64,000 bases of DNA, taken from the sequence record NZ_KX832927.1; one strand, written 5' to 3'. The notes under the pieces are model-generated. The model was not told the DNA's origin. It ran no database searches and was given only the letters and a program-made list of their open reading frames with translations. Of the stretch, positions 1-64,000 are shown piece after piece. How positions within the stretch are numbered: the first letter of the stretch is position 1; every line of letters starts with the position of its first letter. Source of the DNA: a plasmid. The position numbers and the translations under genes are program-made.

Positions 1-993
1 CTGAATCTGAATGTACACTACCACATGCTGTTTCTCGACGGGATTTACACCGAAGACGGCCATGGTAAACAGCGCTTCCATCGGGTCAAAGCGCCGACCC
101 ACGATGAGCTGAATACCCTCGTCCACACGCTTAGCCATCGCATTGCTCGCTGTCTGGAAAAGCGAGGCGTATTAGAGCGCGATGCCGAGAATACCTGGTT
201 GACTCTGGAAGAGGAGGAAGGCGATGTGCTGACGCAACTGCAGGGCGCATCAGTGACCTATCGCATCGCCACCGGTCCTCAGCAGGGGCGCAAGGTCTTC
301 ACCCTACAAACCTTACCGGGGCGAGAGAATCAGGCCGACACCAACAGCCGAGTGGCGAACTATGCCGGCTTCTCGCTACACGCCGGTGTCATGGCCGAAG
401 CGCATCAGCGAGATAAGCTTGAGCGCCTGTGTCGCTATATCAGTCGGCCAGCGATCTCGGAAAAGCGTCTGGCATTGACCGCCAATGGACAAATCCGCTA
501 CGAGCTCAAAACCCCTTACCGCAATGGCACTACGCATGTGATCTTCGAACCACTGGATTTCATTGCCAAGCTAGCGGCTTTGGTACCCAAGCCTAGGGTC
601 AACCTTACTCGATTCCACGGGCTTTTTGCACCGAACAGCAAACACCGCGTTCAAGTAACACCCGCTAAGCGGGGCAAAAAGCCCGATCAATCGGAAGGTC
701 TCGATACTGGCTGGTGTGACAAGAGCCCCGCAGAGCGCCACCGCGCTATGACCTGGATGCAACGACTCAAGCGTGTTTTCAACATCGACATCGAGGTCTG
801 TGAACACTGCGGTGGCCAAGTCAAAGTGATTGCAAGCATTGAAGACCCGAAGGTGATTGAGCTGATTCTTAATTACCTCAGGCAGAAAGCCGCTAAGGTT
901 GACGCTGCCAAACAGCACGAATTGCCGCCAGAGCGAGCCCCGCCACTGACTCCCAGCCTGTTCGACCCATCGCAGACTTGCCTATTTAATTGA
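1..993 (+). CDS. IS91-family (ISCR-like) rolling-circle transposase, C-terminal fragment; 5' end lies outside the window
   Basis: ORF runs in from the window edge. The C-terminal region carries the CxxC zinc motif (EVCEHCGGQVKV) and overall resemblance to IS91/ISCR TnpA C-termini. An oriIS-like end follows downstream. Confidence 0.55.
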   Translation: MNLNVHYHMLFLDGIYTEDGHGKQRFHRVKAPTHDELNTLVHTLSHRIARCLEKRGVLERDAENTWLTLEEEEGDVLTQLQGASVTYRIATGPQQGRKVFTLQTLPGRENQADTNSRVANYAGFSLHAGVMAEAHQRDKLERLCRYISRPAISEKRLALTANGQIRYELKTPYRNGTTHVIFEPLDFIAKLAALVPKPRVNLTRFHGLFAPNSKHRVQVTPAKRGKKPDQSEGLDTGWCDKSPAERHRAMTWMQRLKRVFNIDIEVCEHCGGQVKVIASIEDPKVIELILNYLRQKAAKVDAAKQHELPPERAPPLTPSLFDPSQTCLFN

Positions 994-1221
994 CGCGCCT
1001 AAGTTCTCAATCCATGCACTGTCAGCCTTTGCGGCAGGCCGGTGGGGCAACTGTCGGCTAGAGATCCATTCGCCAGGCACTTTTCGGTCAAATCGACCAA
1101 AATACGACCTGCTTTAGGCGCTGTGAAGCTAAATTCTGGGGCTTAGGCAATAAAAATGAGCAGCAATTTCGGGTATGATACTTCAGCTTAGGGGTGAAAA
1201 GGTGCTTTATACTTCCTATAC
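1..1221 (+). mobile_element. 3' portion of an IS91/ISCR-family element ending at an oriIS-like sequence (GCTTTATACTTCCTATAC at 1204-1221)
   Basis: Transposase fragment plus the conserved CTTCCTATAC-type IS91-family end about 230 bp after the stop. G+C drops abruptly after 1221. Confidence 0.4.
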
Positions 1222-1338
1222 TCCATAATACTATTGATTTCCAAAAGTATCTCTCTCTACTGACTCTATGATGGCTCGCCTTCCAAACACTTGGCCGCTG
1301 GCGGCGGCTGGGCCAACGCCAGAGCCTGATCCACACTA

Positions 1339-1674
1339 TCATCCGCCTGAAAAAAATCTCATTACCTCTGACGGATAAAGAAACAGATTTCCCCCTTTGG
1401 CAAAAAACAGATACCAAACAGAAAAAGCCACAGAAAAAACACCTGCAACACACACTTCAAATCTATTTCTTGCAGAGAAATACTTGTAGTGCTTTTTTTC
1501 GTATCTCGGGGCTCTCATTTTGACTAGATTTTTCAATGTCAACCAAAGAAAGATAACCCCAGTAGGAAGGATAACTATCACAACCCCAAAGAAATAAATT
1601 GTGTATATAATAAAATCAAACCAGTTATTGATTTCCATAAGCCGTCCCCAATGCTGCGCCAATAGCAGAACCAT
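1339..1674 (-). CDS. hypothetical multi-TM membrane protein in the AT-rich region downstream of rhs (possible orphan immunity or toxin-module remnant)
   Basis: Hydrophobic segments; low-GC DNA unlike the flanks. Weak coding evidence. Confidence 0.3.
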   Translation of the reverse strand: MVLLLAQHWGRLMEINNWFDFIIYTIYFFGVVIVILPTGVIFLWLTLKNLVKMRAPRYEKKHYKYFSARNRFEVCVAGVFSVAFSVWYLFFAKGGNLFLYPSEVMRFFSGG

Positions 1675-1685
1675 GTGAGCCGTAT

Positions 1686-1928
1686 TTAATCCCTGGATTC
1701 CTCATTAGCTCTCTTTAACTTTAATATTTTCCTTAGATTTAAGTATCCATAGATTCCTGAGAACACTCCATACCCCCCCCAAACACCAACGGACAGATAT
1801 AAGGCGAATTTGCTTAGAGGCCCATTCACATAATTTAATAAAGCGAACACTGCAATTCCTATAAAGGCTCCAGCTAACGGAAATCCAAGCAGATATACTG
1901 CTCTATATTTTAAACCGGTTTTTTTCAT
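1686..1928 (-). CDS. small 2-TM membrane protein with a lysine-rich C-terminus
   Basis: 80 aa with two clear hydrophobic helices. AT-rich island next to the rhs immunity gene. Confidence 0.35.
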   Translation of the reverse strand: MKKTGLKYRAVYLLGFPLAGAFIGIAVFALLNYVNGPLSKFALYLSVGVWGGYGVFSGIYGYLNLRKILKLKRANEESRD

Positions 1929-1932
1929 CTTA

Positions 1933-2205
1933 TTATTTATCTATATGTTTTGAAATCTTATCTACAATGGATGTAGTATCCATATTCATTATCCTCCCTG
2001 CTTTTTCAATCAGAAACTCAGCTTCATTTGTTATGTTCTTTGACTCTTCATTAATAATGTCAATGATAGTTTCTAGTGCGATTCCATACTCACCCACATC
2101 AATAAATTCTTGCACTTCTATACTTTCAGATTCAGAAAACGAATCAGACAGCACCATAAGCAAAAGATCTAGCGTGGATTCAATTTCTCTATATTCATTT
2201 TTCAT
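1933..2205 (-). CDS. putative immunity protein for the Rhs C-terminal toxin
   Basis: 90 aa acidic protein. It overlaps the rhs stop by 4 bp (ATGA-type coupling), the classic position of a cognate immunity gene. Confidence 0.5.
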   Translation of the reverse strand: MKNEYREIESTLDLLLMVLSDSFSESESIEVQEFIDVGEYGIALETIIDIINEESKNITNEAEFLIEKAGRIMNMDTTSIVDKISKHIDK

Positions 2206-5200
2206 TTTGGATTCCTTGGTACGTTTGTTGGAAAACCTGAAACAATATCACCATTAGATTCTTGTATTACACGAACATTAATACCTTCTTTAACTGCCTC
2301 TGCAATAGTCCTACCACCGCGCCCAGCCTTTCGAGAAACATTTGGATCGGTAGCTATATCGGAAATGACGTGCATAATTTTTTCATCAGACCAACTTTGA
2401 GGAAACTCACTTTTTCCAGGCTTGCCTGTTCCTGCTCGATGCCCTCCACCAGTGGCGTCACCATCAAGAATATGCTTACGTCTCTGGGAACTGGCTAGGT
2501 CTACAAAATCATCAGCCGTATTTTTAAAAGCGCGTTCCGCAACATTCCCTAGCGCCTTATAGTTGCCAGGCAGGATAATCCCAGCAGCAAAAAGCCCCCC
2601 GGAAATCCACTTTTCTCTTGAGGTCGCACAATCACTGGTGATGGTCTTGAAGGTGTCATAGGCGTCCCAAGCGCTCAAGGCAAAGTCTATGGCAACATAA
2701 GCCCCCAGAAGAAGCGGCACAAACTCCCCTGTTGGATCTGCATTGCCTATCGGGTTGCTCAGCGCATAGGCATAGGTGTTAATCCCACCAGCCAGCCCAA
2801 TCGGGTCACTGGTGATGTAACGCCCGGTATTCGGGTCGTAGTAACGCCGCCAGTTGTAGTGGAGCCCGGTCTCCGCGTCGTAATACTGTCCTGGGAACCG
2901 CAAATTGAAGGTCGGCCCCTGAGTGGTGATGCTGGCCTTACCGAACGGGCTGTAGCTCGCCTTCCAAACCACTTGGCCGCTGGCGTCGGTTAGCGCCTTC
3001 GGGGTGCCCAGATGATCGACGTGGACTTGATAGGTCTGTCCTGACTGAGCAAAGCTCAAGGGGGTGCCATCGAGCCAGATATACTCCGCCAGCACGTCTC
3101 CAGTGGCTGCGTCCAGCTCCTCGATGAGGTTTCCTGCCAAGCCGTAAATCAGTAGGCGGGTCTGGCCGTTTAGGGTCTTAGTTACACGCTGATCCAGATG
3201 GTTGTAGGTGTAAGCTGCTGTCACTCCAGCGACCGTTGCGGCCACCAGCCGGTTCTGGCTGTCATAGGTGAAGGTATCCGCCCCCTGCTTCGTCAGGTTG
3301 CCATTGGCGTCATAGCTTCTGGAGGTTTGCCCAGTCTTCACCAGCCAGTTGTTCATGTAGTTGATGGTGTAGCTTTGGCTCAGGCCATCGGTCGTGATCG
3401 AGGTCCTGTTGCCGGTGGCGTCATAGCCATAGCCCAAAACGCCATAGAGCCCCTCAGCAGAGGTGATGCGGCCAACCGCGTCATAACCGAGTGACTGATT
3501 GACTGATGAGCTGAGATTGTCGTCTATGGCTGAAATCAACGAGTCTGGCGTGTACCGATAGACCAGCGAATGCACTCTAGTAGCGTCGATGCCGGTGACT
3601 CGGTAATTGAGATCCAAAGAGCGACTTTCTGAAATGCCGTTCCATCTGACCATACTGGTGACGGGGCCAAAGGGCGCTCGCTCGATCTGGCTTGCCAGGC
3701 TTGTTGTGGTGCCTGCTTGTGTCGTTGCCACCTCGATGACGTCACCGGCTAAATCACGGGTGTAGGAAACCTCACGACCACTGGGATACGTGATCTTCGT
3801 GATGAGGCCTGCACCATCGTATTGGTACTGGGTAGTAAGGCTCTGCCCGTGGGTTTCCCAGGTCTCGTAAGCCAACCATCCTTCGGGTGTATAGCCATAT
3901 CTCCGGACACCGTTGCCATCATCGACTGAGGTCAAGCGGCCCATGCCGTATGGTGAGGTTGCTTCGTCGTACCCGTACAGAATTGGCGATTCGCCAGCGA
4001 CACCGCTGGATGCCTCGATGATCCGGTTCAGCGCGTCGTAGCTGTAGCTTGTGGTTTGTCCCTTGGCCGTCTTGCGCGTTGCCACGTTACCGGCTTCGTC
4101 ATAGGTAATGTCGGTGGTGCCGGTGTCCGGGCTCCGGACCTGAGTCACTTCGCCAAAGCCGTTGTAGCTGTAGTAGGTCAGGCGCGAACGAGGGTCGGAG
4201 ACACGGTAAACATCGCCGGTATCCTTGTAGAGCACCTGCGTGACCTTCCCGAGTGGATCGGTCGTTTGTGTCCGGTGATGGAAGCCGTCGTACTTGTAGG
4301 AGTGTGTGTTACCAGAGGGACTGGTCTCCTGTATCAGGTTTGCCACCACATCGTAGGAAAACGATGACTGATTGCTATAGGCGTCGGAGACACTGGAGAG
4401 CCAGCCGATTTCGTTGAAGATCCGGCGCTCTATCCAACGGGTCTGGCCCAGCGCATCGAGCAGTCGCTCTTCTACTGGGTTCCCGAGGTCATTGAGCTCA
4501 AGCTCGCGCCGGTTGCCCTGTGCATCTGTTTCCGCCACCAGCCGATGTGCAGCGTCGTACTCATAGCTGACGGTTGCACCATTTGGCTTAGTCAGCGAGC
4601 TCAGGAGGCCCACAGCATCATAGTTGTAGGCCGTGGTTCCTTCTGGTCCAGTGGAGCTGACAAGTCTTCCTCTGGCGTCATAGGTGAGGGTTTGGGTTAC
4701 ACCGTTGACGCCCTGAATGGTCCCGGCGCGACCGTTCGCGTCGTAGTCACCAAACTGCATCACCTGCCCCAGCGCGTTTGTTGTCCGGATCAGGTTGCCC
4801 TGGTCATCGTAGTCAAATGTCGTAACATCGCTGACGTCGGTGCGCGGACCATCAACCGAGGCCAACAGGCTCGGCTTTCCTGTACCAACAGGGGCATAGG
4901 TGTAGGTCCATGTCCGGGAAGCGCCCGAGCTGCGATCTGTGACCTTGCGGCTTATCACCCGGAGATGAGTGTCGTAGGTAAGCTCAGTGATCCTGGTTGG
5001 TTCCGTGATTTTTGCAGGGAGCGACTTGGAAGGAAGCCAGTCGGTCGTAACCTTGCCCCCATCCTGGTCTATCTGGGTGGTTTCCAATCCCCGGTCGTTA
5101 TGGGTGAACGTGCGCTTCTGTCCAGCACGATCTGTAATGCTGGAGACGAGGCCTTTGCTGTCGTAGACGTAGGTTTCCTTGCCTCCCACAAAGCCGGTAC

Positions 5201-6464
5201 ACGGCGCACCCTCAACAACATCAGGCTTGAGCATCCCGTTGTGACGGCTGTAGGTATATCGCTGAACGTGGCCGAGGGCGTTGGTGACAGAGACGCTTCC
5301 GTCAGCGTTGTAGCTTACCTGAGTCTTCTCTGCGCCCCCGGCGTGTTCACTTAGAACTGCCATCCCCTGAGCATCATATCCCCATGTGGCGAAACGGTTG
5401 CCGTTCTCGTCCACCAGCCCAGAGAGCAAACCCGGTGCATTCGGGTCATCGTAGAGATAGCTGCGGCTCGTATTGTCCTGGTAGATCACTTCCGCCAGCT
5501 TGCCAGCGCTGTTGTACTGGTACTGAATACTGCCACCAGCAGGATCGGTGACACTGACCATGCGGCCATCTTGATGCTGGAACTGGATGTTGCGGCCAAA
5601 GCCGTCAGTGATCGAGGATAGCTCTCCGTTCAGATAGCTCAGGGTGATGTGATTGCCGTTGGGCTTCTCGATGCCGGTCAGTCGTCCGGTTTCATCATAG
5701 GCCTCGACTACCCCGTCAGATTGAGTGTAACGCCAGCCGGTAGCATCCTTCGTCAAGGTATCATCGGTTTTCCATGTTGGCACCCAGACAGAGGACGAGT
5801 TGTAGAACGCGAGTTGTTGCCCTTCTGGCCGGTGCAGGACAACCATGTTCTCACCGTACTTCGAGGCGTTGACCTCGACGCTCCGCGAGTAGGTATGCCG
5901 CCAGCCGCCGAGCTCTTCATCAGGAAGGTGGCTATTGTAGTATCTGGTGAATGTGAAAGGGTCGGAGCCTCCGCTTTGATAATCCAGTTCAGCCTGGAAC
6001 TTGTTGCCGGTGCCAAGATGGATAGGGTTCCCTACACACATGGTCGTTGTTGGTAAGCCGAGATCCCTGTCCAGGAACGGTGTTTTATCCATCTCACCCG
6101 GCAGAACATAGGTTGAGCGCCAGTAGACCGTAGCTGGGTCGCCAGTGCAGGTAGTGGGGTCATAATCGCCAGTAGCACCTAGATACTTAAAACAGATCCT
6201 GGAGACATAACGGCCATCACCATAACTGGCAACCGGATAAAGCGCATCCCCAACTGGCGTTCCCTTCCCTTGCTCCTCACCAGAGCGATAATTCTTCATG
6301 AAGGAATGCGCGTCTATGATGGTGTTGAAGCGCATTTTGTCTACTTCGGTGCTCACGGCTACAACCCGCCATTGTGCAAAAGCAACGCATGGCAAAGTTG
6401 CGAGCACCACAACGGCCAATGACCGCAGGTTTCGCATCAGTAAAAGGGAAGGTCTCGATCTCAT
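2202..6464 (-). CDS. rhs: Rhs/YD-repeat polymorphic toxin with signal peptide and variable C-terminal toxin domain
   Basis: 1420 aa. N-terminal signal peptide. Dozens of YD/RHS repeats. The RHS core ends in the PxxxxDPxGL motif (DPIGLAGG), followed by an unrelated C-terminal domain of about 190 aa. Confidence 0.9.
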   Translation of the reverse strand: MRSRPSLLLMRNLRSLAVVVLATLPCVAFAQWRVVAVSTEVDKMRFNTIIDAHSFMKNYRSGEEQGKGTPVGDALYPVASYGDGRYVSRICFKYLGATGDYDPTTCTGDPATVYWRSTYVLPGEMDKTPFLDRDLGLPTTTMCVGNPIHLGTGNKFQAELDYQSGGSDPFTFTRYYNSHLPDEELGGWRHTYSRSVEVNASKYGENMVVLHRPEGQQLAFYNSSSVWVPTWKTDDTLTKDATGWRYTQSDGVVEAYDETGRLTGIEKPNGNHITLSYLNGELSSITDGFGRNIQFQHQDGRMVSVTDPAGGSIQYQYNSAGKLAEVIYQDNTSRSYLYDDPNAPGLLSGLVDENGNRFATWGYDAQGMAVLSEHAGGAEKTQVSYNADGSVSVTNALGHVQRYTYSRHNGMLKPDVVEGAPCTGFVGGKETYVYDSKGLVSSITDRAGQKRTFTHNDRGLETTQIDQDGGKVTTDWLPSKSLPAKITEPTRITELTYDTHLRVISRKVTDRSSGASRTWTYTYAPVGTGKPSLLASVDGPRTDVSDVTTFDYDDQGNLIRTTNALGQVMQFGDYDANGRAGTIQGVNGVTQTLTYDARGRLVSSTGPEGTTAYNYDAVGLLSSLTKPNGATVSYEYDAAHRLVAETDAQGNRRELELNDLGNPVEERLLDALGQTRWIERRIFNEIGWLSSVSDAYSNQSSFSYDVVANLIQETSPSGNTHSYKYDGFHHRTQTTDPLGKVTQVLYKDTGDVYRVSDPRSRLTYYSYNGFGEVTQVRSPDTGTTDITYDEAGNVATRKTAKGQTTSYSYDALNRIIEASSGVAGESPILYGYDEATSPYGMGRLTSVDDGNGVRRYGYTPEGWLAYETWETHGQSLTTQYQYDGAGLITKITYPSGREVSYTRDLAGDVIEVATTQAGTTTSLASQIERAPFGPVTSMVRWNGISESRSLDLNYRVTGIDATRVHSLVYRYTPDSLISAIDDNLSSSVNQSLGYDAVGRITSAEGLYGVLGYGYDATGNRTSITTDGLSQSYTINYMNNWLVKTGQTSRSYDANGNLTKQGADTFTYDSQNRLVAATVAGVTAAYTYNHLDQRVTKTLNGQTRLLIYGLAGNLIEELDAATGDVLAEYIWLDGTPLSFAQSGQTYQVHVDHLGTPKALTDASGQVVWKASYSPFGKASITTQGPTFNLRFPGQYYDAETGLHYNWRRYYDPNTGRYITSDPIGLAGGINTYAYALSNPIGNADPTGEFVPLLLGAYVAIDFALSAWDAYDTFKTITSDCATSREKWISGGLFAAGIILPGNYKALGNVAERAFKNTADDFVDLASSQRRKHILDGDATGGGHRAGTGKPGKSEFPQSWSDEKIMHVISDIATDPNVSRKAGRGGRTIAEAVKEGINVRVIQESNGDIVSGFPTNVPRNPK

Positions 6465-6596
6465 TTACAGCTCCAGTTTTTATGCTGGAGCTATTTTCAG
6501 GTGGGAGAGTCGTTATCAACGACTGCGTTTTTGCCCTTTTAGGGTATGAATACGTGATTTGGAGAGGTTGTGTATTCAGAACAAATGAGAAGCAGG

Positions 6597-7322
6597 TTAC
6601 TCATTTCGCTCAAACACTGTGACAAGAACACGTTTTTGGTTGTCGTCGTTGATCACCATCAGGTACTTGAACTTGGAATCTCTATGGCCCCAGACTTCCA
6701 CGTTATCTACGCGGCCATACTTTCTGGCTTTATGGCGAGCCACTTTCTCGTCAAAGGGTTGAACCTGTAACTCTGGATGCTGGAGGCGACCAACGAGTGA
6801 GGCCCACGGTTTTTTAGGGTCTCCAGAGGTTATCCGGGCCTGATACTGATCGATGGCATGTTGAGTAACAAGGACGGGACCAATGGCCGGTGTAGAGATT
6901 TCGTCATGGGTTTGAGTATAGGCTTGCTTGTCCACATCGAGGAGCTCAACGTTGCCCTCACCCGGCTCATCCATAAACTCCATGCTCTGCGAAACTTCAA
7001 TAGTAGCGCCCTTTAAACGTCCAGTGAGGCAAGCCGCAAACTTGAATGCAAACTCCTTGGTGGATTTGCCCAGCGCCAGCTTTTTAATCGCACCTTTGGA
7101 TACCACCAGCTTGTAACCAGCACCAGCACCTGGCTCTCTGCAAAAAACCTGTTTGTCCAGCGCCAGATAGCGAATGGCTACGAGCTCAGCCAAAAGATCT
7201 GCCTCCTCGTTGTCAAAATCAATACGAACATCAAGGATGCCTTTCCGTTTTGTACCAACGCGCCAGAATACAAGGGCTGAATTATTAGAAGTTTTCTTCG
7301 AGACAGTAGTCAGTGTCATCAT
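6597..7322 (-). CDS. hypothetical protein (241 aa)
   Basis: Long ORF with backbone-like GC content. No recognisable motif. Confidence 0.5.
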   Translation of the reverse strand: MMTLTTVSKKTSNNSALVFWRVGTKRKGILDVRIDFDNEEADLLAELVAIRYLALDKQVFCREPGAGAGYKLVVSKGAIKKLALGKSTKEFAFKFAACLTGRLKGATIEVSQSMEFMDEPGEGNVELLDVDKQAYTQTHDEISTPAIGPVLVTQHAIDQYQARITSGDPKKPWASLVGRLQHPELQVQPFDEKVARHKARKYGRVDNVEVWGHRDSKFKYLMVINDDNQKRVLVTVFERNE

Positions 7323-7435
7323 GGTCTATTTCTCCATTATCGGGATAATGGTCGGCATCGCCGCCAGCACCCCTATTCGTTAGGGTTCATTTAGATGCTA
7401 CCACGGGTTTTAAAAATGCAACCCCTAGTGCCACT

Positions 7436-7837
7436 CTATTTGTGGTCCCAAGTATTTTTATAAGCTCGGGCTAGGCGTTTCTCTATCACTTCTGACAAAT
7501 TGCAACCATCGACTTCTGCCAACCGCTTCAAAATCCTGTGGGCTTTATCGCTTATAGTTATGCTTTTACCAACACCATATCCCCTTCTGCGACGTTGCCT
7601 AATTGATGTCCCGAGTTTATTGATTTGCTCTGCTGTCAGATATTTATTAATCCATTCAGTGAGTTCTGATGGTGATCGCCCCATGCTGTTCAGGCTGTCC
7701 ACGGCTTCAAGTTTCTTATCGAATGGGACGTCACGCCAGAAAGCTGGGCGCGAAGCAGCTCTGAGGAGATAGATCGCCGTAGCCTGAGCATCTTCATTGG
7801 ATACTTTCAAAAAAACACCTTTACCGTTACATGTCAC
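7436..7837 (-). CDS. hypothetical protein with a C-terminal ribbon-helix-helix-like segment
   Basis: 133 aa. C-terminal ISDKAHRILKRLAEV... resembles RHH/CopG DNA-binding folds. Confidence 0.4.
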   Translation of the reverse strand: MTCNGKGVFLKVSNEDAQATAIYLLRAASRPAFWRDVPFDKKLEAVDSLNSMGRSPSELTEWINKYLTAEQINKLGTSIRQRRRRGYGVGKSITISDKAHRILKRLAEVDGCNLSEVIEKRLARAYKNTWDHK

Positions 7838-8056
7838 ACCAACTTCATCGTGACATGTAACACTTCAAACTGCAAGTATAAAAAAAGGCCAGCTATTGCT
7901 GGCCTTTACGTTCATTATCGCAGTTACTCTTTAGGCGTTGTGATGCTTTTTTTCCTTCTGTTTCTCATGGTAGAGATACAGACTGCCGCCAGTGACGACA
8001 GTGAAAAAAATGAGCAACCCCAACATGCCTAATGTGAAAGCGTCCATTTGACCCCC

Positions 8057-8308
8057 TTAGGAATTGCTGACCTTGGTTAAGATTATACCATAGATCCACA
8101 GGATAACCCCAATGACCAACACCAAACCGGCTTCTTTGACGGTTATAGTGTCCCCAGATACAGCCAATCCTACAATACCGACACCGATGGCTGTTACGGC
8201 GACCTTACGCAGGTCTTCACCGATAGCTCCCAGAGTCTTCTTGTCAGGAGAGAAAAGACGCACAAACCACGTCTTAATACGCAAAAACTTTTTCATGATT
8301 ACCTCCAT
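8057..8308 (-). CDS. small membrane protein
   Basis: 83 aa with two hydrophobic helices. Preceded by an RBS (GGAGGT) and a hairpin. Confidence 0.4.
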   Translation of the reverse strand: MEVIMKKFLRIKTWFVRLFSPDKKTLGAIGEDLRKVAVTAIGVGIVGLAVSGDTITVKEAGLVLVIGVILWIYGIILTKVSNS

Positions 8309-8368
8309 AGTTGAAGAGGAGGCGAATCATGCCCGAGAGGGCATGAACACCCCCTCAGGGTTAAAGTT

Positions 8369-8692
8369 TTAGGCAGACAAAGCTGTTGGCTTCGCCTTGT
8401 TCATCTTCATTGAGTTAATGATCTTCGTCGCTTCATCAGCAAACGGGCCAGTAACTTGGATAGGCTCCCTTCTTGCGAAGGAGGCTGTCACCATCATTCT
8501 CTGGCCGTGCATCAGATGACGATACCGAGACCGCATAAGCTCAACGTAGGCCGCAGAGTCCCCCTCCCACCCCTCAGGGGGAGAAAAGGGGCACACCGCG
8601 TCGTTACCAGGCGTTGTATCAACCTTCGAGACATCAATGACGGCCATACTCAACTCTCCTTCTCGCAATGAAATCGCGCAGGTAGCGAGCAT
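8369..8692 (-). CDS. hypothetical protein (start probably internal)
   Basis: ORF overlaps the primase 3' end. Co-directional operon context. Confidence 0.35.
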   Translation of the reverse strand: MLATCAISLREGELSMAVIDVSKVDTTPGNDAVCPFSPPEGWEGDSAAYVELMRSRYRHLMHGQRMMVTASFARREPIQVTGPFADEATKIINSMKMNKAKPTALSA

Positions 8693-10361
8693 TCGGGAAA
8701 CCGAGGCTTCCCTGACTCATCAGGACATCGTTCCAGTCAATCCCTTTCGCTCTGGGCGGGATCGGGAGTTTAGGCAGCAGGACGTACACACGAATGCCGC
8801 GCTTCTCCAGCTTGGCTTTCAGCACGTTCGCTGACTTCTCACCAGTCACAGACTTATCTTTGTCAGCCCAGATCAGTACGGTGTGAACACCTTCTGGAAC
8901 CTCGAAGGACTCCATCAGGGTCGCATTGACCGTTGACCAAACCGGGATTTGAGTGACTCGATAAGCTGACAGGGCTGTTTCCAGCCCTTCTGCAACACCC
9001 AGGATACCCTCAGTCGGTTCACCGAGGCGGATGGCCGCGCCATTGACATCCAAACCGTCAGGAATGGGCATCATCTTCTTGGCGTTGCCGACCTTGGCTT
9101 TTTTACCGTTTTGGGTGAGATAGGTGCGGTGGAGCGTTACCAGGTTGCCTTCCACATCTCGGATAGCGCAGACGATAGCCGGGAATTTCCCAACTTCATT
9201 GCCATCTTCGTCGTAGTAGGCCATAGCCGGATTGAACCGCAGACAGTCTGTTTTTTCTACTTCATCAACCTTGAACAGAAGCTCGCGGTTTTTGAAGTAC
9301 AGACGCATTGGCTCAGTCACATGACTGGAGAACGGCAAACACTCGTTCCATACCTTCTCGATTTTCTCACGGAGACGAGCACTGTAAGCGCGTTCGCGCT
9401 CCATTCTCTTCTCCATTTCTTCTTGGAGCTCAAGCAGCCAAGGCTTAGGTTGTTCACGAAACATCGGAACAACTTTCGGCTTGTTTTCGCTGCTTTGCTC
9501 TTCCGGTTGTGTGGCCGCATGTTGTACTTGCGGTGCCGGAGCTTCTACCGTGCGGTTGACCACAGGGGCCGACTCAACATGGTGACTCACCGGCTCAACA
9601 CCACCGTTCGAGCGAGCGCGGAACTGCGTTACCGTAGCGCCGCGACGTTCCACCAGCCAGGTGTTGCGATGCGTTTGCATAGGTTGTTCTCTCACAACAT
9701 TCCCCTGCTCGTCCTTAACTTCAACGACGACAGTTACAGGCTCGCGCCCGAGGTTTGTCATGACGATCTCATCCCCATACTTGGCTTCACTTTCACCAAT
9801 GGCTCTTTCAAGATCCACGCCCCAGATGGTGCGTTCCAAACCGCTCTTGTCACGGATGAAGGCAAAGTAGCTGAGCTCGTTGTCTTCGTTATGCTCATAA
9901 GGAGCTTTACCGTGGGCAATCAGAGTACCGGCAATGGATTTTTTACGATTCTTGGAATCGAGAACCTTGTTATTCACCTTCATAGGCTCTTGCTGAACAG
10001 GCGCTTTGGCCTGGACAGGAGCTCGTGTCGGTGCAGCGGCTTGTTGATACTGGGGTTGCTCTTTCTCAACGCCCAGATAATCACCAACCTCGCTCAGGCA
10101 CTGTTTAAAGTCCCAGTTATTGAGCCACATCAGCAGCTCAAAACCATCATGATTGGCACCGCATGTATTGCATACGCCGCCACCAGTCAGGTGGGCATCC
10201 TTGAACAGTCGGAAGCCATCTTTCCCGCCGTGGATAGGACAAGAAACATGACGACCAGGTTTACGGAGAGCTGGTTCAAGATGGGGCGCTAGGGCCGCCA
10301 GGATGAATAGCCAGTTTCCGTTTGCAGCTTCACGAACGGTGTCAGCTTTGTAGTAAGACAT
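8634..10361 (-). CDS. DNA primase (N-terminal zinc-binding CHC2-type motif plus C-terminal Toprim domain)
   Basis: CPIHGGKDGFRLF...CNTCG zinc motif. Toprim-like acidic motifs (EGLETAL, WADKD) near the C-terminus. Start taken at the ATG preceded by AAGGAG (aa 33 of the track ORF). Confidence 0.75.
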   Translation of the reverse strand: MSYYKADTVREAANGNWLFILAALAPHLEPALRKPGRHVSCPIHGGKDGFRLFKDAHLTGGGVCNTCGANHDGFELLMWLNNWDFKQCLSEVGDYLGVEKEQPQYQQAAAPTRAPVQAKAPVQQEPMKVNNKVLDSKNRKKSIAGTLIAHGKAPYEHNEDNELSYFAFIRDKSGLERTIWGVDLERAIGESEAKYGDEIVMTNLGREPVTVVVEVKDEQGNVVREQPMQTHRNTWLVERRGATVTQFRARSNGGVEPVSHHVESAPVVNRTVEAPAPQVQHAATQPEEQSSENKPKVVPMFREQPKPWLLELQEEMEKRMERERAYSARLREKIEKVWNECLPFSSHVTEPMRLYFKNRELLFKVDEVEKTDCLRFNPAMAYYDEDGNEVGKFPAIVCAIRDVEGNLVTLHRTYLTQNGKKAKVGNAKKMMPIPDGLDVNGAAIRLGEPTEGILGVAEGLETALSAYRVTQIPVWSTVNATLMESFEVPEGVHTVLIWADKDKSVTGEKSANVLKAKLEKRGIRVYVLLPKLPIPPRAKGIDWNDVLMSQGSLGFPNARYLRDFIARRRVEYGRH

Positions 10362-10538
10362 AGGTTTTCTCCTTAGCGTGAACCCCAGCATCGAGGCTTC
10401 CTTAAACCCCCGTCGCCAGGGTTTTAAGGAAACCCCGACACCGGGAGAATGTGCCAAGGAGGCTCCCCAGCCGGGGAGAACTCCCCGGCGAGGGGTTTAA
10501 AAAGGTCGCCCCCGAAACGGAGGCGAATTTTGTGAATA

Positions 10539-10925
10539 TCACAAGCACAAATGAGTGCCATCTTCCGAGGCCATCATGATTGTGACATCTGCGGTTACAG
10601 GATCTGACTTAATCACAACCTCAGTGGGTTTGAAAAAGCCATCTACAGTGGGCATGGGGTAATAAAGACGAATCTTTCCCCAATTCTTGTTGTCGGTAAA
10701 AGCGACCTTTGTTTGAGCAACACAAAGCTGCAAAAACATGAAAAGGAAGTCTTCTACCGAGTGCTTACCATCTGCACCAAATACTCCATCGACAATTGCC
10801 GGGGTCACTGCCACATTGGTCAGGAAACCAGCTTGTTTACCGATGGAAGATTGGTCCACCAGCAGACCATCATTGATGGCTTGTTGACGGATTTGGGCGA
10901 GGTCCAATTTAGCTACTTGGTTCAT
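10539..10925 (-). CDS. hypothetical protein (128 aa)
   Basis: ORF in co-directional array. A conserved promoter-like repeat lies upstream. Confidence 0.45.
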   Translation of the reverse strand: MNQVAKLDLAQIRQQAINDGLLVDQSSIGKQAGFLTNVAVTPAIVDGVFGADGKHSVEDFLFMFLQLCVAQTKVAFTDNKNWGKIRLYYPMPTVDGFFKPTEVVIKSDPVTADVTIMMASEDGTHLCL

Positions 10926-11240
10926 AAGGTGTACTCCAAAGTTAATGGGTACACCTACCCCGTGCGGGGAAGTGTACCCGCATGGGTTATTGAAAGGTCA
11001 CGGCCAAAGCCGAGCTTTAAGGTTCCGAGTTTTACGCTGGCTGAATGCGCCAAAGAACGGTCGGAGGAAACGAGTCAGCGACACGCTTCACATTCGCGTA
11101 AAGAGTGTCCTTAAAGACACGCTCTAAGCGACGACCACCTTGACGATAAACCAACTTAAAGTCTTGGAATTTGTTCATGGATACCTCCAGAAATAACGGG
11201 AGGTATCTCCAGCAGGAGATAGACTCCCGCAGGGATTAAT

Positions 11241-11288
11241 AAATTAACGTTAATTTGCTGTTTGTTTTTGGCGACCAGCTATCGCACG
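11241..11288 (-). promoter_or_regulatory. conserved promoter-like box, copy 1 (palindrome AATTAACGTTAATT plus box TGCTGTTTGTTTTTGGCGACCAGCTATCGCAC)
   Basis: Near-identical sequence recurs at 7 other operon starts, all in the same orientation. Confidence 0.55.
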
Positions 11289-11382
11289 CTTTCGCCCTCA
11301 GGGAGGACAAAATCTGCTTACTGATGGCTTAACCATGAGTAAGAAGACTTGGGAAGTAAAGCAGGGGTTTCCCCCTGCCTTG

Positions 11383-12267
11383 TTATGCCGCTTTGAGGTG
11401 GCGAGAGAAAAAGTCCCTGGTTTGCTGGATAGCGCCCCGGAGAAGTTCTCGTCTGTAGCCAGCGTAGCTCTTGTCATCACTGGCAACGGTCAAGCCGTGC
11501 AGACTCTCTTCACCCAGGACAATCTCGTTTTCACGAGAGAGTACCTCAACACGTAGGCCAAGCACTCGCTCTTTCCCTTCCAGGATAGAACAAATTGTTT
11601 GGTCTCTTACTTCGTCATCCCAGTGGCCCATATCGAAATCCCGCTCAGGGAGTTCAGTAACACGCACCAGGTAGTTTTCAGTGGCCCGTTCCCAAACCAC
11701 TTCATCTTCGCATGGAGAGGCCTCGATCAGCGAGTACCCGTCCGCTTCGAGCTTCTTGGAAAGACTTTTTACATCATCCGCCAGCTCCAGCACAAAGCGT
11801 TCCCAGAGGTCTTGCCAGCGCTCGACCATATCCTGGTTAATCCCTTCAATGCCGGTGCCAATCATGGAATCATCATCAGGGAAGATCCCTGTGAAGTCCA
11901 CGTTGTCGTCGATGTTCATGCAGTTCCAATGGCTGTAGTGATGCCCGTGACTATTCCGAGTAATGGACAGGTCACAGGAACCATATTCGCGGAGGACAGA
12001 AAGCATATTCTCAATGTCTTTCTGTGCCATCAGGTTCTTCACGCGGCTGACAGCATCCACTTGGCCGGGCTCAGTGCTGAATAGGCGATTCATGAGAGCT
12101 TTGACGTCATCAACGCTCAAATCCCCGTAGAAGGCTACGCCATCCCCCTGGCAGTATCCGAGACTGTACTCAATCGTCAGATCATCCGGGTATCCACACT
12201 TAACCAGTTCGTTTTGAAAATGCTGTTTAATCATTGGTATCTCCTTAATTTCAGAGGGAGACACCAT
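11383..12267 (-). CDS. hypothetical acidic protein (294 aa)
   Basis: Long ORF. RBS GGAGATACC upstream. Confidence 0.5.
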   Translation of the reverse strand: MVSPSEIKEIPMIKQHFQNELVKCGYPDDLTIEYSLGYCQGDGVAFYGDLSVDDVKALMNRLFSTEPGQVDAVSRVKNLMAQKDIENMLSVLREYGSCDLSITRNSHGHHYSHWNCMNIDDNVDFTGIFPDDDSMIGTGIEGINQDMVERWQDLWERFVLELADDVKSLSKKLEADGYSLIEASPCEDEVVWERATENYLVRVTELPERDFDMGHWDDEVRDQTICSILEGKERVLGLRVEVLSRENEIVLGEESLHGLTVASDDKSYAGYRRELLRGAIQQTRDFFSRHLKAA

Positions 12268-12308
12268 CCCCTCAGGGACCGATGTCCCCCGTGGGGTTAA
12301 TGTTTGGG

Positions 12309-12866
12309 TTAAGAAGCCTTGCGGCTTAATTCAGTATCAAATCGAGGACCTTTGAGAACCGCAGTTTTCATAACCTCGAAGTTTCTTGGGTAACGCAGCT
12401 TTGAAACTGCGCCAGCTCGGATGTCGGCAGCCTCACTTGGAGAGACTAGCCTTAACCCTTCGCTGGTTTCAGCGTAGAACCAACCGGCATAACGCTCATA
12501 GGCATTCTGCTGGTACTGTTCAGTCGCCATATTCTTCCGGATCGCCTCTGTTAAGGCCTCAACAACACCGTCATCTTTCGTGATGATGTTGAAAACATGA
12601 GAGACGGTCAGGAAGTTCCCAAAGAAGCAGGCTGCCCCAAGCCAAGGCTGGAACATTTCGCCATTTCGCCCCGTCCTCACCATTGGTTCAAACGGGTATG
12701 GGCGATAACAGTGATACTGCTCAAACATCGGGTCAAGAACGTTGTCACCCAGGACATCCAGTAAAGTCTGAATGCTGTCCGGGTCTTGGCCTGCCCACTT
12801 ACTCCCATTGCTGAGAATCAGTGTTTTACCGTCAGTACGCTCCAGAGCTTGTTCAAAGTTAGACAT
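12309..12866 (-). CDS. hypothetical protein (185 aa from internal ATG)
   Basis: ATG at 12866 preceded by AAGGAA. The longer track ORF is probably 5'-extended. Confidence 0.5.
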   Translation of the reverse strand: MSNFEQALERTDGKTLILSNGSKWAGQDPDSIQTLLDVLGDNVLDPMFEQYHCYRPYPFEPMVRTGRNGEMFQPWLGAACFFGNFLTVSHVFNIITKDDGVVEALTEAIRKNMATEQYQQNAYERYAGWFYAETSEGLRLVSPSEAADIRAGAVSKLRYPRNFEVMKTAVLKGPRFDTELSRKAS

Positions 12867-12939
12867 AGTGCATTCCTTTTGGTTAGGACGCACCACACCC
12901 TCTCGGGATGATGCGCCCGAGTGGGTTAGTTGAGAAGGC

Positions 12940-13158
12940 TTAGCCGTCAAGTCCGTAAATTACGGCGGAGCCGGGCTCCATCTCGACAACTTGTGCGCTT
13001 CCTTCTTCTATCAGCTCCTGCATGTAACCAGACTCAGCATCCGGATTACGTTCGCAGTGTTCGTCCCAGCGTTTCAAAAGCCCTTCTGTGGCTTGTCCGT
13101 GGGTCTCACCAAGGCCGATAAACTCATAGTGTCCTGTGTTTACGATGATCACCACCAT
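12940..13158 (-). CDS. small hypothetical protein
   Basis: ATG with GGAGAG RBS. Operon context. Confidence 0.35.
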   Translation of the reverse strand: MVVIIVNTGHYEFIGLGETHGQATEGLLKRWDEHCERNPDAESGYMQELIEEGSAQVVEMEPGSAVIYGLDG

Positions 13159-13171
13159 AGCTAGTGCTCTC

Positions 13172-13441
13172 CTACAGGTCACTTGGTACATACAGGTCAT
13201 CTTTGATGGCAGAAAAATCGACAGGAGACTGGTCCCCATAGGTTCGATTCACGCCACCAGCATCATCGACACTGACAAAAACCGTGCGGAGTAAACCGCT
13301 GGGCTTTGCAGGGTAAACGATGCTGACATGCTGACCTTTGTACTGTTCTGACAAAGTGCTTTGAAGCTCATCAACCGAACGGAATTTCCGGTCGCGGCCA
13401 AAGTCCTTAATCTTGATGTCGCCAGGGATTGGATTAGTCAT
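13172..13441 (-). CDS. small hypothetical protein (89 aa)
   Basis: ORF overlaps the downstream gene start by 8 bp. Confidence 0.4.
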   Translation of the reverse strand: MTNPIPGDIKIKDFGRDRKFRSVDELQSTLSEQYKGQHVSIVYPAKPSGLLRTVFVSVDDAGGVNRTYGDQSPVDFSAIKDDLYVPSDL

Positions 13442-14039
13442 CGTTACCCCCTGCCAGCAGTTTATCTACTGAATGGCCGAGTCCGTTACCAAACCATTTG
13501 TCCAGAGCGTCGATTTCCGGGAAGTCCGATTTCACCTGAGCAACAACACGTTCCATTTTGCTGAGAGCATCCTGGAACTCAAGGCCATTACCTGCGGCCA
13601 CCTCAAGTTTGCACTTGATGTAAGCGGAGTAGGTATCACAGGCCTTAACCAGTGATTGTTCATAGCCACCGGGAGCGAAGGCTATGGCGACTGCATCCTG
13701 GAGTTCTTCGGGAAGAGTCTGGATGAGTTTGTCCTCTGCGGCCTTTTCCAGTCGTTCAAACTCACGCTGCAAAACAGCGTTTGCTTTCTTGACCGGTGTT
13801 ACAACATCCGAACAGAGAACCTCGGCTGCATCATGCAACGAAGCATGAGCAAGCATGACTGCCAGATCCACCGACTTCCCTTGCTGAATGGCAATATTGC
13901 CAGCCAGGTAGGAAAGCAGGGTAACAACAGCGCTGTGTTCCAACACAGACTCCGGTTGAACAGAGTGCATCAGTGACCAGCGTTTGATCAGGCGTTGGCG
14001 CAAGGCCAGAGCTAGAAAGCCGAAATTTGAATTAGACAT
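13434..14039 (-). CDS. HD-domain phosphohydrolase (YfbR-like 5'-nucleotidase family)
   Basis: H...HD...H...D metal-binding pattern (HSAVV...LAHASLHDAAEV...D). Confidence 0.6.
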   Translation of the reverse strand: MSNSNFGFLALALRQRLIKRWSLMHSVQPESVLEHSAVVTLLSYLAGNIAIQQGKSVDLAVMLAHASLHDAAEVLCSDVVTPVKKANAVLQREFERLEKAAEDKLIQTLPEELQDAVAIAFAPGGYEQSLVKACDTYSAYIKCKLEVAAGNGLEFQDALSKMERVVAQVKSDFPEIDALDKWFGNGLGHSVDKLLAGGNDD

Positions 14040-14110
14040 AGTGCCTCCAAAATTGGTTGGAGGTACACCAAAGCCGACCGGGCCTTGGTGTACCCGGTTG
14101 GGTTACTTAG

Positions 14111-14314
14111 TTATCTCGGGTCAAGCTGCTTAGCTATAGCGAGTAAAAACGGATGGAATGGATGATCTTGCGGGACACCCCCAACAAGCTCACGGGCTAA
14201 ACCGACTGAGTTTGTAGCCAACACCTCTTTGACGGCCAGAATGATTTCATTGTCGATTTCATCCTGGGTCTTTCGTTGTTGGTCCACCAGCCGACTTAAC
14301 TTGTCTAGGCTCAT
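14111..14314 (-). CDS. small hypothetical protein (67 aa)
   Basis: Short ORF between repeat box and terminator. Confidence 0.35.
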   Translation of the reverse strand: MSLDKLSRLVDQQRKTQDEIDNEIILAVKEVLATNSVGLARELVGGVPQDHPFHPFLLAIAKQLDPR

Positions 14315-14376
14315 GCTTCTCTCCTTTGTTTGTGGGAGAGAACCCAGGAGGGGTTTCCTCCCGAGGGGTTAGGTTA

Positions 14377-14399
14377 TTGCTGTTTTGGGCCAGCTACCG
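14377..14399 (-). promoter_or_regulatory. conserved box, degenerate copy 2
   Basis: TTGCTGTTTTGGGCCAGCTACCG. Confidence 0.4.
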
Positions 14400-14485
14400 T
14401 TATAGCCAGCAAGCGCTGACAATGAACAAAGAGTATGACAGCCACCTAAAAGGGTAAAACGCTGTAATTGCCCTTTTGGGGTGCA

Positions 14486-14521
14486 AAAGAAAAAGCCCTC
14501 CCGAAGGAGGGCTTTTTATGC
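14486..14521 (-). terminator. rho-independent terminator after the PAPS-reductase-like gene
   Basis: AAAGCCCTCCTTCGGGAGGGCTTT hairpin followed by a T-run on the minus strand. Confidence 0.65.
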
Positions 14522-16969
14522 GGCCAAGGACAAGCCTTGCTGTCCTCTTTGCAACTCTGTGTCGTCGCGGCGATGTAAGCGTTGAACCGCCTTGATCATC
14601 GTTCTGACATGTCGCTCCAAAGAGGCTGGATGGCGTTTTGACAGTAGGTTGATCCAGTCGAGATAGATAGCAAGCGCGGAACCTTCGGTTAGGGCTGCCT
14701 GTATCGCCTCATACTGCCCTACGGCACTCTGGACCACATCATTCACCCACTGGGCGTCAGTATTGTCCAAGAGCTCGCAGAGGGCCGTATAAGCCTTCCT
14801 TCTGGTCGCGGCCATGTAACGACGAATGTTGGCGTTTCCGCTCCCCTCTCGCCCTTCCATGACGCTCATACAGAATGCGCTGGAGTAACAAAGCATCGCG
14901 TCAGTCACGTAGTTAAACCATCGCTCCTGATGCCGTTTCTGTTCTTCCATTGCTTCCTGGTCAAGTTGCTTCTCGATGAACAACCCCGTCGGAGTACGGT
15001 GGTGCAGATGGTACTTGAACGTTAAGTGCAAGTTGACCCACCAGCGTACCGTTGCCAGTCTTCCCTTGATTTTTCGCTTCACCAGATCTTTGTACTTAGC
15101 ATCGCTAAGCACTTTGACATCCTTGCGCTGTTGGATTCCTTCCATCGTCTGTAGCCCTGTAAGGCCCATCTGGTGGTAGGTTTGACCTCTTTGCATCATA
15201 CGGTGATACAAAGCGCCTTTTCCTTTCGCAAGCTGGATTGCTCCGAACCGAAGGTAGAACTGCGCTGCACTACCGGGCGTATAATGTCCCTTTAGTACAG
15301 ACTCCCTTAGTCGCGGGTATTCGTTCCAGATGATGAACGCAGCGGAGTCGGGATCGACTTTCACTTCATCATCTTCTGCGAAGCAAACCACCCTTCTCTT
15401 TCCGTCTGCGGTATTGATCACTTGCGCTGCCAACGGGTCATCCCCGCCGTCAAAGTAAGCCATTTCCGCTAACGGATCGGCCAAGCCATCAGAAAGCGAA
15501 CCATCGCCCCAGCGACCAACCTTCAACCACAATGGCTTCGGAATTGGTGACTGAGGAACGGTTTCACACTGCGGCTCGTCTTCCAGCAAGTCCAGATCAC
15601 CCATCGACCAAACCCTGTGGTAAATCTCCAGGGCATGGAAAGGCTTATCATTGAAATGATGGAAGGCCCACATGAAGTCGATATGGACTAAAGCCTCTTC
15701 CGATATGATCCGGAATTGTGGCTCTGCCATTCGACGGTTCCAGTCGTTATCCTCTGCTTGACCAGTAGCCAGCTTGTATGCCAGCTCATCAGCTCTCTTT
15801 TGCTCCATGTAGTCCATGCTGCAACAGACATGAAGCAATCGTTCTAGGAAAACAGGACTGTAAACGTCCGGCTGTATTTTGATGTATCCGCCCTCGTAAA
15901 TCGTTCGACCTACGGGATGGCGGTCTTCCCATGCGTACCGGCGTTTTGCCAAGTAGCGCTGGATGCGGTTCAGCCCCGACATATAGCCATGCCTTTCAGG
16001 GTCCGTGGCAAGCAACGTCTCCATTGACTTATCCAACCCAACAGCCTGGCAAGCCCAGCAACCGAAGCGAGCGCCACAGGCGTCACTGGCCTTCTTCTCT
16101 GTTGCCGACCACACGCACTCCCCTGTTGCCGCCTTGTAAAGCTCTGCCGTAGTGACATTGCTCTCCAAGTAACTTGGCAGAGGATATGCTGAGCCCATGC
16201 CAGCGGATAGTAAGAACTCCCAGACATCACTCGCCAACCAGTTTTTCACCACATACAGCTCACCCCCATCTTTCGTCTTAATGACGCGATCTGAGCTTCC
16301 TCGCTGTTTTGCAATGTTGGCCGCACGAATAGTGCTTTCAGCATCACGACTGCCCAGCAAAAGGCAGACTTTCTGTCGAACCTCTTTGGGAAGCTCTCGC
16401 ATATAAGCTGCCTTCGCTCTTTTGGCAGAGGTGATTTTTAAATCCTGGCTACACTGGCGGGCCGTGGAGTTGGAAAACGTAGGCAACCCCCTCCCAGTAA
16501 GGATTCGGCCCGTCCAACTCTGCGAGATCCCAGGCTTTGCTAGAACGATGGTCAGAGGAAGGTTTTCCTTCGCAATGAAACGCTCCAGCTCGGCCAGTTT
16601 CTGATCCGCCAGCCACCTTACCTCTGGGCTTTCGATCAGTGTGTCAGTGTGCAAGATGAAGTGGTGCTGGCTGATGGTCGCCCCACTCCTTACAGCCCGG
16701 ATCAGGGCCATCAGGAACAGGTGCAAGACCGTTTCAGAATCTTTACCACTGGAATAGCCGATCATCATGGTCCACCCATCAATTAAGGCCGTGTGAATGG
16801 ACTCAACCGATGACGTGATCAACGATGACAGACTGGTTCCTCTACTGGCATCAACGAAGTTCAAATCCTCGTTATCAGTCAGTTCTGACCAAACAGAATC
16901 CCACTTATCCCCACGCAAAAGCACTGGGATGGGTTGTTCTGATAGATCAAAGTTTAATGTTTGTTGCAT
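14516..16969 (-). CDS. PAPS-reductase/DndC-like PP-loop ATPase domain protein with long C-terminal extension (817 aa)
   Basis: PP-loop SGKDS motif near the N-terminus. CxxC cluster (GCWACQ). Strong terminator hairpin immediately after the stop. Confidence 0.7.
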   Translation of the reverse strand: MQQTLNFDLSEQPIPVLLRGDKWDSVWSELTDNEDLNFVDASRGTSLSSLITSSVESIHTALIDGWTMMIGYSSGKDSETVLHLFLMALIRAVRSGATISQHHFILHTDTLIESPEVRWLADQKLAELERFIAKENLPLTIVLAKPGISQSWTGRILTGRGLPTFSNSTARQCSQDLKITSAKRAKAAYMRELPKEVRQKVCLLLGSRDAESTIRAANIAKQRGSSDRVIKTKDGGELYVVKNWLASDVWEFLLSAGMGSAYPLPSYLESNVTTAELYKAATGECVWSATEKKASDACGARFGCWACQAVGLDKSMETLLATDPERHGYMSGLNRIQRYLAKRRYAWEDRHPVGRTIYEGGYIKIQPDVYSPVFLERLLHVCCSMDYMEQKRADELAYKLATGQAEDNDWNRRMAEPQFRIISEEALVHIDFMWAFHHFNDKPFHALEIYHRVWSMGDLDLLEDEPQCETVPQSPIPKPLWLKVGRWGDGSLSDGLADPLAEMAYFDGGDDPLAAQVINTADGKRRVVCFAEDDEVKVDPDSAAFIIWNEYPRLRESVLKGHYTPGSAAQFYLRFGAIQLAKGKGALYHRMMQRGQTYHQMGLTGLQTMEGIQQRKDVKVLSDAKYKDLVKRKIKGRLATVRWWVNLHLTFKYHLHHRTPTGLFIEKQLDQEAMEEQKRHQERWFNYVTDAMLCYSSAFCMSVMEGREGSGNANIRRYMAATRRKAYTALCELLDNTDAQWVNDVVQSAVGQYEAIQAALTEGSALAIYLDWINLLSKRHPASLERHVRTMIKAVQRLHRRDDTELQRGQQGLSLAA

Positions 16970-17056
16970 AGGGCCTCCTGGATTAGCAGGGTGCCCATCC
17001 CTTCCGGGAAAGCACCCCGGTAGGGTTAAAATTGAATCCTGGCTATCAGACCTGAA

Positions 17057-17443
17057 CTAGCTGCTACTCGACATCTGGTTGTCTTCGTATTGCTGCTTGG
17101 CCTGTTTCACCAGATCAATGTCACCGTCTTGCAGCTTTTGAATATCAAGCTGTAGACGAGCCTTGTGTTTCAACAGTTCAGCGACCGCATTATCAATGTG
17201 ATCAATGAGCGATTGGTTTTTTTGGATGGTGTAACTGTTGAGTTCATCGAGCAGGGGCCATGCAACACTCGAATGAGTGTTGAGCAATGGGTACTCTGCT
17301 TCGATCTCACAAACCACACCGTTTGCTCCTTCTCTGTAATGAGGGAACCCGACACGCAGACCGATACGACGATCCAGCGCTGCATTTACAGTACATTCCA
17401 AAGAAGTTCGGTTTGAAAAAACATCGTTGACGTTTTTAGACAT
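17057..17443 (-). CDS. hypothetical protein (128 aa)
   Basis: ORF directly downstream of a conserved promoter-like repeat. Confidence 0.45.
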   Translation of the reverse strand: MSKNVNDVFSNRTSLECTVNAALDRRIGLRVGFPHYREGANGVVCEIEAEYPLLNTHSSVAWPLLDELNSYTIQKNQSLIDHIDNAVAELLKHKARLQLDIQKLQDGDIDLVKQAKQQYEDNQMSSSS

Positions 17444-17511
17444 GCTATATCTCCGTTCAGTTTATGACGGAGCCCCCCTAACAGGAGGTGCTCCCGTCAG
17501 GGTTGATAATT

Positions 17512-17543
17512 TGCTGTTTGTTTTTGGCAGCCAGCTACCGCAC
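17512..17543 (-). promoter_or_regulatory. conserved box, copy 3
   Basis: TGCTGTTTGTTTTTGGCAGCCAGCTACCGCAC. Confidence 0.55.
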
Positions 17544-17675
17544 TTGAGCGCCTAAGGCACTTTCCGAAGCACCCTGGGAAACCGAGATGCTTGGGAAAGC
17601 GCGGGGTTTCCCCCTGCGCTGATTACCCTTTTTAAGGGGCCGGTACGCCGATTTCTCGGCGCACTCAGGTTGAAG

Positions 17676-18242
17676 CTACACAGTCAAGAACCAACGTTTC
17701 ATAGGGACGGTGATGTCTATCATCCCGTTTCCACATGGATTCTGGCCCCAGAATCTGTAGGTCGTCTCATAGAAGTCAAACTCAGACAAGGACTGAATCT
17801 GCGCTTCTGAGATCGGCTCAAATGGTCCACCGCAACCGATGTGCATATTGAGCCCATAATCTCGAAGCTCTAGCTCTCCGAGATTTAGCGTCTTCCCGCC
17901 CACACAAGCAACCAAGTTCTGGTTTCTGACGTCGCCTTCTTTGAACAGCAAAGCTGACTCATCGTAGCTCCCATATTGGTTGGTAAACTTCACAATATGC
18001 CCGTGCTTAGGTGAGGTTTGTTCCGACAACTCTTTCAGTAATCGCTTTACGCTTTGAAATCTCGCGTACAGAGCTGGCGTAAACTGCCCAGAGTAGTTCA
18101 AGTTTGGGCAGATCATTTCAAGCATCTCATCAGGTACAGATTCAAGCCCCATTTGCGCGGCCAATGGCTTCGCCTTTTTCAGACCTTCCTCAAGCACTCT
18201 CTGATTTACAAGTTGTTCTAATGTGTTCATTTGACTCTCCAC
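17676..18242 (-). CDS. hypothetical protein (188 aa)
   Basis: ORF in array. Confidence 0.5.
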   Translation of the reverse strand: MESQMNTLEQLVNQRVLEEGLKKAKPLAAQMGLESVPDEMLEMICPNLNYSGQFTPALYARFQSVKRLLKELSEQTSPKHGHIVKFTNQYGSYDESALLFKEGDVRNQNLVACVGGKTLNLGELELRDYGLNMHIGCGGPFEPISEAQIQSLSEFDFYETTYRFWGQNPCGNGMIDITVPMKRWFLTV

Positions 18243-18303
18243 TTTCGAGAGAGCAATGCAAGCCGTCTCCGGACTTACATTGCCCGTTAACGGCTTTATT
18301 GGT

Positions 18304-18735
18304 TTATCCCAAGAGGTACGGAGCTACGCCAGTCAGGAAGCCCATGACTCCCAACACAGCGCCAACCACGCCCAATTTGATTGACAGTTGGACACTTTGA
18401 TCCGGATGGTTCCAGAACCACTGCCAGACTTCCCAGCGCCTGGCTCTGCGAACCTCAAGATTTACAGTGTCTTTAAAACGAACACCCAGAGCATCTACCG
18501 CATCGTAATCCAGCGCGACCGCCAGCTTTGTGATGGATAAATTCCCAGGGTTGCCCATCGCATACCGGAGAACCTTTGCTTTGGTCTCTGGGTTTACGAT
18601 CATAACCGGCTCCCTCCTGAAAAAACGGGTCTTGTCTTTTCGCTTGGAATCCATGTTGCGGTTATGGAACCTGGCAATGCAGTGTTGAAGGCCTGAATCC
18701 TCGGGAGGTAAAGGCACAACAGTTTCGATTTTCAT
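18304..18735 (-). CDS. hypothetical protein with C-terminal TM helix
   Basis: Internal ATG at 18735 with AGGAGAG RBS. Hydrophobic C-terminus. Confidence 0.45.
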   Translation of the reverse strand: MKIETVVPLPPEDSGLQHCIARFHNRNMDSKRKDKTRFFRREPVMIVNPETKAKVLRYAMGNPGNLSITKLAVALDYDAVDALGVRFKDTVNLEVRRARRWEVWQWFWNHPDQSVQLSIKLGVVGAVLGVMGFLTGVAPYLLG

Positions 18736-18795
18736 GATTACTCTCCTTTCGGATAGGCCGGAGCAAAGGCCTTTCGGCATTGCCCCGGTGAGTTA

Positions 18796-20421
18796 CTAAT
18801 GAACCAAAGATGAAGTGACCATGATTGCGTCTCCGGACATCATTACCGGGAGATATTCGCAAGGCTCATGGCCGCAGCTCTTTTTAGTTCCGTTAGGTGA
18901 ATAGACAGCCAATTGACCATCCATAATGTTGAAGGGCATCCCCTGTTTTTTCGCTGCCGGTGACAGCTTGAGAGTGCCCTTTGCGTCAACCAATGCCGTT
19001 GCCCAATGGAAGTCTTCACCACCGATCACCGGCTGTGATTCATCCACGACTTCGACCATGATTGGCATCATTCCAACCCAGCTCCACAGGCTGTTCCCTA
19101 ATGCGAGGGCTAAAGCCTCGAACGCGGGAAAGACTACCGATTGCCCGAGAATCTGGTGGGCAATAGTGTCCGACAGACCTTGGATGAGTTCCTCTGGTAT
19201 CCCTTTCACTCGACAATGTTCTGTCGGTGTAAAGATGCGAGACAACTCCGGCTGTTCTGGATGAACAATGAAAGGTTCGGTACTTCTGCATTTTGCATAG
19301 TCCTTACCTATGGTGCCGCAAAACTCATCGTCGCCAGTCAGAAGCTGGCGAGAGAACCCCTTGCCAGCAGCTTTGTCTCTCAACTCCTTCTCAGCCAGAT
19401 AGTCAAATGACTTCCAACGTTCAGAATCGAGCGGAACTGGCTCCAGGATGTCCTGTATGCGACTTTCCTTGGTGCGAACAGGCTGAACCTTCTCAAGTTC
19501 AAACCCGTCGATCCCGTGGGAAAGCGCAACAACACAAAGACGCTTGCGGCGCTCAATAACCCCAAACTCATTGCCGTCGAGAATGCGCTCTTGTAGGGAG
19601 TAACCCAACGAAGAGAGCACCGAACGAATCACTTCCATCGAAGCGGTGTTCTGGTACTCAGGCACGTTCTCAATCAGCACAACGGCTGGGTTTAGCGCTT
19701 CTACGAATTGCAGGAAGTTGAAGAACATGGCACCTGCCGCCTCATGCGATTCGGCAAACTCCAACTTGTTCTTACTGCGACCTGACTTTGACGCGCCGGT
19801 ACACGGTATGCCCCCCATCAAAACATCCACCTGTGGTGGGCGTTTGCTGAGATTCACAGCCTGGATTGGCGATTCGATAACAATAGAATCTTCGTTCCAA
19901 AGCTCCGGGTTATTTGCCAAAGACGAATCGAGATATTTCCCTTCCATCTCCACGGCCACAGATATGGCACTGGCAATTCCCGCCTTGTGAAAACCGGCGT
20001 GAATCGCTTTATCAAGCACACCACCCCCATGAAAGAGGCTGCATACCGAAAGCGATTCTCCATTCTCCAGCTTACTGATAAGCCGGTTGACGCGCTCGAT
20101 CACTCGCTCTTGTTGATGGTGAGCAGAGATCACAATTGCGCCGTTACGGATGAACACGCGGAGCATCTCTACACCGTCAAAAACGGTAGCAAGCTCCTGC
20201 ACGGTCAGATCGATGATTGGAGACACCCGGCCATTGCGCTCGCGCTTACTGATGGTGAACTTACCCTCCTCTTTGACGCGAAGCACAACCTGGGAATCTT
20301 TCAGCTCCAGATCATACTTCATGCCAGGATAGTAACCTTCACGCAGTAGCTTTTGGCCTTCCAGCCAGACGCGCTTCTTGCCTCGATGTTCTCCTAACTT
20401 GGTGTTTACGATAGTAGCCAT
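18796..20421 (-). CDS. orphan DNA (cytosine-5) methyltransferase (Dcm-like)
   Basis: Catalytic PC motif (GGIPCTGASKSG) and ENV motif (VVLIENVPEY). 541 aa. No adjacent restriction endonuclease. Confidence 0.7.
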   Translation of the reverse strand: MATIVNTKLGEHRGKKRVWLEGQKLLREGYYPGMKYDLELKDSQVVLRVKEEGKFTISKRERNGRVSPIIDLTVQELATVFDGVEMLRVFIRNGAIVISAHHQQERVIERVNRLISKLENGESLSVCSLFHGGGVLDKAIHAGFHKAGIASAISVAVEMEGKYLDSSLANNPELWNEDSIVIESPIQAVNLSKRPPQVDVLMGGIPCTGASKSGRSKNKLEFAESHEAAGAMFFNFLQFVEALNPAVVLIENVPEYQNTASMEVIRSVLSSLGYSLQERILDGNEFGVIERRKRLCVVALSHGIDGFELEKVQPVRTKESRIQDILEPVPLDSERWKSFDYLAEKELRDKAAGKGFSRQLLTGDDEFCGTIGKDYAKCRSTEPFIVHPEQPELSRIFTPTEHCRVKGIPEELIQGLSDTIAHQILGQSVVFPAFEALALALGNSLWSWVGMMPIMVEVVDESQPVIGGEDFHWATALVDAKGTLKLSPAAKKQGMPFNIMDGQLAVYSPNGTKKSCGHEPCEYLPVMMSGDAIMVTSSLVH

Positions 20422-20498
20422 GAGCTCTCTCCTTTCGGTTGAGAGGCCACTACCGTCCCAATCGGGAAGTAATGGCCCCGATGGGTTTAAAGTGGTTC

Positions 20499-20801
20499 TC
20501 AGTTCACAGCGATGCCGTGAGACTGAATGGCATTAGCAAAGCCAGCCATTTGTTCAGGGAAGGTGTAGCGGTTGATGTCCTGGCTGCGAGCCAGATTGAC
20601 ATGCACCTTCTTCACCTTCGTTTCGTCAGAGTCGTACTTTTCAAGCGCCAGCTTCTCAGCTTCTTCCGGATCTCGGCCCAGCGAGTAGGCGTAAATCACA
20701 GAGGTGAAGCCAAGTCCTGAGCCGAATGCGTAGACTTGTTTCTCGAAATGGACGTCAGCGAAATAGATGCTGAATCCGGATTTGAGGTTATGTTTTTCCA
20801 T
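20499..20801 (-). CDS. hypothetical protein (100 aa from internal ATG)
   Basis: ATG with GGAG RBS. Confidence 0.4.
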   Translation of the reverse strand: MEKHNLKSGFSIYFADVHFEKQVYAFGSGLGFTSVIYAYSLGRDPEEAEKLALEKYDSDETKVKKVHVNLARSQDINRYTFPEQMAGFANAIQSHGIAVN

Positions 20802-20878
20802 GATGCACTCCAAATAGTTTGGGGGCGCACCACGTCCCGAACCGGGCGGATGCACCCGGTTTAGGGTTAGTAGATTGC

Positions 20879-21280
20879 TCAAGCTGTTACGCCAGCCTGA
20901 GCCTTTATTGCTTCAAGCACGATCTCTGCTTCCTTGATAGAACCAGTGCTGTACAGCTTATGCAGCACCCGGCCAAGGTTCACAGAGATCTTTTCTTTCA
21001 CTTGGAGATACTTGACATAGAAGTCATACAGTTTCTCCGCCTGCTCAAGGTGGGACATGCTCTCAACGGGAATGGTATTCCCTGGATTGCAGTACCACTT
21101 TCCGAGCACCTTTTGTACAAATCCCTCTTTGTCTCCTACGAACTGATTTGTGCCAAACACCCCACTGGTTGGTGAGCGTTGAATAACAGAAATCGGATTC
21201 GCAAAGCTGGCAAGAGTAGTCATAGTTGTGGCTCCATGTTTGTCAGGGAACCACCAGCCCGAGGGGCAGTGATCCCCCAA
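20879..21280 (-). CDS. hypothetical protein
   Basis: ORF in array. Start uncertain; an internal start at MTTLASF is likely. Confidence 0.4.
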   Translation of the reverse strand: MGDHCPSGWWFPDKHGATTMTTLASFANPISVIQRSPTSGVFGTNQFVGDKEGFVQKVLGKWYCNPGNTIPVESMSHLEQAEKLYDFYVKYLQVKEKISVNLGRVLHKLYSTGSIKEAEIVLEAIKAQAGVTA

Positions 21281-21293
21281 GGGTTATGTAGAA

Positions 21294-21325
21294 TGCTGTT
21301 TGTTTGGGGAGGCCAGCTACCTCAC
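21294..21325 (-). promoter_or_regulatory. conserved box, copy 4
   Basis: TGCTGTTTGTTTGGGGAGGCCAGCTACCTCAC. Confidence 0.5.
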
Positions 21326-21414
21326 TATTCACTCTCGACAGAGAGCAAAATCTTGCTTTCCGAGGGGCACAAACTTTCACATGTGAAAGTCGATGCCACT
21401 GGGAAAGCAGGGGG

Positions 21415-21834
21415 TTAACCCCCCGCTTTAACCCGCGCTAAGCGGTTTAGGATAGACTTCACGCCTTCCCTTACTCCAGATGGATCGTAACCTGCTTCAT
21501 CGCAGCAGACCACAAATGAGAATGGATGTACCTCATCGGACATCACCCAAGCCATCGTTTCCTGCTTGATTTCACTTCCAGCTCGACCATCAGCAAGGAC
21601 TCTAAGGCTATGCCATAAAAGCCCATCACGTAACTGCCTTACCTCATCATCAGTCCATTCAGGCTTTGGCTCAAATGGAATGACTTCTGCGGTCTTCGGC
21701 TCTTCATCCAGGAAGAAAAGCGGCAGCTCAAGCTGGTTTTCCTTCTGGATCATCTTCACTGCATTCATGGTGACTCCTTTTACGGGCACCATGCCCCCAC
21801 AGGGGCATGAAGCCCCCAGTGGGGTTACAGTCAT
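21415..21834 (-). CDS. hypothetical protein
   Basis: ORF downstream of a repeat box. Confidence 0.45.
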   Translation of the reverse strand: MTVTPLGASCPCGGMVPVKGVTMNAVKMIQKENQLELPLFFLDEEPKTAEVIPFEPKPEWTDDEVRQLRDGLLWHSLRVLADGRAGSEIKQETMAWVMSDEVHPFSFVVCCDEAGYDPSGVREGVKSILNRLARVKAGG

Positions 21835-21836
21835 AG

Positions 21837-22064
21837 TTACTTCACGCCTGCCAGTTGAGAATTGATGTTCTCTTCCAGCCAGCCTTGAAGCGATTCAAGG
21901 TCACGTTTGTCTTCCGTATTGCTGGCTTTACGTGCATCTTCCGACACAGCGCTCAACATGGCGTTAGCCTCAGCAAGTGATTCAACATTGTTCCCAGGGA
22001 ACACAATCGTTTGACTGTGATCTTTCATGGTCTTCTCCTTTGAGAATGGAGGACCGTCTCCCAT
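21837..22064 (-). CDS. small hypothetical protein (75 aa)
   Basis: ORF abutting the next gene. Confidence 0.4.
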   Translation of the reverse strand: MGDGPPFSKEKTMKDHSQTIVFPGNNVESLAEANAMLSAVSEDARKASNTEDKRDLESLQGWLEENINSQLAGVK

Positions 22065-22085
22065 CAGGAAGAGCGGCCCCGTGGG

Positions 22086-22409
22086 TTAAAAGTAAAAATC
22101 CTCCAGCTCTTCATGGTCAGGCTTTCGCTCAACTGGTCGAAGCAACTCAGCTTCATCAGCGAACTCAAGCTCAGGATGAAAAGCAGGATGAAATCCTCGA
22201 TGCCAGACTGGACGGTCATTATCGAGGTCTAAGTAGCAGTGCCTCCCACTGGCTGGGTGATAGCAGTAAAGCCACTGTCTACCACTAACGGTAAACGGCT
22301 TCTCTGCACCTCCACATGCCGGTACAAGGTTATCTGCTGCTATATGCGCTACAGCATCCATAGGATCAGTCCTCATCTTCGTCATCACGAACACAAAGAT
22401 CACGAGCAA
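22086..22409 (-). CDS. hypothetical protein (107 aa)
   Basis: ORF in array. Confidence 0.45.
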   Translation of the reverse strand: MLVIFVFVMTKMRTDPMDAVAHIAADNLVPACGGAEKPFTVSGRQWLYCYHPASGRHCYLDLDNDRPVWHRGFHPAFHPELEFADEAELLRPVERKPDHEELEDFYF

Positions 22410-22875
22410 CTATTTCCGCAGCTATCAACGCATAATCGTTGCCCTGCCAGAACCACCGCTCCGCCAGCTCATAGGCTTCGCTGGAAGGTTCGCCATAACC
22501 ATGAGCCACCACGTAATCGTGGAACACTTCATGATCAAATGCCTTGCCATCAGCTTCCATGAACCAACCGACAGGGCACTCCAGAATGCGATGCCTTACG
22601 ACATCTCGCTCTGAATACCCCTCTCTGACGGCTTGCTCCAACATTTCCCGCGACATACCAGGAGGAGTGATGATCTCTATGCTGATCCCGTCACTTCCTG
22701 CAAGATTGTCCTCGTATGGAAGACCGGCAAGTGTAAGGTGATTGCGCTTGCACCAGCCGATGGTCCGAAGTATCCGACTTTTGTCAGACTCCCTGGCCGT
22801 GTATCGGTTAAGCTGCATAGCCACCTCCAGCACACTCCCCATCTTCGATTTCACTTCCGAGCTCGACCATTCCAA
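22366..22875 (-). CDS. hypothetical acidic protein (169 aa)
   Basis: Acidic C-terminal tail (DDEDED). Typical of leading-region anti-defence proteins, but no motif recognised. Confidence 0.45.
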   Translation of the reverse strand: MEWSSSEVKSKMGSVLEVAMQLNRYTARESDKSRILRTIGWCKRNHLTLAGLPYEDNLAGSDGISIEIITPPGMSREMLEQAVREGYSERDVVRHRILECPVGWFMEADGKAFDHEVFHDYVVAHGYGEPSSEAYELAERWFWQGNDYALIAAEIVARDLCVRDDEDED

Positions 22876-23197
22876 TCAGGTCAAGCTGGGTCATGTCCGA
22901 ATCCAGAGAGCAGTCAATTGCTGACTGAATGATGCCTTTGTGGGCCAAGCCTAAAACGGACTTAATAGTCGAAAGCAGAGACTCGGCTTCGCTCTCGATT
23001 TGCTCCAGAATGTCTTTCCATTCCCAGTGCTCAAACGGTTGCCAAACGACCAGATCCTCAGGCTCGTCTCCCCGTTCGACACACTCAGACAAATACTCAT
23101 AAGCCTTGCACCAATTCTCTTGTTGGCCCAGTTCACTGAGCACTAGAGCGGTAGCATGACCGTATGCGATTTGTTCAACTTTGGTATTGATAGACAT
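22808..23197 (-). CDS. hypothetical acidic protein (129 aa)
   Basis: ORF in array. Confidence 0.45.
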   Translation of the reverse strand: MSINTKVEQIAYGHATALVLSELGQQENWCKAYEYLSECVERGDEPEDLVVWQPFEHWEWKDILEQIESEAESLLSTIKSVLGLAHKGIIQSAIDCSLDSDMTQLDLIGMVELGSEIEDGECAGGGYAA

Positions 23198-23258
23198 AGT
23201 GTTTCTCCTCGTAATGGATAGAGGAGCCCCACCCGCAGGAAAGGCTCCTCCGGATGGG

Positions 23259-23489
23259 TTAAATTTCCAAGGTCACATCGGTTTTTGCTTTAGCGCAGCA
23301 AACCAACACTTCCCCTTCTTTGACAAATGCGATGGGCGTCTCGTCATAGGCCACTTGACCTTCGAGTAGACGAACCCGGCACATGCCACAAAAGCCACTG
23401 CGACAATGCGTTTCAACAGTGAGGCCTTTGCTTTCGATTTGCGCCAACAGCACATTGTTGCTGGCTTGAAGTTGTACGTTCATGGTCAC
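23259..23489 (-). CDS. small 2Fe-2S ferredoxin-like protein
   Basis: Cx4Cx2C...C pattern (CRSGFCGMCRV...CC). Confidence 0.45.
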   Translation of the reverse strand: MTMNVQLQASNNVLLAQIESKGLTVETHCRSGFCGMCRVRLLEGQVAYDETPIAFVKEGEVLVCCAKAKTDVTLEI

Positions 23490-23548
23490 GCTCCTTTGTT
23501 GTTGATGAGCGCGACCAATCCCCTCCGGGATGTCACGCCCCGGTTGGG

Positions 23549-24472
23549 CTACTCAGCAAGTGCATAGACACCTACCTCGATGCGAATAAAGAACCTGGCA
23601 TCTTGAAGAACTTGCCTGACCTTTGCTTGCCAGTGGTTGTTCTCTCGATGCTTTGCGTAGGGTTCAATCTCTTTGTAAATCTGCTCCAGCTTCAACGTTT
23701 TCCCCTGTAGGGTTCGGCGTATTGCAGCTTTCCACGTAGTCGAAACCATATTGGTTGCTCGACGGTGTACGGCAGCAAGAAGACAGAGCGATGAGGCAAC
23801 GTCGTTACGACGAAACACCAACAGCTTTTCATGGGCGATACGCACCAGCTTCCCGGAATACTGAGTTCGGTCACTCACACAGTTGTGCTGTGTTTTGATG
23901 ATCTCATCCACCAGCTTCCCAGGTGCGATACGTTCCACAAGGCTGGACAGGTTGAAATAATCCCCATCGCGCCTCAGGTTTCCCATGAGGATTCCGTAAT
24001 GCCCTCCTCGCTCACAGGCGTCATGAATATTCATAACGGCCAGCTCAAGGGCTTCAACGAACTCAGGCAAATTCATGCGGCTCATATCCCATTTGTTGGG
24101 CTCGCCCCACTGCTTACCTGAATACTGGATCATGTCCCAGTAAGGAGGGTGCCACCAGATCAGGTGTGCAGGCTCTCCGAGGAACGAAAGGAAGTCATCC
24201 CGCAACAGGTTGAACCCCTGATGCAAGTCTGTCCCTTTGAAACGGACACCAAGTTCATTGGCAACGTCGATGCTAGAGCCACCCCCAACACTTGGGTCTG
24301 CCACCAGCCCGTTCGGCTTTCTCATGTAAGACTCAATGAAGTCTTTAACGATAAAGCCCGAGCAGTTGCCTCGGTACTTGTTGTTTCCGTAAGGCCCCCT
24401 GTTTTCGTAGGAGCATACTGATGATTTGAACATGGCGTCCTCCATCATAGATGGGGCGCACCATGCTCCCAT
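23549..24472 (-). CDS. orphan N6-adenine/N4-cytosine DNA methyltransferase
   Basis: Motif I-like DPSVGGGSS followed by motif IV HPPYW. No partner endonuclease. Confidence 0.65.
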   Translation of the reverse strand: MGAWCAPSMMEDAMFKSSVCSYENRGPYGNNKYRGNCSGFIVKDFIESYMRKPNGLVADPSVGGGSSIDVANELGVRFKGTDLHQGFNLLRDDFLSFLGEPAHLIWWHPPYWDMIQYSGKQWGEPNKWDMSRMNLPEFVEALELAVMNIHDACERGGHYGILMGNLRRDGDYFNLSSLVERIAPGKLVDEIIKTQHNCVSDRTQYSGKLVRIAHEKLLVFRRNDVASSLCLLAAVHRRATNMVSTTWKAAIRRTLQGKTLKLEQIYKEIEPYAKHRENNHWQAKVRQVLQDARFFIRIEVGVYALAE

Positions 24473-24506
24473 CAGGGGCCGGTTCGCCCCTGGTTAGGGA
24501 TTAAGA

Positions 24507-25007
24507 TCAAGCGTTATCTGCATACCACCAGCTAAGGCGATTGCAATCACGAAAGAAGGTTGCTTCATCAGGAGCCTTCATCATGACCACATCACCTTCG
24601 CAGTAGGTGCATAGCTCAAGCGTTGCTTCATTTTTCCAAAAGGCACTGCACCCCGATTCTTGATACACAACCTCCCATTTGGGATGTCGCAAGTACCGAT
24701 GGAAGAAATCGAGAGTGTCACCATAAGGGAAGTTGAAGCGCTCCATCACTGAACCATTTTCTGTCAGTTCAGGTTTAACCTTGCCGGTTTTCAAGCGCTT
24801 CTTGATGATGCGCTGAACCCAACGAAGTCGTGCAAACAGCCGATTGGTGTCTTTCTCGTACCACTGGGGATTACGCTTGCTCCAGTAGAGCTTGGCGAAG
24901 ATTTCCCCGGACAAATCCTTCATCTGGTTTTCGTTGAGCTCATCAAGAAAACGTCGAGAAGGTTTGTCGTAGTCAAGAACTGCTTCCAAAGCTGATAGGT
25001 TTTTCAT
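24507..25007 (-). CDS. hypothetical protein (166 aa)
   Basis: ORF in array. Confidence 0.5.
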   Translation of the reverse strand: MKNLSALEAVLDYDKPSRRFLDELNENQMKDLSGEIFAKLYWSKRNPQWYEKDTNRLFARLRWVQRIIKKRLKTGKVKPELTENGSVMERFNFPYGDTLDFFHRYLRHPKWEVVYQESGCSAFWKNEATLELCTYCEGDVVMMKAPDEATFFRDCNRLSWWYADNA

Positions 25008-25097
25008 AGGGACTCCTTATTGCGATTGCGGAGCCCCGTCCCCTCAGGGCTATCGGAGCCCCATAGGGTTAATTAGGGTTAATGGTTGAACGGCGAT

Positions 25098-25637
25098 TTA
25101 TCGAGGGTTGGTGAATCGAATGGCTTTACCAACGAAATCGGCCATCAGTCGATTCCCAGTAGAGCTGAAATAGCTCTGCCACTCTTTCCAACCACCAACG
25201 GATTCCACCGAGCTTGGAGACTCGAAGATACCCCAGATACGCATTTCACAACCTCGTTGCAACACTCGGTTTACCTGGTCAACCAAGTATTCCTTGTTCT
25301 GCAATGAAGAGAGGTTGCAAGGCATCTGCATGATCAGCTTTTCAGCTTGCTCGAAGTCGATTTTTTCAATCAACCCCGTGCGGGTATCCACAGAGAATGG
25401 AACCACCTGTTGACCGTGGTTAGACCACAACCAATGGGTGATATAGATCGGATTAACGCCAACTTCCGCTGGCACCAATACGCTGCCGCAAGACCGCAAC
25501 AGCCAGACCAGACGTAAACCATCGAATCGATCCAGAGACTCCACATCGGTAGTGATGTCATCCTGGTAGATTTCAGGCAGCTTATGTTCGGCGGCGAGAG
25601 AGATCATTACGGATTTGAGATTGTTCAGATGAGACAT
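25098..25637 (-). CDS. hypothetical protein (179 aa)
   Basis: ORF downstream of a repeat box. Confidence 0.5.
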   Translation of the reverse strand: MSHLNNLKSVMISLAAEHKLPEIYQDDITTDVESLDRFDGLRLVWLLRSCGSVLVPAEVGVNPIYITHWLWSNHGQQVVPFSVDTRTGLIEKIDFEQAEKLIMQMPCNLSSLQNKEYLVDQVNRVLQRGCEMRIWGIFESPSSVESVGGWKEWQSYFSSTGNRLMADFVGKAIRFTNPR

Positions 25638-25707
25638 GTGTGCTCCTTAAAGTAACTTGGGCACACAGAGCCTGTCAGGCGCAGTGCGCCCTTAGGCTGA
25701 GGTTGAA

Positions 25708-25739
25708 TGCTGTTTGTTTTTGGCGACCAGCTATCGCAC
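25708..25739 (-). promoter_or_regulatory. conserved box, copy 5
   Basis: Exact TGCTGTTTGTTTTTGGCGACCAGCTATCGCAC. Confidence 0.55.
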
Positions 25740-25901
25740 GTTTCGCCCTCAGAGAGGACAAAATTCACTTTCTCAGCAACCCTCAATGAAGGCCTCTGAG
25801 AAAGTGGGAGGGTATTCCCTCCTCACTTTGATTGTTCCACGAGAGCTGTGTGAACAGGAACGCTCAAACTGCCCTTTTCGGGTGCAAAGCTCAAAGACGC
25901 A

Positions 25902-26237
25902 TCAACTGCCCCGTCTTTTCAGTTCTTCGACCAGATGTTCAGGCACCTTACTCGCAGTACAGGCCAGCAATACATCGAGGCCTACCGGCTTGTGAAAGCG
26001 CTTATTTGACCAGGAATCGCCAACTGATGACTTTGCCCAGTCGATTGCTTGCCCAAGACTGTGGAACTGCCGCCTGCCTGTGTATCCCATACGACTATCC
26101 AAAGTAACACCCTGGAACAGTCTCCAGTACATCGGAGGAATGCGCTTAGCAAGCAGTAAAAAAGGCGTCTCCGGCACTGTAGCCCTTCTACCTTTGTTCC
26201 GATGATACAAATCCAAAGATGAATGGAATTGGTTCAT
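25902..26237 (-). CDS. hypothetical basic protein (111 aa)
   Basis: ORF. Confidence 0.4.
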   Translation of the reverse strand: MNQFHSSLDLYHRNKGRRATVPETPFLLLAKRIPPMYWRLFQGVTLDSRMGYTGRRQFHSLGQAIDWAKSSVGDSWSNKRFHKPVGLDVLLACTASKVPEHLVEELKRRGS

Positions 26238-26298
26238 AGACTCTCCAAATAAAAACGGCCACCCCCGAAGGGATAGCCGTTTGTCGTTTCACTTCCTG

Positions 26299-28095
26299 TT
26301 AAGCTGCAAAAGCAGTCAATGACCGCTCCATCAACTTAAACAGTGTGCGTTGCAGAGCTGCCGCATCATCAATGACAATGTTCTTTTGGAACAGTCCTGA
26401 CACTGCGGTAGTCTCTACCCCTATGCCGATCACCTCAACATCGCTTCGTTCACAGAGGTCAATCACTGAGCGACATGCCGGGGCGCTTTGAGGCTGCCCG
26501 TCAGTCACTACGATCAACATTTTTCGCTCTTCACGGGTCTTGGTGAGTTCAAAAGCTGCATACCACATAGCTTCCGCCATAGGCGTACCGCCAGTTGCTT
26601 TGAACCCAAACCGACCGGCCCGATTCTGAACCGTATCTCCATGCTTCACGACACTGAACACTGGCTGGTTCCGGTTGCCACCAAAAAAGGTGACTGCCGG
26701 GTTTACGCCGGGTATTGCTTCCAGAGCCATCGAAATAGCCAAGGACGCTTCCCGCGCAATGTCTTGACGCTCCTTTCCATTGGCGGCCTTGTAGGCCATC
26801 GAGGAGCTCATATCAACCAGGATGTGAACCGCCGTATTAGGGCGTTTCTTGGCTTCCGGCTTGAGGAATACGCGGGTATCACCCGTCACTACACGATGTA
26901 GTTTCCGAGCATCCACACGCTTCCCTGATCGTTGGTTACGGTGAGCAACTCGCTGGCTGGCCTGGACCAATCCGTAGAGCTGCGTTCTTATCTTTGAAGT
27001 GGTGCTCTTCACATCCCCTACCAGGCTTTTGCCAACAGCAGGGTTGTCCTGGGTGTTCACAGCAGAGCGAACAGTCATATAGCTACTGTCCCCCTTATCT
27101 TGAGCCACCCGGTTGAGCTCGGCTTTAAGTGCATCATGCGCGTCACCACGCAAATCACCGGCACCGGCATTCAGAACCTGCTGGAGCATTTTGGCCGCGT
27201 CTTGTTTCGCCGCGTCAGAATTGCCACCAGCCTGGCTTTGTCCTGCCTTGCTGCCACCATCAGTATCCGACTTGCCTTGGTCGCCCTGTCCTTTCGGATC
27301 AGATTTCCCGTTAGCATCGTCTTGCTTCTGGTCTTTACCTTGCTGATCACCACCATTGGCATCAGGCCCTTGGTTTTGATCGTTACCACTTCCGCCCTGA
27401 CTGTTCTGAGGTTGGTTGCCACCAGCATTCTGCTGGTTGTTACCATCCTGACCATTCAGGGGCTTTTGCTCTTCTTTCTCCTTTTCCTCCTCGATCATCT
27501 TGATGATTTGGTCGGCCAAGGATGTCACCTCTGCGGTTGACTTAGTGTTCACAGCCTTACGCAGTAAAGCGTTCAGCCGAACAACAACACCCTGAGGGAA
27601 CACGCGCTCGAATACGGGGGTAGCCGAATCGAGATAGGGTTGAAGGACGGATTGCCCTACAGCCTTGGTTTGCAACCAGTACAAACAAAACCCTGTCAGA
27701 ATGGAGGCAGGGGCCTCTTTGTCTGTGACGTGCTCGTAATGACCAGCTTGAGCCATATAGCGAGCAACCTCATTCAGGGTCTGCGACGTACCGGGGAAGA
27801 GTTCCATCATGGCCCGTTCTATGCGGCAGTCCTCCAAAACGTTGGACAACTCAGCATGAAGACCTCTGCGGCGCTCAACACCAAAGTCCGTAAACCGGAC
27901 ATGGGCTGCTTCATGGGCCAAATACCCCCAGACAGCATCCATGTGAGGATAGTCGTCGGGGATATTCGGAACCACGATGGTCTTACCATCGGTGTATGCG
28001 TCATCGTTACCGATGGCGACTTTGACACCGAGTTTTTCACCATAGGCTGCGGCCACGATTGGTAGAGCGCTGTAAATGGTGCGTTTTTTGGACAT
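26299..28095 (-). CDS. von Willebrand factor A (vWA) domain protein, CobT-like, with Gly/Asp/Gln-rich linker
   Basis: MIDAS-type DxSxS motif (DMSSSM) within a vWA fold at the C-terminus. Low-complexity central region. Partner of the CobS-like ATPase in these elements. Confidence 0.7.
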   Translation of the reverse strand: MSKKRTIYSALPIVAAAYGEKLGVKVAIGNDDAYTDGKTIVVPNIPDDYPHMDAVWGYLAHEAAHVRFTDFGVERRRGLHAELSNVLEDCRIERAMMELFPGTSQTLNEVARYMAQAGHYEHVTDKEAPASILTGFCLYWLQTKAVGQSVLQPYLDSATPVFERVFPQGVVVRLNALLRKAVNTKSTAEVTSLADQIIKMIEEEKEKEEQKPLNGQDGNNQQNAGGNQPQNSQGGSGNDQNQGPDANGGDQQGKDQKQDDANGKSDPKGQGDQGKSDTDGGSKAGQSQAGGNSDAAKQDAAKMLQQVLNAGAGDLRGDAHDALKAELNRVAQDKGDSSYMTVRSAVNTQDNPAVGKSLVGDVKSTTSKIRTQLYGLVQASQRVAHRNQRSGKRVDARKLHRVVTGDTRVFLKPEAKKRPNTAVHILVDMSSSMAYKAANGKERQDIAREASLAISMALEAIPGVNPAVTFFGGNRNQPVFSVVKHGDTVQNRAGRFGFKATGGTPMAEAMWYAAFELTKTREERKMLIVVTDGQPQSAPACRSVIDLCERSDVEVIGIGVETTAVSGLFQKNIVIDDAAALQRTLFKLMERSLTAFAA

Positions 28096-28179
28096 ATCTT
28101 TTCTCCTGGTAGGGAAGGAGATAGTCCACCCCTGGAGGGAATGGCTATCCCCTCCGGGTCGGTTTAGTTGAAGTGACTA

Positions 28180-29469
28180 TTAGAAGAAATAGTCGCCATC
28201 GTCGTCAGTTTTAGGCAGCTCCTGGTTGAGAGGCTCCTCTGTCGGCTCCTCTTGGACAGGCTCTTGCTCTACCGGAGTTTCCTCAGGCAAAACCGGCTCA
28301 TCCTCAACATCAACGCGCTCTTCTCGAACCACATCACCGGCATTGGATTCATCTTCCGATTCACCCTCGCCTCGTTCTGCAAAACTCTTGAAGAAGTTGT
28401 CGATGTCTTCATCCAGGTCAACAGCGTTACCACCGCTGTTAGTCTGTTCTGATTGAACAGATTCAGTACCACCTACCTGTTGCTGCTTGGTTTCGCCACC
28501 CTCTGTTGCAGGGATAAGCTCACCGGCTTTATCGCTTTTCTGTTCGGCCTTTTCATCTTTAGAACGGTCCCCCATCTGGGCTCCCGAACCGCCAATGTCA
28601 TTAGCCATGCCCTCTACAGTAATCGAGCCATTGGCATACTGCTCGATGCGGTCCCTCTCGCTCATGATCAGCACTGCGGCCACGACCTGATAAAAGAAAG
28701 GCGCAACGATGTTTCGGCCATCGGCATGTTGCTCGTATCCCCGGAGGGTTTGGTCGAGCAGCTTGACCAGAGGGTTAAAAGCGCTGTTCAGGAAGCTAAG
28801 CCCATCCACCTTGTCGCGGATGTTACGGAGTGTCTGCCGAGTAGTGACCGCACATTGGTCTCGACCGGCCAAACGTTCCATATAGAACTTATTCGCTTCC
28901 TGAACCACTTCGGAGATGAGATCGTCACCCAAGCGCTCAACCTTGCGGTTAAGGCGTTTGGCGTTGGCCTCATCTTCGTTCACAGGCTGGATCATGAACA
29001 CCTGGTACTCAAAGCCAATCCGCTCCTCGACCGTTTCCTTTGGAAGGGCTCCGGCACGGATAGCTCGTTCATACTCAGGGTTCTCCTGACACCATTCATC
29101 CACGGCTTTGTTGTAACCTTTGATGAAATCCTGTTTCAGTTGGTTAAACTGAAAGTTTATGTCATTCAGCTTGTTACAGATTTCATCGGTCTTGCTGACG
29201 GGTACGGCAAATCCGTTCATGAACGGCATACCGAATTTCAGCAGGAGGCGACGAGTTTCTGTTTTCAGGCGATGAAAGCCTTTCAGCTTAGCCGGATCAC
29301 AGATCTTCTTACTTCCCAGTTGAGCTACTTTCTCAGGTGGAATTTCACCACCCTCGCCCAGCTTGAGATCAGATGCAGACAAACGGGTTTGTCCACTCCA
29401 GATGTCAAAGTCTACGTGGATAACACAGAGGCTTTGTAGATGGTTCACTTTAGTCATGATGCACTCCAA
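28180..29469 (-). CDS. hypothetical protein with long acidic C-terminal tail ending ...DDDGDYFF
   Basis: 429 aa. Upstream repeat box. Confidence 0.55.
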   Translation of the reverse strand: MECIMTKVNHLQSLCVIHVDFDIWSGQTRLSASDLKLGEGGEIPPEKVAQLGSKKICDPAKLKGFHRLKTETRRLLLKFGMPFMNGFAVPVSKTDEICNKLNDINFQFNQLKQDFIKGYNKAVDEWCQENPEYERAIRAGALPKETVEERIGFEYQVFMIQPVNEDEANAKRLNRKVERLGDDLISEVVQEANKFYMERLAGRDQCAVTTRQTLRNIRDKVDGLSFLNSAFNPLVKLLDQTLRGYEQHADGRNIVAPFFYQVVAAVLIMSERDRIEQYANGSITVEGMANDIGGSGAQMGDRSKDEKAEQKSDKAGELIPATEGGETKQQQVGGTESVQSEQTNSGGNAVDLDEDIDNFFKSFAERGEGESEDESNAGDVVREERVDVEDEPVLPEETPVEQEPVQEEPTEEPLNQELPKTDDDGDYFF

Positions 29470-29525
29470 AAAGTTGGGGGCGCACCACGTCCCGAACCGG
29501 GCGGATGCGCCCGGTTGGGCTAGTA

Positions 29526-29571
29526 AATTAACGTTAATTTGCTGTTTGTTTTTGGCGACCAGCTATCGCAC
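29526..29571 (-). promoter_or_regulatory. conserved box, copy 6, with palindrome
   Basis: AATTAACGTTAATT followed by the exact box. The flanking 70 bp are identical to copy 7. Confidence 0.55.
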
Positions 29572-29656
29572 TTTTCGCTCTCCGAAGAGAACAAAATCTT
29601 GCTTTCCGTTGGAGACTCCCAGAATCCCCAAGGGAAAGCGGGGGAAAATCCCCCAC

Positions 29657-30667
29657 TCACCAGTAGAACGTCTCTACTTCTTCCGGCAAATCATCAAGAG
29701 GAGCAAGCACGTCCTCATCAACAATGTACCGTGGCTTCACAGAGCCAGTAACCGTTACACGGCACCGCTCTGATGACTTCTCTCTGTACTGGTCAACATC
29801 CTCAGGCTTCACGCCTGACGCCTTATCAGCCAACAGCTTTTTGTAGTCTACCCGGCCAGCCGCTTTGTATCTCGTTACCATCACACCGCAGTAGTCGGCA
29901 TGGAAGTATTCCCCCATGAGGGACTTCATGGTGTCGAGATGAGGCTTTTGCCTTTCTTGAAGCTCAGACAGTCGCTGTTTCAGCTCCTGAATCTCAGCAT
30001 CATAGAGGCGGTATTCCTCAGCAGCAGCAATCCAACGGTTGACCTCTTCACCTTGCGGTATGTACAGGTCTCTCTCTGGATCTTTGTCGGGCTCCTTCTT
30101 GTCTACTACCTGTTGCCAGAACTTTTTAGCCTCGGCCAAGATTTCTTGAATCATGGCTTCGTCTCGGAGTATTGGAAACTCCTGAATCTGACCTTCAAAG
30201 TAGAAGACTAACCAGCCTTGCTTGGCCCCCGTTACCAGGAGCTGGTGTTGCACCTGCGGGTAATAAAGCTGGTATGCCTTGCTGTTTGCTTTCTCAGCAC
30301 AAACATCTTCCCAGACAGTCGCACTCGGGCTTTTCAGCTCGACGGGCTCCCCGTTATCTCTCAGGCCATCCAGGGAGGCCCTCATGAGCGGGTATTGAAC
30401 CGATTCGACACAGGCGGGGAGCAGCATGTCATCATACTTCTCCTCGAAAGCGCGTCTTGCAGCATCTTCGTTTTCTATCCCCCGGCGAACCAGCGGATTA
30501 AGACTCAGATCGACTTCACGCGCATACCCAGTCTTCTCGGCCCACAGTCTCCATCGTGTTTTGTACGGAGACCGATTGAGCAGGATAGCGGCGTCAGTGG
30601 CTGTTACACCTTGACGCCGCCAATCAAGCCAATCTTCCTCTCGTTGCGATAGGTTGACTATTTTCAT
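29657..30667 (-). CDS. exo: lambda-exonuclease/YqaJ-type alkaline exonuclease (Exo)
   Basis: YqaJ-like N-terminal motifs (WLDWRRQGVTATDAAIL). GGAGAGAGG RBS. Gene order ssb-bet-exo as in SXT/IncC recombination modules. Confidence 0.75.
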   Translation of the reverse strand: MKIVNLSQREEDWLDWRRQGVTATDAAILLNRSPYKTRWRLWAEKTGYAREVDLSLNPLVRRGIENEDAARRAFEEKYDDMLLPACVESVQYPLMRASLDGLRDNGEPVELKSPSATVWEDVCAEKANSKAYQLYYPQVQHQLLVTGAKQGWLVFYFEGQIQEFPILRDEAMIQEILAEAKKFWQQVVDKKEPDKDPERDLYIPQGEEVNRWIAAAEEYRLYDAEIQELKQRLSELQERQKPHLDTMKSLMGEYFHADYCGVMVTRYKAAGRVDYKKLLADKASGVKPEDVDQYREKSSERCRVTVTGSVKPRYIVDEDVLAPLDDLPEEVETFYW

Positions 30668-30729
30668 GGACCTCTCTCCAATGGTTAGGAGGGAGATCTC
30701 CCCCAGCGGGGGAGTCCCCCCCGTTGGGG

Positions 30730-31719
30730 TTAGTAGTAACTGCCTTCCGCGCCCTCCTCTTCTGTAACAGGGATCATGTCCTCGTCACTCAAAGGCGGCA
30801 TTTCTTCGGCACCAGGTTCAGCATTTGCAGAACCACCAGCGGCGGACTCTTGCTCGTGCGCTTCCTGGTAGTCAGGTTTCGGAGGCTCCATTTGATCCAT
30901 CTCCTTGTCACGAAGGAATTGAGTCGCATATTGCAGTTCCGAACCTTCATACCGTCCCTTCACATACTCATGCGCCGCAGACCATGCGTTTTCAGCAATG
31001 GCGCGATTTGCGAGTTTGGTTAGGATCGGGTCAAGCTCTTTGTGCTCAATAGCCAAAGGCTCTTGGCTTTGAACTTGAGATGGTGAAGGGAGATTGGCAA
31101 TAGCCGGGTTAATGGCCGATGCCTGCTCCATTTCACGGATGCGTTCAGCTTCATCCTGGTCATAAATACCAGAGAAACCAAATGCGACACGAGAACACTG
31201 GATCAGCGACTTGTGCCGGAGTTGACGCTTGGTGTGCGTTTGCCAGGGGCCATCAACAGTGTAAGCACCATTGCGACCTTGACCCTGAAACGGTTCACGG
31301 TACACCTCATCAATGAACTCCTTGATGCGGATAGGGCGAGATCTGTCCTTACGGTAAATCACGCATTCAATCCACTCAGGGCAGTCAACTTTCGCCCCCT
31401 GCATTCTGACCATCTTGTCCGAATACACGAACTCGACGCCATCATACTGGGGATGCTCGTTGATGATGCGGCTCCAACCATCAACACCTACTACCGGAAT
31501 GATCCCATTTTGCTTGTCAGGAAACGCATAGATTTCCCGAGTGAAAGGGTTCAAACCGTACTGTTCAGCCACGATCAGGAGCGTCATCATCTGCTCATCG
31601 GTCGGGGCACTTCCATCTCGCTGCTTGAATGCGGTCGCCTTCAAAGTTTCATAGAACTTTCGGGTGTCCACGCCAAACCGGCTTGCGATACGGGTTACAA
31701 GAGATTTGTTATCAGACAT
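30730..31719 (-). CDS. bet: Bet/RecT-family single-strand annealing protein
   Basis: RecT/Bet-like core. Start at ATG with GGAGAA RBS. C-terminus ...EEGAEGSYY. Confidence 0.75.
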   Translation of the reverse strand: MSDNKSLVTRIASRFGVDTRKFYETLKATAFKQRDGSAPTDEQMMTLLIVAEQYGLNPFTREIYAFPDKQNGIIPVVGVDGWSRIINEHPQYDGVEFVYSDKMVRMQGAKVDCPEWIECVIYRKDRSRPIRIKEFIDEVYREPFQGQGRNGAYTVDGPWQTHTKRQLRHKSLIQCSRVAFGFSGIYDQDEAERIREMEQASAINPAIANLPSPSQVQSQEPLAIEHKELDPILTKLANRAIAENAWSAAHEYVKGRYEGSELQYATQFLRDKEMDQMEPPKPDYQEAHEQESAAGGSANAEPGAEEMPPLSDEDMIPVTEEEGAEGSYY

Positions 31720-31813
31720 GGTGTTTCTCCAATTCACGAATGAACGGTTTGAGGACACCATGACCCCCTCGGGGCATGAGTGCCCCCGTGGGGTTTAGTA
31801 AGAGTTGGCGGTG

Positions 31814-32341
31814 TTACCCGCCAGCCAAGTGGTGCAGCCGCATGAACGAGATGTCATCATCCCAGCCATCAGGAGCGGGACCATAGCCTCCGCCCATACC
31901 ACCTTGCGGTGCTGATTGCTGCACAGGAGCAGATTGCGTACCGGCTCCTGTACGTTGCCCTTTTTGGGGCGCTGCACGTTGAGAGTTGTCCTGAGGTGCA
32001 TTTCCACGACCACCAAGCATCTGCATTTCAACGCAGTGTACTTCGGTGGTGTAGCGCTCGATTTGTTGGCTGTCAGTCCACTTCCGGGTGCGGTTGCTCC
32101 CTTCGAGATAGACTTGGGAGCCCTTTTTCAGGTACTCACCAGCGACTTCTGCCAAACGACCTTTAAGCACAATACGGTGCCACTCAGTATGCTCTCTTTG
32201 CTCGCCAGACTGCTTATCGCGCCACGTATCCGTTGTTGCAACGTTGAAGTTGGCAACGGCAGTTCCGCTTGGCATGTAGCGAATTTCCGGGTCAGAACCG
32301 AGATTACCGACCAGAATTACTTTGTTGACGCCTTTAGACAT
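31814..32341 (-). CDS. ssb: single-stranded DNA-binding protein with atypical C-terminus (DDDISF followed by 9 extra residues)
   Basis: OB-fold SSB N-terminus ([22 protein letters not shown]). Gly-rich linker. DDDISF motif, then MRLHHLAGG before the stop. Confidence 0.9.
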
Positions 32342-32404
32342 CATGACCTCCAAGTTATTTGGAGAGGGCCAACGCCCCTTTCGGGGAGCAAGCCCCCGTA
32401 AGGG

Positions 32405-33313
32405 TTAAAAAAAGTGATCCTCTTGTTCGGCGTCGATCTCTGCCAGGCGAATCAGCTCAGATACAAGGCCAAGCCTTTCTGCATCTGCTCTTACTTCGTC
32501 GTAGCTGAAACCAAACCGTTCAATGAGGGGTTTTAGTGAATCAAAACGCTCGTAGTCGAAGGTATCACCCTGTTCATCACAGAATGCCACCAGCGGCTTC
32601 TCTACGTTTGAAAAGTCATCCGCGAAACGCTGTTGCAGGTAAACCAACATCAGCAGGGGTTTGTGACCATGTTCCGGGCGGAGTTCACCAGCGCCTTCCA
32701 GCGTAGCTGGATGGATAGTGTTTTCGCCTAGTCCAGTGCTAACCCCAAGCTCATAACCGCTGTCAGTACGCATCAGCACACTGGGTAGCAAGTCATTTGA
32801 GCCTTCGCTCCGAGCAACCTCAAAGCCGATTAAACCGGCTCCTTTGGCAAAAACCCCAGCAACAAAACCTTTGAAGAGGTTTATGTCACCTGGAGGTAAC
32901 TCAGAGGGCGGAGATAACAGCCAGTTGAGAGATCCCAAGCTGGCTGTTTGTCCGGCTGAAACATTCCCCCCTTCCAGCACCGTCTGTGTCTCTGCGTTTA
33001 CCAGCACCTCATCCAGAAAGGTGTACCCCTGGCTGAGAAACTGTGACACATACTGGCTTTCTTTGTCCTTGTAGGACATTGGGATCGTGTCTGGGCCGTT
33101 AGCTTCAAAAGGTCCTTCGAGCTTTGTCTCAGACCAATTTTCAGCTTTCCCATCAGTGACGGTTCGGCGTAGCTCGACCATCGTGAATTGGCCTGGCTCC
33201 GAGGAGCTGGGCTCCCGGAGCAACTTGTAGCCAATGAAGACTTCTATTGTGGTTTCGTCATTGCCCCACTCTTTAGCAGTGTAACGACGGCACAAACAGT
33301 CATTTTTCTTCAT
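32405..33313 (-). CDS. hypothetical protein ending ...EQEDHFF
   Basis: 302 aa ORF between the cobS-like gene and ssb. Confidence 0.5.
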   Translation of the reverse strand: MKKNDCLCRRYTAKEWGNDETTIEVFIGYKLLREPSSSEPGQFTMVELRRTVTDGKAENWSETKLEGPFEANGPDTIPMSYKDKESQYVSQFLSQGYTFLDEVLVNAETQTVLEGGNVSAGQTASLGSLNWLLSPPSELPPGDINLFKGFVAGVFAKGAGLIGFEVARSEGSNDLLPSVLMRTDSGYELGVSTGLGENTIHPATLEGAGELRPEHGHKPLLMLVYLQQRFADDFSNVEKPLVAFCDEQGDTFDYERFDSLKPLIERFGFSYDEVRADAERLGLVSELIRLAEIDAEQEDHFF

Positions 33314-33323
33314 GCGTCACCCC

Positions 33324-34292
33324 TTAGCGCCATTGGTCCCCGAACACATCCTTCGCAACACGCAGGATGGCTTCACGCTCCTCTTTGGCCGCACGGATAA
33401 GCAGAGCTTGATCCAGGGCGTATTCAAGAGCATTTGGGGCACCACGGAACGCTAGAGACAGTTTCGCCCAACGCACCAACGTCCGAGTGGACATGGTGAC
33501 GCTGATCTGACCATCTTCACCGTTTTCGCCAAGAAACAGTTTGCGGACCTGATTAGCAATCCGAACCATTCCCTTCCGCACATTTTCCGGAAGTTTCGGA
33601 GTAACACGGCCAAGAATGCTGAGTTCAGCTTCCTCATCCGCATACCCTACTTTGGTGAAACGATAGCGATCCATAGCTGCGAGGTTCTGCATCATCACCC
33701 CCTGGTACAAACCAGAAGCATCACCGGACCCCGTAGAGTTACCAGTAACGACCACACGAAACATCGGGTGCGGCTTGATGATTTCCCCGCCATTCTGAGC
33801 GATCACAAGGGGACGCCCTTCAAGGACATCGTTGAGACCAGCCAGCTCGGCAGGGTCGGCCAAATCCACCTCGTTGATGAGGAGCAGATGACCTTCACGC
33901 ATAGCGACTGCCAGAGGTCCATACATGAACTTCATGACAGGTGGTTGACCAGGCTTTTCCGCGACCAGAGCGTGATGTCCAATCAGATCTGTCAGCTCCA
34001 TCCGCCCGTGGGCAGTGATTTGCTGAACAGGCCAGTTGAGACGACCAGCGATCTCGGTGATACCTGAGGTTTTGCCAGACCCGGTAGGGCCGGTTACGAA
34101 CAATGCGTCACCGCCAGGCTCTTTGAGATAGGCCAAGACCTCTCGCAGAAACTCTTTGCGGAAAACGTAGTTGGTATCAGTGGCAGGGATGAAAGGGTTT
34201 GAACCGTCAGCGTAGCCGATGGCCGTTACCTTCTCCGGAATGCTGGGCATACCGAAAACCTTGCTTACTGAGAATTGAGAGTATTGAGACAT
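33324..34292 (-). CDS. CobS-like / MoxR-family AAA+ ATPase
   Basis: Walker A GPTGSGKT. Walker B LLINEVD. 322 aa. Confidence 0.8.
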   Translation of the reverse strand: MSQYSQFSVSKVFGMPSIPEKVTAIGYADGSNPFIPATDTNYVFRKEFLREVLAYLKEPGGDALFVTGPTGSGKTSGITEIAGRLNWPVQQITAHGRMELTDLIGHHALVAEKPGQPPVMKFMYGPLAVAMREGHLLLINEVDLADPAELAGLNDVLEGRPLVIAQNGGEIIKPHPMFRVVVTGNSTGSGDASGLYQGVMMQNLAAMDRYRFTKVGYADEEAELSILGRVTPKLPENVRKGMVRIANQVRKLFLGENGEDGQISVTMSTRTLVRWAKLSLAFRGAPNALEYALDQALLIRAAKEEREAILRVAKDVFGDQWR

Positions 34293-34360
34293 AGGTGCGC
34301 TCCTATTGTGACAGGCGCACCACGTCCCGAACCGGGCGGATGCGCCCGGTTGGGCTAGTA

Positions 34361-34407
34361 AATTAACGTTAATTTGCTGTTTGTTTTTGGCGACCAGCTA
34401 TCGCACT
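34361..34407 (-). promoter_or_regulatory. conserved box, copy 7, with palindrome (upstream of the cobS-ssb-bet-exo operon)
   Basis: As copy 6. Confidence 0.55.
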
Positions 34408-34511
34408 TTTCGCTCTCCGAAGAGAACAAAATCTGCTTACTGATGGTATTCACCATGAGTAAGAAGACTTTTAAGGAGCGAGGAGAGTAGCCTCTCCTGG
34501 AGGCCACTCCC

Positions 34512-34763
34512 TCAATGGACGAACATCACCACATCGTCGTTTTGACCAATGACCCCGGTTTCTTTGGCCCACTTCACTGCTTCACTGTGCGCCTGGTAGG
34601 AGCTGGAATACAGTTTCGGATCAAATTTCACCTCGCGTCCATCAGCCAGATAGATGATGCCTGCGTGATCGTCGTAAACATGAAGATTCTGTTGCATTCG
34701 ACATTCCCCCTGTAGCTTGTCGTCAAAGCCAACTGACACCAGAAGACTTTGAGGACAAGCCAC
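34512..34763 (-). CDS. small hypothetical protein (83 aa)
   Basis: ORF downstream of a repeat box. Confidence 0.4.
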   Translation of the reverse strand: MACPQSLLVSVGFDDKLQGECRMQQNLHVYDDHAGIIYLADGREVKFDPKLYSSSYQAHSEAVKWAKETGVIGQNDDVVMFVH

Positions 34764-35000
34764 AGAGGCTTGACCAGAAAGAGAGGGGTTGCCCCCTCCC
34801 TTTGCGTTGACTATCAGCAGTAACCGAACGATTCAGCGATTCTCACGAAAGGACGAGAGATTGCCCAACCAGTAGGGATACACAAAGCGATGATAGCGAT
34901 TTCCATGATGTTGCTCCTAAGCAAAAAGGGGCAACATCCCCGTCGGGGTATGGTTGCCCCGATGGGTTTGAAAGTGTCGAAGATTACTCAGCGACAGTTA

Positions 35001-35321
35001 TTACCAAACAAGTTCCTTGCCCTTACGAAGGTAAGTCGGGATTTCGAGATAATCCCAGTCAGGTTCTTGTTTAGCGACTTCTTGAACTTGAGTTACCTCA
35101 GGTTCAACGACTGCTTTGGCTTGTTCAGCCTTGGCAGCACGTTCTTTGATGACGGCCTGTACAGACCGCATTGCAGGAACTGCGAATTTGTTCCAAAGGA
35201 ACAAACCGATACGCTGGAACACTTTAGCGAGAACGATGAAGGAAAAAGCAAATGCCTTCGCGCCTACGTACAGTGCGCCCAGAGATGCAAGCAGAACTAC
35301 AATGAAAGTGATGATGTGCAT
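35001..35321 (-). CDS. small membrane protein (106 aa)
   Basis: N-terminal hydrophobic helices. Follows a repeat-box variant. Confidence 0.4.
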   Translation of the reverse strand: MHIITFIVVLLASLGALYVGAKAFAFSFIVLAKVFQRIGLFLWNKFAVPAMRSVQAVIKERAAKAEQAKAVVEPEVTQVQEVAKQEPDWDYLEIPTYLRKGKELVW

Positions 35322-35417
35322 GGTGTTGCTCCTATGTAAAAAAACAGGGGCAACACCCGAAAACCGGGAGAAGCCCCCGGCTTGGGGTTAAGTAATGCCA
35401 TACGGCATAAGACTAGA

Positions 35418-35449
35418 TGCTGTTTGTTTTCGGAGACCAGCTATCTCAC
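35418..35449 (-). promoter_or_regulatory. conserved box, copy 8 (variant)
   Basis: TGCTGTTTGTTTTCGGAGACCAGCTATCTCAC. Confidence 0.45.
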
Positions 35450-35614
35450 CTATAGCCGCAGAGCGACTAAGATGATTCAAATATAGCTCACCTTTGCTAA
35501 ACAGAAAACGCTGTAACTGTCCATTTTGGGCACTTCGAGAGGTCAGGTTACAGATTGACCGCATTTATCCTTTCCAGTGCGTTTATCTGTACCTCAAATT
35601 TAGGAGTATCTCTA

Positions 35615-36256
35615 ATGGCAGAAGCACAAGTAGCACTGGACACAAACAACGACCGCAGCAACCACTACTCTCGCCCTGTTTTCAAGCAAGTTCTGAAAGT
35701 AAACAGCCTCCAAGCTCAGCGCGTCATGGAACGCAGCTTTGAGCGAGTTTCCAACTCCCTGTTCTCCATCGACGTGATCCTTCGCATCATCGGTGAGCAG
35801 GACGAAATCGACCAGGTTGAAACCGTCATCCTGGAACACATTTCCAAGGTCTCCGAAGACCTGGACAAAGCTACCGCCCAGCTCAACAAGCTGATGGAAG
35901 ACAACGGCATCGACATGATGCCCGGCTACACCAACCCGAATGAATACACCATCGAGATCAACTCTCCTCAGGTTGCTCAGTTTGCACACCTGATCCGCAA
36001 ACTGGATACCCTGATGGGGATCGTTGACACTCTCTGGCTGAACACCGTACTGACCAGCAAGCAGCGCACCGACGCCACTTACCAATGGCAGCAACGCCTC
36101 ATCAAGCTGGCCGGTCGAATCATCGGCATCGAGAAACGGGCTCGCATTTCCGCCCACAGCAAAGGCAAAGAAGGTGAAGTGGCCGAAGCCGCTCCGGAAT
36201 CTGCAACCGGCGACAAGGAAATCGCAGACGAAGCCGAGAAAACAAAAGCAGCATAA
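35615..36256 (+). CDS. hypothetical coiled-coil protein (plus strand, opposite to the backbone)
   Basis: ATG at 35615 with AGGAG RBS. Strong rho-independent terminator after the stop. Confidence 0.5.
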   Translation: MAEAQVALDTNNDRSNHYSRPVFKQVLKVNSLQAQRVMERSFERVSNSLFSIDVILRIIGEQDEIDQVETVILEHISKVSEDLDKATAQLNKLMEDNGIDMMPGYTNPNEYTIEINSPQVAQFAHLIRKLDTLMGIVDTLWLNTVLTSKQRTDATYQWQQRLIKLAGRIIGIEKRARISAHSKGKEGEVAEAAPESATGDKEIADEAEKTKAA

Positions 36257-36261
36257 CCCAG

Positions 36262-36296
36262 CCCAAACCTTTGCCCCTCGCCCGAGGGGCTTTTTT
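36262..36296 (+). terminator. rho-independent terminator (CCCCTCGCCCGAGGGGC + T8)
   Basis: GC hairpin followed by a T-run. Confidence 0.7.
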
Positions 36297-36378
36297 TTGT
36301 CTTTTATGGTTGCATTTTTTGATGCTGTGATATTATCGAAGTAAATCAGATTCAACTCAGGTAAGAACGGAGAACAAC

Positions 36379-37239
36379 ATGAAAAAGGCTTTAATCACCA
36401 CCGTGGCTCTGGCTGTAGCAGCTCTATCTGGCTGTGCATCCACCAGCAGTTACGAACCCACAGCGTACAAAACCAATCACAGTCGCGCTTACAACATCGC
36501 GGAGGCCGGTGGCCTGGTAACAGGCATCCAAGACGCTTCTGTTCCGCGTGACAAGCTGGAGCGTCTGACCGACACCAAAACGTTTGGGGCAGCCTACGTG
36601 CTGTCTGGCTACATGTCCCCTCAGCTCGGAATGACCGACTGGCAAGGTGGCTTGGTCAACCTTGCGAACTGGGCTATCGGCCCCAAACAGCATGGCGCTC
36701 GCAATAGCTTGATCGCTTGGATGCCTGCTAACGAAGCAGTTTCACCGGCAGACGCTCAGGCCAAATTTCTTTCACATGTGAAAGTTTCCATTGAGTCAGC
36801 GCTGACTGATTTGGGTGCCAATTTCACGCTTCTGTATGACAAAGATGGTCGCCTAACCTATCAGTTCTACAAGAATGAATGGGGTTGCCCGACGTGGGTG
36901 AACGGACAAAGTAAGGTAGCTGACATGTGTTCCGTTAAGGTGAAAATCGTGGAGCCTCGCCTAGGGTCAGCTCCTAATTTTGTCTCTGGCGTTCAAGGTA
37001 CAGCGTATGCCTTCACATCAGGCCATGAGACCGCATACAACTTTGTGAATGTCGGTAATGGGGCAGCAAGCCATGCTCCTCAGCAAGCGATCTACGCAGC
37101 TATTAGCAAACAGCTACCAGCTTGGGCCTACCTCTACCTTGCTCCAAAATCGGTTGAGCTGGATAATGGCGAAAAAGTTGCTTTCCCTTACCTTCTTGAT
37201 CAGGGAAAAGCAGAGTTATTTGTTTACCCAGAAGCGTAA
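36379..37239 (+). CDS. lipoprotein (signal peptide with LSGC lipobox), unknown function
   Basis: MKKALITTVALAVAALSGC lipobox. Own sigma70-like promoter (TTGCAT-17-TATTAT at about 36307-36336). RBS GGAGAACAAC. Confidence 0.6.
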   Translation: MKKALITTVALAVAALSGCASTSSYEPTAYKTNHSRAYNIAEAGGLVTGIQDASVPRDKLERLTDTKTFGAAYVLSGYMSPQLGMTDWQGGLVNLANWAIGPKQHGARNSLIAWMPANEAVSPADAQAKFLSHVKVSIESALTDLGANFTLLYDKDGRLTYQFYKNEWGCPTWVNGQSKVADMCSVKVKIVEPRLGSAPNFVSGVQGTAYAFTSGHETAYNFVNVGNGAASHAPQQAIYAAISKQLPAWAYLYLAPKSVELDNGEKVAFPYLLDQGKAELFVYPEA

Positions 37240-37306
37240 TCAATCTACATGAGAAAGGGGCCTTTCGGAGTATATAGTGAATTTTGTGTACTTCTGTTGG
37301 TGAGTG

Positions 37307-37345
37307 AGTGAATGCCCCATAAGCAAAGGCTTTTGGGGCATTTTT
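37307..37345 (+). terminator. rho-independent terminator after the lipoprotein gene
   Basis: GCCCCATAAGCAAAGGCTTTTGGGGC hairpin followed by ATTTTTAG. Confidence 0.55.
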
Positions 37346-37433
37346 AGTTTTTACACGGTATGTAATTTGGTGTGTAAAAATAGGAGCACTTGCTCCAAGG
37401 GCTCTGCCCTCTCGCCGCAAGCGGCGATTCACC

Positions 37434-37457
37434 CGAGGTATTTCACGACCAGCGATG
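37434..37457. repeat. 24-bp direct repeat, left copy (CGAGGTATTTCACGACCAGCGATG), flanking the integron
   Basis: 23 of 24 identity with the copy at 44301-44324. Confidence 0.6.
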
Positions 37458-37595
37458 TGATCCAGTGAGAGCACAGATACAGATAACTTCCTCGGGGATG
37501 CTTAAAAGTGAGCAATGGTCGTACCACCATACTCATACTGTAGCTGGAGGATGCCATAATAAATTGGCCGCCCGTAGCTTTGGTCGCAAAGCGAA

Positions 37596-37690
37596 CGTTC
37601 AGATTTCGGAATAACGCTTAGGTAACCGGCGCCGGAGCGCCAGCGGAGGGAACCAAAAGCGGCACGCTTTTGGCGTCCGGTTGACCGCCT
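37596..37690 (-). repeat. attC site of the GNAT cassette (last cassette)
   Basis: ATAACGC...GTTAC inverted-repeat structure. Confidence 0.55.
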
Positions 37691-37692
37691 TG

Positions 37693-38157
37693 TTACATGG
37701 TGATTCGATAGTATCCGCCATACTCTCCATCCTTAGAACCACTGTGCGTGGCCTGCCAACCCAATTTTTGGGCCACTCTCTTGCTGGCCACATTATCGTC
37801 CGCGATGAAGACCTGAACGGTATCGAGGTCGAACTCTGTGGATAGCCTTTCAACCGCCAACTCGCAAGCCTTGGCAGCTATCCCGTTTCCCCAAAACTCC
37901 GACCTGATGAAATAGCCGAAGTCGAAAACGCCATCTATCTGCTTAATACCGCAGAACCCGATAAATTCATCTTTATCAGCCTCTGCAATAGCAAAGCGAG
38001 TTGGGTTAGTGAGAGCACTCTCGAACCAAGAATTCGCCTCATCTTCTGTCAGGGCGCGACCCGGCCCAAGAAATCGCATGACCTCAGGATCTCGAAGCAT
38101 CGACATAACAGCCGTCTTATCTTTCTGTTGAAGATCCCTCAGCTTCACTGGAATCAT
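37693..38157 (-). CDS. GNAT-family N-acetyltransferase cassette
   Basis: Acetyl-CoA-binding motif region (WGNGIAAKA). 154 aa. Confidence 0.7.
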   Translation of the reverse strand: MIPVKLRDLQQKDKTAVMSMLRDPEVMRFLGPGRALTEDEANSWFESALTNPTRFAIAEADKDEFIGFCGIKQIDGVFDFGYFIRSEFWGNGIAAKACELAVERLSTEFDLDTVQVFIADDNVASKRVAQKLGWQATHSGSKDGEYGGYYRITM

Positions 38158-38241
38158 AAGGCCGACCTCACCATGTAACGCGAAGCTAAGCGGCGGCCCG
38201 TCAGGGACGTCCGGTGGACGGCCGTCAGGCCGGGAACGTAC

Positions 38242-38682
38242 TTAAGCGATTTGTTGTACGTTCCAAGACTCCCGCAGCTGGCCAATGACACCCGCGACCG
38301 TTTCAAACACCACCTCGTGAGAGCAACGGTAACGGTCCCTGGCCCAATCCAAAACAATAGGGCCTCGAATTTGTGACGCATGGTGGGGAAATGCCTCCAA
38401 GTACTCTTCAGTAAGGGCGGCTCCCCTGGGAAAAATGTGAAAATGAAGTCGAGACTGCTCTTCCCCAAACTGAGCGCAGTAGATGCGCAAGGGATTCACT
38501 GCTTCCTTTACCAGCGAAGTGACATTGGCCAATAGAGGGCCAAGGCTCTCGACCGATTGCCTTGGTAGAGCATCTAGCGATTCGACTGAAGCCAACGGAG
38601 AGACGATCAAATAGCCGGGCACAGCACAGGAATAGCAGTGCTCGACTAAAAAATCTTCTGATCGTCCAATCTCGAAGTTCAT
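38242..38682 (-). CDS. HIT-like fold protein cassette with degenerate histidine triad
   Basis: CAVPGYLIVSP and HFHIFPR resemble HIT/GalT-branch motifs. Confidence 0.45.
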   Translation of the reverse strand: MNFEIGRSEDFLVEHCYSCAVPGYLIVSPLASVESLDALPRQSVESLGPLLANVTSLVKEAVNPLRIYCAQFGEEQSRLHFHIFPRGAALTEEYLEAFPHHASQIRGPIVLDWARDRYRCSHEVVFETVAGVIGQLRESWNVQQIA

Positions 38683-38689
38683 CAGTACC

Positions 38690-38785
38690 TACTCGTACAA
38701 CGCTTGCAGCATGCGCGCCTGCGGAATGGAGCCAAAGGCGCAATGTAGTAGGCGTCGCCGTGCCTGCATTGGTTAAAACCTACCA
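38690..38785 (-). repeat. attC site; close paralogue of the attCs at 39315-39397 and 39755-39838
   Basis: Shared core CAGCATGCGCG...GGAATGGAG...GCAATGTAGTAG.CGTCGCCGTG. Confidence 0.6.
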
Positions 38786-39292
38786 TCAGGAACCTCCGGG
38801 GTTAGCCAGCCGCACCGCAACGTTGCTGTGTTGCGATCCAGTTTCATTCTCATGCTGTGAGCCGAAAAGATTGACCCACTGCCCCTGAACCAACACCAAC
38901 TCCCCGTTGCCAACACTGCTCCCATTGCTCCCATTGCTCCCATTGCTTGTAGTGTAATTGCCAGCATAGTTGAACTGGAATTGGCCGGACGAGCCCATGA
39001 TTGGCTTGAGTTCATAACCTATGGACAACTCACTGGAAGAGGCAAAGCCTTTATCCTTGCTCGATACGCTAACCCTTAAAAGTCTCGATTCTTCCAGAAA
39101 GCTTGGCAATAAATCAGAGGGTAAGCTATCCGATTGTGTAGCCTGACACTCACAATACCGAACCTCCAACACCAGCGTTTTATTGGCGAGATAGTCTTCA
39201 GGAGCCGAGTTGTCGGCAAGAGCAATGCTAGGAATCAAGGATAGAAAGAGCAGATTAACCCGCAGAGTAATTTGTGTTGCGATCCGTTGCAT
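38786..39292 (-). CDS. secreted protein cassette with GSNGSNGSS tandem repeat
   Basis: Signal peptide. The 9-bp tandem repeat ATTGCTCCC x3 at about 38921-38950 encodes the GSN repeats. Confidence 0.45.
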   Translation of the reverse strand: MQRIATQITLRVNLLFLSLIPSIALADNSAPEDYLANKTLVLEVRYCECQATQSDSLPSDLLPSFLEESRLLRVSVSSKDKGFASSSELSIGYELKPIMGSSGQFQFNYAGNYTTSNGSNGSNGSSVGNGELVLVQGQWVNLFGSQHENETGSQHSNVAVRLANPGGS

Positions 39293-39314
39293 GTGACCTC
39301 CTGTATTTACGTTT

Positions 39315-39397
39315 TAACGCCAGCCAGCATGCGCGGCTACGGAATGAAGGCGAAGCCGCAATGTAGTAGACGTCGCCGTGACTGGCCTTGTTATGCA
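39315..39397 (-). repeat. attC site
   Basis: Near-identical to 39755-39838. Confidence 0.6.
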
Positions 39398-39398
39398 T

Positions 39399-39731
39399 TT
39401 ACCATTGGACCAAAACGTCTTGAACTTTCAGTGTCTCCGAGTCGAATCCAATCGCCCAAAACACTTTGATATCACTTTTGCTGTACTTCGCCTTCCACAA
39501 CGTCAACTTGGACTCATTTCTCGGTAGGCAATCTATAGACTCGATGCTTTCCAACGCACCCATTTCGTTCTCTATATCCCGACACATATCCAGATACATG
39601 TCTTCAGTGATCTTCCCATCGTCATTCGGGTCCTTAGGCAGCGCCGACATTTCTTGGAGTTCCCGATAGCTCCTTCCGTCATGTAGCTTGATTAGTCGCT
39701 CAGCCAGTTCAGTTTCTCGGTCAGTGATCAC
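39399..39731 (-). CDS. hypothetical cassette protein (about 110 aa; GTG start after AGGAGG)
   Basis: The track ORF extends into the attC. The RBS AAGGAGG with a GTG at 39731 gives a cassette-contained gene. Confidence 0.4.
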   Translation of the reverse strand: MITDRETELAERLIKLHDGRSYRELQEMSALPKDPNDDGKITEDMYLDMCRDIENEMGALESIESIDCLPRNESKLTLWKAKYSKSDIKVFWAIGFDSETLKVQDVLVQW

Positions 39732-39754
39732 GTAACTTGTCCTCCTTGATTGCA

Positions 39755-39838
39755 TAACGCCAGCCAGCATGCGCGGCTACGGAATGGAGGCGAAGCCGCA
39801 ATGTAGTAGACGTCGCCGTGACTGGCCTTGTTAAAACC
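39755..39838 (-). repeat. attC site
   Basis: CATAACGCC...GGCCTTGTTA inverted cores. Confidence 0.6.
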
Positions 39839-39845
39839 TCTTGGG

Positions 39846-40247
39846 TCACTTGGAATAATGCCCCTCTACTGTAATTTGTACCGGAGTGCAGCCAACACGT
39901 CCGGCACCATGGCAGCCATAGCAAGTTTCCCTTTCCCCAGTTTTCGGGTTGTCGTAATACCCGACACCGGCGCATACCTCGCAAGGGCAGCCATTTGCTG
40001 AGAGCTTTTTATACTTAAGCCATGTTTGCTCAAGCAATGTGCTTGGTTCTGCCTTTCCCGTAACCACATCCAACAAATGTTGGTGCTCGATATTGATGGG
40101 ATTGAGAACACCTTGCTCTAAAGCCCTAATCCAACACCCATTCAGCTCCAGCTCCATATTTTCCTGATGGCTAAATTGTCGCTCGAGCCATGCGGGTAAC
40201 AGAAAATCCATCTCTCGATATTTTTTATGTTGTTGTTCATCGTTCAT
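39846..40247 (-). CDS. Cys-rich (CxxC...CxxC zinc-ribbon-like) hypothetical cassette protein
   Basis: GCPCEVCAG...CYGCHGAG motifs. Confidence 0.45.
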   Translation of the reverse strand: MNDEQQHKKYREMDFLLPAWLERQFSHQENMELELNGCWIRALEQGVLNPINIEHQHLLDVVTGKAEPSTLLEQTWLKYKKLSANGCPCEVCAGVGYYDNPKTGERETCYGCHGAGRVGCTPVQITVEGHYSK

Positions 40248-40261
40248 GGTATCACCAGGGC

Positions 40262-40340
40262 ATACCCCGTTTTAACGCCTGGGCTCAGCGGCCGATTTGG
40301 AGGCGCACCGCGCCGGAAAACCGGTCCGCTGGAGCCCCTG
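40262..40340 (-). repeat. attC site of the DinB-like cassette
   Basis: TTAACGCC...CTGGTTATA cores. Confidence 0.5.
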
Positions 40341-40341
40341 G

Positions 40342-40884
40342 TTATACATTGTTCTGACTCGGGATCAGTGCTAGCAAATCCGTTACCCCAACGTCTTCGC
40401 CAGATTGCGAAAGTAGCGTAGTTACCTGCCCCCGATGATGAGTTTGATGATTGAAGAAATGATAGATCAAGGAGGAAAATCGTTTGGTGGCGGGCACACC
40501 CTTGGTATTCTGATAGCTGAGAATAAAATCTAAATCACTATCAGTGAGCCCTGAAATCCATTTGATGATTTTCTCATCTAGCCACTTTCGGTGGCTATAC
40601 AACTCATCAAGATCTTCGAAAATTATTTGGTTGAGGTTTTTGGGAGCCGCTAGCTCAGTGATTTCACGTAGTGGTTCAGCGCTTGCTGGTTGTGCAGCAA
40701 ACCTCTTTAGCCAAATCGTATCCCCAACAACGATATGGTTTAGCGTACCCAATATTGACCCGAAGAAGGCTCTTCGATCTTCTAAAAGAGCCGATTTGCT
40801 CAGGTTGCCTGCGGCGCCATATACCCTCTCATTCATCCACCGGTTGTATTCGGCCATCAGCTCAAAATGTTGTTTCAGGCTCAT
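40342..40884 (-). CDS. DinB/YfiT-family (DinB_2, metal-dependent) protein cassette
   Basis: His-rich triad HxxxD...H...H (FFNHQTHHRG). Confidence 0.6.
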   Translation of the reverse strand: MSLKQHFELMAEYNRWMNERVYGAAGNLSKSALLEDRRAFFGSILGTLNHIVVGDTIWLKRFAAQPASAEPLREITELAAPKNLNQIIFEDLDELYSHRKWLDEKIIKWISGLTDSDLDFILSYQNTKGVPATKRFSSLIYHFFNHQTHHRGQVTTLLSQSGEDVGVTDLLALIPSQNNV

Positions 40885-40904
40885 CTGACTGAGGTCCTTC
40901 TACT

Positions 40905-40995
40905 GTATAACGCCTCACATCACCGGGAGCGAAAAGCAAAGCGAGGGACGAGCGGTACTTTTTGCTCTCCGAGTGCATGTGATTGTTATGTAGTC
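40905..40995 (-). repeat. attC site of the Ere-like cassette
   Basis: TATAACGCC...GATTGTTAT cores. Confidence 0.55.
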
Positions 40996-41008
40996 CAATT
41001 TCCGATGC

Positions 41009-42232
41009 CTATAATTTCACTAATTTATCTTGGTTGGCGCTAGGAACGCAGAATATAGCGTCAAAGGCATCACTCACATTCGTCTCAACAGATGAGCTCT
41101 GCGATCTAACTCGGCTAGCGCCTTTAACGTCGTCCGACAATATTAAACATGAGCCCGCCACACCCCTAGCACTCATAATATGCTGTTCCACACTGTCTCT
41201 TTGGATTTTATCAGCGTCTGTGGGCTCCACCGAAAAGCCTAACGGACTGTCAGGCGAAGGAAACTGCATCTCCGGCACAGTACCCCCTAGATGCGTTGCT
41301 CCAATGGCACGGTAATCTTTCCTCCGATACGCAAGTTGCTGGCCCATAGGAACAGCCGTAAGTTCTCCAGAAAAGGAAACTGAAGTCTTCTGGATATGGT
41401 TGTTATGCGCAAGTAGAAGTATCTTCAAATTTGGATCTGCGTGAAGAAATCTCTCAACAGTGGTAGCTGTGAACATCTCACGAACGGAAGTGTCACCATC
41501 GAGTGAAGTGCCATCAAAGAGCATCTTCATGGTGCGCAATGTTTCGAGCGTATGTTCAATCGAACAGACACACTCCGACGCCCTTTGAAACAGCTCCTTT
41601 CCACCTCGCTGGACTAGAATTGGTTCCAATCCAGACAACCGCAACTTTAACCGACTAATCCGGGAGAAGGCTTGATCCTGTTTAGCGGTACCCAGTTCAC
41701 CCCATTGCGCGGATGAAATCACGGGGGAATCGCCACATATGGATTCCAAAGACTGGATTAACGCATCGACGTCCGGCTTCAAAATGGGATCCAGTAAATC
41801 AATAGCCGCGGACAATCTCTGTAAGTCGTCAAGTGGGTTCAGCGTATTGGGCAAATCAACGCCAACCACCATAATGCTTTTTCCAGTCTCTAAAAGATAA
41901 GATTTGAGCCAAGTCAGCACCGACCCATACAGAGCGAAGGTCAATGGGTTCGTGATTTCCTCTAGCTTATCCGTGCTCGCTGAAGATTTGAGCCATTCGG
42001 AGATCCGGTTACCCTGAACCGCCCCGCACTCCAGCCCAATTGCATTAAACTCGTGCATCTCTACAAAGTATCGGATGAAACTGGCTCTGGCCAAGGAAAA
42101 CTCAGAAACAAAGTGAGCCCCTTCGCCAATCCCTATCACTCTGGCATATTTCGCCATCGAAGATAGATCTTCAAGCTCACTGAAATCTACATTACAAGGC
42201 TGTAAGAGCGTTCTGATTGTTCTGTACGTCAT
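41009..42232 (-). CDS. erythromycin-esterase-family (Ere-like) hydrolase cassette, divergent
   Basis: VIGIGEGAHFVSEF (compare EreA/EreB LGEATHG) and LLAHNNH (AHNxH) motifs. 407 aa matches the family size. Confidence 0.65.
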   Translation of the reverse strand: MTYRTIRTLLQPCNVDFSELEDLSSMAKYARVIGIGEGAHFVSEFSLARASFIRYFVEMHEFNAIGLECGAVQGNRISEWLKSSASTDKLEEITNPLTFALYGSVLTWLKSYLLETGKSIMVVGVDLPNTLNPLDDLQRLSAAIDLLDPILKPDVDALIQSLESICGDSPVISSAQWGELGTAKQDQAFSRISRLKLRLSGLEPILVQRGGKELFQRASECVCSIEHTLETLRTMKMLFDGTSLDGDTSVREMFTATTVERFLHADPNLKILLLAHNNHIQKTSVSFSGELTAVPMGQQLAYRRKDYRAIGATHLGGTVPEMQFPSPDSPLGFSVEPTDADKIQRDSVEQHIMSARGVAGSCLILSDDVKGASRVRSQSSSVETNVSDAFDAIFCVPSANQDKLVKL

Positions 42233-42287
42233 ATGTTCAACTCAATATCTTCATTATGATGGATCTGCTGTATCTAGTTCCTAGGTC

Positions 42288-42410
42288 AGGATACATAACG
42301 CCCTGTTAAGGTGTGAGCAACGCAATACCGAAGCCTCCACACACCACCTTAATCACTTAAATCAACGCATAGTGAAAATGCCACGCGTTGCGAATCACTC
42401 TTGAACAGTT
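42288..42410 (-). repeat. attC site of the dfrA cassette (about 120 bp)
   Basis: ACATAACGCC...GTTTGTTAGCCC cores. Confidence 0.55.
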
Positions 42411-42412
42411 TG

Positions 42413-42886
42413 TTAGCCCTTTGTCCAAATTTGGTACGTGTAATCAATATTTGAACTGAAACTTTGCTCAAATGTTTGCTTGAAACTCTGTGGAACTGAA
42501 GGGAAAAACACGTCGCCAGAGATGTGCTTATGAATCACTGAAAGATGGATAACATCTGCTTGTTCGATTAATGCTTTGTAAATTTCACCACCACCAGAAA
42601 CAAAGACATGTGTTGTCGTGTTGTCTAAGTAAGCTAATGCCGATTCAACGCTTGTGAAATAAACAACATCAGGATCATTCGAGGCCATTTCAGTACGAGT
42701 AACCACAGCATATTTCCTATTCGGAAGTTTACCCATTGAGTCGAAAGTTTTACGACCGACTAAAAGCCAATGATTGTAAGTCATAGCTTTGAACAGGAGC
42801 TGCTCACCATATACATGCCAAGGTATATCCAATCCAGAGCCAATTACTCCATTCTCGGAAACAGCTGCCATAATGGATATTTTCAT
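42413..42886 (-). CDS. dfrA: trimethoprim-resistant dihydrofolate reductase, DfrA family (first cassette)
   Basis: 157 aa. [23 protein letters not shown]...[22 protein letters not shown]...VSGGGEIY...DYTYQIW.KG matches type A Dfr proteins; about 60-65% to dfrA1/dfrA6 as recalled by eye. Confidence 0.85.
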
Positions 42887-43247
42887 TTTTCCTCCTGAGG
42901 GCTAACAGCTTATTAGTTTGCTTTCTTATTAAACCGCAACACCATCACCCAGTCCAATACTGCTTCACAACCTGAATAACCTCGATTTTTCAGATCATTA
43001 CCCCTCCATCTCAGGGGGCTTTTGAGCTTTTGGTTCTGTGAAAAGTGTGCACGCGGGATATTTATGCACGTTTTTGCACGTTAAATCCAGTGGGTCGAAT
43101 TTTTCCCATGCTGAAACAGATACCTACAGAGATGCATTGTGAAAAGTGAGCAGGGCCGTGCAAATTAAGCCGCAAGAATTTTGGTGTTTTTGGGTGTTTT
43201 TTATTATAACTGTACGTACATACAGCATTCAGCCACGGAGGGCGAGC
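42887..43247. promoter_or_regulatory. attI recombination site and Pc/Pint promoter region between the first cassette and intI
   Basis: Cassette boundary core GTTAGCC (reverse complement at 42900-42906). Divergent arrangement typical of integrons. Confidence 0.5.
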
Positions 43248-44216
43248 GTGTCGAAATCACCGTTTCTACAATCGGTCCGCACAGAAATTAGGACAAAGCA
43301 GTACAGCTACCGAACCGAGAAGTCCTATCTTTACTGGGTTCGTCAGTTCATCCTTTTCAATGACAAGAAGCACCCAAAAGTCATGGGTAATCACGAAATT
43401 GAGCGTTTCCTGAATCACCTCGCCGTCAATCGGGGAGTCAGTCCGGGCACTCAAAATCAGGCGCTATGCGCGATTATTTTTGTCTACAAGCATGTGCTGA
43501 AGCGGGAGATTGAAAACCTACAGTACAAGATGACGAAAACGCCTCGACGCATGCCAACCGTTCTGAGTCCCGATGAAGTTGCTTCTATTCTTCAAAACAT
43601 GGATGCAGAGTATTGGCTCATCACTGCGCTTCTTTATGGATGCGGTTTGAGAATCAACGAAGCTCTTTCGCTTCGCGTGAAAGACATCGACCTAAAAAGC
43701 CGCAGTTTGCTCGTATTCAACGGTAAGGGACGAAAAGATCGATACACACTGATTCCAGGCAATCTAAGAGAAAACATGGAGCGACAATTCGCCCATGTCA
43801 GGGCTGTACATGAGTCCGATCTGGCCGATGGATTCGGGCTTACGTCAGTGCCGGCCTCACTTCACAAGAAGTATGGACCGGCCATGAAGGACTTTGGTTG
43901 GCAGTACCTGTTCCCATCCGTAACAAGATGCGTTCATCCCATCGCTGGTTATGTGTGCCGCCACCATCTTCATCATTCATCGTACTCGCGGCGATTGAGG
44001 CAGGCCGTTCTGGCCACGGGAATCACCAAGCGTGTGACGGCTCATACCTTTCGGCATGCCTTTGCGACAGAGTTATTGAGATCGGGGAGCGATATCAGGA
44101 CGGTCCAGGAAATTCTTGGGCATAGCGACATTCGAACGACAGAAATCTACACGCATGTCATTGGCGATCGACGTGCTGGAACCGTCAGCCCTTTTGATCG
44201 TTTGCCAAGTTCTTGA
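43248..44216 (+). CDS. intI: integron integrase (IntI-type tyrosine recombinase)
   Basis: IntI-specific extra segment plus box I ALLYGCGLRINEALSLRVKDID and box II HTFRHAFATELLRSGSDIRTVQEILGHSDIRTTEIYTHV. GTG start after GGAGG gives 322 aa. Confidence 0.85.
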   Translation: MSKSPFLQSVRTEIRTKQYSYRTEKSYLYWVRQFILFNDKKHPKVMGNHEIERFLNHLAVNRGVSPGTQNQALCAIIFVYKHVLKREIENLQYKMTKTPRRMPTVLSPDEVASILQNMDAEYWLITALLYGCGLRINEALSLRVKDIDLKSRSLLVFNGKGRKDRYTLIPGNLRENMERQFAHVRAVHESDLADGFGLTSVPASLHKKYGPAMKDFGWQYLFPSVTRCVHPIAGYVCRHHLHHSSYSRRLRQAVLATGITKRVTAHTFRHAFATELLRSGSDIRTVQEILGHSDIRTTEIYTHVIGDRRAGTVSPFDRLPSS

Positions 44217-44300
44217 TGGGGCGTTGCTTACCCGTTTAAGGGGCGTAAAGCCTGGAATTGGGAGTGCGGCGAATGTCCGCTTTTGTTTATGAGCTGATTT

Positions 44301-44324
44301 CGAGGTATTTGACGACCAGCGATG
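44301..44324. repeat. 24-bp direct repeat, right copy (CGAGGTATTTGACGACCAGCGATG)
   Basis: Matches 37434-37457 with 1 mismatch. Confidence 0.6.
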
Positions 44325-44395
44325 ATCGTTTAAGATGAAGTTGCGGTACAGGGAGAGGTCCCGATGGCCGCGACCGGCGATGAGGGGGCGTGCCA

Positions 44396-46570
44396 TTAAT
44401 GGCTTACCCCCGAATCCCTCTCTTGCAGCAGCTCCCTCAAGAAACTCGCCCGCCTGGTGGCATTGCTTACCGATTTTACGATGGACGCAAAATCACTAGC
44501 CTGCCCGACAATATGTATCTCTGCCTCGGCACGGGTAATCGCCGTGTAAAGCCACGCACGGTCTGAGATACGCCCCGTCTGGACTGCCACGATGATTCTC
44601 GGGAACTGGCTCCCTTGAGCCTTGTGGAGCGTGATTCCGTAGCCAAGCTCCATGCAATCGAAGACTTCATCCGTAATTGAAATGGCTTCGCCGGTATCCA
44701 GCGTCACGACACCAAATGTTTCCTGGCCGTCCTTGGTGTCGCGCTCTGTTGAGGATAATACGCCAAGAGACCCATTCTGAATGCCGATGTTGTACTTGTT
44801 CCTGGTGAAGAGGATCGGGTCGCCCACTCTGATATCGAGGAAGAATTCATCGCCATGCAGTCTAAACTGCAAGCACTCCCCATCGGGATTGATCAGCTTT
44901 TGGCACTCACGGTTCACCTCGCCAACTAGAGCCTTGGTGGCTCCGATGATCTGAGTGTTATAGGGTGACTCCGCATACAAGGATTTGCACTTATCGACCA
45001 TCTTCTGCGGAGGCGTCTCGTGGAACGTGATTGCGCCAACCGATAACGCAGGAGGCACCTCACCCCGATTGATGGTGGCCGAGTATTCCGGGATGCCCGT
45101 TGAGTCTTCCTGGCGTTTGACGATGTTCAACTCAACCGTAGCGATTGCACCGGACTCAACGATGTCTGAGAGGACTTTGCCGCAGCCGATGGCTGGTAGC
45201 TGGTTCGGATCGCCGGTCAGGATGATGCGTACCGAAGGATCGAGGTGCGTAACAATCCGATACATGGTCGGCAGGTCGGTCATACTGGCTTCGTCGATGA
45301 CCAGGAGATGCTGCGCCTGATCCAGTGACGGCGAGATCGGCTCTTCCCGCAACAGGCGAGCAATTGTCATGGTGAAGAATCCGATGCTCTCGTGCAGTCG
45401 CATAGCAGCTCGCCCCGACAGAGCGACGGCATGAACCTGATAGCCTAGTGCGGCATAGGCTTTGAGCACGGCACGAAGGACCGTGGTTTTACCCGTACCG
45501 GCACCACCCGTAATGCAGGACACCGCATTGGTAAGGCTCAACTCGACCGCTTGGACCTGCTGCTCGGTCAGGTCGTAGGGCAACTCCTGAACGGCCTCGG
45601 TGAGCGCCTTGAAGACGGATTCATCTTCATTCTTGATGGCGGCCAGGGCCTTGAGCCGCTTCGCAACGACCGACTCCATCATGATTTGGGCGGTAGGGTG
45701 GTAGGTGCCGGTCTCTGGCCTGAGAATGAACTGGCCGTTGCGATAACCGCTGGCGAACGCCTCTGCGACCAGAGCTTTATCGCCCAGAAGCTTGGTCACC
45801 TCGGGCCTGAGCGCCGGATGGGAGGCGTAGGTGTGCCCCTTTTCTACCTCTTTTCGTATCGCGCTTTCTAACGCAGCTGCGAGCCGCACCGGTGCCGATT
45901 TATCCATGCCCATTTTTTCAGCAATCGCATCGATATCGGGAAAAGGCATTCCGAATCCGAGCAATGCGTAGGGATTGGTCTTGAGTACCTCAACGGTTCG
46001 ATTATCGTGGTACTTTAGAATGCGTTGCTGGATGCTCAGCGGCACTCCCAGAGAAGCCAGCCAATTCGCATGCGCAAGGTTTTTGTACTTGGCGTAGCCG
46101 TTGTATAGCGCGGTTACTGAAACCTCGCTAAGAACCTCCCTGAGACGGCCTCTGTGCTCGGAGGTATTGGATTGGAGCATGGGGTGCAGGTCACTGCCAA
46201 AAACGTTCCAGAGGGCGCGTGCTTTGGCCTCACCGATACCGGTGAACTCCTTTTCATTGGCAATGAAACGGATCAGCGCCTCGCCCGTTTCCGGCAGCGT
46301 GCACTCCATCTCAGCTGGGGCGTCATACAAATGTTGCTGAAGCTTATAATCGCCTGCCTGAACGGTCTCCAGCGTCCTTACGCCACGCACTCGCCATTGC
46401 TGACCAACGGACGGCTTGATAGGCAGGGACTGGTTTTCGCATCGGATGCTGACGATGTATTTGCCCGAGTTGATCTTGTAACTGTCAGTCTTGAGGGGAA
46501 CGCCCGTGAAGATCGTGTATTTATAGCCGTTATGCTGGCAGCTGGTGACACGGAAATACTCTTCATGCAT
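44396..46570 (-). CDS. RecD2-like (AAA_30 / UvrD_C_2) DNA helicase with N-terminal HhH region
   Basis: Walker A GGAGTGKTT. HhH FTGIGEAKARAL. Motif QAVELSLT...LVIDEASM. Confidence 0.7.
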   Translation of the reverse strand: MHEEYFRVTSCQHNGYKYTIFTGVPLKTDSYKINSGKYIVSIRCENQSLPIKPSVGQQWRVRGVRTLETVQAGDYKLQQHLYDAPAEMECTLPETGEALIRFIANEKEFTGIGEAKARALWNVFGSDLHPMLQSNTSEHRGRLREVLSEVSVTALYNGYAKYKNLAHANWLASLGVPLSIQQRILKYHDNRTVEVLKTNPYALLGFGMPFPDIDAIAEKMGMDKSAPVRLAAALESAIRKEVEKGHTYASHPALRPEVTKLLGDKALVAEAFASGYRNGQFILRPETGTYHPTAQIMMESVVAKRLKALAAIKNEDESVFKALTEAVQELPYDLTEQQVQAVELSLTNAVSCITGGAGTGKTTVLRAVLKAYAALGYQVHAVALSGRAAMRLHESIGFFTMTIARLLREEPISPSLDQAQHLLVIDEASMTDLPTMYRIVTHLDPSVRIILTGDPNQLPAIGCGKVLSDIVESGAIATVELNIVKRQEDSTGIPEYSATINRGEVPPALSVGAITFHETPPQKMVDKCKSLYAESPYNTQIIGATKALVGEVNRECQKLINPDGECLQFRLHGDEFFLDIRVGDPILFTRNKYNIGIQNGSLGVLSSTERDTKDGQETFGVVTLDTGEAISITDEVFDCMELGYGITLHKAQGSQFPRIIVAVQTGRISDRAWLYTAITRAEAEIHIVGQASDFASIVKSVSNATRRASFLRELLQERDSGVSH

Positions 46571-47006
46571 CGGGCGCTACTCCGAACTCTGTGAGGACTT
46601 CGGACAGTTCACCGTAACGTTTTAGCTTGGCTTCGAGGGTTGCCACCCGGGCCTTTAGTTCAATGTTTTCCTGCTCCAGCACTGAGAGCCTTCTCGATTC
46701 CATGGCTCTTTTGTTAACGCTGGGATCATAGCGTTTGGGTTCTGATCGCTGGGCCTTGGCGGTTTCGGTCAGTTCTGGCAGAACACCCCGATAACGCAGG
46801 TTCTGCTCCAGATTCTCCAATGCCGTTTTGATGGCCGGATTCTGGCGCAACGCGCTCTTTCCGATGCCTATGGCTTTGGCCACTTCGCCACGGTTTAACT
46901 GGCCCCGATGGAGGATCTGCTTAAAATCGTCATCCGTTTGGGTGGCCACCCAGCTCTGGAAGGCACTCAGGTTCTGACGTGCTCTTTCCTGACCATTACT
47001 CATCAA
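46563..47006 (-). CDS. HTH DNA-binding protein with coiled-coil C-terminus
   Basis: LNRGEVAKAIGIGKSALRQN helix-turn-helix. Heptad-like leucines. Confidence 0.45.
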   Translation of the reverse strand: MMSNGQERARQNLSAFQSWVATQTDDDFKQILHRGQLNRGEVAKAIGIGKSALRQNPAIKTALENLEQNLRYRGVLPELTETAKAQRSEPKRYDPSVNKRAMESRRLSVLEQENIELKARVATLEAKLKRYGELSEVLTEFGVAPDA

Positions 47007-47664
47007 TTTCCCCCAGGATCTTCTTGAGCCCGGTCAGGAAGCCACGAGGCAGGATTTCCACACCATACTCATCCTTCACCTGACCCAATTCGTTCGCCTG
47101 GAACCCGAGCTTTTCGAGCCACTCATCGGTGCAGACGGTTTGCAGGGCTTTAATCTCGTTGTCAGAGCAGACTCCCTTCAATGAGGGCAGCAGCTCCACA
47201 CTGGCGTCTGACTGGGGTTCACTGTAAACCGTAGGGCGCTTGTCGATGACGATCTGGGTTTGGTTCTTGAGCATGTTGGCTTCGCTCCTGTAGCGATCCC
47301 GCTCACGGATGATTTGCCCAAAAAGGGCTCGCACAGCTGTATCATCAATCCGCTCAAGCAACTGATGGTCCTGAGTTGGTCTCTTGGCAGGCCCTACCGG
47401 TGGCTTCTTGGTGGTGGTCTTCGCCTTAGCGGCCCACGCTTCAATCAGGTCCCGGTAATGCTTGTTCGCGGTGGCACGAATCGACTGATAGCCAACGCCG
47501 TCATTTTCCTCTGAGACACGCCCTATGGTGGTAATGGAGAAGTCCCGGGCACCGGATTCGTAGTAGTCCTTCAGGGTCTGGTTGAGCGTATCCAGGGACG
47601 ACTGTGTTTTAGCGGTTTTACCGTCCTTGAGGGACTCCAGAACCGCATTGGTATCGATGTTCAT
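46996..47664 (-). CDS. hypothetical protein (222 aa)
   Basis: Overlapping stop/start with both neighbours. Confidence 0.45.
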   Translation of the reverse strand: MNIDTNAVLESLKDGKTAKTQSSLDTLNQTLKDYYESGARDFSITTIGRVSEENDGVGYQSIRATANKHYRDLIEAWAAKAKTTTKKPPVGPAKRPTQDHQLLERIDDTAVRALFGQIIRERDRYRSEANMLKNQTQIVIDKRPTVYSEPQSDASVELLPSLKGVCSDNEIKALQTVCTDEWLEKLGFQANELGQVKDEYGVEILPRGFLTGLKKILGEIDE

Positions 47665-50282
47665 TCTTCCACCTCCAGGGCGGGAATCCGCGCCACGGAT
47701 TCAGTAGGCAAGGTGATTGGGGCTATCTTCTTCACGGCGTCAAACCCGGATTTCAGCAGCCGATCGTCTTTCAGGAATTCCTGCGCCTCAATGTAATTGG
47801 ACGCGATCCGGTAGCCCTCAAGCCGATCTTCGGGGGCGGCGATTTTGGCCATCTTGCGCATGAGCGCGTTACCCGCAATCAACTGGGTTTGTTCGTCCAT
47901 TTCAAGGAAAACGGGCTTGTACCCGGAACGGGCCATCATGCGGCTCAAGGCGTTGGTACGCTTGGCTATCGCGGGCGTCTTGCGCAGATCATCATGCAGA
48001 TCGGGGTGGAACTCAGCGTCCTCGCACAGCAGTGCCAGGTGCAGTAACTCCGAGTCAGTTTCGACGAACTTCATACTATATTTGAGGTCTTCATCAGAGC
48101 CGACCGCGATCAGCTTTTGCCCGTCGTCGTCCTCTTCACGCCCATTCTCGATCTGGATCACCCGATTGATCAGGTTGAAAATTGCGATGCAATCCTTGGC
48201 GTACTCATCCGCCTCCACCCTCTGCTTCTCGTAGCGCCGTTCTATCGCCTGAAGTTCGTTGTGCTTGAGAAACACTGCACCGGTTTCCTCAGCGATGAAC
48301 AGCTCATCCTTTAGTGCTTCTAGCTGACCCTCTAGGTGAACAGACAGCTCGGCCGCCTGGTGCGCCTTGTAGCTCACCTGGTTGAACGCAGAATTGAGAG
48401 CCGGAAGATAGGTGGCATCGGTAATGTGCCAGCGACAGCGGGGACAGTTTTCCGGCCCGAGGGGGACCGGGCCATAAACTCTTGAATGTGCGCTTTCTGA
48501 ACCCCTAACTATCGGGCCACCGTTCCAGCACCCGCCTACGGTGGACAGCTCATCTGAGCGCACGGTGTTGCCCCCAACCAGGCACAAGCCCGTGGCTCGT
48601 TCCTCCCAGCCGATGGGATTCCGGTTGGCAAGCACGCTCTCGACGGAATTGTGCTGGTCGTTGTGAAAGGCAGCCCGGAGCGGGATCTGTCTCATTTCCG
48701 CGTCCACCAGGAAGTTTCGGAGCGAGCCTTCACCTCGTTCGGACAGAACTGCGTGTGCCTCCTTCATTTTGTCGGCCATCACGGAGGGCGTGATCTTGTT
48801 GTAATAGATCGTCATCAGAAGCCGTGTGTGGCCGGCCAGAAGCTTCGCGATCACCGGCAAGGGGAGGTCGGTGTCCATGGTGTAGCAGGTGATCAAGGAG
48901 ACCCGAAGGCTGTGAAGCGGGTAGTCCGTTGCCACCTTAGCGGCTTCCGTACCTTCAAAGTCCTCGCCGTAGTCTTTCACAAACCGAAGGCGATCCCCGT
49001 TGGCCATCGTTTGGCCCGACTGGAAGACATCCTCTTCCAGTTTGGACAACAGGCGATACCACGAACTAGCCAATGAGGTGTAGGTAATTGGAAAAGCAGA
49101 ATTACGCTCCCTGAATAAAAAGGCAAACTCGCCCATTTGTTTCAATTGTTGCTTGGATTTAGCGACGCCAATATGGCTACGCTTAAGCTCTGTGCCACTG
49201 ACCAGTCGGTTAATCGGGTTGTATTTTTCCTGCCAACTGCGGAGCTTTTCCAGCCAATACAGCAGCTCTTCGTGCTGCCAAGGGATGGTGTATCCCCGCT
49301 GAAGTTCATCCTTGTTTTGATCGGCGGTTTTGTTGGTGGACACGTAGAGGCCGGTCGAGTACCCCTCGGTCATGGAGTCATATATGCGGCGGAAGACGCC
49401 TTTCTCATAAGGTCGCTTGGGCGTTCCATACTTGAAGGGGTGCTTGGTGTTTTCCACCCATTGCCCACCTTCATAGCGCCAGGTATCGGCTTCGCCGGAG
49501 TCCAGAAACCTCACCTGAAAAGAGCGCAGGGGTAGGTGCAGCTTGGTAAACAGGAACATCGCCATGACCGGCGACCAGATTTCGTGGACCTCAACTCTTT
49601 CTCCCTTCCTGGGCACAATCCGAGTCCGGAAAACGCAATCCGGATCATCAGGGTCGATGACCTCGGGCGGCACTTCCACCCATGCCCCATTGCCAGACTG
49701 AAGGTGATCGATGGCCCATTGCCAGTCCCGGAAATGGTGGCCTACCCACGGCGTTTTATTGCCGGGGTCGTCGGTTGGATAGGGGCAGAGGATGTGCCTC
49801 AGTTGCTGGATGTAGCGATAGGGCAAGGGGCTGTGGACGGTTTCGGTGTTTGATGTGTTATTCGTGATTTTCTCGAACGGATTCGGGAATAGGGGCCGCC
49901 CAACGCCGTTATCGTCCTCGGCGCTCAAATGGTGCTTGAGGATGTAATTGCATAAATCGACCGTGGACGAAATGTGTTTAGAGTTTTTAGTAATCGATCC
50001 ACTGCTAACCAGAAAGGCCTCAAACTCTTCCGTGGACACCTTGTGACCACCCGGATGGCCCTTGAACATCGTGGCCACGTCAACGGCGTACGGGGCTTTA
50101 GCGTTCAGATAGTTAAAGAAGTGTCTTAAGCATTTTAATCGCAGATCAATGCCTACGTTTTGCTCCGCAAGCCATTCGGCGGCGTACTGCTGCCATTGCA
50201 GCCAGTTGTGCCCCAGTTCCTTAGTCACCCACCCCAGCGTCAGATCCGTGGTGTAGCCTTTACTCGTCCTTCTTTTTGTCAT
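47661..50282 (-). CDS. large tyrosine-recombinase-like protein (873 aa) with extended middle and C-terminal regions
   Basis: Integrase-like N-terminal core-binding region. Catalytic-type R...HxxR...Y pattern (LRVSLI...AGHTRLLMTIYY). CxxC pair (CPRCRWH). Confidence 0.55.
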   Translation of the reverse strand: MTKRRTSKGYTTDLTLGWVTKELGHNWLQWQQYAAEWLAEQNVGIDLRLKCLRHFFNYLNAKAPYAVDVATMFKGHPGGHKVSTEEFEAFLVSSGSITKNSKHISSTVDLCNYILKHHLSAEDDNGVGRPLFPNPFEKITNNTSNTETVHSPLPYRYIQQLRHILCPYPTDDPGNKTPWVGHHFRDWQWAIDHLQSGNGAWVEVPPEVIDPDDPDCVFRTRIVPRKGERVEVHEIWSPVMAMFLFTKLHLPLRSFQVRFLDSGEADTWRYEGGQWVENTKHPFKYGTPKRPYEKGVFRRIYDSMTEGYSTGLYVSTNKTADQNKDELQRGYTIPWQHEELLYWLEKLRSWQEKYNPINRLVSGTELKRSHIGVAKSKQQLKQMGEFAFLFRERNSAFPITYTSLASSWYRLLSKLEEDVFQSGQTMANGDRLRFVKDYGEDFEGTEAAKVATDYPLHSLRVSLITCYTMDTDLPLPVIAKLLAGHTRLLMTIYYNKITPSVMADKMKEAHAVLSERGEGSLRNFLVDAEMRQIPLRAAFHNDQHNSVESVLANRNPIGWEERATGLCLVGGNTVRSDELSTVGGCWNGGPIVRGSESAHSRVYGPVPLGPENCPRCRWHITDATYLPALNSAFNQVSYKAHQAAELSVHLEGQLEALKDELFIAEETGAVFLKHNELQAIERRYEKQRVEADEYAKDCIAIFNLINRVIQIENGREEDDDGQKLIAVGSDEDLKYSMKFVETDSELLHLALLCEDAEFHPDLHDDLRKTPAIAKRTNALSRMMARSGYKPVFLEMDEQTQLIAGNALMRKMAKIAAPEDRLEGYRIASNYIEAQEFLKDDRLLKSGFDAVKKIAPITLPTESVARIPALEVEE

Positions 50283-51751
50283 GATTTACCTTTGCCCAAT
50301 CGTGGATTCTTGCCCGTAAAGTGGCCGTTTGGATCAATGTCTTCAAAACCGTGTTCTGCAAGCGTCTTCCAATCGAAAGATGCGGGGGGCTTTTCCTTAT
50401 CCGATCCCAACTGAAGTTGTTGTGTTGCCTGGGACAGCGCTTCCGAGACTTTCGCGCTGGAGGGCATGGTGTAAGGAACCTGAGACTCCAGGCTTGCGTG
50501 ATGCAGGCACTTTTTGCGAATAAGCGGATCGACTCCGGCATCCGTCAATCGACGGCCATAGTTGTGGCGATGGCCGTGTGGATCTAACCCTACGGTCTTG
50601 TCGGGTTCGAGACCAATTCGTCTTAACCCAGCCGCATAATTTTGGTTGAAGGAATTGTAGGTATAGGGATTGCCCAGATAGCGAGAGTCGAAGCTAACAA
50701 ACGCATAGGGATGATGGCACTCCACCGATGCACGGAAAACCAAATACTGTCGCCACAGCGACATGAATACTTGGGCAAACTCTTGCGGGAAGAAATGCGC
50801 CTCCAGGTAGCCATCCTTGTCATCTAGGGTTTTGGATTTCCAGCCGAGATGTGGGGTTTTTTGCATCTCCTGGCGCGGGATGCGTGCGTATTTTTCTTGA
50901 AGGTACGCCTTGCGGGTTTTTATCCCTTTTCGGGACTTCCAGCCTTCAGGTGCCTTACCTTCTATCTCGTTGTAGATCCTCACGATTGCCCGATCTGGAT
51001 CGGAGGGGTCTTCAAAGACATCGGTGACCCAGAGTAACAGTGCTTCGCTCACCCTCAATCCGGTCGCGTGCATCAGGAGCACGATAAGCTTGTCCCGCAG
51101 CGCAACTCGCGGGTCTTTGGCTCCTCCCAGGCCCTTCATATAGAAGTCTTCAAACTTTCCCGTAGGGAAGGCGATGGCATCGTCATTGGTTTTTGCCAGA
51201 GGTGTTCTGCCCTTGATGCTGCGGGCTCTTTTTACCGTGGTACTAACCGAGGTGTCTTTAATGTGCCCGAGGAAATCATTCTGGTTACGCCTAAACCAAG
51301 CGGCGTACTGAATGCGTTCCTCATGTCGAGTGGCTGTGCGCAAGGTATTGAGAGGCTTGCCCAGACCTTTGTCCGAGAGCCAATTGGTGAAATTCGTCAG
51401 ATTGCTGATGTGTCGATGTATCGTGCCATTACTGGCCGGTATCCAATACAGGCCAGAGGGGTCCAATCCATCTTCACCGATGGTCCCGCTGTAGAGCCGT
51501 CGGACGAAGCCCGCGAACAACGCTTCGGGTTCATCGAACATGCCTTCGTTGGCATCCATGAACTCGATGAGGAGTCTAATCGACTGAATATGGTTGGTGA
51601 TTGTTGAAAATGAGATGCCATTTAGGTGAAGGCTAAGCACATAATCTGTGACCGACCCCAAAACCCCTTGGTCGGTCAGAATGACCGGGATCTCTGTGGT
51701 TACTCCACTGTTATCCTGAACTACCTTGGCTGTAACCTTCGTTGCAAACAT
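50279..51751 (-). CDS. tyrosine-recombinase-like protein (490 aa)
   Basis: Box I GLRVSEALLLW. Box II HGHRHNYGRRL. C-terminal LHHASLESQVPY. 4-bp overlap with the downstream 873 aa gene. Confidence 0.6.
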   Translation of the reverse strand: MFATKVTAKVVQDNSGVTTEIPVILTDQGVLGSVTDYVLSLHLNGISFSTITNHIQSIRLLIEFMDANEGMFDEPEALFAGFVRRLYSGTIGEDGLDPSGLYWIPASNGTIHRHISNLTNFTNWLSDKGLGKPLNTLRTATRHEERIQYAAWFRRNQNDFLGHIKDTSVSTTVKRARSIKGRTPLAKTNDDAIAFPTGKFEDFYMKGLGGAKDPRVALRDKLIVLLMHATGLRVSEALLLWVTDVFEDPSDPDRAIVRIYNEIEGKAPEGWKSRKGIKTRKAYLQEKYARIPRQEMQKTPHLGWKSKTLDDKDGYLEAHFFPQEFAQVFMSLWRQYLVFRASVECHHPYAFVSFDSRYLGNPYTYNSFNQNYAAGLRRIGLEPDKTVGLDPHGHRHNYGRRLTDAGVDPLIRKKCLHHASLESQVPYTMPSSAKVSEALSQATQQLQLGSDKEKPPASFDWKTLAEHGFEDIDPNGHFTGKNPRLGKGKS

Positions 51752-51811
51752 CCTTGAATCCTACACAAATTACACATTATTTACTATATATATAGTGCAG
51801 TCTTCAGGAAA

Positions 51812-51850
51812 AAGAAACCCCCAATTAAGGGGGTTTTTATCAAATTTACA
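51812..51850 (-). terminator. rho-independent terminator downstream of traN
   Basis: On the minus strand: AAACCCCCTTAATTGGGGGTTT hairpin followed by CTTTTTCC. Confidence 0.6.
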
Positions 51851-51888
51851 CAGTTCTATGTACTATAGAGAACGAAAGGCCCCTTTTT

Positions 51889-54699
51889 TTATCCACCACC
51901 ACCAGTTGGCGCGCCTGTTTGAGGGTCTATGCTGTTTGTCGCCTCTTTTCGCTTCGCGTCAATATCAATCCCTTCCAACCGCTCCAACGCCCTTTCCTGA
52001 GCATTCTTCCGCGTCCCGTCAATATTGAAGTCATTCCCTGCTCCAGTCAGCGAGTCGAGATTTATTGAGGCCGGATCAGGGAATTTACCGTTCTGCTGTA
52101 ATATCCCAAGCCACTCATCCAAATTAATTTTGCTCCAATCAATTTCGGCAATTTTATCTAGTGGAATCCCTTCACACTGAGGATTTTTGGGGTCTCCAAA
52201 GTTCTGCCCCAATTGAGGGCGAACCTGTTCTTGTATAATACGAGAGAGCGGAGAATTGAAGCAGCAATACGCTTCTCTTTTTTCAATACAAGCGCCCAAC
52301 ACCTTAGATTTACAATAAGAGCCTACATAGGTGCAATTCTTGAGCGCTCTTTTGGCGTTCATAGTGAACTCTTCTTCCTCGCACTTATAAATCATCTGGA
52401 TCATCACCATCGCAACGACATAGACGGTATATATCGTCATGGCAGTGCTAAGCCATGTTGTCGCAGTCTCCATCATTGCTTCGGCAGCTTGTTCAGATGC
52501 TGCGGCAGCCGCCTGCTCTGTTGCTGCATCTTGGCCTGCTGATTTCATGACATCCATCATCACTTCTTTGACTTGCTCTTTGAGCTGGTCAATGAGTTGA
52601 TCAACAAACTGCTCTACAGGCTGGAAGAACGAATCAACAGCACCTGAAACGTTCTCTATATAACTTGTGAACGGTTTTGTGACTTCTGTCCACCCTTGAA
52701 GGGCAGGTTCCCTAAGTACCTGATAAGCACCTTTAAGCGCATTACCATCAGTCAGCCCCATCACTGCGCCATCGAGCTTTGGAACGGCCATTATTAGGTT
52801 CAGATAATCGGCAAGAGATATATTGGTTGGCTTTTCACAGCAATCAGAAACTCCCCCAACAGCTATCTTGCATTCGCCAGCTTCCCCTGCAAAAGCAGAG
52901 CAAATAACGTTTTCATCCCCGGTAGGATTGTCATCCCCATCTTGGCCTGTGCAGCTCATATCCTGCGTCATGAATTGGGCTGCATTGAGCAACGCAGTAG
53001 CGCGAGCAAAATCAGTGCTTTGTGTTTTGGTCAAATCAAGGCAGTCATCTCCCATGCAGCGTATAGGCCCACCGCACTGGTACTCAGTTTCCTTTTCCAA
53101 GGTCGGAACAGAAACATCTGTACCACAGTCATAAGTATCCTCGTGGACGTAGCACGTACCAGAACTTCCCTGAGCACCATCAACACATTTGGAACTGATG
53201 AAGCCGCACTGAGGGTTTTCTTCATATTTCTGACAGCTATCGAGATTCCCGCCCGTGTTTACCGGACAGTGCGTTTCACCTTGAGGGTCTGTCCAGCAGT
53301 CCATTTGCCCCTTATAAAAGTCATAGTCAGCTTTAACTCGAACCTTTTTGCATAGTTTTGGAATACCAGGCAAAGGTGACGGCTTGAGTTGAGATTCGCA
53401 AACTTTGATCCCATTGATGACTGTGCAGCCCGTAGCATCAGTCGGGTCATCTATACATGTGATCTCGCCTTCCGCAAAACCATCTACAACCCCTTTGGCT
53501 GAATCCATGCAGCTCTGTGGAGCCCACTCATCCTTGGTAATGGCTTTTGATGGGTCATAGCGTAGCTTTATGCGGCCAAAACCCTCACCTGCGCCAGTTA
53601 CTGAAACGCGGATCTTAAACGTAACAACATCACCATCTTTCACATTCTTGAAATAGGGAGTGACATCAATATTAGGGTTTCGCTCCCAACTTGTTGACAA
53701 TTCACATCGGCCAGCCGTTTCTGGAGGGAAATTGCCGTCAGGGCCGGACCATACTTTAGTTTCCTGACCTGATTTACCAACCCAAACTTGCATGTAGTCA
53801 TCCCACTTGGCGTACTCAAGAGTTGCAGACACTATGGCGTCTGGATTACTGACTTGGACCCGCGTGTATTCCTCATAAATCGAACAGTTGCCACTCCAGT
53901 AGTCGTTACCAACTCGGCCAATCCACAACTCAGTACAGCCTTCTCCACAAGATTTGAGGTTATATGGACCATCATAGTGCTTCACCACAGAGGCATCGTA
54001 GTCATGGACAACCTCACAGTCCGCGCTTTGATCTACAACACGCTGACACCGTTCATACTCTGGAATGTGGGCGTTGATAGTATTCTGATTGATGGTTGTT
54101 TCGGCAGAACAATCCCCAAAGCCACCTGCGATGAGGTCCATATCCTCATAGGTCTTTTTGCTTAGATTTAGTACAGGGTCATTACTGAAATCAGGGCGTG
54201 ATCGATTAGAGGCATCGAGAAGAACCTTGTATGCCGCACCAGAGATTGATGGATTAGCACTATTGGCATCACTCCACAGCGACCCTTTTGCATTATTCCC
54301 CACGCTGTCCATGTCATCGCCAGAGTCGTAAATGCCTTGCAGACCGCCCACATCAGGTTTATTGGCATCAGGGAAGTAATAACTATCAGGTTTATTGTTG
54401 GTCCCGCTCGTTCCGGGGAATAGATCATTGACATTAATCTGACTCCCCCCGTTCATTTGGAATTGACCGTCTTTCAACGTCGGCATAGAGATTGTGCCAT
54501 CTTGCACAGTCCCCGAGCTCGACTTGAATGAGTTTGAGAGGTTTTGTCCGAAAGCCTGGGCCTCTTTACCCACCGCTGTGATGTCCTGGTCTTGGCTACC
54601 GTTAGCGTAGGAATGTATCGGCAGCGCAGACATGGTTACTGTCAACAGCGAGGCCACAGCTTTCATAAAGTAATTATGACTTCGCATTGTGTTCTCCAT
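51889..54699 (-). CDS. traN: TraN, outer-membrane mating-pair stabilisation protein (Cys-rich)
   Basis: 936 aa with signal peptide and numerous conserved cysteines. Position after traU. Confidence 0.8.
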   Translation of the reverse strand: MENTMRSHNYFMKAVASLLTVTMSALPIHSYANGSQDQDITAVGKEAQAFGQNLSNSFKSSSGTVQDGTISMPTLKDGQFQMNGGSQINVNDLFPGTSGTNNKPDSYYFPDANKPDVGGLQGIYDSGDDMDSVGNNAKGSLWSDANSANPSISGAAYKVLLDASNRSRPDFSNDPVLNLSKKTYEDMDLIAGGFGDCSAETTINQNTINAHIPEYERCQRVVDQSADCEVVHDYDASVVKHYDGPYNLKSCGEGCTELWIGRVGNDYWSGNCSIYEEYTRVQVSNPDAIVSATLEYAKWDDYMQVWVGKSGQETKVWSGPDGNFPPETAGRCELSTSWERNPNIDVTPYFKNVKDGDVVTFKIRVSVTGAGEGFGRIKLRYDPSKAITKDEWAPQSCMDSAKGVVDGFAEGEITCIDDPTDATGCTVINGIKVCESQLKPSPLPGIPKLCKKVRVKADYDFYKGQMDCWTDPQGETHCPVNTGGNLDSCQKYEENPQCGFISSKCVDGAQGSSGTCYVHEDTYDCGTDVSVPTLEKETEYQCGGPIRCMGDDCLDLTKTQSTDFARATALLNAAQFMTQDMSCTGQDGDDNPTGDENVICSAFAGEAGECKIAVGGVSDCCEKPTNISLADYLNLIMAVPKLDGAVMGLTDGNALKGAYQVLREPALQGWTEVTKPFTSYIENVSGAVDSFFQPVEQFVDQLIDQLKEQVKEVMMDVMKSAGQDAATEQAAAAASEQAAEAMMETATTWLSTAMTIYTVYVVAMVMIQMIYKCEEEEFTMNAKRALKNCTYVGSYCKSKVLGACIEKREAYCCFNSPLSRIIQEQVRPQLGQNFGDPKNPQCEGIPLDKIAEIDWSKINLDEWLGILQQNGKFPDPASINLDSLTGAGNDFNIDGTRKNAQERALERLEGIDIDAKRKEATNSIDPQTGAPTGGGG

Positions 54700-54802
54700 T
54701 TCAACCTTCCCATGCTATCTGAGAAGACAAGGGCCACCTGTACGTGTAGTGGCCCTTTTGGGGCATAATCTAAAATGCCCGTGCAAATTCGTTAGGGTCT
54801 GC

Positions 54803-55810
54803 TCAATTGTTACAGCAATCATTCCATCGCCAGATGGTGTAAATAGGGTCTTGCCCAATTGCCGGTATAGTTCGCGCCAGACCCCACGTAAGAGTGGATT
54901 CGCCAATTACGTGAGATGAGTTTGTCTCTGGAACCGGATGCAATAGCGTGAATTTGTACTGCGTTTTGGGTAGTGTTGGGCTAATAACACCTCTACACAT
55001 AGCCTCAGAACCCATTGTCTTCCACGCTAACCCCCGGCGATGCAAAGCAGCCAGAACCCTTGTGCTAAGAAGACTGCTATCGCGGATAACACCTTTTCCA
55101 CCATTCTGGTTGCCACTAAATGGATACAGGGTGCCCCATGAACCAGCACACCAGAAAAGCTGTTTTAAAGGTTTTCCAGCGGTTGATGAGACAGCATCAG
55201 CAGTACACGCAGCCGCCGCAATTGGGTTTGCTACTGCCGCCGCCTCTGGATTGGTAAAAAAAGCGAGCTCATCATTGTTCCAGGTCGGGTCGAGCTCCGA
55301 CATGTACATGATGTCGAGATCCATATACCCATCAGCATTACAGGTCTGCTTAATAAATAAATCGAGCATCACCAACAGAGGAAACGCATAGTAGTGATAG
55401 TGCATAAAAGAACCATCACCACCATCCATGTCTCCCATGCCATGATGCCCTTGGTTAGTCCTATCAAACGGGAACCTGACACCATTCAAGACAGATGAGC
55501 AGCCAGGCACTCTCTGAAATTCAACAAGCCGTGCTGGCTCCCACATAGAAGTGGTGACTCCAGGCCGAGGGACCCCTAGATTATCCTCGCACATACACAG
55601 AGGGTTGCTTACGGCTTCACTCGGGAATGATCCGCCTCCACCACTTATAGGAACCCCTGCTACTTTGATGGGAAAAATACAGCTCCAGCAGATGTCAGTA
55701 ATCAGTTTTCCGCCGATTACTTCCGCATTCTGGCACCCAGGGTCAGCCGATACCGAACGAACCCAAAAGACCGCGCTAACGGCAATGACCCGTAGAATTT
55801 TTTGCATCAT
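54803..55810 (-). CDS. traU: TraU conjugal transfer protein
   Basis: Signal peptide MMQKILRVIAVSAVF. TraU-family conserved Cys/Trp pattern. ATGA overlap with the upstream ORF. Confidence 0.85.
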   Translation of the reverse strand: MMQKILRVIAVSAVFWVRSVSADPGCQNAEVIGGKLITDICWSCIFPIKVAGVPISGGGGSFPSEAVSNPLCMCEDNLGVPRPGVTTSMWEPARLVEFQRVPGCSSVLNGVRFPFDRTNQGHHGMGDMDGGDGSFMHYHYYAFPLLVMLDLFIKQTCNADGYMDLDIMYMSELDPTWNNDELAFFTNPEAAAVANPIAAAACTADAVSSTAGKPLKQLFWCAGSWGTLYPFSGNQNGGKGVIRDSSLLSTRVLAALHRRGLAWKTMGSEAMCRGVISPTLPKTQYKFTLLHPVPETNSSHVIGESTLTWGLARTIPAIGQDPIYTIWRWNDCCNN

Positions 55811-56337
55811 GGTAAGGCCTTTACGTAATTCAAGTGTTTCTCCATGACAGCAGGCTTCCCGTGATAGAAACCTTGTTGCCATGACAGTCCAAGTAATTTG
55901 GCGCTCTCCCCCAATGGGAAGCTCTCCACCTGCTCAGCAATGAGCTGTATGCCTTTTCGGCGGCAGTGGAGGATGGCCGAGTAGTCTTCAAGCGACCGCA
56001 GTCTTCTCGCGTCAAACTTGCAATAGTGCCAGTCATAACGACTCAGGCGCTCCAGCGAAGAGTTTTTGTCTCCATAGTCATCCAGCGCCAGCTCAACCCC
56101 TATTTCGGTAAGAGCCTCCCATCTCAATGCGAGAGAGGCATCCTGAATGCCCTCGGTAATCTCGATGACAAGCCGTGATGAGTGATTCTTAGCAATGTCG
56201 CGGACAACCCTCCACCACGCTTTGAAAATGACGTCTGATTGCAAAGTATGTTCAGAGACATTCAGAAAAAGAGCTGGGTACAGATCCAAGCAATAATGAA
56301 GGTTGTCCTGAATGAACCGTGCCATCTCCATATCCAC
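55807..56337 (-). CDS. short EAL-domain (c-di-GMP phosphodiesterase-like) protein lacking the N-terminal part of the domain
   Basis: E(I)TE, DDYG, KxD and GLSWQQGFYHGKP motifs of EAL domains. Only about 57 aa precede the ExTE motif. GTG start. Confidence 0.5.
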   Translation of the reverse strand: MDMEMARFIQDNLHYCLDLYPALFLNVSEHTLQSDVIFKAWWRVVRDIAKNHSSRLVIEITEGIQDASLALRWEALTEIGVELALDDYGDKNSSLERLSRYDWHYCKFDARRLRSLEDYSAILHCRRKGIQLIAEQVESFPLGESAKLLGLSWQQGFYHGKPAVMEKHLNYVKALP

Positions 56338-56456
56338 CAGCCCCCAATAAGGAGGTGATGACAGAGAGGATGGTGTAAGAACCCGGCCTTCGTCGTACCA
56401 ACGAGCCAGTACCTCAGCAGCGACAAACGAACCTGTGCCGACGTCTTTAATTGGTT

Positions 56457-56465
56457 GGAAAGCCG
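56457..56465. repeat. IS1 target-site duplication, left copy (GGAAAGCCG)
   Basis: Identical 9-mer at 57234-57242 directly abutting the other IS1 end. Confidence 0.85.
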
Positions 56466-56480
56466 GGTAATGACTCCAAC

Positions 56481-56984
56481 TTATTGATAGTGTTTTATGT
56501 TCAGATAATGCCCGATGACTTTGTCATGCAGCTCCACCGATTTTGAGAACGACAGCGACTTCCGTCCCAGCCGTGCCAGGTGCTGCCTCAGATTCAGGTT
56601 ATGCCGCTCAATTCGCTGCGTATATCGCTTGCTGATTACGTGCAGCTTTCCCTTCAGGCGGGATTCATACAGCGGCCAGCCATCCGTCATCCATATCACC
56701 ACGTCAAAGGGTGACAGCAGGCTCATAAGACGCCCCAGCGTCGCCATAGTGCGTTCACCGAATACGTGCGCAACAACCGTCTTCCGGAGCCTGTCATACG
56801 CGTAAAACAGCCAGCGCTGGCGCGATTTAGCCCCGACGTATCCCCACTGTTCGTCCATTTCCGCGCAGACGATGACGTCACTGCCCGGCTGTATGCGCGA
56901 GGTTACCGACTGCGGCCTGAGTTTTTTAAATGGCGGAAAATCGTGTTGAGGCCAACGCCCATAATGCGGGCGGTTGCCCGGCAT
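56481..56984 (-). CDS. insB: IS1 InsB (transposase catalytic part, made as InsAB' by frameshift)
   Basis: Sequence matches canonical IS1 InsB ([26 protein letters not shown]...). Confidence 0.9.
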
Positions 56985-57178
56985 CCAACGCCATTCATGG
57001 CCATATCAATGATTTTCTGGTGCGTACCGGGTTGAGAAGCGGTGTAAGTGAACTGCAGTTGCCATGTTTTACGGCAGTGAGAGCAGAGATAGCGCTGATG
57101 TCCGGCGGTGCTTTTGCCGTTACGCACCACCCCGTCAGTAGCTGAACAGGAGGGACAGCTGATAGAAACAGAAGCCAC
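56903..57178 (-). CDS. insA: IS1 InsA
   Basis: [43 protein letters not shown]... matches canonical InsA. Confidence 0.9.
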
Positions 57179-57233
57179 TGGAGCACCTCAAAAACACCAT
57201 CATACACTAAATCAGTAAGTTGGCAGCATCACC

Positions 57234-57242
57234 GGAAAGCCG
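57234..57242. repeat. IS1 target-site duplication, right copy (GGAAAGCCG)
   Basis: See left copy. Confidence 0.85.
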
Positions 57243-57251
57243 GGGCAAAAA

Positions 57252-58517
57252 TCATTCACCGCCCTCCTCAGCAAGTTCGCGGACAACAAACTTCTTGCCT
57301 CTGGCAGTAATGACGCTCGGTGTGTGCTCCAGCTCGAACCGGGTAATCAGATCTGGCGTCAGCAGATATACCGGCGCGTCAAAGTTGTCGGTGACACTCT
57401 TGTAGGAATCCCAGCCTTTGTCTTTGTCGAACTCTGTGGCGATATAGGTAATCCGTTGTACGCCAGGTTCCTGCTTAATTTCAGGCAGCTTCTTGGCGAG
57501 CAGCTCCATTTGCTTTTTGTCCAGCGGGTCGAAAACTACGACCGCTTGGGTAAATGGCCGCGTTCCAGGCTTGCAAACTTCCTTCGGATCGCACAATGGG
57601 TTGATCACGTCACCCGCGTGAGCGAACACAGTGCCATCCGGAGTGCTGATGTCACTGGTGATCATGACGCTAGGGTCAATTTCTCGTGTTCGAGATTTTG
57701 GCGCTCTGGGCAGCTCATTGAAATTCTGCTTGGTCCAGAAGCGCTCTATAGCCTGTTTCTTCTTCTCTTCCCAGTCGATATTGGCAAGGCGTTTCTTGGC
57801 AACATCAATAAGGTCTGGCTCACTGATTTTCTCCACCGGCCCCTTAACGCCGAGATCGCCTTTTTCTCCGTTATCCACTTCCCGAGCCAACCATACCGGG
57901 TCGGACAACCCGGAGACCTGGGCGACGACGTTTGGTTGTTCGCCAGGCAGCGGCTCATCCTCCAGCATCACAATCGTGGGAACGGCTGTGATGTTGTACG
58001 TTTTGAACAACGTAGGGTTGATGATGATGTTCGGCACTGGGTCTTTTTTGGCCGCGAGCGCCTGAATAGCTTTAACTCCCTGCCCCAAGTTCATTCCTTC
58101 CGGGATGCCACGGAACACAATTACAGAATCAGGCTGGCCTGACACCGCCGTTAGGACGTCATCTAACCCCTGTTCGCCAAGAGACAACGAGGCGAAAACC
58201 AGTATCCGATGGTCAGAGTAGATACCCTTTTCAGCCTGTTTCCGGTGCATCTCCTTGAGCGTTGGGTTAGTAGTTTGGAGCTGCTTGAAAAATGCCTTGG
58301 CTTCGGCCTGAGCCTCGTCCATGTGTTGGTTTTGCAACAGAGATGGCATTTCCATCTTCTGGGCCTTTTGGGCAATTTGCTTTCCTTTCTCAATAAGCGC
58401 CTTATCCTGCTCTGTGAGCGGAGACTCTTGAGCGTATGCCCCGCCAGCCACAGAGAATATCAACGCCACCAGAACGCTCTTAGAACAGGGGATATGCGCG
58501 GCCAATGATCTGATCAT
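57252..58517 (-). CDS. traW: TraW conjugal pilus assembly protein
   Basis: Signal peptide. TraW-family length (421 aa). Position between trhF and traU. Confidence 0.75.
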   Translation of the reverse strand: MIRSLAAHIPCSKSVLVALIFSVAGGAYAQESPLTEQDKALIEKGKQIAQKAQKMEMPSLLQNQHMDEAQAEAKAFFKQLQTTNPTLKEMHRKQAEKGIYSDHRILVFASLSLGEQGLDDVLTAVSGQPDSVIVFRGIPEGMNLGQGVKAIQALAAKKDPVPNIIINPTLFKTYNITAVPTIVMLEDEPLPGEQPNVVAQVSGLSDPVWLAREVDNGEKGDLGVKGPVEKISEPDLIDVAKKRLANIDWEEKKKQAIERFWTKQNFNELPRAPKSRTREIDPSVMITSDISTPDGTVFAHAGDVINPLCDPKEVCKPGTRPFTQAVVVFDPLDKKQMELLAKKLPEIKQEPGVQRITYIATEFDKDKGWDSYKSVTDNFDAPVYLLTPDLITRFELEHTPSVITARGKKFVVRELAEEGGE

Positions 58518-59010
58518 TTTTCACAGTCCCCCAGTAACGTGAGTCGAAGCTGAATGGGCTTTTGCCCATAAACCAGTAGTTATTCTCTTTCAGCGTGGTC
58601 TTGCCGTAAAAGTGGCTCTCTGGCAGATGTAGTTTCCCTGCGAGCTGGAGCCCCTCTCCGACGACATCACCATTGACGGTGATCTTCCACTTATCGTTGA
58701 TCTCGACTTTATCCCCCGGCATACCGGTGAGGATTTTGACCATGCGAGTCCCGTCCTTGTAGAAAGGCTGCATGTTCTTGGCTTGGAAGGCGTAAACAGC
58801 TCCCCTCTCCAGAGTTTGGTCGTTCAGATCAATGAGGAAGAAGGTGTAACCCGGCAGGCACTTCTCCTGTTGTGGATCAATGCCAATACGGTAGCGGCTG
58901 GCAAAGGCCGCACCAGCAGCCCAAAGAACCAGTAGTGTCACACCGGCCTTAACCCCGAAGCGCTTCCAGGATTCCTTTTTGACGAAATACTTCTTGAGTG
59001 GAAAATTCAT
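58480..59010 (-). CDS. trhF: TraF/TrhF signal-peptidase-like (S26 family) conjugal transfer protein
   Basis: N-terminal TM helix. Peptidase S26-like core. 176 aa. Located between traC and traW as in SXT/IncC. Confidence 0.7.
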   Translation of the reverse strand: MNFPLKKYFVKKESWKRFGVKAGVTLLVLWAAGAAFASRYRIGIDPQQEKCLPGYTFFLIDLNDQTLERGAVYAFQAKNMQPFYKDGTRMVKILTGMPGDKVEINDKWKITVNGDVVGEGLQLAGKLHLPESHFYGKTTLKENNYWFMGKSPFSFDSRYWGTVKNDQIIGRAYPLF

Positions 59011-59324
59011 TTCAGCACCTCATCAGGGAGGTACACGTCACTTGGAGCACCGACGACAGCACTTGCGTCAAGGACCAAATAACCTGCGTCTTTCAACTTC
59101 AAAATTGCGTCATTGGTCTTGACCATCAGTCTTTCAACTTCCTCCTGAGAGGCACCAGCGGGATACGCCGACGCCACTTTAGCGAAGTCAACCACGACCA
59201 CTGGCGGGGTTTGATTCAAACGCTGATGGATGCTTGCCGTTTGTTCGCTCATCACGTAGTAGCTACCGCCGAAGCCACCAGCGGCACCGAGAATGGCGGC
59301 GATTGCGATTGATTTAATGTCCAT
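59007..59324 (-). CDS. small single-TM transfer-accessory protein (TrbI-like?)
   Basis: N-terminal TM (IAIAAILGAAGGFGG). Coupled to trhF and traC by overlapping or near-abutting stops and starts. Confidence 0.4.
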   Translation of the reverse strand: MDIKSIAIAAILGAAGGFGGSYYVMSEQTASIHQRLNQTPPVVVVDFAKVASAYPAGASQEEVERLMVKTNDAILKLKDAGYLVLDASAVVGAPSDVYLPDEVLK

Positions 59325-59338
59325 TACTGTCTCCCTGG

Positions 59339-61786
59339 TTATGCAGCCTGCTGACGGCTTCGCATCACGGCCTTGATTGCCTCAGGAATGCTCATGCCTT
59401 GTTTCACAAACTGGTCGATGGCGTTAACGTCCACCGGATCGGTCGAATAAAGCAGCTTCTGGAAGTCGCCCACTATCAAGCGTCCGACGCCCATGCCGCT
59501 CTTCGATTTGATAAAGATTTCTGAGTACACGCCCTGGATGGTGTGTACCGTCTTGAGGGTGTGGAACCCGCCCTCTGAAAGGGTCAGACGACCGCTACGT
59601 TTAACAGATTCCACGGTTTCTTCGGTTTGGCCGAGCAAGTACATGCTGGCCGAGTTCTCCGCGATGGCGCGGCCCACTGCGTTCTCATAGAGGTCGTTGA
59701 TGGACTGCGTTGCAATGACAACGGAGCCACCGTACTTACGGAATTTGCGGTAGGCATGTTCCATGAAGACCGAGACCTCGCCCTCTTTGAGCAGGTCCCA
59801 GGCCTCATCCACGATGACGACTTTCTTGCGGTTACGTTCACCCAGGAATACTTCTTGCTGGATCTGGTAAATAAGCTGGAGCAGTACAACCTGACGCAAG
59901 TGCTTACGCCCTTGCAGTTCATCGAGCTCCAGTACAGTGAACTGGTTCTGGAAGCTGACGTTGTTCTTGCGAGAGAAGTATTTCCCGTAGCTACCTTTCG
60001 ACGTAAAGGCGTAGAGCTGCTGACCAATATCCTTGAGGCGCTGGTCGTTTTCTTCTTCCAGACAGCGCTCAGCGATGTCGTCAACCTTCATCTCTTTACC
60101 TTTCTCTTCCCACAGGCGAGAAAGGACCTGTTTCAGCGCAGAGATTTGCCATTCATCCAGCAAGCCTTTGGCCGACGCCATTGCACAAACGAGGCTGACA
60201 ATCGCGTCTTCTTCGTCCTCGTAGTTCTGTATGAGCTCGAACGGGTTGAGGCAGACGTGCGTTCCTTCTTCAAAGTGAACGAAGTCGCCATTGAGCATTT
60301 CCGACAGCTTCTGGTAGGACTTACCGGCATCAATAACCCAGACCTGAGCACCCTCGGACAAGTAGGAAAAAATCAGTTCGTTGGTAAGGAACGATTTACC
60401 CGAGCCGGATTCGGCTGCGATCACCAGGTTTTTGTTGGTATTACTGTCGTGAAGAGACAGACTCATGAGCTGGCCGTTGCGGGAAATCAGCGCTGCATGA
60501 TAGGTCCCGGTCCCCTTCCATTCCCCAAACACCGGCAGGACCACAGCCGCCTGCTCGGTTGTCATGGTCTTGTAGCGGAATAGGTCTCGCACTGCATCCC
60601 GGTCTGTACAGAATGGCAGGCAGTTGAGGAACATCGGCAGAGCAACGAACTTATCCTCCATCAGCTCGAACCGAGATTCACGCCAGATGTTTCGTGCGGC
60701 CATCGCCGCCGCTTCAACACGTTCTTTGGTTGGAGCAAATAAAACCACCGAGTAGGTGATCTTGACTGGCTTAGCCCCCTCTTTCATGGACTCATAGAGA
60801 GTGTCGAAGCTCTCCTTTTTGTCCGCCAGCACCGGCACGAATTTGAGCATCGGCCCGTAGGCTTGGTTTACAGTGAACTGGCGTTTGCGCTCCAGAGTGT
60901 TTTTCGTGCTTTCTGCCTCAGGGAAAAACACATTGGTCACAACCATGTAGTTTTCTTTGATGCTGGAGTTGCCGCCGCTGAGATCCCCGGCATAGGTCAA
61001 CGCATCACCAAAGTAGAAAACGTCAGGCAGCTTTTTCGCTGACATGACTTTCGCGTGGTAGTCCCCCAGCCTGATGCCGTTCTTGCTGACTTCCACATCA
61101 GTGCCGTAATCGAAGATTTGCTCGCAGATGGGCTTATCCATCTCCCAATCCACAGAGTCATGTCGCCATGAAGCATCCGGCCCCCAATTCAGGATGGTGC
61201 TCATGATCCGGATGTAGTTCACCGCCGTCATTGTGCGGGGACGCAGACCAACGGTTTGAAGCGATGATTCGACCTTCGTGCGAAGCTGTGCGAGCTGCTG
61301 GAGTTCGCTTTCAGTCGGGTTATTGTTCTTGATGGGGACTTTGCACGTAACGAACAGCTTGAGGTCTTGGATCAAGCCATTGTCGTAGATACCTTTGTTG
61401 GTCTTGGCAAATATGCGTTCTGTCGTGTGGTGCTGGAGGAAGTTAATCCGTTCCTTGATGACAGATGTCAGCAGCTCGTGACGGAAGCCATCACGCAACC
61501 CCATCATCCGGTACATCTCCTGATTGATGTCCGGGGAGCGGAACAGAACAAACTGGAGCGTAGTCTTCGACGGGAACTCCTGATTCAGGAAACCGTTCAT
61601 TCGCTCCTGAACTTTTTCATCGGCACCACACAGGGGCTCACACATGAAACCAAAGCCTGCACTGTGGTCATCCATAAGGAAGACATGATCGTCTTCGTCA
61701 TAGGCCAGGACAGGAATAATCCCGGCAGCTCGCAAGTGCTCCGGGATCAACGTTTCTTCGAGTTTCTTTTTGATGGTTACGATCAT
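59339..61786 (-). CDS. traC: TraC, F-type T4SS VirB4-family ATPase
   Basis: 815 aa. Walker A (AAESGSGKSF). TraC-family N-terminus. Confidence 0.9.
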   Translation of the reverse strand: MIVTIKKKLEETLIPEHLRAAGIIPVLAYDEDDHVFLMDDHSAGFGFMCEPLCGADEKVQERMNGFLNQEFPSKTTLQFVLFRSPDINQEMYRMMGLRDGFRHELLTSVIKERINFLQHHTTERIFAKTNKGIYDNGLIQDLKLFVTCKVPIKNNNPTESELQQLAQLRTKVESSLQTVGLRPRTMTAVNYIRIMSTILNWGPDASWRHDSVDWEMDKPICEQIFDYGTDVEVSKNGIRLGDYHAKVMSAKKLPDVFYFGDALTYAGDLSGGNSSIKENYMVVTNVFFPEAESTKNTLERKRQFTVNQAYGPMLKFVPVLADKKESFDTLYESMKEGAKPVKITYSVVLFAPTKERVEAAAMAARNIWRESRFELMEDKFVALPMFLNCLPFCTDRDAVRDLFRYKTMTTEQAAVVLPVFGEWKGTGTYHAALISRNGQLMSLSLHDSNTNKNLVIAAESGSGKSFLTNELIFSYLSEGAQVWVIDAGKSYQKLSEMLNGDFVHFEEGTHVCLNPFELIQNYEDEEDAIVSLVCAMASAKGLLDEWQISALKQVLSRLWEEKGKEMKVDDIAERCLEEENDQRLKDIGQQLYAFTSKGSYGKYFSRKNNVSFQNQFTVLELDELQGRKHLRQVVLLQLIYQIQQEVFLGERNRKKVVIVDEAWDLLKEGEVSVFMEHAYRKFRKYGGSVVIATQSINDLYENAVGRAIAENSASMYLLGQTEETVESVKRSGRLTLSEGGFHTLKTVHTIQGVYSEIFIKSKSGMGVGRLIVGDFQKLLYSTDPVDVNAIDQFVKQGMSIPEAIKAVMRSRQQAA

Positions 61787-62490
61787 TCAACACTCTCCAA
61801 CCATGATTTCAGGTTCTTCGGACGTCCTTTGCTGACACGACCATCCGGAGCAACCACGAACGGAACGCCCTCAATCCCAATGAAATGAGCTGTCAGCAGC
61901 GTTTGATCGTATTGGCCGGGGTCGCAGGTTTCTTTTGAAGGAAGGGAACCCAAGGTGTTGTTCATCAGCGCATCGAGCGCGTGGGTTTTGTCTTTCGCGC
62001 AGTACAAGTTCTTTGCCAAGCGGTTGGACTCAGCACCCAGAGCAGGAATCACGATAAATTTAAAGGTGTAATCATCCACCAGCGATTTGGCATCACCCAT
62101 GAGCTGATGGCAAACCGCGCATCTAGGATCGACAAAGACCACCACCTCTTTGTCACCACGCCCCATCGAAACGGTGTTCAGCGTGTCCACATCCATGCCC
62201 ATGCTCTTGAAGTGGATACGCTCCGCTACATCCCTCATTTGGGACATCGTGTTGAGGGGCTTCTTGCTCCACAGGTCGTAGATTTGTCCTGAAATAACAA
62301 ATCGCCCGTTTTCAGAGAGGAACATGATCTGCCCATCACTTTGGACGGCTCGAACCCCTTTGATGGGTAGCTCTACGATGTCCTCTATCTTCGCCGCTCT
62401 GGGATCGGTGATTTCCAATTTCGATGACGCATGAGCCGTGCCGGTAATAATCCCGAACACCATCAGCGCCCCGAGTAATTTTGTCCGCAT
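61783..62490 (-). CDS. dsbC: DsbC-like periplasmic thiol-disulfide isomerase of the transfer region
   Basis: Signal peptide. Thioredoxin CxxC (CAVC). 4-bp overlap with traC. Same position as SXT s054 / IncC dsbC. Confidence 0.8.
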   Translation of the reverse strand: MRTKLLGALMVFGIITGTAHASSKLEITDPRAAKIEDIVELPIKGVRAVQSDGQIMFLSENGRFVISGQIYDLWSKKPLNTMSQMRDVAERIHFKSMGMDVDTLNTVSMGRGDKEVVVFVDPRCAVCHQLMGDAKSLVDDYTFKFIVIPALGAESNRLAKNLYCAKDKTHALDALMNNTLGSLPSKETCDPGQYDQTLLTAHFIGIEGVPFVVAPDGRVSKGRPKNLKSWLESVE

Positions 62491-62587
62491 GTCTATCCCC
62501 TAAGATTGGATTACTGGATGCTGGGCAGTGTATCCGGGGGAGGGAAATAGACTCGCCTCTGTAATAGCCCAATTTGGACAATTCCAG

Positions 62588-62626
62588 CGCGATACAAAAA
62601 AAAGCCCGGTCTGAACCGGGCTTTGA
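62588..62626 (-). terminator. rho-independent terminator after the Ig-like ORF
   Basis: On the minus strand: AAAGCCCGGTTCAGACCGGGCTTTTTTTTG. Confidence 0.65.
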
Positions 62627-62638
62627 GAGGAATGAACC

Positions 62639-63967
62639 TTAGTTCATGGTAACAGCTTCGGATTTGCCACCAGAGTCATCGACCCCAACCAGAGAGATGG
62701 TCGGCATCGTTTCATAGGTGCCCTTGCTGATAGTCACTCGATCAGAGCTGATGCTCTGCAACTCACCGGCAATGGTCCATTCGTAGGACTTCATGCGGCC
62801 ATCGGTATCTTCGCAGTTCGCATAAACGATCCACGACCCAACGGTCTCTCGTGAGCTCAGGCTACATGCAGGCAACTTGTTCTCTGCCACATTGATGTTC
62901 ACCTCGCCCTCAGCTTCATGCCCCATTTCTGAGGTTATTTTCAGCTTGATGCTGTGCTCACCAGCGCCCAGAGTTGCTCTGCCGTAGTAACCGCTGCTTT
63001 CCAACGGCGTACCATCTACCGAGTAGACGCGAGTCGAAATACGGTCGCGTGGGTGGCCGCCAGAAATGTACGGTCGCAACAGCACATCCAGAGGCTCACG
63101 CTCGTATTTGTTCGAGCCAGAGTATTGCAGGTCGATAGCATAGGGCTCTGCCTGGCCGATCTTGAGCGGTTGCTCGATCACGGTTTCATGGCCGCGAGCA
63201 TCACGGACAGTCACCTTGATGTTGTAATCGCCCGGCTCATTGATCACAAAGGACCGGACAATATCCTGCCGCTGATCCTGAATCACTGCGCCTTCCGGCA
63301 ACTCCCACTCGTAGGTCGGTTCTTCCAGCTTGCCGTTGAAGGCAATTGGCCGCACTGACGCGGTGATCGTCGCAGGAGCCACGTCAGCGTTCTTCCTGAC
63401 CTGCATTCCGAAGCTCGGCCATACATACTGCCACACGCGGGAGCGTAGGCTATGCGAGGCTTCTGCACCCTGATCTCGGTATCCTTCGATCCAGGTGGTG
63501 TACTTCGTTTCTACAGTAGCCTGGTTGAGGTCAGTGTCCGAAGGCACGTACTCAGCAGTATCACCCTGCACAATTGAGCCATCAGGCAGCGTGAAGAACC
63601 CGTTCAGCTTCACGTCCATCCCACGGTAAGGCAGGCTGGTTTCGGCTTTGAACACATACTTCTTACCGGTCTCAATGACTCGCGGCCCTGTCACGTAAGG
63701 ACGGGGGGCCTTCACTGCTCGGAAGTCAACTGCCGTTTTCGCAACTTCATAGGCATAGCCGTCATCAGCCGGTGCAGTGGCAGAGCGCACACGAGCCCAC
63801 AGGCGGTATCGGGTTTCTTCATCGCTCGAAAGCGTGATGCTATCCCCTGTCTGCGCGTAGGTTTTGCCACCGTCAGTAGACCACTCAACAATGGCATTGC
63901 CACCGGAGATTGGCTCATCGTTCAACGTCAGGTTCGCTGTGTACTTGCCTTCACTTCCGACAAACAA
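62639..63967 (-). CDS. C-terminal part of a large secreted protein with tandem Ig-like/PKD-like beta-sandwich repeats (5' end beyond window)
   Basis: Repeating motifs of about 90 aa (YEWELPEGA..., YEWTIAGEL...). Lies upstream of dsbC, where IncC plasmids carry a very large ORF. Confidence 0.5.
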   Translation of the reverse strand: MFVGSEGKYTANLTLNDEPISGGNAIVEWSTDGGKTYAQTGDSITLSSDEETRYRLWARVRSATAPADDGYAYEVAKTAVDFRAVKAPRPYVTGPRVIETGKKYVFKAETSLPYRGMDVKLNGFFTLPDGSIVQGDTAEYVPSDTDLNQATVETKYTTWIEGYRDQGAEASHSLRSRVWQYVWPSFGMQVRKNADVAPATITASVRPIAFNGKLEEPTYEWELPEGAVIQDQRQDIVRSFVINEPGDYNIKVTVRDARGHETVIEQPLKIGQAEPYAIDLQYSGSNKYEREPLDVLLRPYISGGHPRDRISTRVYSVDGTPLESSGYYGRATLGAGEHSIKLKITSEMGHEAEGEVNINVAENKLPACSLSSRETVGSWIVYANCEDTDGRMKSYEWTIAGELQSISSDRVTISKGTYETMPTISLVGVDDSGGKSEAVTMN

Positions 63968-64000
63968 CGTGGTCGGGCCGATAACAGCAATATCAGGTTT

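Follow-up and report, generated by a model that had tools for sequence, protein, structure and literature searches.

The window analyzed here is a 64,000-nt stretch of a plasmid (record NZ_KX832927.1, one strand, 5' to 3'), and all positions refer to it. The intI gene is located at 43248–44216 on the plus strand, opposite eight minus-strand cassettes (37615–42905), and it encodes an integron integrase of 322 amino acid residues with the RefSeq GTG start (WP_008169685.1 in related records). The protein scored 401.7 bits against the NCBIfam model TIGR02249 "integron integrase" (cut-off 265), and it was 45.1% identical to IntI1, 48.8% to IntI2, 43.6% to IntI3 and 40% to VchIntIA. When IntI was aligned with the solved VchIntIA structure 2A3V, the alignment ran end to end with just two 1-residue gaps and covered the GLR, GKGxK, HTxRH, LGH and IYTHV motifs as well as the integron-specific extra segment, whose presence had been named beforehand as a test of the assignment; intI in the window is intact and all catalytic motifs are kept. 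The region is a complete integron, and the claim of the earlier note that it comprises an IntI-type integrase, attI and eight attC-bounded cassettes agrees with the TIGR02249 score and with the attC boxes and folds given below. That note was also right that the integron is not class 1, given the 45.1% identity to IntI1, but its argument from attC length does not hold, since it is IntI that defines integron class and attC length cannot exclude a class 1 or VCR array. The limits it had set, 37434 and 44324, fall on a 24-nt direct repeat; the last attC actually ends at 37609 and intI at 44216.

The attI crossover box is GTTAGCC (42900–42906, minus strand), and the crossover point lies between G 42906 and T 42905. 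Reverse-complemented, the box reads GGCTAAC, the R'' box of the dfrA46 attC. The other copies of the platform all have different first cassettes, and their homology to the window ends at 42902/42903. The attI–intI intergenic region (42907–43247), presumed to hold the IntI binding sites, Pint and Pc, matches the Marinobacter chromosomal platform at 99.4–100% identity. A promoter search of this region gave no strong sigma-70 consensus and recognized neither Pc nor Pint; just one weak candidate turned up, in which a perfect TATAAT (43208–43203, minus strand) is paired with a poor −35. Promoters would nevertheless be expected within 42907–43247, and the cassettes would be expressed from a putative Pc.

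All cassettes are on the minus strand. Cassette 1 (42299–42905; ORF 42413–42886; attC 42293–42418, 126 nt) carries dfrA46. Its protein scored 289 bits against the NCBIfam DfrA1-like family (cut-off 250), and the PLSDB AMRFinder record places it at 98.73% to the DfrA46 reference; the exact protein already bears the name DfrA46 at NCBI, so it is not the unnamed dfrA allele that had been considered. DfrA46 was 94.9% identical to DfrA31, 89.8% to DfrA6 and 60.5% to DfrA1, and the 60–65% formerly stated for dfrA1/dfrA6-type proteins is correct for DfrA1 and wrong for DfrA6. The cassette shared 96% DNA identity with one in a Colwellia chukchiensis locus (L044), where it lies upstream of intI. The identity of ~62% to a known resistance protein belongs to the second cassette (40911–42298; ORF 41009–42232, 407 aa; attC 40905–40991, 87 nt), not to dfrA. 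Its predicted product is an unnamed EreA-like esterase with 61.5–61.9% full-length identity to EreA/EreA2 and 580 bits against the NCBIfam EreA model (under the 750 cut-off), and it was 98.3% identical to a Halomonas protein and 97.1% to one of Marinobacter fuscus. Trimethoprim and macrolide phenotypes would be predicted for the array.

Cassette 3 (40276–40910; ORF 40342–40884; attC 40270–40347, 78 nt) encodes a DinB-family protein (Pfam DinB, E = 4e-26), cassette 4 (39758–40275; ORF 39846–40247; attC 39752–39836, 85 nt) a DUF413 protein (Pfam DUF413), and cassette 8 (37615–38178; ORF 37693–38157; attC 37609–37698, 90 nt) a GNAT acetyltransferase (Pfam Acetyltransf_3, E = 8e-28). The small ORF of cassette 5 (39318–39757; ORF 39399–39755, about 118 aa; attC 39312–39396, 85 nt) and the 168-aa ORF of cassette 6 (38701–39317; ORF 38786–39292; attC 38695–38778, 84 nt) gave no family match in profile searches (NCBIfam, Pfam), and no function was assigned to either. 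Because the longest ORF of cassette 5 begins within attC4, its likely start is the ATG in GTTATG. Across 700 bp, the DNA of cassette 6 was 79% identical to that of a cassette from a Marinobacter MAG array (L022). Cassette 7 (38179–38700; ORF 38242–38682, 146 aa; attC 38173–38259, 87 nt) encodes a weakly HIT-like protein (Pfam HIT, 18.8 bits, under the 21.5 cut-off). A group II intron is found in L101, a related copy, at the R'' box of the cassette 7 attC (window 38254–38260).

The starting 7-mer of the cassette, of the form GTTRRRY and donated by the preceding site, was the exact reverse complement of the cassette's own R'' box in 8/8 cassettes; by our own estimate, the chance of such a match is ~0.004 per cassette and ~1e-19 for all eight. 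Each attC was rebuilt as in the circular cassette, and the bottom strand was folded with DNA parameters. The minimum-energy folds of all eight showed a 7–8 bp R-box stem and a 1–4 nt central spacer loop, and those of attC1–7 also an L stem with single-nucleotide bulges confined to the 3' arm. The folding check proposed earlier thus returned the canonical attC shape for 8/8 bottom strands, with attC8 less canonical than attC1–7. Over 79 nt, attC4 was 99% identical to attC5.

The integron lies within a 14.6-kb island (37263–51872), which occupies the loop of the terminator hairpin between traN and orf286. IncC backbone identity ends at 37262 and restarts at 51873, and on both sides the backbone is 100% identical to many IncC plasmids. 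The left arm of the split hairpin, AAAGGGGCC, is at 37254–37262 and the right arm (GGCCCC) with its T-run at 51878–51890 (both plus strand), and the precise empty site AAAGGGGCC-GAAA-GGCCCCTTTTTTT is present in the IncC plasmid p1540-2. A 5-nt junction spacer, TTTCG (37263–37267, plus strand), adjoins the conserved island end GAGTATATAG (37268). In other copies the spacer is TAAGA, TAACG, TCTCG or TCTAA, and the differences between the window and pPROV224-1 over 37254–44600 were confined to it (TTTCG vs TAAGA). The minus-strand genes gmtY (50279–51751, a tyrosine recombinase; NF040693, 529.3 bits, cut-off 340), gmtZ (47661–50282; NF047926, 989.4 bits, cut-off 600) and gmtX (46996–47664; NF040692, 228.4 bits, cut-off 40) form the GmtY/GmtZ/GmtX trio at one island border. 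The same strand encodes a VPA1267-family protein (46563–47006; NF040697, 193.9 bits, cut-off 90) and a RecD2-like SF1B helicase of 724 aa (44396–46570; TIGR01448, 366 bits, under the 500 cut-off; Pfam matches AAA_30, HHH_RecD2 and UvrD_C_2).

The island in the IncC terminator is a gamma-mobile-trio (GMT) island carrying the integron as cargo. The integron had previously been described as embedded in the transfer backbone of an SXT/IncC-family element; the IncC transfer region stands, SXT is set aside by the 100% identical IncC backbones and the empty site in others, and the integron is instead internal cargo of the island, whose GmtY/Z/X each exceed the NCBIfam cut-off. In Providencia, copies of this island with ≥99.8% identity occupy at least five different hairpin-type sites on chromosomes and plasmids. 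Less similar copies were found in Marinobacter persicus (89%) and in Salinivibrio costicola (93%), the latter with just one cassette. The datasets of bioRxiv 10.1101/2023.03.28.534373 list the island as no. 51 of the GMT islands (P. rettgeri RB151; 14,487/14,607 bp) and give its insertion site as AAAGGGGCctaagaGCCCCTTT.

Cassettes have been gained and lost between near-identical copies. The L101 island occupies the IncC site seen in the window, and exactly at its attI crossover there is an inserted qnrVC cassette (NCBIfam 501.9 bits, cut-off 460); in L100 the R' of the ere attC was joined precisely to the sequence after attC8, which amounts to deletion of cassettes 3–8. In pVb1796, the same attI–intI platform carries blaVMB-1, dfrA1 and blaCARB. 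The qnrVC gain at attI and the precise attC × attC deletion in near-identical islands suggest an active integron, although homologous exchange between arrays, rather than IntI activity, could in principle account for the cassette differences. Some chromosomal copies (L096, L104) have their intI broken into two ORFs, so activity does not extend to all copies. The eight-cassette array is identical in four or more Providencia plasmids and in several copies on chromosomes, and the promoter search recognized neither Pc nor Pint. Together with the disrupted intI genes, these findings would suit a passive relic, that is, an array built in a marine host that hitch-hikes without IntI activity in enterobacterial hosts. 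Such a relic is unlikely, since islands of 99.8–100% identity differ exactly at recombination points (qnrVC at attI G|TT; attC2 × attC8 deletion) and intI in the window retains every catalytic motif. On these comparisons the integron is probably active, and its IntI would be a currently functional enzyme.

The segment 42903–44289 showed 99.4–100% DNA identity to loci of M. manganoxydans, Marinobacter sp. SS8-8 and environmental contigs. IntI is 100% identical at the amino acid level in Marinobacter manganoxydans and M. persicus, and relatives of 87–95% identity are spread over Marinobacter species. Identity to attCs of Marinobacter-type arrays was 90–94% for attC4–6 (for attC4, in the Marinobacter salexigens array) and 95.5% for attC8. 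In the environmental contigs inspected, conserved genes for a sigma-54 regulator and a PQQ-dehydrogenase follow intI, and a toxin–antitoxin-rich array precedes it. The ends of the integron unit are halves of a Marinobacter palindromic repeat, which occurs several more times elsewhere in Marinobacter-type chromosomal contigs. The distal arm GTCGCAAAGCGAACGTTCAG (37582–37602, plus strand) is joined to the last attC also in pVb1796 (L002) and, with 100% identity over 37582–37617, in Marinobacter sp. SS8-8 (L020). The other arm, GCGGCGAATGTCCGCTTTTGTTTA (44265–44289, plus strand), forms the intI-side end, and homology with most Marinobacter-type chromosomal copies and pVb1796 stops at 44288–44289 (three loci reach 44294–44295). 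The 24-nt direct repeat flanks the integron-bearing segment (left copy CGAGGTATTTCACGACCAGCGATG, 37434–37457; right copy, 44301–44324, 23/24 identical; both plus strand), and L001 and the Salinivibrio island (L019) have both copies as well. An integron-free island relative in E. coli (L003) retains one palindrome arm and may be a deletion derivative instead of the ancestral empty form.

From these identities, the attI–intI platform and at least some cassettes or attC types appear to come from a Marinobacter sedentary chromosomal integron. The reverse course, in which the platform was first on a mobile element (GMT island or plasmid) and Marinobacter chromosomes were secondary recipients, not the source, would accord with the platform inside a GMT island in M. 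persicus, with a Marinobacter plasmid that carries it with qnrVC1, and with unit ends that coincide with repeat halves and suggest a discrete mobile unit. It is rated a little below the relic in probability, since the inspected contigs share right-hand chromosomal neighbors and have long toxin–antitoxin-rich arrays typical of sedentary integrons, the IntI relatives extend across Marinobacter species, and the flanking palindrome is also repeated elsewhere in those contigs. An independent integron placed directly in an SXT/IncC transfer backbone, as kin of the SXT intI9/dfrA1 integron, is very improbable: the integron does sit between tra-region genes of an IncC backbone and has a dfrA gene as first cassette, but direct insertion is contradicted on location by homology that breaks at 37262/51873 and not at the integron ends, the insert has gmtYZX and recurs in chromosomes without IncC or SXT context, IntI equals that of Marinobacter chromosomes, and Dfr is just 60.5% identical to DfrA1.

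We therefore regard a probably active, Marinobacter-derived integron, carried as cargo of a GMT island in an IncC plasmid, as the likely account of the locus. IntI would recombine folded attC bottom strands with attI, so that promoterless cassettes would enter at G|TTAGCC (42906/42905) and leave by attC × attC recombination. The integron unit (37582–44289) would travel within the GMT island (37263–51872), whose insertion would be a site-specific recombination needing GmtY, GmtZ and GmtX; a circular intermediate and a replicative route are described for other GMT islands (bioRxiv 10.1101/2023.03.28.534373). The island would target inverted repeats that enclose a spacer. In the IncC plasmid, the target would be the GC-rich terminator hairpin that separates traN from orf286, in the form AAAGGGGCC-N4-GGCCCCTTT, and the IncC conjugation machinery would move island and integron from host to host.

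The sequences are public, the island is in the datasets of the GMT paper (bioRxiv 10.1101/2023.03.28.534373) and DfrA46 is named; no paper describing the window integron was found in the literature. GMT islands such as VPaI-6 of Vibrio parahaemolyticus share the border GmtY/GmtZ/GmtX trio, the spacer-separated inverted-repeat insertion and the occurrence in plasmids and chromosomes. Published emphasis on their cargo is on anti-phage defence and T6SS effectors, and the word "integron" is absent from the main text (Mahata et al., bioRxiv 10.1101/2023.03.28.534373), whereas the cargo here is a whole cassette-capturing platform. The IncC plasmid pVb1796 of Vibrio alginolyticus has an identical IntI (WP_008169685.1), a 99.5% identical platform and the same unit ends (37582 and 44289), but other cassettes and another plasmid site, and its integron adjoins a tyrosine recombinase, two large ORFs and TetR rather than gmtYZX. 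Class 1, 2 and 3 mobile integrons are alike in the divergent intI, attI, promoterless attC cassettes including dfrA and ere-type genes, and presumed mechanism. They differ in IntI (45.1%, 48.8% and 43.6%) and in vehicle, which here is a GMT island; Tn402 or Tn7 modules are absent at the window integron, and no 3'-conserved segment was seen after the last attC. The integron of SXT/R391 ICEs has IntI9 (formerly class 4) with dfrA1. It resembles the present one as a non-class-1 integron with dfrA first, on a conjugative element at the marine/clinical Gammaproteobacteria interface, whereas the host element here is IncC and Dfr is 60.5% identical to DfrA1. Another close system is the Marinobacter sedentary chromosomal integron (M. 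manganoxydans, M. flavimaris and relatives), with platform DNA of 99.4–100% identity, IntI of up to 100%, and arrays that hold close relatives of attC8, attC4–6 and cassette 6. Unlike it, the window platform is cut off from its chromosomal neighbors, is carried by an IncC plasmid on a mobile island and has resistance cassettes (dfrA46, ere-like) in its array. If this reading is true, the cassette-capturing platform of a marine Marinobacter chromosome has reached an IncC resistance plasmid via a GMT island.

Between 37.2 and 44.3 kb of the window, ORF calling returned a tyrosine recombinase gene on the plus strand and a run of eight consecutive ORFs on the minus strand. The recombinase gene, intI (43248-44216), encodes a protein of 322 amino acid residues, counted from the GTG start as in RefSeq. 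This IntI protein scored 401.7 bits on the NCBIfam model TIGR02249 'integron integrase' (cut-off 265), fell far under the cut-offs of the XerC/D models, and reached 285.7 bits on the IntI1-type equivalog NF011946, below its cut-off of 435. Alignment with VchIntIA of V. cholerae (PDB 2A3V) was full-length, with 40% identity and two single-residue gaps only. The extra segment of VchIntIA, which is typical of integron integrases and missing in Xer, was aligned gap-free, and the motifs GLR, GKGxK, HTxRH, LGH and IYTHV were kept. The integron-specific domain, the lack of which the earlier note had named as evidence against an integron, is present on this alignment, together with the catalytic R-K-H-R-H-Y residues. 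The attI site (GTTAGCC, 42906-42900) lies upstream of the divergent intI and is the cassette insertion point; on platforms with different cassettes, homology ends at this box. A sigma-70 consensus scan of the attI-intI region revealed no promoter, and a relaxed scan of the same region gave weak Pc candidates only. No convincing LexA box was seen upstream of intI when the sequence was inspected by eye.

An imperfect palindrome ending in GCGTTR was found after each of the minus-strand ORFs. After placement of the R'' boxes, the attC lengths were 126, 87, 78, 85, 85, 84, 87 and 90 nt. In all eight cassettes, including cassette 1, which starts at the attI box, the cassette-start 7-mer was the exact reverse complement of the cassette's own R''; we estimate the chance of such a match at ~0.004 per cassette, or ~1e-19 for eight, if the permissible window is taken to contain one or two AAC triplets. 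The TTRRRY at the start of each arrayed cassette is left by the preceding recombination, and it pairs with the R'' of its own cassette once that cassette is circular. When the attCs were rebuilt in the circular form, every bottom-strand minimum-energy DNA fold (8/8) contained a 7-8 bp R-box stem and a 1-4 nt spacer loop. An L stem with single-nucleotide bulges confined to the 3' arm was observed for attC1-7, and attC8 was less regular. The R''-L''/L'-R' structure with extrahelical bases, the failure of which had likewise been proposed as a test, was thus obtained, attC8 being less canonical. Folding of the attCs as they stand in the array had given the canonical hairpin in only 5/8; this count was set aside as an artefact of the neighbor's R' half, because each attC refolded canonically with its own cassette-start TTRRRY. 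Searched in full against Rfam with gathering cut-offs, the window matched no family, attC families included. The sequences of attC4 and attC5 were 99% identical over 79 nt, and the attC of cassette 6 was related to them; a type shared by cassettes 4-6 is the pattern that would be expected of cassettes from one chromosomal array. With the integrase, attI and attC features all in place, the proposal of a real integron with eight attC-bounded cassettes was confirmed.

The product of cassette 1 belongs to the DfrA1-like family (NCBIfam) and is identical to the Dfr protein of pPROV224-1. It shows near identity to the DfrA46 reference (98.73% by AMRFinder, as recorded in PLSDB for an identical Providencia copy), and its identity is 94.9% to DfrA31, 89.8% to DfrA6 and 60.5% to DfrA1. 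The suggestion of an unnamed dfrA allele was wrong, because NCBI records already give this exact sequence the name DfrA46. Cassette 2 (ORF 41009-42232, minus strand) encodes an Ere-family esterase of 407 amino acid residues (Pfam PF05139), which is 61.5-61.9% identical to EreA/EreA2 over the full length and 97-98% identical to Marinobacter fuscus and Halomonas proteins. On the NCBIfam EreA model it scored 580.1 bits, under the cut-off of 750, and it is therefore left unnamed by resistance callers; judged by these scores, the product has the Ere-family fold and is not EreA proper. Copies of the EreA-like esterase with 94-98% identity were also seen in Halomonas, Marinobacter fuscus, Klebsiella, Raoultella and Salmonella records. 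Cassettes 3-8 contain a DinB-family gene, a DUF413 gene, two ORFs without a family match, a weak HIT-like ORF and a GNAT acetyltransferase gene. The longest ORF of cassette 5 (39399-39770, minus strand) begins within attC4; its true start is likely the ATG in GTTATG of the R' box, giving ~118 amino acid residues. The cassette 5 gene was not called by PGAP in pPROV224-1.

The origin of the platform was deduced from the segment 42903-44289 (1,387 bp), which comprises attI, intI and 73 bp beyond. This segment showed 99.4-100% DNA identity to M. manganoxydans MnI7-9, Marinobacter sp. SS8-8 and environmental contigs, and the IntI protein was up to 100% identical to that of Marinobacter; the IntI proteins of other Marinobacter species were 87-95% identical and the next named relatives ~67%. 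In the environmental contigs with gene calls, intI is preceded by a toxin-antitoxin-rich cassette array and followed by genes for a sigma-54 regulator, a PQQ-dehydrogenase and an aldehyde dehydrogenase. On gene content, the conserved neighbors and the toxin-antitoxin array constitute the signature of a sedentary chromosomal integron. The copy in the window is not in such a location, since homology ends 73 bp past intI, where island DNA begins. Several cassette features also point to Marinobacter arrays. Between attC8 and an attC of the Marinobacter-type arrays, identity was 95.5%; between attC4-6 and attCs of M. salexigens it was 90-94%, and between the ere attC and an attC of strain SS8-8 it was 90%. 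Cassette 6 has a 79% identical counterpart in a Marinobacter MAG. For the dfrA46 cassette, a counterpart with 96% identity lies at a Colwellia chukchiensis locus, upstream of the intI of that locus.

The ends of the integron unit could be placed closely. For most chromosomal copies, and likewise for the IncC plasmid pVb1796, homology ends at 44289; it ends at 44288 for M. manganoxydans and at 44294-44295 for three loci. At the far end of the array, the window shares 36 bp (37582-37617) with both pVb1796 and SS8-8. Each unit end (37582-37602 and 44265-44289) is one arm of a palindrome, GAATGTYCGCTTTTGTTTA … GTCGCAAAGCGRACATT, which occurs intact several times in Marinobacter-type contigs (loci L006-L011 and L013-L015), including just downstream of intI. 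Since the ends are palindrome arms, the unit would have been excised or recombined inside copies of a Marinobacter repeat, which suggests capture through recombination at palindromic repeats. The integron-bearing segment is in turn bracketed by a 24-nt direct repeat (37434-37457 and 44301-44324, 23/24 identical), with which the limits assigned to the integron in the earlier note (37434 and 44324) coincide exactly. This repeat flanks the segment in every integron-bearing island examined with both ends on the contig, including that of Salinivibrio. In an integron-free E. coli island, the left copy of the 24-nt repeat is the only one present.

Both flanks of the insert are IncC plasmid backbone at 100% identity, the left flank up to 37262 and the right flank from 51873, and the location is accordingly not in an SXT/R391 ICE. 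Because the backbone resumes at 51873, the insert measures 14.6 kb (37263-51872), of which the integron takes up just the left half. In many IncC plasmids, the left and right flanks are adjacent, that is, the site is empty. The empty site in other IncC plasmids is AAAGGGGCC-GAAA-GGCCCCTTT, and one IncC plasmid reads catgagAAAGGGGCC-GAAA-GGCCCCTTTTTTTatcc, the bidirectional orf286/traN terminator. The insert therein lies between inverted repeats, and hairpin-type flanks were found at at least five further insertion sites. Its right half codes for GmtY (529.3 bits, cut-off 340), GmtZ (989.4, cut-off 600) and GmtX (228.4, cut-off 40), which thus occur together, as well as for a VPA1267-family protein and a RecD2-like helicase; gmtY ends 121 bp from the right border, so that the trio is placed at one border. 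The insert 37263-51872 is a gamma-mobile-trio (GMT) island. The RecD2-like SF1B helicase (44396-46570, minus strand), which did not reach the RecD2 cut-off, is situated between the integron and the GMT core. The E. coli relative of the island lacks this helicase, which may take part in replicative transfer or defense. Among the IncC plasmids listed, no contiguous match was found for positions 1-1223 of the window; the region next to rhs includes IS26 in the best-matching plasmid, and the window therefore probably begins at a resistance-island boundary.

Previous work has shown that the GMT trio marks one border of islands, that the targets are inverted repeats with a spacer, that the islands circularize without flanking repeats and can be ferried by plasmids, and that transfer, as published for VPaI-6, is replicative and requires all three proteins (bioRxiv 10.1101/2023.03.28.534373). 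The datasets of that study list the island of the window in Providencia rettgeri RB151, where GmtY WP_071547865.1 is present three times, and give it a length of 14,487/14,607 bp, 13 genes and the insertion site AAAGGGGCctaagaGCCCCTTT; the main text never mentions an integron (bioRxiv 10.1101/2023.03.28.534373). RB151 was also reported to contain a chromosomally integrated plasmid-like region 'flanked by 14.6-kb direct repeats', the repeats not being characterized (PMC5554438); these are most likely copies of the GMT island of the window. The three RB151 copies and the many insertion sites would lend indirect support to replicative transfer of this island.

The same island architecture, ends and integron platform were found in Marinobacter persicus (89%) and Salinivibrio costicola ATCC 33508 (93%), the latter copy (8823-18625 of its locus, L019) holding a single cassette of 130 amino acid residues and no recognized resistance gene. 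The Salinivibrio gmtY is apparently split into two ORFs. An integron-free related GMT core, 85-86% identical, is located between cspE and crcB of an E. coli chromosome. The E. coli S1-CAM-01-A island was considered as an integron-free 'empty' ancestor and rejected as decisive, given that one palindrome arm is retained and that an IS1380-family element lies at the palindrome-arm spot; the island may have arisen by deletion.

Island copies of the clinical lineage, 99.8-100% identical, occupy no fewer than five different sites, which include the traN/orf286 terminator (in both orientations), a position downstream of traG and two Providencia chromosomal sites. Wherever both flanks could be read, they formed a GC-rich hairpin, one arm each, with a T-run after it, and sites with the left flank alone read ended in the same GC-rich arm. 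A 5-nt spacer (37263-37267) separates the hairpin arm from the conserved island end GAGTATATAG. When the window was compared with pPROV224-1, four nucleotides differed over 7.3 kb, all inside this spacer, which reads TTTCG in the window and TAAGA in pPROV224-1. Across otherwise identical copies (L001, L019 and L096-L105), the spacer was TAAGA at five sites and TAACG, TCTCG or TCTAA elsewhere. TAAGA is also the spacer of the RB151 chromosomal insertion site, and the RB151 copy that shares the left flank of the window carries TAAGA, not TTTCG. Among the RB151 copies seen, none has both flanks of the window: of the two inspected on the array side, one adjoins orf286 and the other a chromosomal MFS gene, and it is the latter that has gmtY beside traN. 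Because the spacer varies between otherwise identical copies and TAAGA is the spacer of the RB151 site, it may travel with the island or mark the crossover region. The spacer is proposed here as the crossover region of GMT recombination. The junction of a circular island would read …CTATAGAGAAC + 5-nt spacer + GAGTATATAG….

Near-identical copies of the island also bear on the activity of the integron. In one copy at the IncC site of the window (L101, GCA_030509835.1), an extra ~1-kb QnrVC cassette (6319-7326; 501.9 bits, cut-off 460) is inserted at the exact attI crossover. A second copy (L100, GCA_054895845.1) holds qnrVC and ere only, and the ere attC R' is joined precisely to the sequence after attC8, as an attC x attC recombination that removed cassettes 3-8 would leave it. 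The first of these copies further contains a group II intron (11980-13936), on the opposite strand, at the R'' box of attC7. Group IIC introns that target attC insert in this manner, and by this analogy the insertion represents an independent recognition of attC7 as an attC. The precise insertion, the deletion and the intron suggest that the integron is active. Counting against activity, intI was called as two ORFs in two Providencia chromosomal copies (L096 and L104), which could reflect real inactivation or an assembly error. The scans for Pc, which gave no convincing promoter, likewise count against activity.

The GMT island is already catalogued, though not as an integron carrier, and the sequences were publicly available by 2017. 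A literature search of sources outside the subscription journals found no paper describing this integron, its origin or its link to GMT. We tentatively propose, at somewhat short of an even chance, that a Marinobacter chromosomal integron was captured whole by a hairpin-targeting GMT island, an undescribed route to clinical mobility for an integron outside classes 1, 2 and 3. The platform would now reside on IncC plasmids and Providencia chromosomes, recruiting dfrA46, qnrVC, blaVMB-1 and the unnamed EreA-like esterase gene, with marine cassettes of unknown function kept. If true, this would be a new mobile integron class caught early in its emergence. To our knowledge, few integron classes have escaped environmental chromosomes into clinical plasmids, and their source organisms and capture events are mostly obscure. 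For the integron of the window, Marinobacter can be named as the source of the platform, at ~99.4-100% DNA identity, the vehicle is a terminator-hairpin-targeting GMT island in a broad-host-range IncC plasmid, and intermediate forms exist in the one-cassette, non-resistance Salinivibrio island and the M. persicus copy. The path from chromosomal integron to mobile island, conjugative plasmid and resistance cassettes is therefore directly testable. The value of the locus lies in this traceable marine path and in the EreA-like cassette (62% to EreA), which current resistance-gene callers leave without a name.

Compared with known systems, the integron of the window appears mechanistically ordinary and does not belong to class 1, 2 or 3. 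Its IntI is 45.1% identical to IntI1, and the last attC is followed by the palindrome arm and the island end rather than by the qacEdelta1-sul1 genes of a class 1 3'-CS, in agreement with the earlier view that it is not class 1. Identity to IntI2 (48.8%) and IntI3 (43.6%) likewise separates it from classes 2 and 3. The IntI9 integron (IntI9, AAK95987.1; PMC9229058) lies in an SXT/R391 ICE, whereas that of the window lies in an IncC backbone; for a link between the two, the available evidence points in another direction. The plasmid pVb1796, also IncC, has the same IntI and platform and carries blaVMB-1, dfrA1 and blaCARB cassettes instead. In pVb1796 (locus L002, 9430-14456), the integron unit adjoins a TetR gene, genes for two large hypothetical proteins and a tyrosine recombinase gene, and this module may be another integrative element bearing the same integron. 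On the shared segments, the platform of the window is that of pVb1796 and of the Marinobacter chromosomal integron.

Follow-up and report, generated by a model that had tools for sequence, protein, structure and literature searches.

The locus lies in a 64,000-nucleotide stretch of plasmid DNA (NZ_KX832927.1), which we refer to as the window. Its IncC backbone, to which the left flank of the locus (27000-37260) is 100% identical, carries a 14.6-kb gamma-mobile-trio island (37254..51883), delimited by BLAST of the island locus L103 against the window. This island is 99.95% identical to those found in clinical Providencia IncC plasmids (pPROV224-1, pCHS4.1-1 and others) and contains, besides a whole integron, the genes annotated in identical plasmids as gmtY, VPA1269, gmtX, VPA1267 and a 724-aa RecD-like helicase. 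The integron integrase (WP_008169685.1; 43248..44216, plus strand, with the start annotated in an identical plasmid) matches TIGR02249 with 401.7 bits against a cut-off of 265 and is oriented divergently from the cassette array; since it reaches 285.7 bits with the IntI1 equivalog model, under the cut-off of 435, it is not a class 1 integrase. By sequence reading, the attI crossover GCTG/TTAGCCC (here and below the slash marks the crossover point) falls at 42905/42906. The first cassette (42299..42905, minus strand), recognised by HMM, AMRFinder and sequence reading, is dfrA46-like: its ORF (42413..42886) scores 289 bits with the NCBIfam model trim_DfrA1_like, over the cut-off of 250 for a trimethoprim-resistant DHFR, and AMRFinder calls the identical plasmid region as DfrA46 at 98.73%. 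The attC of this cassette, of some 120 bp, has ends that we take to resemble the Vibrio VCR repeats, and folded as a single hairpin it shows no significant structure (z -0.67).

Immediately behind this dfrA cassette, in the second position that the earlier note had assigned to it, stands the cassette that concerns us here, which encodes a member of the erythromycin esterase family (for brevity, the ere cassette). Six further cassettes follow (37600..40910, minus strand; ORFs from Pfam, attC sites from the intergenic sequence), each with its own attC ending in GCGTTA. Among them are a DinB ORF (40342..40884), a DUF413 ORF (39846..40247) and a GNAT ORF (37693..38157), the rest being two hypothetical proteins and one HIT-like protein. 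Because these six are non-resistance cassettes and the array is of the chromosomal-integron type, the proposal of the earlier note that the position next to dfrA speaks for selection as a resistance determinant carries little weight at this locus; a better argument is that the ere cassette recurs between resistance cassettes in class 1 integrons, as described below.

The ere ORF (41009..42232, minus strand) runs from an ATG to a single terminal stop and encodes 407 aa, identical to WP_071547859.1, whose database title is ‘erythromycin esterase family protein' (for members of its cluster, ‘EreA family' appears in some older entries). Both of the Ere hallmark motifs reported previously were located in the product, GEGAHFVSEF at aa 36-45 and AHNNH at aa 275-279, with one correction: GExxH is present and the next residue is Phe (GEGAH-F), not Gly, the form GExxHG being that of a Bacillus homologue (GENTHGS). 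The search with the Pfam family model suggested by the earlier note gave a significant match: Erythro_esteras (PF05139) aligned over profile positions 1-356 of 358 with 69.8 bits (E=4.5e-19), above the curated gathering cut-off of 26.4 bits. With the NCBIfam EreA model (NF000208) the match extends end to end and scores 580.1 bits (E=2.1e-174), under the cut-off of 750, and the scores with EreB (NF000209; 111.5 bits) and EreD (NF000516; 124.4 bits) are likewise under their cut-offs of 750 and 800 bits. Membership of the family is thus far beyond chance. These scores, together with an identity of 61%, led us to reject ere(A), ere(B) and ere(D) as its gene class. Among solved structures, EreC (6xcq) gives the best sequence match (phmmer, E=2.5e-161).

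The complete cassette spans 1388 bp (40911..42298, minus strand) and consists of a 66-nt leader, the ORF and an attC, bounded by G/TT crossovers as read from the sequence and from five other arrays. At the 5' junction, on the minus strand, the dfrA attC ends in CAGGGCG/TTATGT at 42299/42298 and the ere leader begins. The attC itself (81 bp; 40911..40991, minus strand; defined by sequence and folding) has R'' ACATAAC and R' G/TTATAC, in agreement with the inverse core RYYYAAC and the core G/TTRRRY, and its bottom strand forms the long imperfect hairpin expected of such sites (dG -18.1 kcal/mol, z -3.4; 1 of 200 shuffled sequences was as stable). When the other five loci were compared with the window by BLAST, the matches were limited to 40904/40909-42301/42310. 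Across the six contexts the shared identity begins at GCG/TTATGT and ends at GGCG/TT, the attC being nearly invariant up to that point and the leader and start region conserved, and the sequences outside are unrelated. Boundaries that coincide to the base in six arrays are the signature of a cassette that has been moved by integron integrases.

The five other arrays are those of plasmid pALTS31, Klebsiella pneumoniae, Halomonas, Marinobacter and a SAR324 genome. (i) In pALTS31 (MN366359), an IncP-1beta plasmid from biosolids, integron In1810 has the order intI1-dfrA48-ere-aadA1-blaOXA-2-qacEdelta1-sul1. Its copy, ‘ereA4b', is 95.4% identical in nucleotides to ours over the whole cassette, has identical boundaries, encodes a protein of 93.9% identity and stands directly behind a dfrA cassette (dfrA48) as well; it differs in 25 aa changes and in lying in a class 1 integron on an IncP-1 plasmid, not in the integron of a gamma-mobile-trio island on IncC. 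(ii) The class 1 integron of K. pneumoniae (locus L004) reads intI1-phd/parE-ere, with qacEdelta1-sul1-ISCR1 downstream, and two short metagenome contigs (L005 and L006) show phd/parE-ere followed by an aadA-like gene. (iii) Copies of the cassette are present in the arrays of Halomonas sp. SpR8 (98%) and Marinobacter fuscus NH169-3 (97%), and a further one in that of the SAR324 MAG. The exact protein of the window occurs in 100 blocks of the assembly collection, always within the gamma-mobile-trio island, which occupies several chromosomal and plasmid sites. The array in front of the gene varies among them: the order is 218-aa ORF-ere in one arrangement (L097) and 218-aa ORF-dfrA-ere in another (L098), the latter with a group II intron further down. 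Many close homologues belong to environmental chromosomal integrons (SAR324, Desulfovibrionales), a setting with no obvious antibiotic selection.

How far does this protein depart from the known Ere enzymes? The earlier note described it as substantially different from EreA and EreB. In figures, this comes to remote similarity to EreB and EreD (111 and 124 bits) and to 61.5% identity with the EreA/EreC group, in an alignment that stays colinear from end to end. Globally, the product is 61.0% identical to 6xcq, 61.5% to the ere(A)/EreC protein encoded in the arr-2-ere-aadA1-cmlA5 class 1 integron, and 61-62% to two EreA/EreC-group clusters (P0022 and P0024) that are themselves 92.6% identical to EreC; compared with EreA, EreC and EreA2, the lengths are nearly equal (407 aa against 408 in EreC) and one single-residue gap suffices. 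Under the MLS nomenclature of Roberts et al. 1999, membership of a gene class is said to need at least 80% amino acid identity to a class member, a value under which the ere product falls with its 61.5% to EreC. The idea, prompted by the EreC hit in the PDB, that it might be closer to EreC than to EreA was tried and rejected, given that EreC shares 92-99% identity with the ere(A) group but 61% with the ere product; since EreA and EreC have over 90% of their residues in common (PMC7979712), the ere product is equally far from the whole ere(A) group. As a counterpoint to its reading as an esterase, 39% of its residues differ from those of the nearest tested enzyme.

The phylogeny proposed in the earlier note was built as a neighbour-joining tree of 88 homologues, EreB, EreD and BcR136 being compared through HMM and fold scores instead. 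In this tree the ere product forms a branch of its own together with the K. pneumoniae variant (97%), the pALTS31 variant (94%), a SAR324 MAG protein (84%) and a protein from an uncultured gammaproteobacterium (78%). The branch sits within the clade that contains EreA and EreC, apart from both. With EreB and EreD the product shares the Pfam family and the catalytic His/Glu/His, and it is about as distant from them as EreA is. In these type II enzymes, Lys replaces Arg at the transition-state position and the spectrum is narrower, covering 14- and 15-membered macrolides (PMC7979712). In the ere product the corresponding basic residue is Arg (R251), the type I state and not the Lys of type II; from this residue, and from its being nearer to EreA/EreC than to EreB/EreD, the product is classed on sequence grounds with the type I archetype.

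The catalytic machinery points in the same direction. Zielinski et al. (PMC7979712) assign the role of base in EreC to H50, which is oriented by E47; E78 and H289 keep the water in place, and R261 steadies the intermediate. In the alignment, EreC E47, H50, E78, R261 and H289 correspond to E37, H40, E68, R251 and H279 of the ere product (the EreC numbering being offset by +10); these five columns are invariant in 88 of 88 aligned homologues, and the product violates none (0) of the columns conserved in at least 90% of them. The blocks best conserved with EreC are AHNNH.QKT.VSFSGELTAVPMGQ (87% identity) and the lid TVPEMQFPSP.SPLGFSV (70%), and the divergence is concentrated in the helical middle of the chain (aa 130-240, 52% identity). 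The EreC pocket is lined by 38 residues (PMC7979712); position 111 of the ere product is Leu, the same as in EreA. Modelled with AlphaFold2 from an alignment of 45 sequences (pLDDT 94.3, pTM 0.93), the product takes on the two-lobed Ere fold and superimposes in Foldseek on both crystal forms of EreC (6xcq and 6xcs) over 407-408 columns, with TM 0.97-0.98 and rmsd 1.3-1.7 A. The predicted fold, the E/H/E/R/H catalytic set and the lid loop are all likenesses to EreC. The B. cereus proteins BcR135 and BcR136 (PDB 2QGM, 3B55, 2RAD; ‘succinoglycan biosynthesis protein') resemble the ere product in overall fold (TM 0.71-0.73) and in the N-terminal GE..H motif; they differ from it in an identity of 16-18%. 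The ORF is intact in 7 of 7 contexts, with dN/dS of 0.19-0.37 for pairs with dS of at least 0.04, and is therefore under purifying selection. Fold, catalytic residues and selection together favour a working type I esterase, with macrolide hydrolysis as its probable activity.

The best explanation, in our judgement, and one to which we give a probability of roughly 75%, is that the gene product works as a macrolide esterase of type I, independent of metal and of the EreA/EreC kind, and that the gene is borne on a mobile cassette of a marine or saline gammaproteobacterial lineage. By analogy with EreC, H40, held by E37, would deprotonate a water molecule positioned with E68 and H279; the resulting hydroxide would attack the lactone carbonyl, in 14-membered macrolides and probably also in some with 15- or 16-membered rings, while R251 would steady the tetrahedral intermediate and a Gly/Pro-rich lid (aa ~316-337) would shut over the substrate. 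A macrolide opened in this way would lose ribosome binding. Much the same fold could instead serve another purpose. The activity described for BcR135/136 is on small esters, and they are not presented as macrolide esterases (PMC7979712), so the fold by itself is no proof of substrate, and the cassette could encode an Ere-fold hydrolase for a non-clinical compound, such as another lactone or ester of marine or anaerobic communities, which would confer no useful resistance and travel as an integron hitch-hiker. This would fit an identity of only 61% to any tested Ere, the provenance of the nearest relatives beyond the clinical copies (environmental arrays and one non-cassette chromosomal locus) and the company of non-resistance cassettes in the window. 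It is hard to reconcile, however, with the retention of the substrate lid and of every catalytic residue, including the Arg typical of type I, with the match of the model to EreC along the whole chain, and with the capture of the cassette, independently, by two class 1 integrons beside aadA, dfrA and blaOXA cassettes. EreB and EreD are 44.7% identical and have nearly the same macrolide spectrum, and EreA and EreB, 25% identical, both hydrolyse erythromycin (PMC7979712); an identity of 61% is thus well inside the range in which function has been kept. We consider the non-macrolide substrate distinctly unlikely.

Expression is the weakest link in the reading of this gene as a resistance determinant. 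A standard sigma-70 scan of the cassette strand between intI and ere returned no promoter, and a relaxed scan returned a single, weak candidate, CTGAAT-18-TATAAT at 43232-43203 (9/12 consensus). A search of the 66-nt ere leader for a cassette-internal promoter, such as the one reported from a class 2 integron for ere(A), gave no hit. The Shine-Dalgarno at the ere start is weak, that of dfrA being AGGAGG. The esterase, if competent, might therefore be silent or too weakly made in this setting, a stored cassette and not an acting resistance determinant. The array does look like that of a sedentary chromosomal integron with its many non-resistance cassettes, and Enterobacterales and Providencia already tolerate erythromycin (PMC11721406, for Enterobacteria), which makes selection for ere expression doubtful. 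Set against this, the gene holds the second position, near attI, and stays near the front despite the reshuffling seen in L097 and L098; its leader and start are conserved in the six contexts, and the ORF is under purifying selection. A silent or too weakly expressed cassette is, on balance, quite unlikely. Under the preferred reading of a functional esterase, the promoterless cassette would be transcribed as the second one from the integron promoter and moved by IntI-mediated recombination of attC with attI or attC.

The sequence is not new, having been deposited already and a variant provisionally named. Law et al. 2021 list the pALTS31 variant as ‘ereA4b', a putative resistance cassette missed by AMRFinder, and give no phenotype (PMC8098119); our literature search for ‘ereA4' or ‘ereA4b' as a gene name returned only that paper, and a search for the cassette lineage found no functional experiment and no other published name. 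The passages searched in Providencia genome papers report an adjacent dfrA6 and do not mention the ere gene. In the PLSDB annotation of the carrier plasmids, AMRFinderPlus and RGI make no ere call, though the adjacent dfrA is called. The status of candidate new macrolide esterase proposed earlier remains the right one for this divergent, cassette-borne family member under the EreA cut-off, with the caveat that the sequence is deposited and a 94% variant named. For the integron cassettes ereA2 and ereA3 in E. coli, the erythromycin MIC rises more than 16-fold and that of azithromycin 2-fold (PMC11721406), which is the effect size to be expected if, by analogy, the ere product behaves alike. Because of the divergence of about 39% from EreA and EreC, a different substrate range is conceivable, and it might include azithromycin or the 16-membered veterinary macrolides that ereA2 and ereA3 barely affect. 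A bolder reading would have here a distinct ere class, less than 80% identical to every named Ere, that is emerging from marine Gammaproteobacteria into clinical bacteria, perhaps with such a different range; this seems rather unlikely to us.

What would an active enzyme mean? Fold, catalytic residues and mode of mobility are those of ereA and ereC, so the mechanism would not be new, and the value of the finding is chiefly for resistance surveillance: if active, this would be a mobile macrolide-inactivating gene missed by AMRFinderPlus, RGI and the NCBIfam EreA model, that is, by routine resistome pipelines. Conjugative IncC and IncP-1 plasmids already carry the cassette, as do K. pneumoniae class 1 integrons and clinical Providencia, the last in several copies. 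The cassette is nonetheless rare, being present in 5 of 72,556 PLSDB plasmids; 5,426 complete E. coli genomes gave no match, and one E. coli protein accession exists.

As to its origin, EreA and EreC are also integron cassettes (for example in arr-2-ereC-aadA1-cmlA), from which the ere cassette differs in its attC, which is not alike, in its separate marine and environmental branch and in its inferred marine gammaproteobacterial source. The most likely source of the lineage, judged from the sequences, is among marine or saline Gammaproteobacteria (Marinobacter, Halomonas and their relatives). One nonsynonymous change, with dS=0, separates the copy in the K. pneumoniae class 1 integron from that in the chromosomal integron of Marinobacter fuscus, and the attC family of three window cassettes (38699-38775, 39315-39393 and 39755-39833) flanks the ere cassette in M. 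fuscus too. No attC follows the 78%-identical homologue of the uncultured gammaproteobacterium, a non-cassette gene that begins 35 bp past a DUF2007 gene and adjoins glyS; the GlyS of this genome is ~64% identical to that of Wenzhouxiangella. The cassette offers an unusually clean trace of passage into clinical integrons out of the chromosomal integrons of marine bacteria (Marinobacter, Halomonas). Entry into clinical Enterobacterales would have taken place twice, once through the gamma-mobile-trio island and its integron (IncC plasmids, Providencia chromosomes) and once through class 1 integrons. The integrase of the window, for its part, recurs in Vibrio plasmids and a Marinobacter plasmid, 99.5-99.6% identical in nucleotides, and the Marinobacter match also bears a class A beta-lactamase and qnrVC1.

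The region between 37254 and 51883 of the window is a gamma-mobile-trio island, encoding gmtY, VPA1269, gmtX, VPA1267 and a 724-aa RecD-like helicase, and its cargo is a complete non-class-1 integron composed of the integrase and 8 cassettes. The same island occupies at least five different sites among IncC plasmids and Providencia chromosomes. In the IncC plasmids it lies after traN and adjacent to traG, and in the chromosomes it has several positions. Some replicons carry two or more copies of the island. A literature search on the gamma-mobile trio and integrons found no paper describing an island of this type with integron cargo, and a mobile element that carries a whole integron is possibly of greater interest than the ere gene itself.

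The IncC transfer genes from traN to traC, which lie to the right of the island (51877-64000), are 98.2-98.4% identical to positions 667-12010 of the comparison locus (L103) from pPROV224-1, an IncC plasmid of a clinical Providencia with a near-identical island, and run in the opposite orientation. In addition, a record of P. rettgeri RB151 labelled as a chromosome matches the left flank and the island of the window at 99.97%. Taken together, the reversed traN-traC segment and the RB151 match suggest that the arrangement seen here arose either by inversion between island copies or through chromosomal integration of an IncC segment.

As to the origin of the integron, three attC sites in the window (38699-38775, 39315-39393 and 39755-39833) belong to one repeat family, being 84-99% alike, and in Marinobacter fuscus NH169-3 the ere cassette is flanked by two sites of this same family (633-712 and 2596-2672 of locus L014). 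Moreover, the integrase region is 99.5-99.6% identical in nucleotide sequence to those of a Marinobacter plasmid and of Vibrio plasmids; the Marinobacter match also contains a class A beta-lactamase gene and qnrVC1. On these grounds, the integron platform of the window looks like an escaped Marinobacter-type chromosomal integron.

The ere gene of a class 1 integron from K. pneumoniae (L004, 8001-9224) differs from that of M. fuscus (L014, 774-1997) by one nonsynonymous and no synonymous substitutions, implying a very recent transfer of the cassette between a marine chromosomal array and a clinical integron. An Ere homologue with 78% identity is also found outside any cassette in an uncultured gammaproteobacterium (L012, 3141-4361), where it adjoins glyS, has a DUF2007 gene 35 bp upstream and is not followed by an attC. 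The neighbouring GlyS is ~64% identical to that of Wenzhouxiangella, and the locus could mark the type of genome that supplied the ere gene of the cassette. A 67%-identical Ere is present in a Desulfovibrionales MAG (L008, 5067-9018), within a run of resistance-like cassettes adjoining an integrase fragment and encoding a LinB-like nucleotidyltransferase, Ere, an AadA-like protein and a protein with a transpeptidase-fold domain. Several consecutive homologues of antibiotic-modifying enzymes are unusual in the array of an environmental anaerobe.

Regarding the integron of the window, the longest integrase ORF starts at a GTG at 43146 (356 aa), and the 322-aa integrase annotated in identical plasmids begins at a second GTG, position 43248. 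Between these two starts falls the best promoter-like candidate for the cassettes (TATAAT, 43208-43203). A 123-aa cassette ORF (39399-39770) begins inside the preceding attC. Since its first codons, ATGCTGGCTGGCGTTATG, include the attC core GCG|TTA, its true start is probably the second Met, matching the 110-aa gene calls for its counterpart in related loci.

Follow-up and report, generated by a model that had tools for sequence, protein, structure and literature searches.

The window analyzed here, a 64,000-nt stretch of plasmid DNA (sequence record NZ_KX832927.1), contains five open reading frames (ORFs) beside traN, the stop codon of which lies at 51889-51891. All five are present at the sizes given in an earlier note on this DNA, and all are encoded on the minus strand:

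50279-51751, minus strand: gmtY, tyrosine recombinase, 490 aa (NF040693, 529 bits, cut-off 340; PF00589)
47661-50282, minus strand: gmtZ, large integrase, C-terminally extended (Cys4 and coiled coil), 873 aa (NF047926, 989 bits, cut-off 600; PF13009)
46996-47664, minus strand: gmtX, 222 aa (NF040692, 228.4 bits, cut-off 40)
46563-47006, minus strand: VPA1267-family gene, 147 aa (NF040697, 193.9 bits, cut-off 90)
44396-46570, minus strand: RecD2-like SF1B helicase, 724 aa, accessory in this clade of Gamma-Mobile-Trio (GMT) islands (Pfam AAA_30, HHH_RecD2, SH3_13 and UvrD_C_2)

The models for GmtY, GmtZ, GmtX and the VPA1267 protein are curated NCBIfam equivalogs and each was passed above its cut-off; the earlier statement that the sizes and order of these genes match no known family is therefore not borne out. 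The genes gmtY, gmtZ and gmtX are adjacent in that order with a 4-bp overlap between each pair, and the overlaps continue with 11 bp and 8 bp down to the helicase. Labels for gmtY and gmtX have already been assigned by PGAP in RefSeq plasmids. The AT-rich region upstream of gmtY had been described as promoter-like, but a simple scan for a sigma-70 promoter on the minus strand found none in this stretch.

Both recombinases carry the R/HxxR/Y signatures noted before, and their candidate catalytic residues do not vary among the relatives. In GmtY, which matches Pfam Phage_integrase with E = 1.8e-10, these residues are R233, H392-x-x-R395, H417/H418 and Y427. In GmtZ, which matches Pfam Integrase_2 with E = 2e-97, R253, H457-x-x-R460, H485 and Y493/Y494 are invariant in 26 sequences, down to the most distant homologue, a Burkholderia protein that is 38% identical, and Cys567, 585, 613 and 616 are also invariant down to this protein; the segment GHTRLLMTIYYNK is similar to the usual tyrosine box. 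From 34 aligned sequences, AlphaFold2 produced a poor model of GmtZ (mean pLDDT 55.6, below 50 in the catalytic region), and a Foldseek search of the PDB with this model gave nothing below E = 0.08, with XerH at a non-significant E = 0.26. No PDB sequence matched a profile made from the GmtZ alignment, phmmer with GmtZ alone gave chance matches only, and hhalign of the GmtZ and GmtY profiles, both over the full length and over the catalytic parts, was not significant. Since the model, Foldseek, profile and hhalign searches were uninformative, GmtZ is tied to the tyrosine-recombinase fold by its conserved motifs only, as a candidate member.

The VPA1267-family protein shows weak helix-turn-helix and coiled-coil signals, and Pfam CENP-B_N, DivIVA and DUF6262 matched it only weakly. 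The helicase, which is syntenic in most related loci, is RecD2-like by domain content only, as it scored 366 bits with the RecD2 equivalog model TIGR01448, below the cut-off of 500 bits.

Comparison with plasmid pT212, which has an empty version of the same site, showed that the five genes are one end of a longer inserted segment with the following boundaries:

37254-37261, unstranded: backbone left half AAAGGGGC of a split terminator hairpin, identified from the empty site in pT212
37262-37267, unstranded: distal 6-bp fingerprint CTTTCG (CGAAAG in the gmtY direction), attributed to the donor copy; differs from the target 6-mer in this orientation
37268-37420, unstranded: gmtY-distal island end, boundary set by comparison with the empty site
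51752-51872, minus strand: gmtY-proximal island end with subterminal motif, hairpin and terminal motif
51873-51878, unstranded: central 6 bp native to the target (CGAAAG on the plus strand, CTTTCG in the traN direction), matching the empty site in pT212
51879-51886, unstranded: backbone right half GCCCCTTT of the split terminator hairpin, identified from the empty site in pT212

In pT212 the site reads AAAGGGGC-CGAAAG-GCCCCTTT, with the hairpin intact and nothing inserted. Because this empty site shows an uninterrupted hairpin, the island can be placed at the apex of a palindromic terminator common to traN and a convergent gene of 286 aa. The layout of the traN site is an A-tract, GGGGC, 6 bp, GCCCC and a T-tract. 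Two further GGGGC-N6-GCCCC sequences in the window, at 24475 and 31771, have no A/T tracts and hold no island. The limits of 44396-51888 and the position behind the traN terminator, as originally described, thus needed revision: these limits cover the core half only of an element that extends as far as 37262 and has an integron within it, and the island lies inside the terminator hairpin, the hairpin found behind traN at present (51815-51836) being part of the island itself. The comparison with relatives that had been suggested for finding the boundaries gave limits of 37262-51872, with no target duplication at the traN-site insertion relative to pT212.

Both ends of the island carry related signals. 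At the gmtY-distal end, which is kept in three related loci (L009, L028 and L019), the terminal motif TATAGT-N6-TGTGTA is found at 37273-37290, followed by a terminator-like hairpin at 37312-37341 (-22 kcal/mol, z = -5.3) and a T run. The gmtY-proximal end, also kept in related loci, has a subterminal motif at 51771-51788, the island-borne terminator hairpin and a terminal motif at 51847-51867. The pattern TATAGT-N6-9-TGTGTA occurs three times in the 64 kb, each time at the island ends, with 0.075 occurrences expected. The trio of gmtY, gmtZ and gmtX is located at one border of the island, with the gmtY start at 51751 being 121 bp from the island end at 51872.

A conserved IncC or SXT backbone segment downstream of traN would also place these genes directly beside traN, and the four plasmid records with the island are all IncC. 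These four are, however, the only carriers among 729 matching plasmid records, with similarity in the other 725 confined to the traN end or to a piece of an integrase, so that the block represents an insertion and is not shared by all backbone relatives. The intact hairpin in pT212, the presence of the same block at chromosomal sites and a G+C content of 0.51-0.60 within the block, compared to 0.44-0.49 outside, point the same way. The existence of an empty site refutes the backbone reading, to which we assign a negligible probability, and the earlier view, that a pair of recombinases forms the heart of an inserted integrative element, is upheld.

The gmtY-distal half of the island consists of an integron:

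43248-44216, plus strand: integron integrase, not class 1 (WP_008169685.1; TIGR02249, 401.7 bits, cut-off 265)
37693-42886, minus strand: integron cassette array with eight cassettes (Pfam and RefSeq annotation), listed below
42413-42886, minus strand: dfrA46 cassette
41009-42232, minus strand: erythromycin-esterase family cassette
40342-40884, minus strand: DinB cassette
39846-40247, minus strand: DUF413 cassette
39399-39770, minus strand: cassette encoding 123 aa
38786-39292, minus strand: cassette encoding 168 aa
38242-38682, minus strand: cassette encoding 146 aa
37693-38157, minus strand: GNAT cassette

With the IntI1 model PRK15417, the integrase scored 285.7 bits, below the cut-off of 435. 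An attC-like imperfect palindrome ending in GCGTT was found downstream of seven of the eight cassettes, as judged by eye, while the spacer of the DUF413 cassette is without that ending. In Marinobacter persicus (L007) and Salinivibrio (L028), the helicase is followed by the same integrase. Anti-phage or antibacterial cargo is typical but not required of GMT islands; here the cargo consists of integron cassettes, and Dataset S3 of the GMT paper scored no defence system or T6SS effector for this island (bioRxiv 10.1101/2023.03.28.534373).

In Providencia chromosomes and in IncC plasmids, the same island occupies at least four hairpins that resemble terminators, and two of these sites are used in both orientations. 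Identity over approximately 14.6 kb is 100% for the copies at five other positions; it is 99.97-99.99% for two further copies and 99.9% for the traN-site copy of pPROV161-1. The rebuilt empty sites fold at -16 to -23 kcal/mol, with a 4-nt loop in seven of eight and with flanking A and T tracts. Comparison of these natural copies at four sites, with an independent empty-site sequence for two of them (the traN and malic-enzyme sites), revealed a junction rule, in which the gmtY-side 6 bp of the donor turn up at the distal end of the new copy and the 6 bp native to the target remain beside gmtY. For both orientations at the traN site, as judged from the pT212 empty site, and for the malic-enzyme site, as judged from the empty site in the datasets of the GMT paper (bioRxiv 10.1101/2023.03.28.534373), the gmtY-side 6-mer is identical to the target spacer. 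Moreover, TCTTAG, which adjoins gmtY at the malic-enzyme site, is the distal 6-mer at the traN, traG and glpX sites, and P. rettgeri RB151 has both the malic-enzyme-site copy and two more copies that bear its 6-mer as a fingerprint, an arrangement that would be in keeping with replicative transfer. The distal CGAAAG of the window is likewise the gmtY-side 6-mer of copies in the opposite orientation, namely those of pPROV161-1 (L002/L031) and L037. An inverted duplication of the target 6-mer was also considered and rejected, being compatible with the window alone and with no other copy.

The block of approximately 14.6 kb is inverted in the window relative to pPROV161-1 and pCHS4.1-1. Inverted repeats flank the island and related plasmids hold the opposite orientation at the same site, and an in-place inversion by recombination between the flanking hairpin halves could produce this arrangement with no new transposition. 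If the pPROV161-1 copy had been inverted, however, the 6-mer on the traN side should be CTAAGA or CGAAAG and that on the far side TCTTAG or CTTTCG. The window has CTTTCG and CGAAAG at these places and has lost the TCTTAG fingerprint, which makes an inversion very improbable. With a probability of about 0.85, we interpret the five-gene block as the core end of a 14.6-kb GMT island (37262-51872) that carries an integron as cargo, was inserted at the apex of a terminator and follows the 6-bp hand-over. The datasets published with the original description of GMT islands contain a 14,607-bp island from P. rettgeri RB151 with the same GmtY accession as in the window, WP_071547865.1, and give AAAGGGGCctaagaGCCCCTTT as its insertion site (bioRxiv 10.1101/2023.03.28.534373). 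Both the element type and this particular island have therefore already been catalogued, so that no new system is revealed and the mechanistic addition made here is a modest one. A literature search found no paper describing the island on IncC plasmids.

The junctions suggest how a GMT island may move. A circular copy would be made, with the donor's gmtY-flanking 6 bp at its junction; the hand-over would imply that this junction consists of end, 6 bp and end, without the hairpin arms, and its predicted sequence is ...CTATAGAGAA, 6 bp from the gmtY-end flank and GAGTATATAG.... The circle would then be inserted between the hairpin arms of the target, leaving the donor 6 bp at the gmtY-distal end and the target 6 bp beside gmtY, and a match between the two 6-mers would be unnecessary. 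A change in the spacer abolished insertion of VPaI-6 (bioRxiv 10.1101/2023.03.28.534373), which fits poorly with a complete tolerance of non-matching 6-mers. By analogy with strand-biased circularising integrative elements (SEs) and from published work on GMT islands, strand exchange may be carried out by GmtY and GmtZ with GmtX being required and the donor copy kept, and the VPA1267 protein and the helicase could, speculatively, aid in circle making or replication. A still broader proposal is that this GMT clade hops between intrinsic-terminator hairpins (A-tract, G+C stem, tetraloop and T-tract) with no fixed sequence, by one SE- or Tn554-type strand-biased copy-out mechanism with 6-bp hand-over, and that the VPA1267 protein and the RecD2-like helicase serve it as a dedicated module that peels off or replicates the copied strand; in this combined form the proposal is possible but rather doubtful.

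The VPA1267 gene and the helicase could instead be cargo, for example a defence or accessory system, with no role in mobility. The pair is absent from many GMT islands (e.g., in Burkholderia glumae and the loci L009, L022 and L027), VPA1267 was found in 45 plasmid records compared to 150 for GmtY, and many helicase copies are truncated. In addition, the published deletions show a need for the trio only (bioRxiv 10.1101/2023.03.28.534373). A PADLOC search with GmtZ, GmtX and the VPA1267 protein identified no specific system, which for VPA1267 argues against a defence function, and gave only generic RecD-type matches for the helicase, which would agree with one. Each of the two genes, on the other hand, overlaps its predecessor, the pair always directly follows gmtX, and it diverges in step with the trio, with approximately 60% identity where GmtY shows 57-60%. 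A cargo role is a contender, which we place somewhat short of even odds.

The identical natural copies yield a concrete and testable rule for the movement and targeting of GMT islands, both of which were listed as open questions by the GMT authors (bioRxiv 10.1101/2023.03.28.534373), and the 6-bp fingerprints allow transposition events between replicons to be ordered. The GMT island also explains the '14.6-kb direct repeats' that flank, so far unexplained, the plasmid-derived region of the P. rettgeri RB151 chromosome (PMC5554438). Furthermore, the arrangement provides a route for the marine dfrA46 integron into clinical IncC plasmids, from cassette to integron to GMT island to conjugative plasmid.

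Among known systems, the element shares with GMT islands (Mahata et al., bioRxiv 10.1101/2023.03.28.534373; type element VPaI-6 from Vibrio parahaemolyticus) the position of the trio at one border, the insertion at inverted repeats around a spacer, here with halves at 37254-37261 and 51879-51886, as well as variable cargo and presence on a conjugative plasmid. It differs in its cargo, an integron that carries resistance cassettes. The preprint does not mention the VPA1267 gene and helicase after the trio, does not state the 6-bp rule and does not describe the use of sites in both orientations or their nature as terminators.

The 6-bp rule itself has been published for SEs and Tn554 (PMC10214605), and the likeness to these elements seen in the earlier note stands for the junctions, which behave as published; the proteins are GMT equivalogs. 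In SEs (Idola et al. 2023, PMC10214605), the recombinase-proximal 6 bp pass into the circle junction and then to the new distal end, and the target's 6 bp end up beside the recombinase end with no target duplication, as seen here; their hosts are marine Gammaproteobacteria, their median size is approximately 15 kb and some carry resistance genes. Tn554 (TnpA, TnpB and TnpC) resembles the present layout in having a smaller recombinase, a larger recombinase and a small auxiliary protein. TnpA and TnpB of Tn554 are about 361 aa and about 630 aa long, compared to 490 aa and 873 aa here, and Tn554 has a single preferred site, att554. Tn554 also copies a 6-bp footprint from the donor to the new site (PMC10214605). 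Membership of the Tn554 family or of the SEs would account for the shared hand-over, the missing target duplication and the paired recombinases with a small auxiliary protein. SEs are, however, defined by four genes, intA-tfp-intB plus srap (PMC10214605), whereas GmtY, GmtZ, GmtX, the VPA1267 protein and the helicase found here are assigned to other protein families, and Tn554 relatives are reported from Staphylococcus and Enterococcus only, that is, from Gram-positive hosts as opposed to Gammaproteobacteria. Based on gene sets and published descriptions, such membership is improbable, and assignment to the GMT islands is preferred. The GMT island finally resembles the class 1 integrons in Tn402 and Tn21, where an integron that is immobile alone is moved by a carrier riding on a conjugative plasmid; in the window, the integrase is not IntI1 and the carrier is a GMT island.

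The five open reading frames described in the earlier note at 44396-51888 were found there on the minus strand (490, 873, 222, 147 and 724 aa), with overlaps of 4, 4, 11 and 8 bp between successive ORFs. A Pfam scan identified the 490-aa protein as Phage_integrase and the 873-aa protein as Integrase_2 (PF13009), placed the 724-aa protein among RecD2-like SF1 helicases, and found no match for the 222-aa and 147-aa proteins. Family assignment by NCBIfam equivalog models, each with its own cut-off, identified GmtY (529 bits; cut-off 340), GmtZ (989 bits; cut-off 600), GmtX (228 bits; cut-off 40) and the VPA1267 family (194 bits; cut-off 90); the helicase is RecD2-like and scored under the RecD2 cut-off (366 vs 500 bits). 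These matches are Gamma-Mobile-Trio (GMT) proteins (Mahata et al., bioRxiv 10.1101/2023.03.28.534373), so the block does not, as had been supposed, fit no known family; the idea of an inserted paired-recombinase element like Tn554 or the strand-biased circularising elements (SEs) was right in spirit. The G+C content is 0.51-0.60 across the five genes vs 0.44-0.49 in the traN flank. A megablast of 44000-52000 against 72,556 plasmids gave 729 matching records, four of which carry the block, all Providencia IncC plasmids with the PGAP labels gmtY, gmtX, "VPA1269 family protein" and "VPA1267 family protein".

GMT islands have been reported to form circles, to insert at inverted repeats around a spacer, to depend on all three genes, to retain the donor copy, and to be able to ride conjugative plasmids (bioRxiv 10.1101/2023.03.28.534373). 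The block belongs to these islands, and both the element type and this member were already known, because the datasets of that paper list the same island: the entry for P. rettgeri RB151 (GmtY WP_071547865.1) gives three copies of a 14,607-bp island with 13 cargo genes, zero defence systems scored, and the site AAAGGGGCctaagaGCCCCTTT.

The R/HxxR/Y motifs noted in both recombinase-like proteins were borne out, at the level of alignment, as conserved residues. GmtY has the classical R233, H392-x-x-R395, H417/418 and Y427, invariant in 25 sequences. In GmtZ, R253 (LPLRS), H457-S-L-R460, H485 and Y493/Y494 (GHTRLLMTIYYNK) are invariant, as are four cysteines, and the residues are kept even in a Burkholderia homologue at 38% identity; a structure model and structure/profile comparisons gave no confirmation of a recombinase fold for GmtZ. 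The gmtZ gene of plasmid pCHS4.1-1 is annotated shorter (2379 nt), matching residues 74-873 only.

Alignment with the island-bearing plasmids pPROV161-1 and pCHS4.1-1 revealed a block of ~14.6 kb, at about 37254-51886, that is inverted relative to the backbone compared to both. The empty site in the island-free IncC plasmid pT212 (...catgagAAAGGGGCCGAAAGGCCCCTTTTTTTAtcc...) places the inserted DNA at 37262-51872, plus or minus one base, without target duplication. The extent proposed earlier (44396-51888) was thus understated, since the island also includes an integron.

Features at the island and its borders
37254-37261: hairpin arm AAAGGGGC
43248-44216: integron integrase gene
51879-51886: hairpin arm GCCCCTTT
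51889-54699, minus strand: traN

The integrase passes the integron-integrase model and fails the IntI1 model. Its eight cassettes encode dfrA46, an erythromycin-esterase family gene, DinB, DUF413, three genes of unknown function and a GNAT acetyltransferase; an attC-like palindrome ending GCGTT follows seven of the eight, the spacer behind the DUF413 gene being without that ending. GMT islands in Marinobacter persicus and Salinivibrio costicola also have the same integrase behind the helicase, and the nearest GmtY relatives (92-93% identity) are from Marinobacter, Halomonas and Halopseudomonas. Judged by sequence relatedness, the origin of the island is marine. A 107-aa ORF on the minus strand (44073-44396) begins at the stop codon of the helicase gene and runs into the 3' end of the integrase gene on the opposite strand; family searches found no match for it, no gene is called there in integron-free islands, and it is probably not a gene. 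An island variant in JANIDU010000010.1 (features at 13882-14538 and 19415-20761) lies at the traN site in the same orientation as in the window; its cassette array is longer by one cassette and also contains a group II intron (RVT_1/GIIM), and its traN-side junction near 4690 (GGGGCTCCTTTCG) is two bases longer than the window's.

The island splits, at the hairpin apex, a palindromic terminator common to traN and a convergent 286-aa gene. The earlier placement of the block immediately after the traN terminator was right about the neighborhood only, as the terminator hairpin is itself split, and the terminator read there is either half of the original hairpin or one that belongs to the island (51815-51836). 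At the distal island end, a strong hairpin precedes a T run (-22 kcal/mol, z = -5.3); with hairpins at both island ends, a terminator is therefore retained by both flanking genes. Three copies of the composite motif TATAGT-N6-9-TGTGTA are present in the 64-kb window vs 0.075 expected by chance, and each is no more than about 100 bp from an island end; these are likely protein-binding sites.

Public assemblies were looked up by the helicase protein, and eight of the returned loci had the same island. Five copies match the window's at 100% identity over ~14.6 kb, two at 99.97-99.99% and the pPROV161-1 traN-site copy at 99.9%.

Junctions of island copies, read in the gmtY direction (arm, 6-mer, island, 6-mer, arm)
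Window copy, traN terminator: gmtY side AAAGGGGC/CTTTCG; distal CGAAAG/GCCCCTTT
pPROV161-1, traN terminator, other orientation: gmtY side AAAGGGGC/CGAAAG; distal TCTTAG/GCCCCTTT
pPROV161-1 second copy, beside traG: gmtY side TAAGGGGGC/CTGCTG; distal TCTTAG/GCCCCCTTA
Providencia chromosomes (locus L030), glpX / peptide-transporter: gmtY side AAAGGGC/CTTTCG; distal TCTTAG/GCCCTTT
Providencia chromosomes (locus L037), glpX / peptide-transporter, other orientation: gmtY side AAAGGGC/CGAAAG; distal TCTTAG/GCCCTTT
RB151 chromosome, malic-enzyme: gmtY side AAAGGGGC/TCTTAG; distal CGTTAG/GCCCCTTT

Empty sites are known for two targets, traN and malic enzyme; at both, the 6 bp adjoining gmtY are those of the target's spacer, and the distal end bears a foreign 6-mer. 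TCTTAG, foreign at the traN, traG and glpX copies, stands on the gmtY side in the malic-enzyme copy; CGAAAG, foreign in the window, stands on the gmtY side in the copies of opposite orientation. Inversion in place was ruled out, as the window's junction 6-mers are not obtainable that way. The simplest reading of these natural junctions is a 6-bp hand-over, in which the circle junction would carry 6 bp from the flank of the donor's gmtY end; on insertion, these would pass to the distal end and the target's own 6 bp would remain at the gmtY end, so that donor and target 6-mers need not match. In Neopusillimonas relatives both 6-mers are identical, as would be expected if donor and target are the same site.

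All eight rebuilt empty sites fold as hairpins (-16 to -23 kcal/mol; 4-nt loop in seven), preceded by an A-tract and followed by a T-tract, and as read from their sequence they have the form of a two-way intrinsic terminator. The four sites used by this island have AAGGG(G)C-N6-G(C)CCCTT in common; the window also contains two GGGGC-N6-GCCCC palindromes (24475-24490 and 31771-31786), which have no A/T tracts and are island-free. Of 17 relatives whose GmtY is at least 74% identical, 13 have a gmtY-side flank of an A-tract then a G+C-rich arm, with differing arm sequences, and the published VPaI-6 site AAAAATGGCGgccaagtggtCGCCATTTTT is similar in look (Mahata et al., bioRxiv 10.1101/2023.03.28.534373). 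Recognition could depend either on structure or on a loosely defined sequence.

The VPA1267 and helicase genes directly follow gmtX in most related loci with enough downstream sequence and also in a Klebsiella IncHI1B plasmid, and their divergence roughly tracks that of the trio (~60% identity, against 57-60% for GmtY at the same loci). The helicase is missing from a Vibrio alginolyticus island that has VPA1267, both genes are missing from a Burkholderia island, numerous helicase copies are truncated, and VPA1267 is found in 45 plasmid records vs 150 for GmtY; the pair is a clade-specific accessory module. It is attractive to speculate that these proteins help make or copy the circle, since GMT transfer is reported to be replicative and relaxase-associated helicases are similar to this one; that the two genes are cargo is a live alternative. 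The VPA1267 protein (46563-47006) has weak Pfam matches only, to a helix-turn-helix (CENP-B_N) at the N terminus, coiled-coil families at the C terminus and DUF6262 (E = 0.046), a putative layout like that described for the SE protein Srap and TnpC of Tn554. Four Pusillimonas and Neopusillimonas loci (L013, L014, L033 and L039) have a helicase 100% identical to the window's and a GmtY only 81% identical, and modules are therefore exchanged by recombination among GMT islands; the cargo of these loci is copper/cation-related genes, with no integron.

Recombination between island copies is also indicated in pCHS4.1-1 (NZ_OL908906.1), whose only island (ends near 13256 and 27883) is bordered by the traG-site flank next to gmtY and by the traN-site flank at its distal end; two copies therefore recombined, which rearranged the backbone between the sites. 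An IS1B-like insertion sequence of ~766 bp (56468-57233), absent from pCHS4.1-1 and pPROV161-1, lies where an EAL-domain gene meets a TrbC-family pilus-assembly gene (trbC), and the EAL gene appears to have been shortened by it from 223 to 176 aa. The window also has an ISCR-type transposase gene (Y2_Tnp) at 25-993 and, at 2202-6464, a 1420-aa Rhs protein whose C-terminal domain is an EndoU nuclease, which we take to be known IncC features. In the P. rettgeri RB151 chromosome (CP017671.1; loci L034 and L035), an IncC-like transfer region lies between two island copies, in the order glpX-island-286-aa gene and traN-island-peptide transporter; these two copies are the "14.6-kb direct repeats" that were noted and left unexplained (PMC5554438).

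The additions made here, namely the exact borders, the integron as cargo, the use of a terminator apex as target in both orientations and the rule of 6-bp hand-over, should be useful to workers on these elements and do not imply a new kind of system. The GMT preprint places cleavage inside the spacer and mentions, for one case, an "apparent spacer duplication", and the hand-over rule is absent from its text (bioRxiv 10.1101/2023.03.28.534373). The same "fingerprint/footprint" rule has been published for SEs and is said to hold for Tn554 also (PMC10214605).
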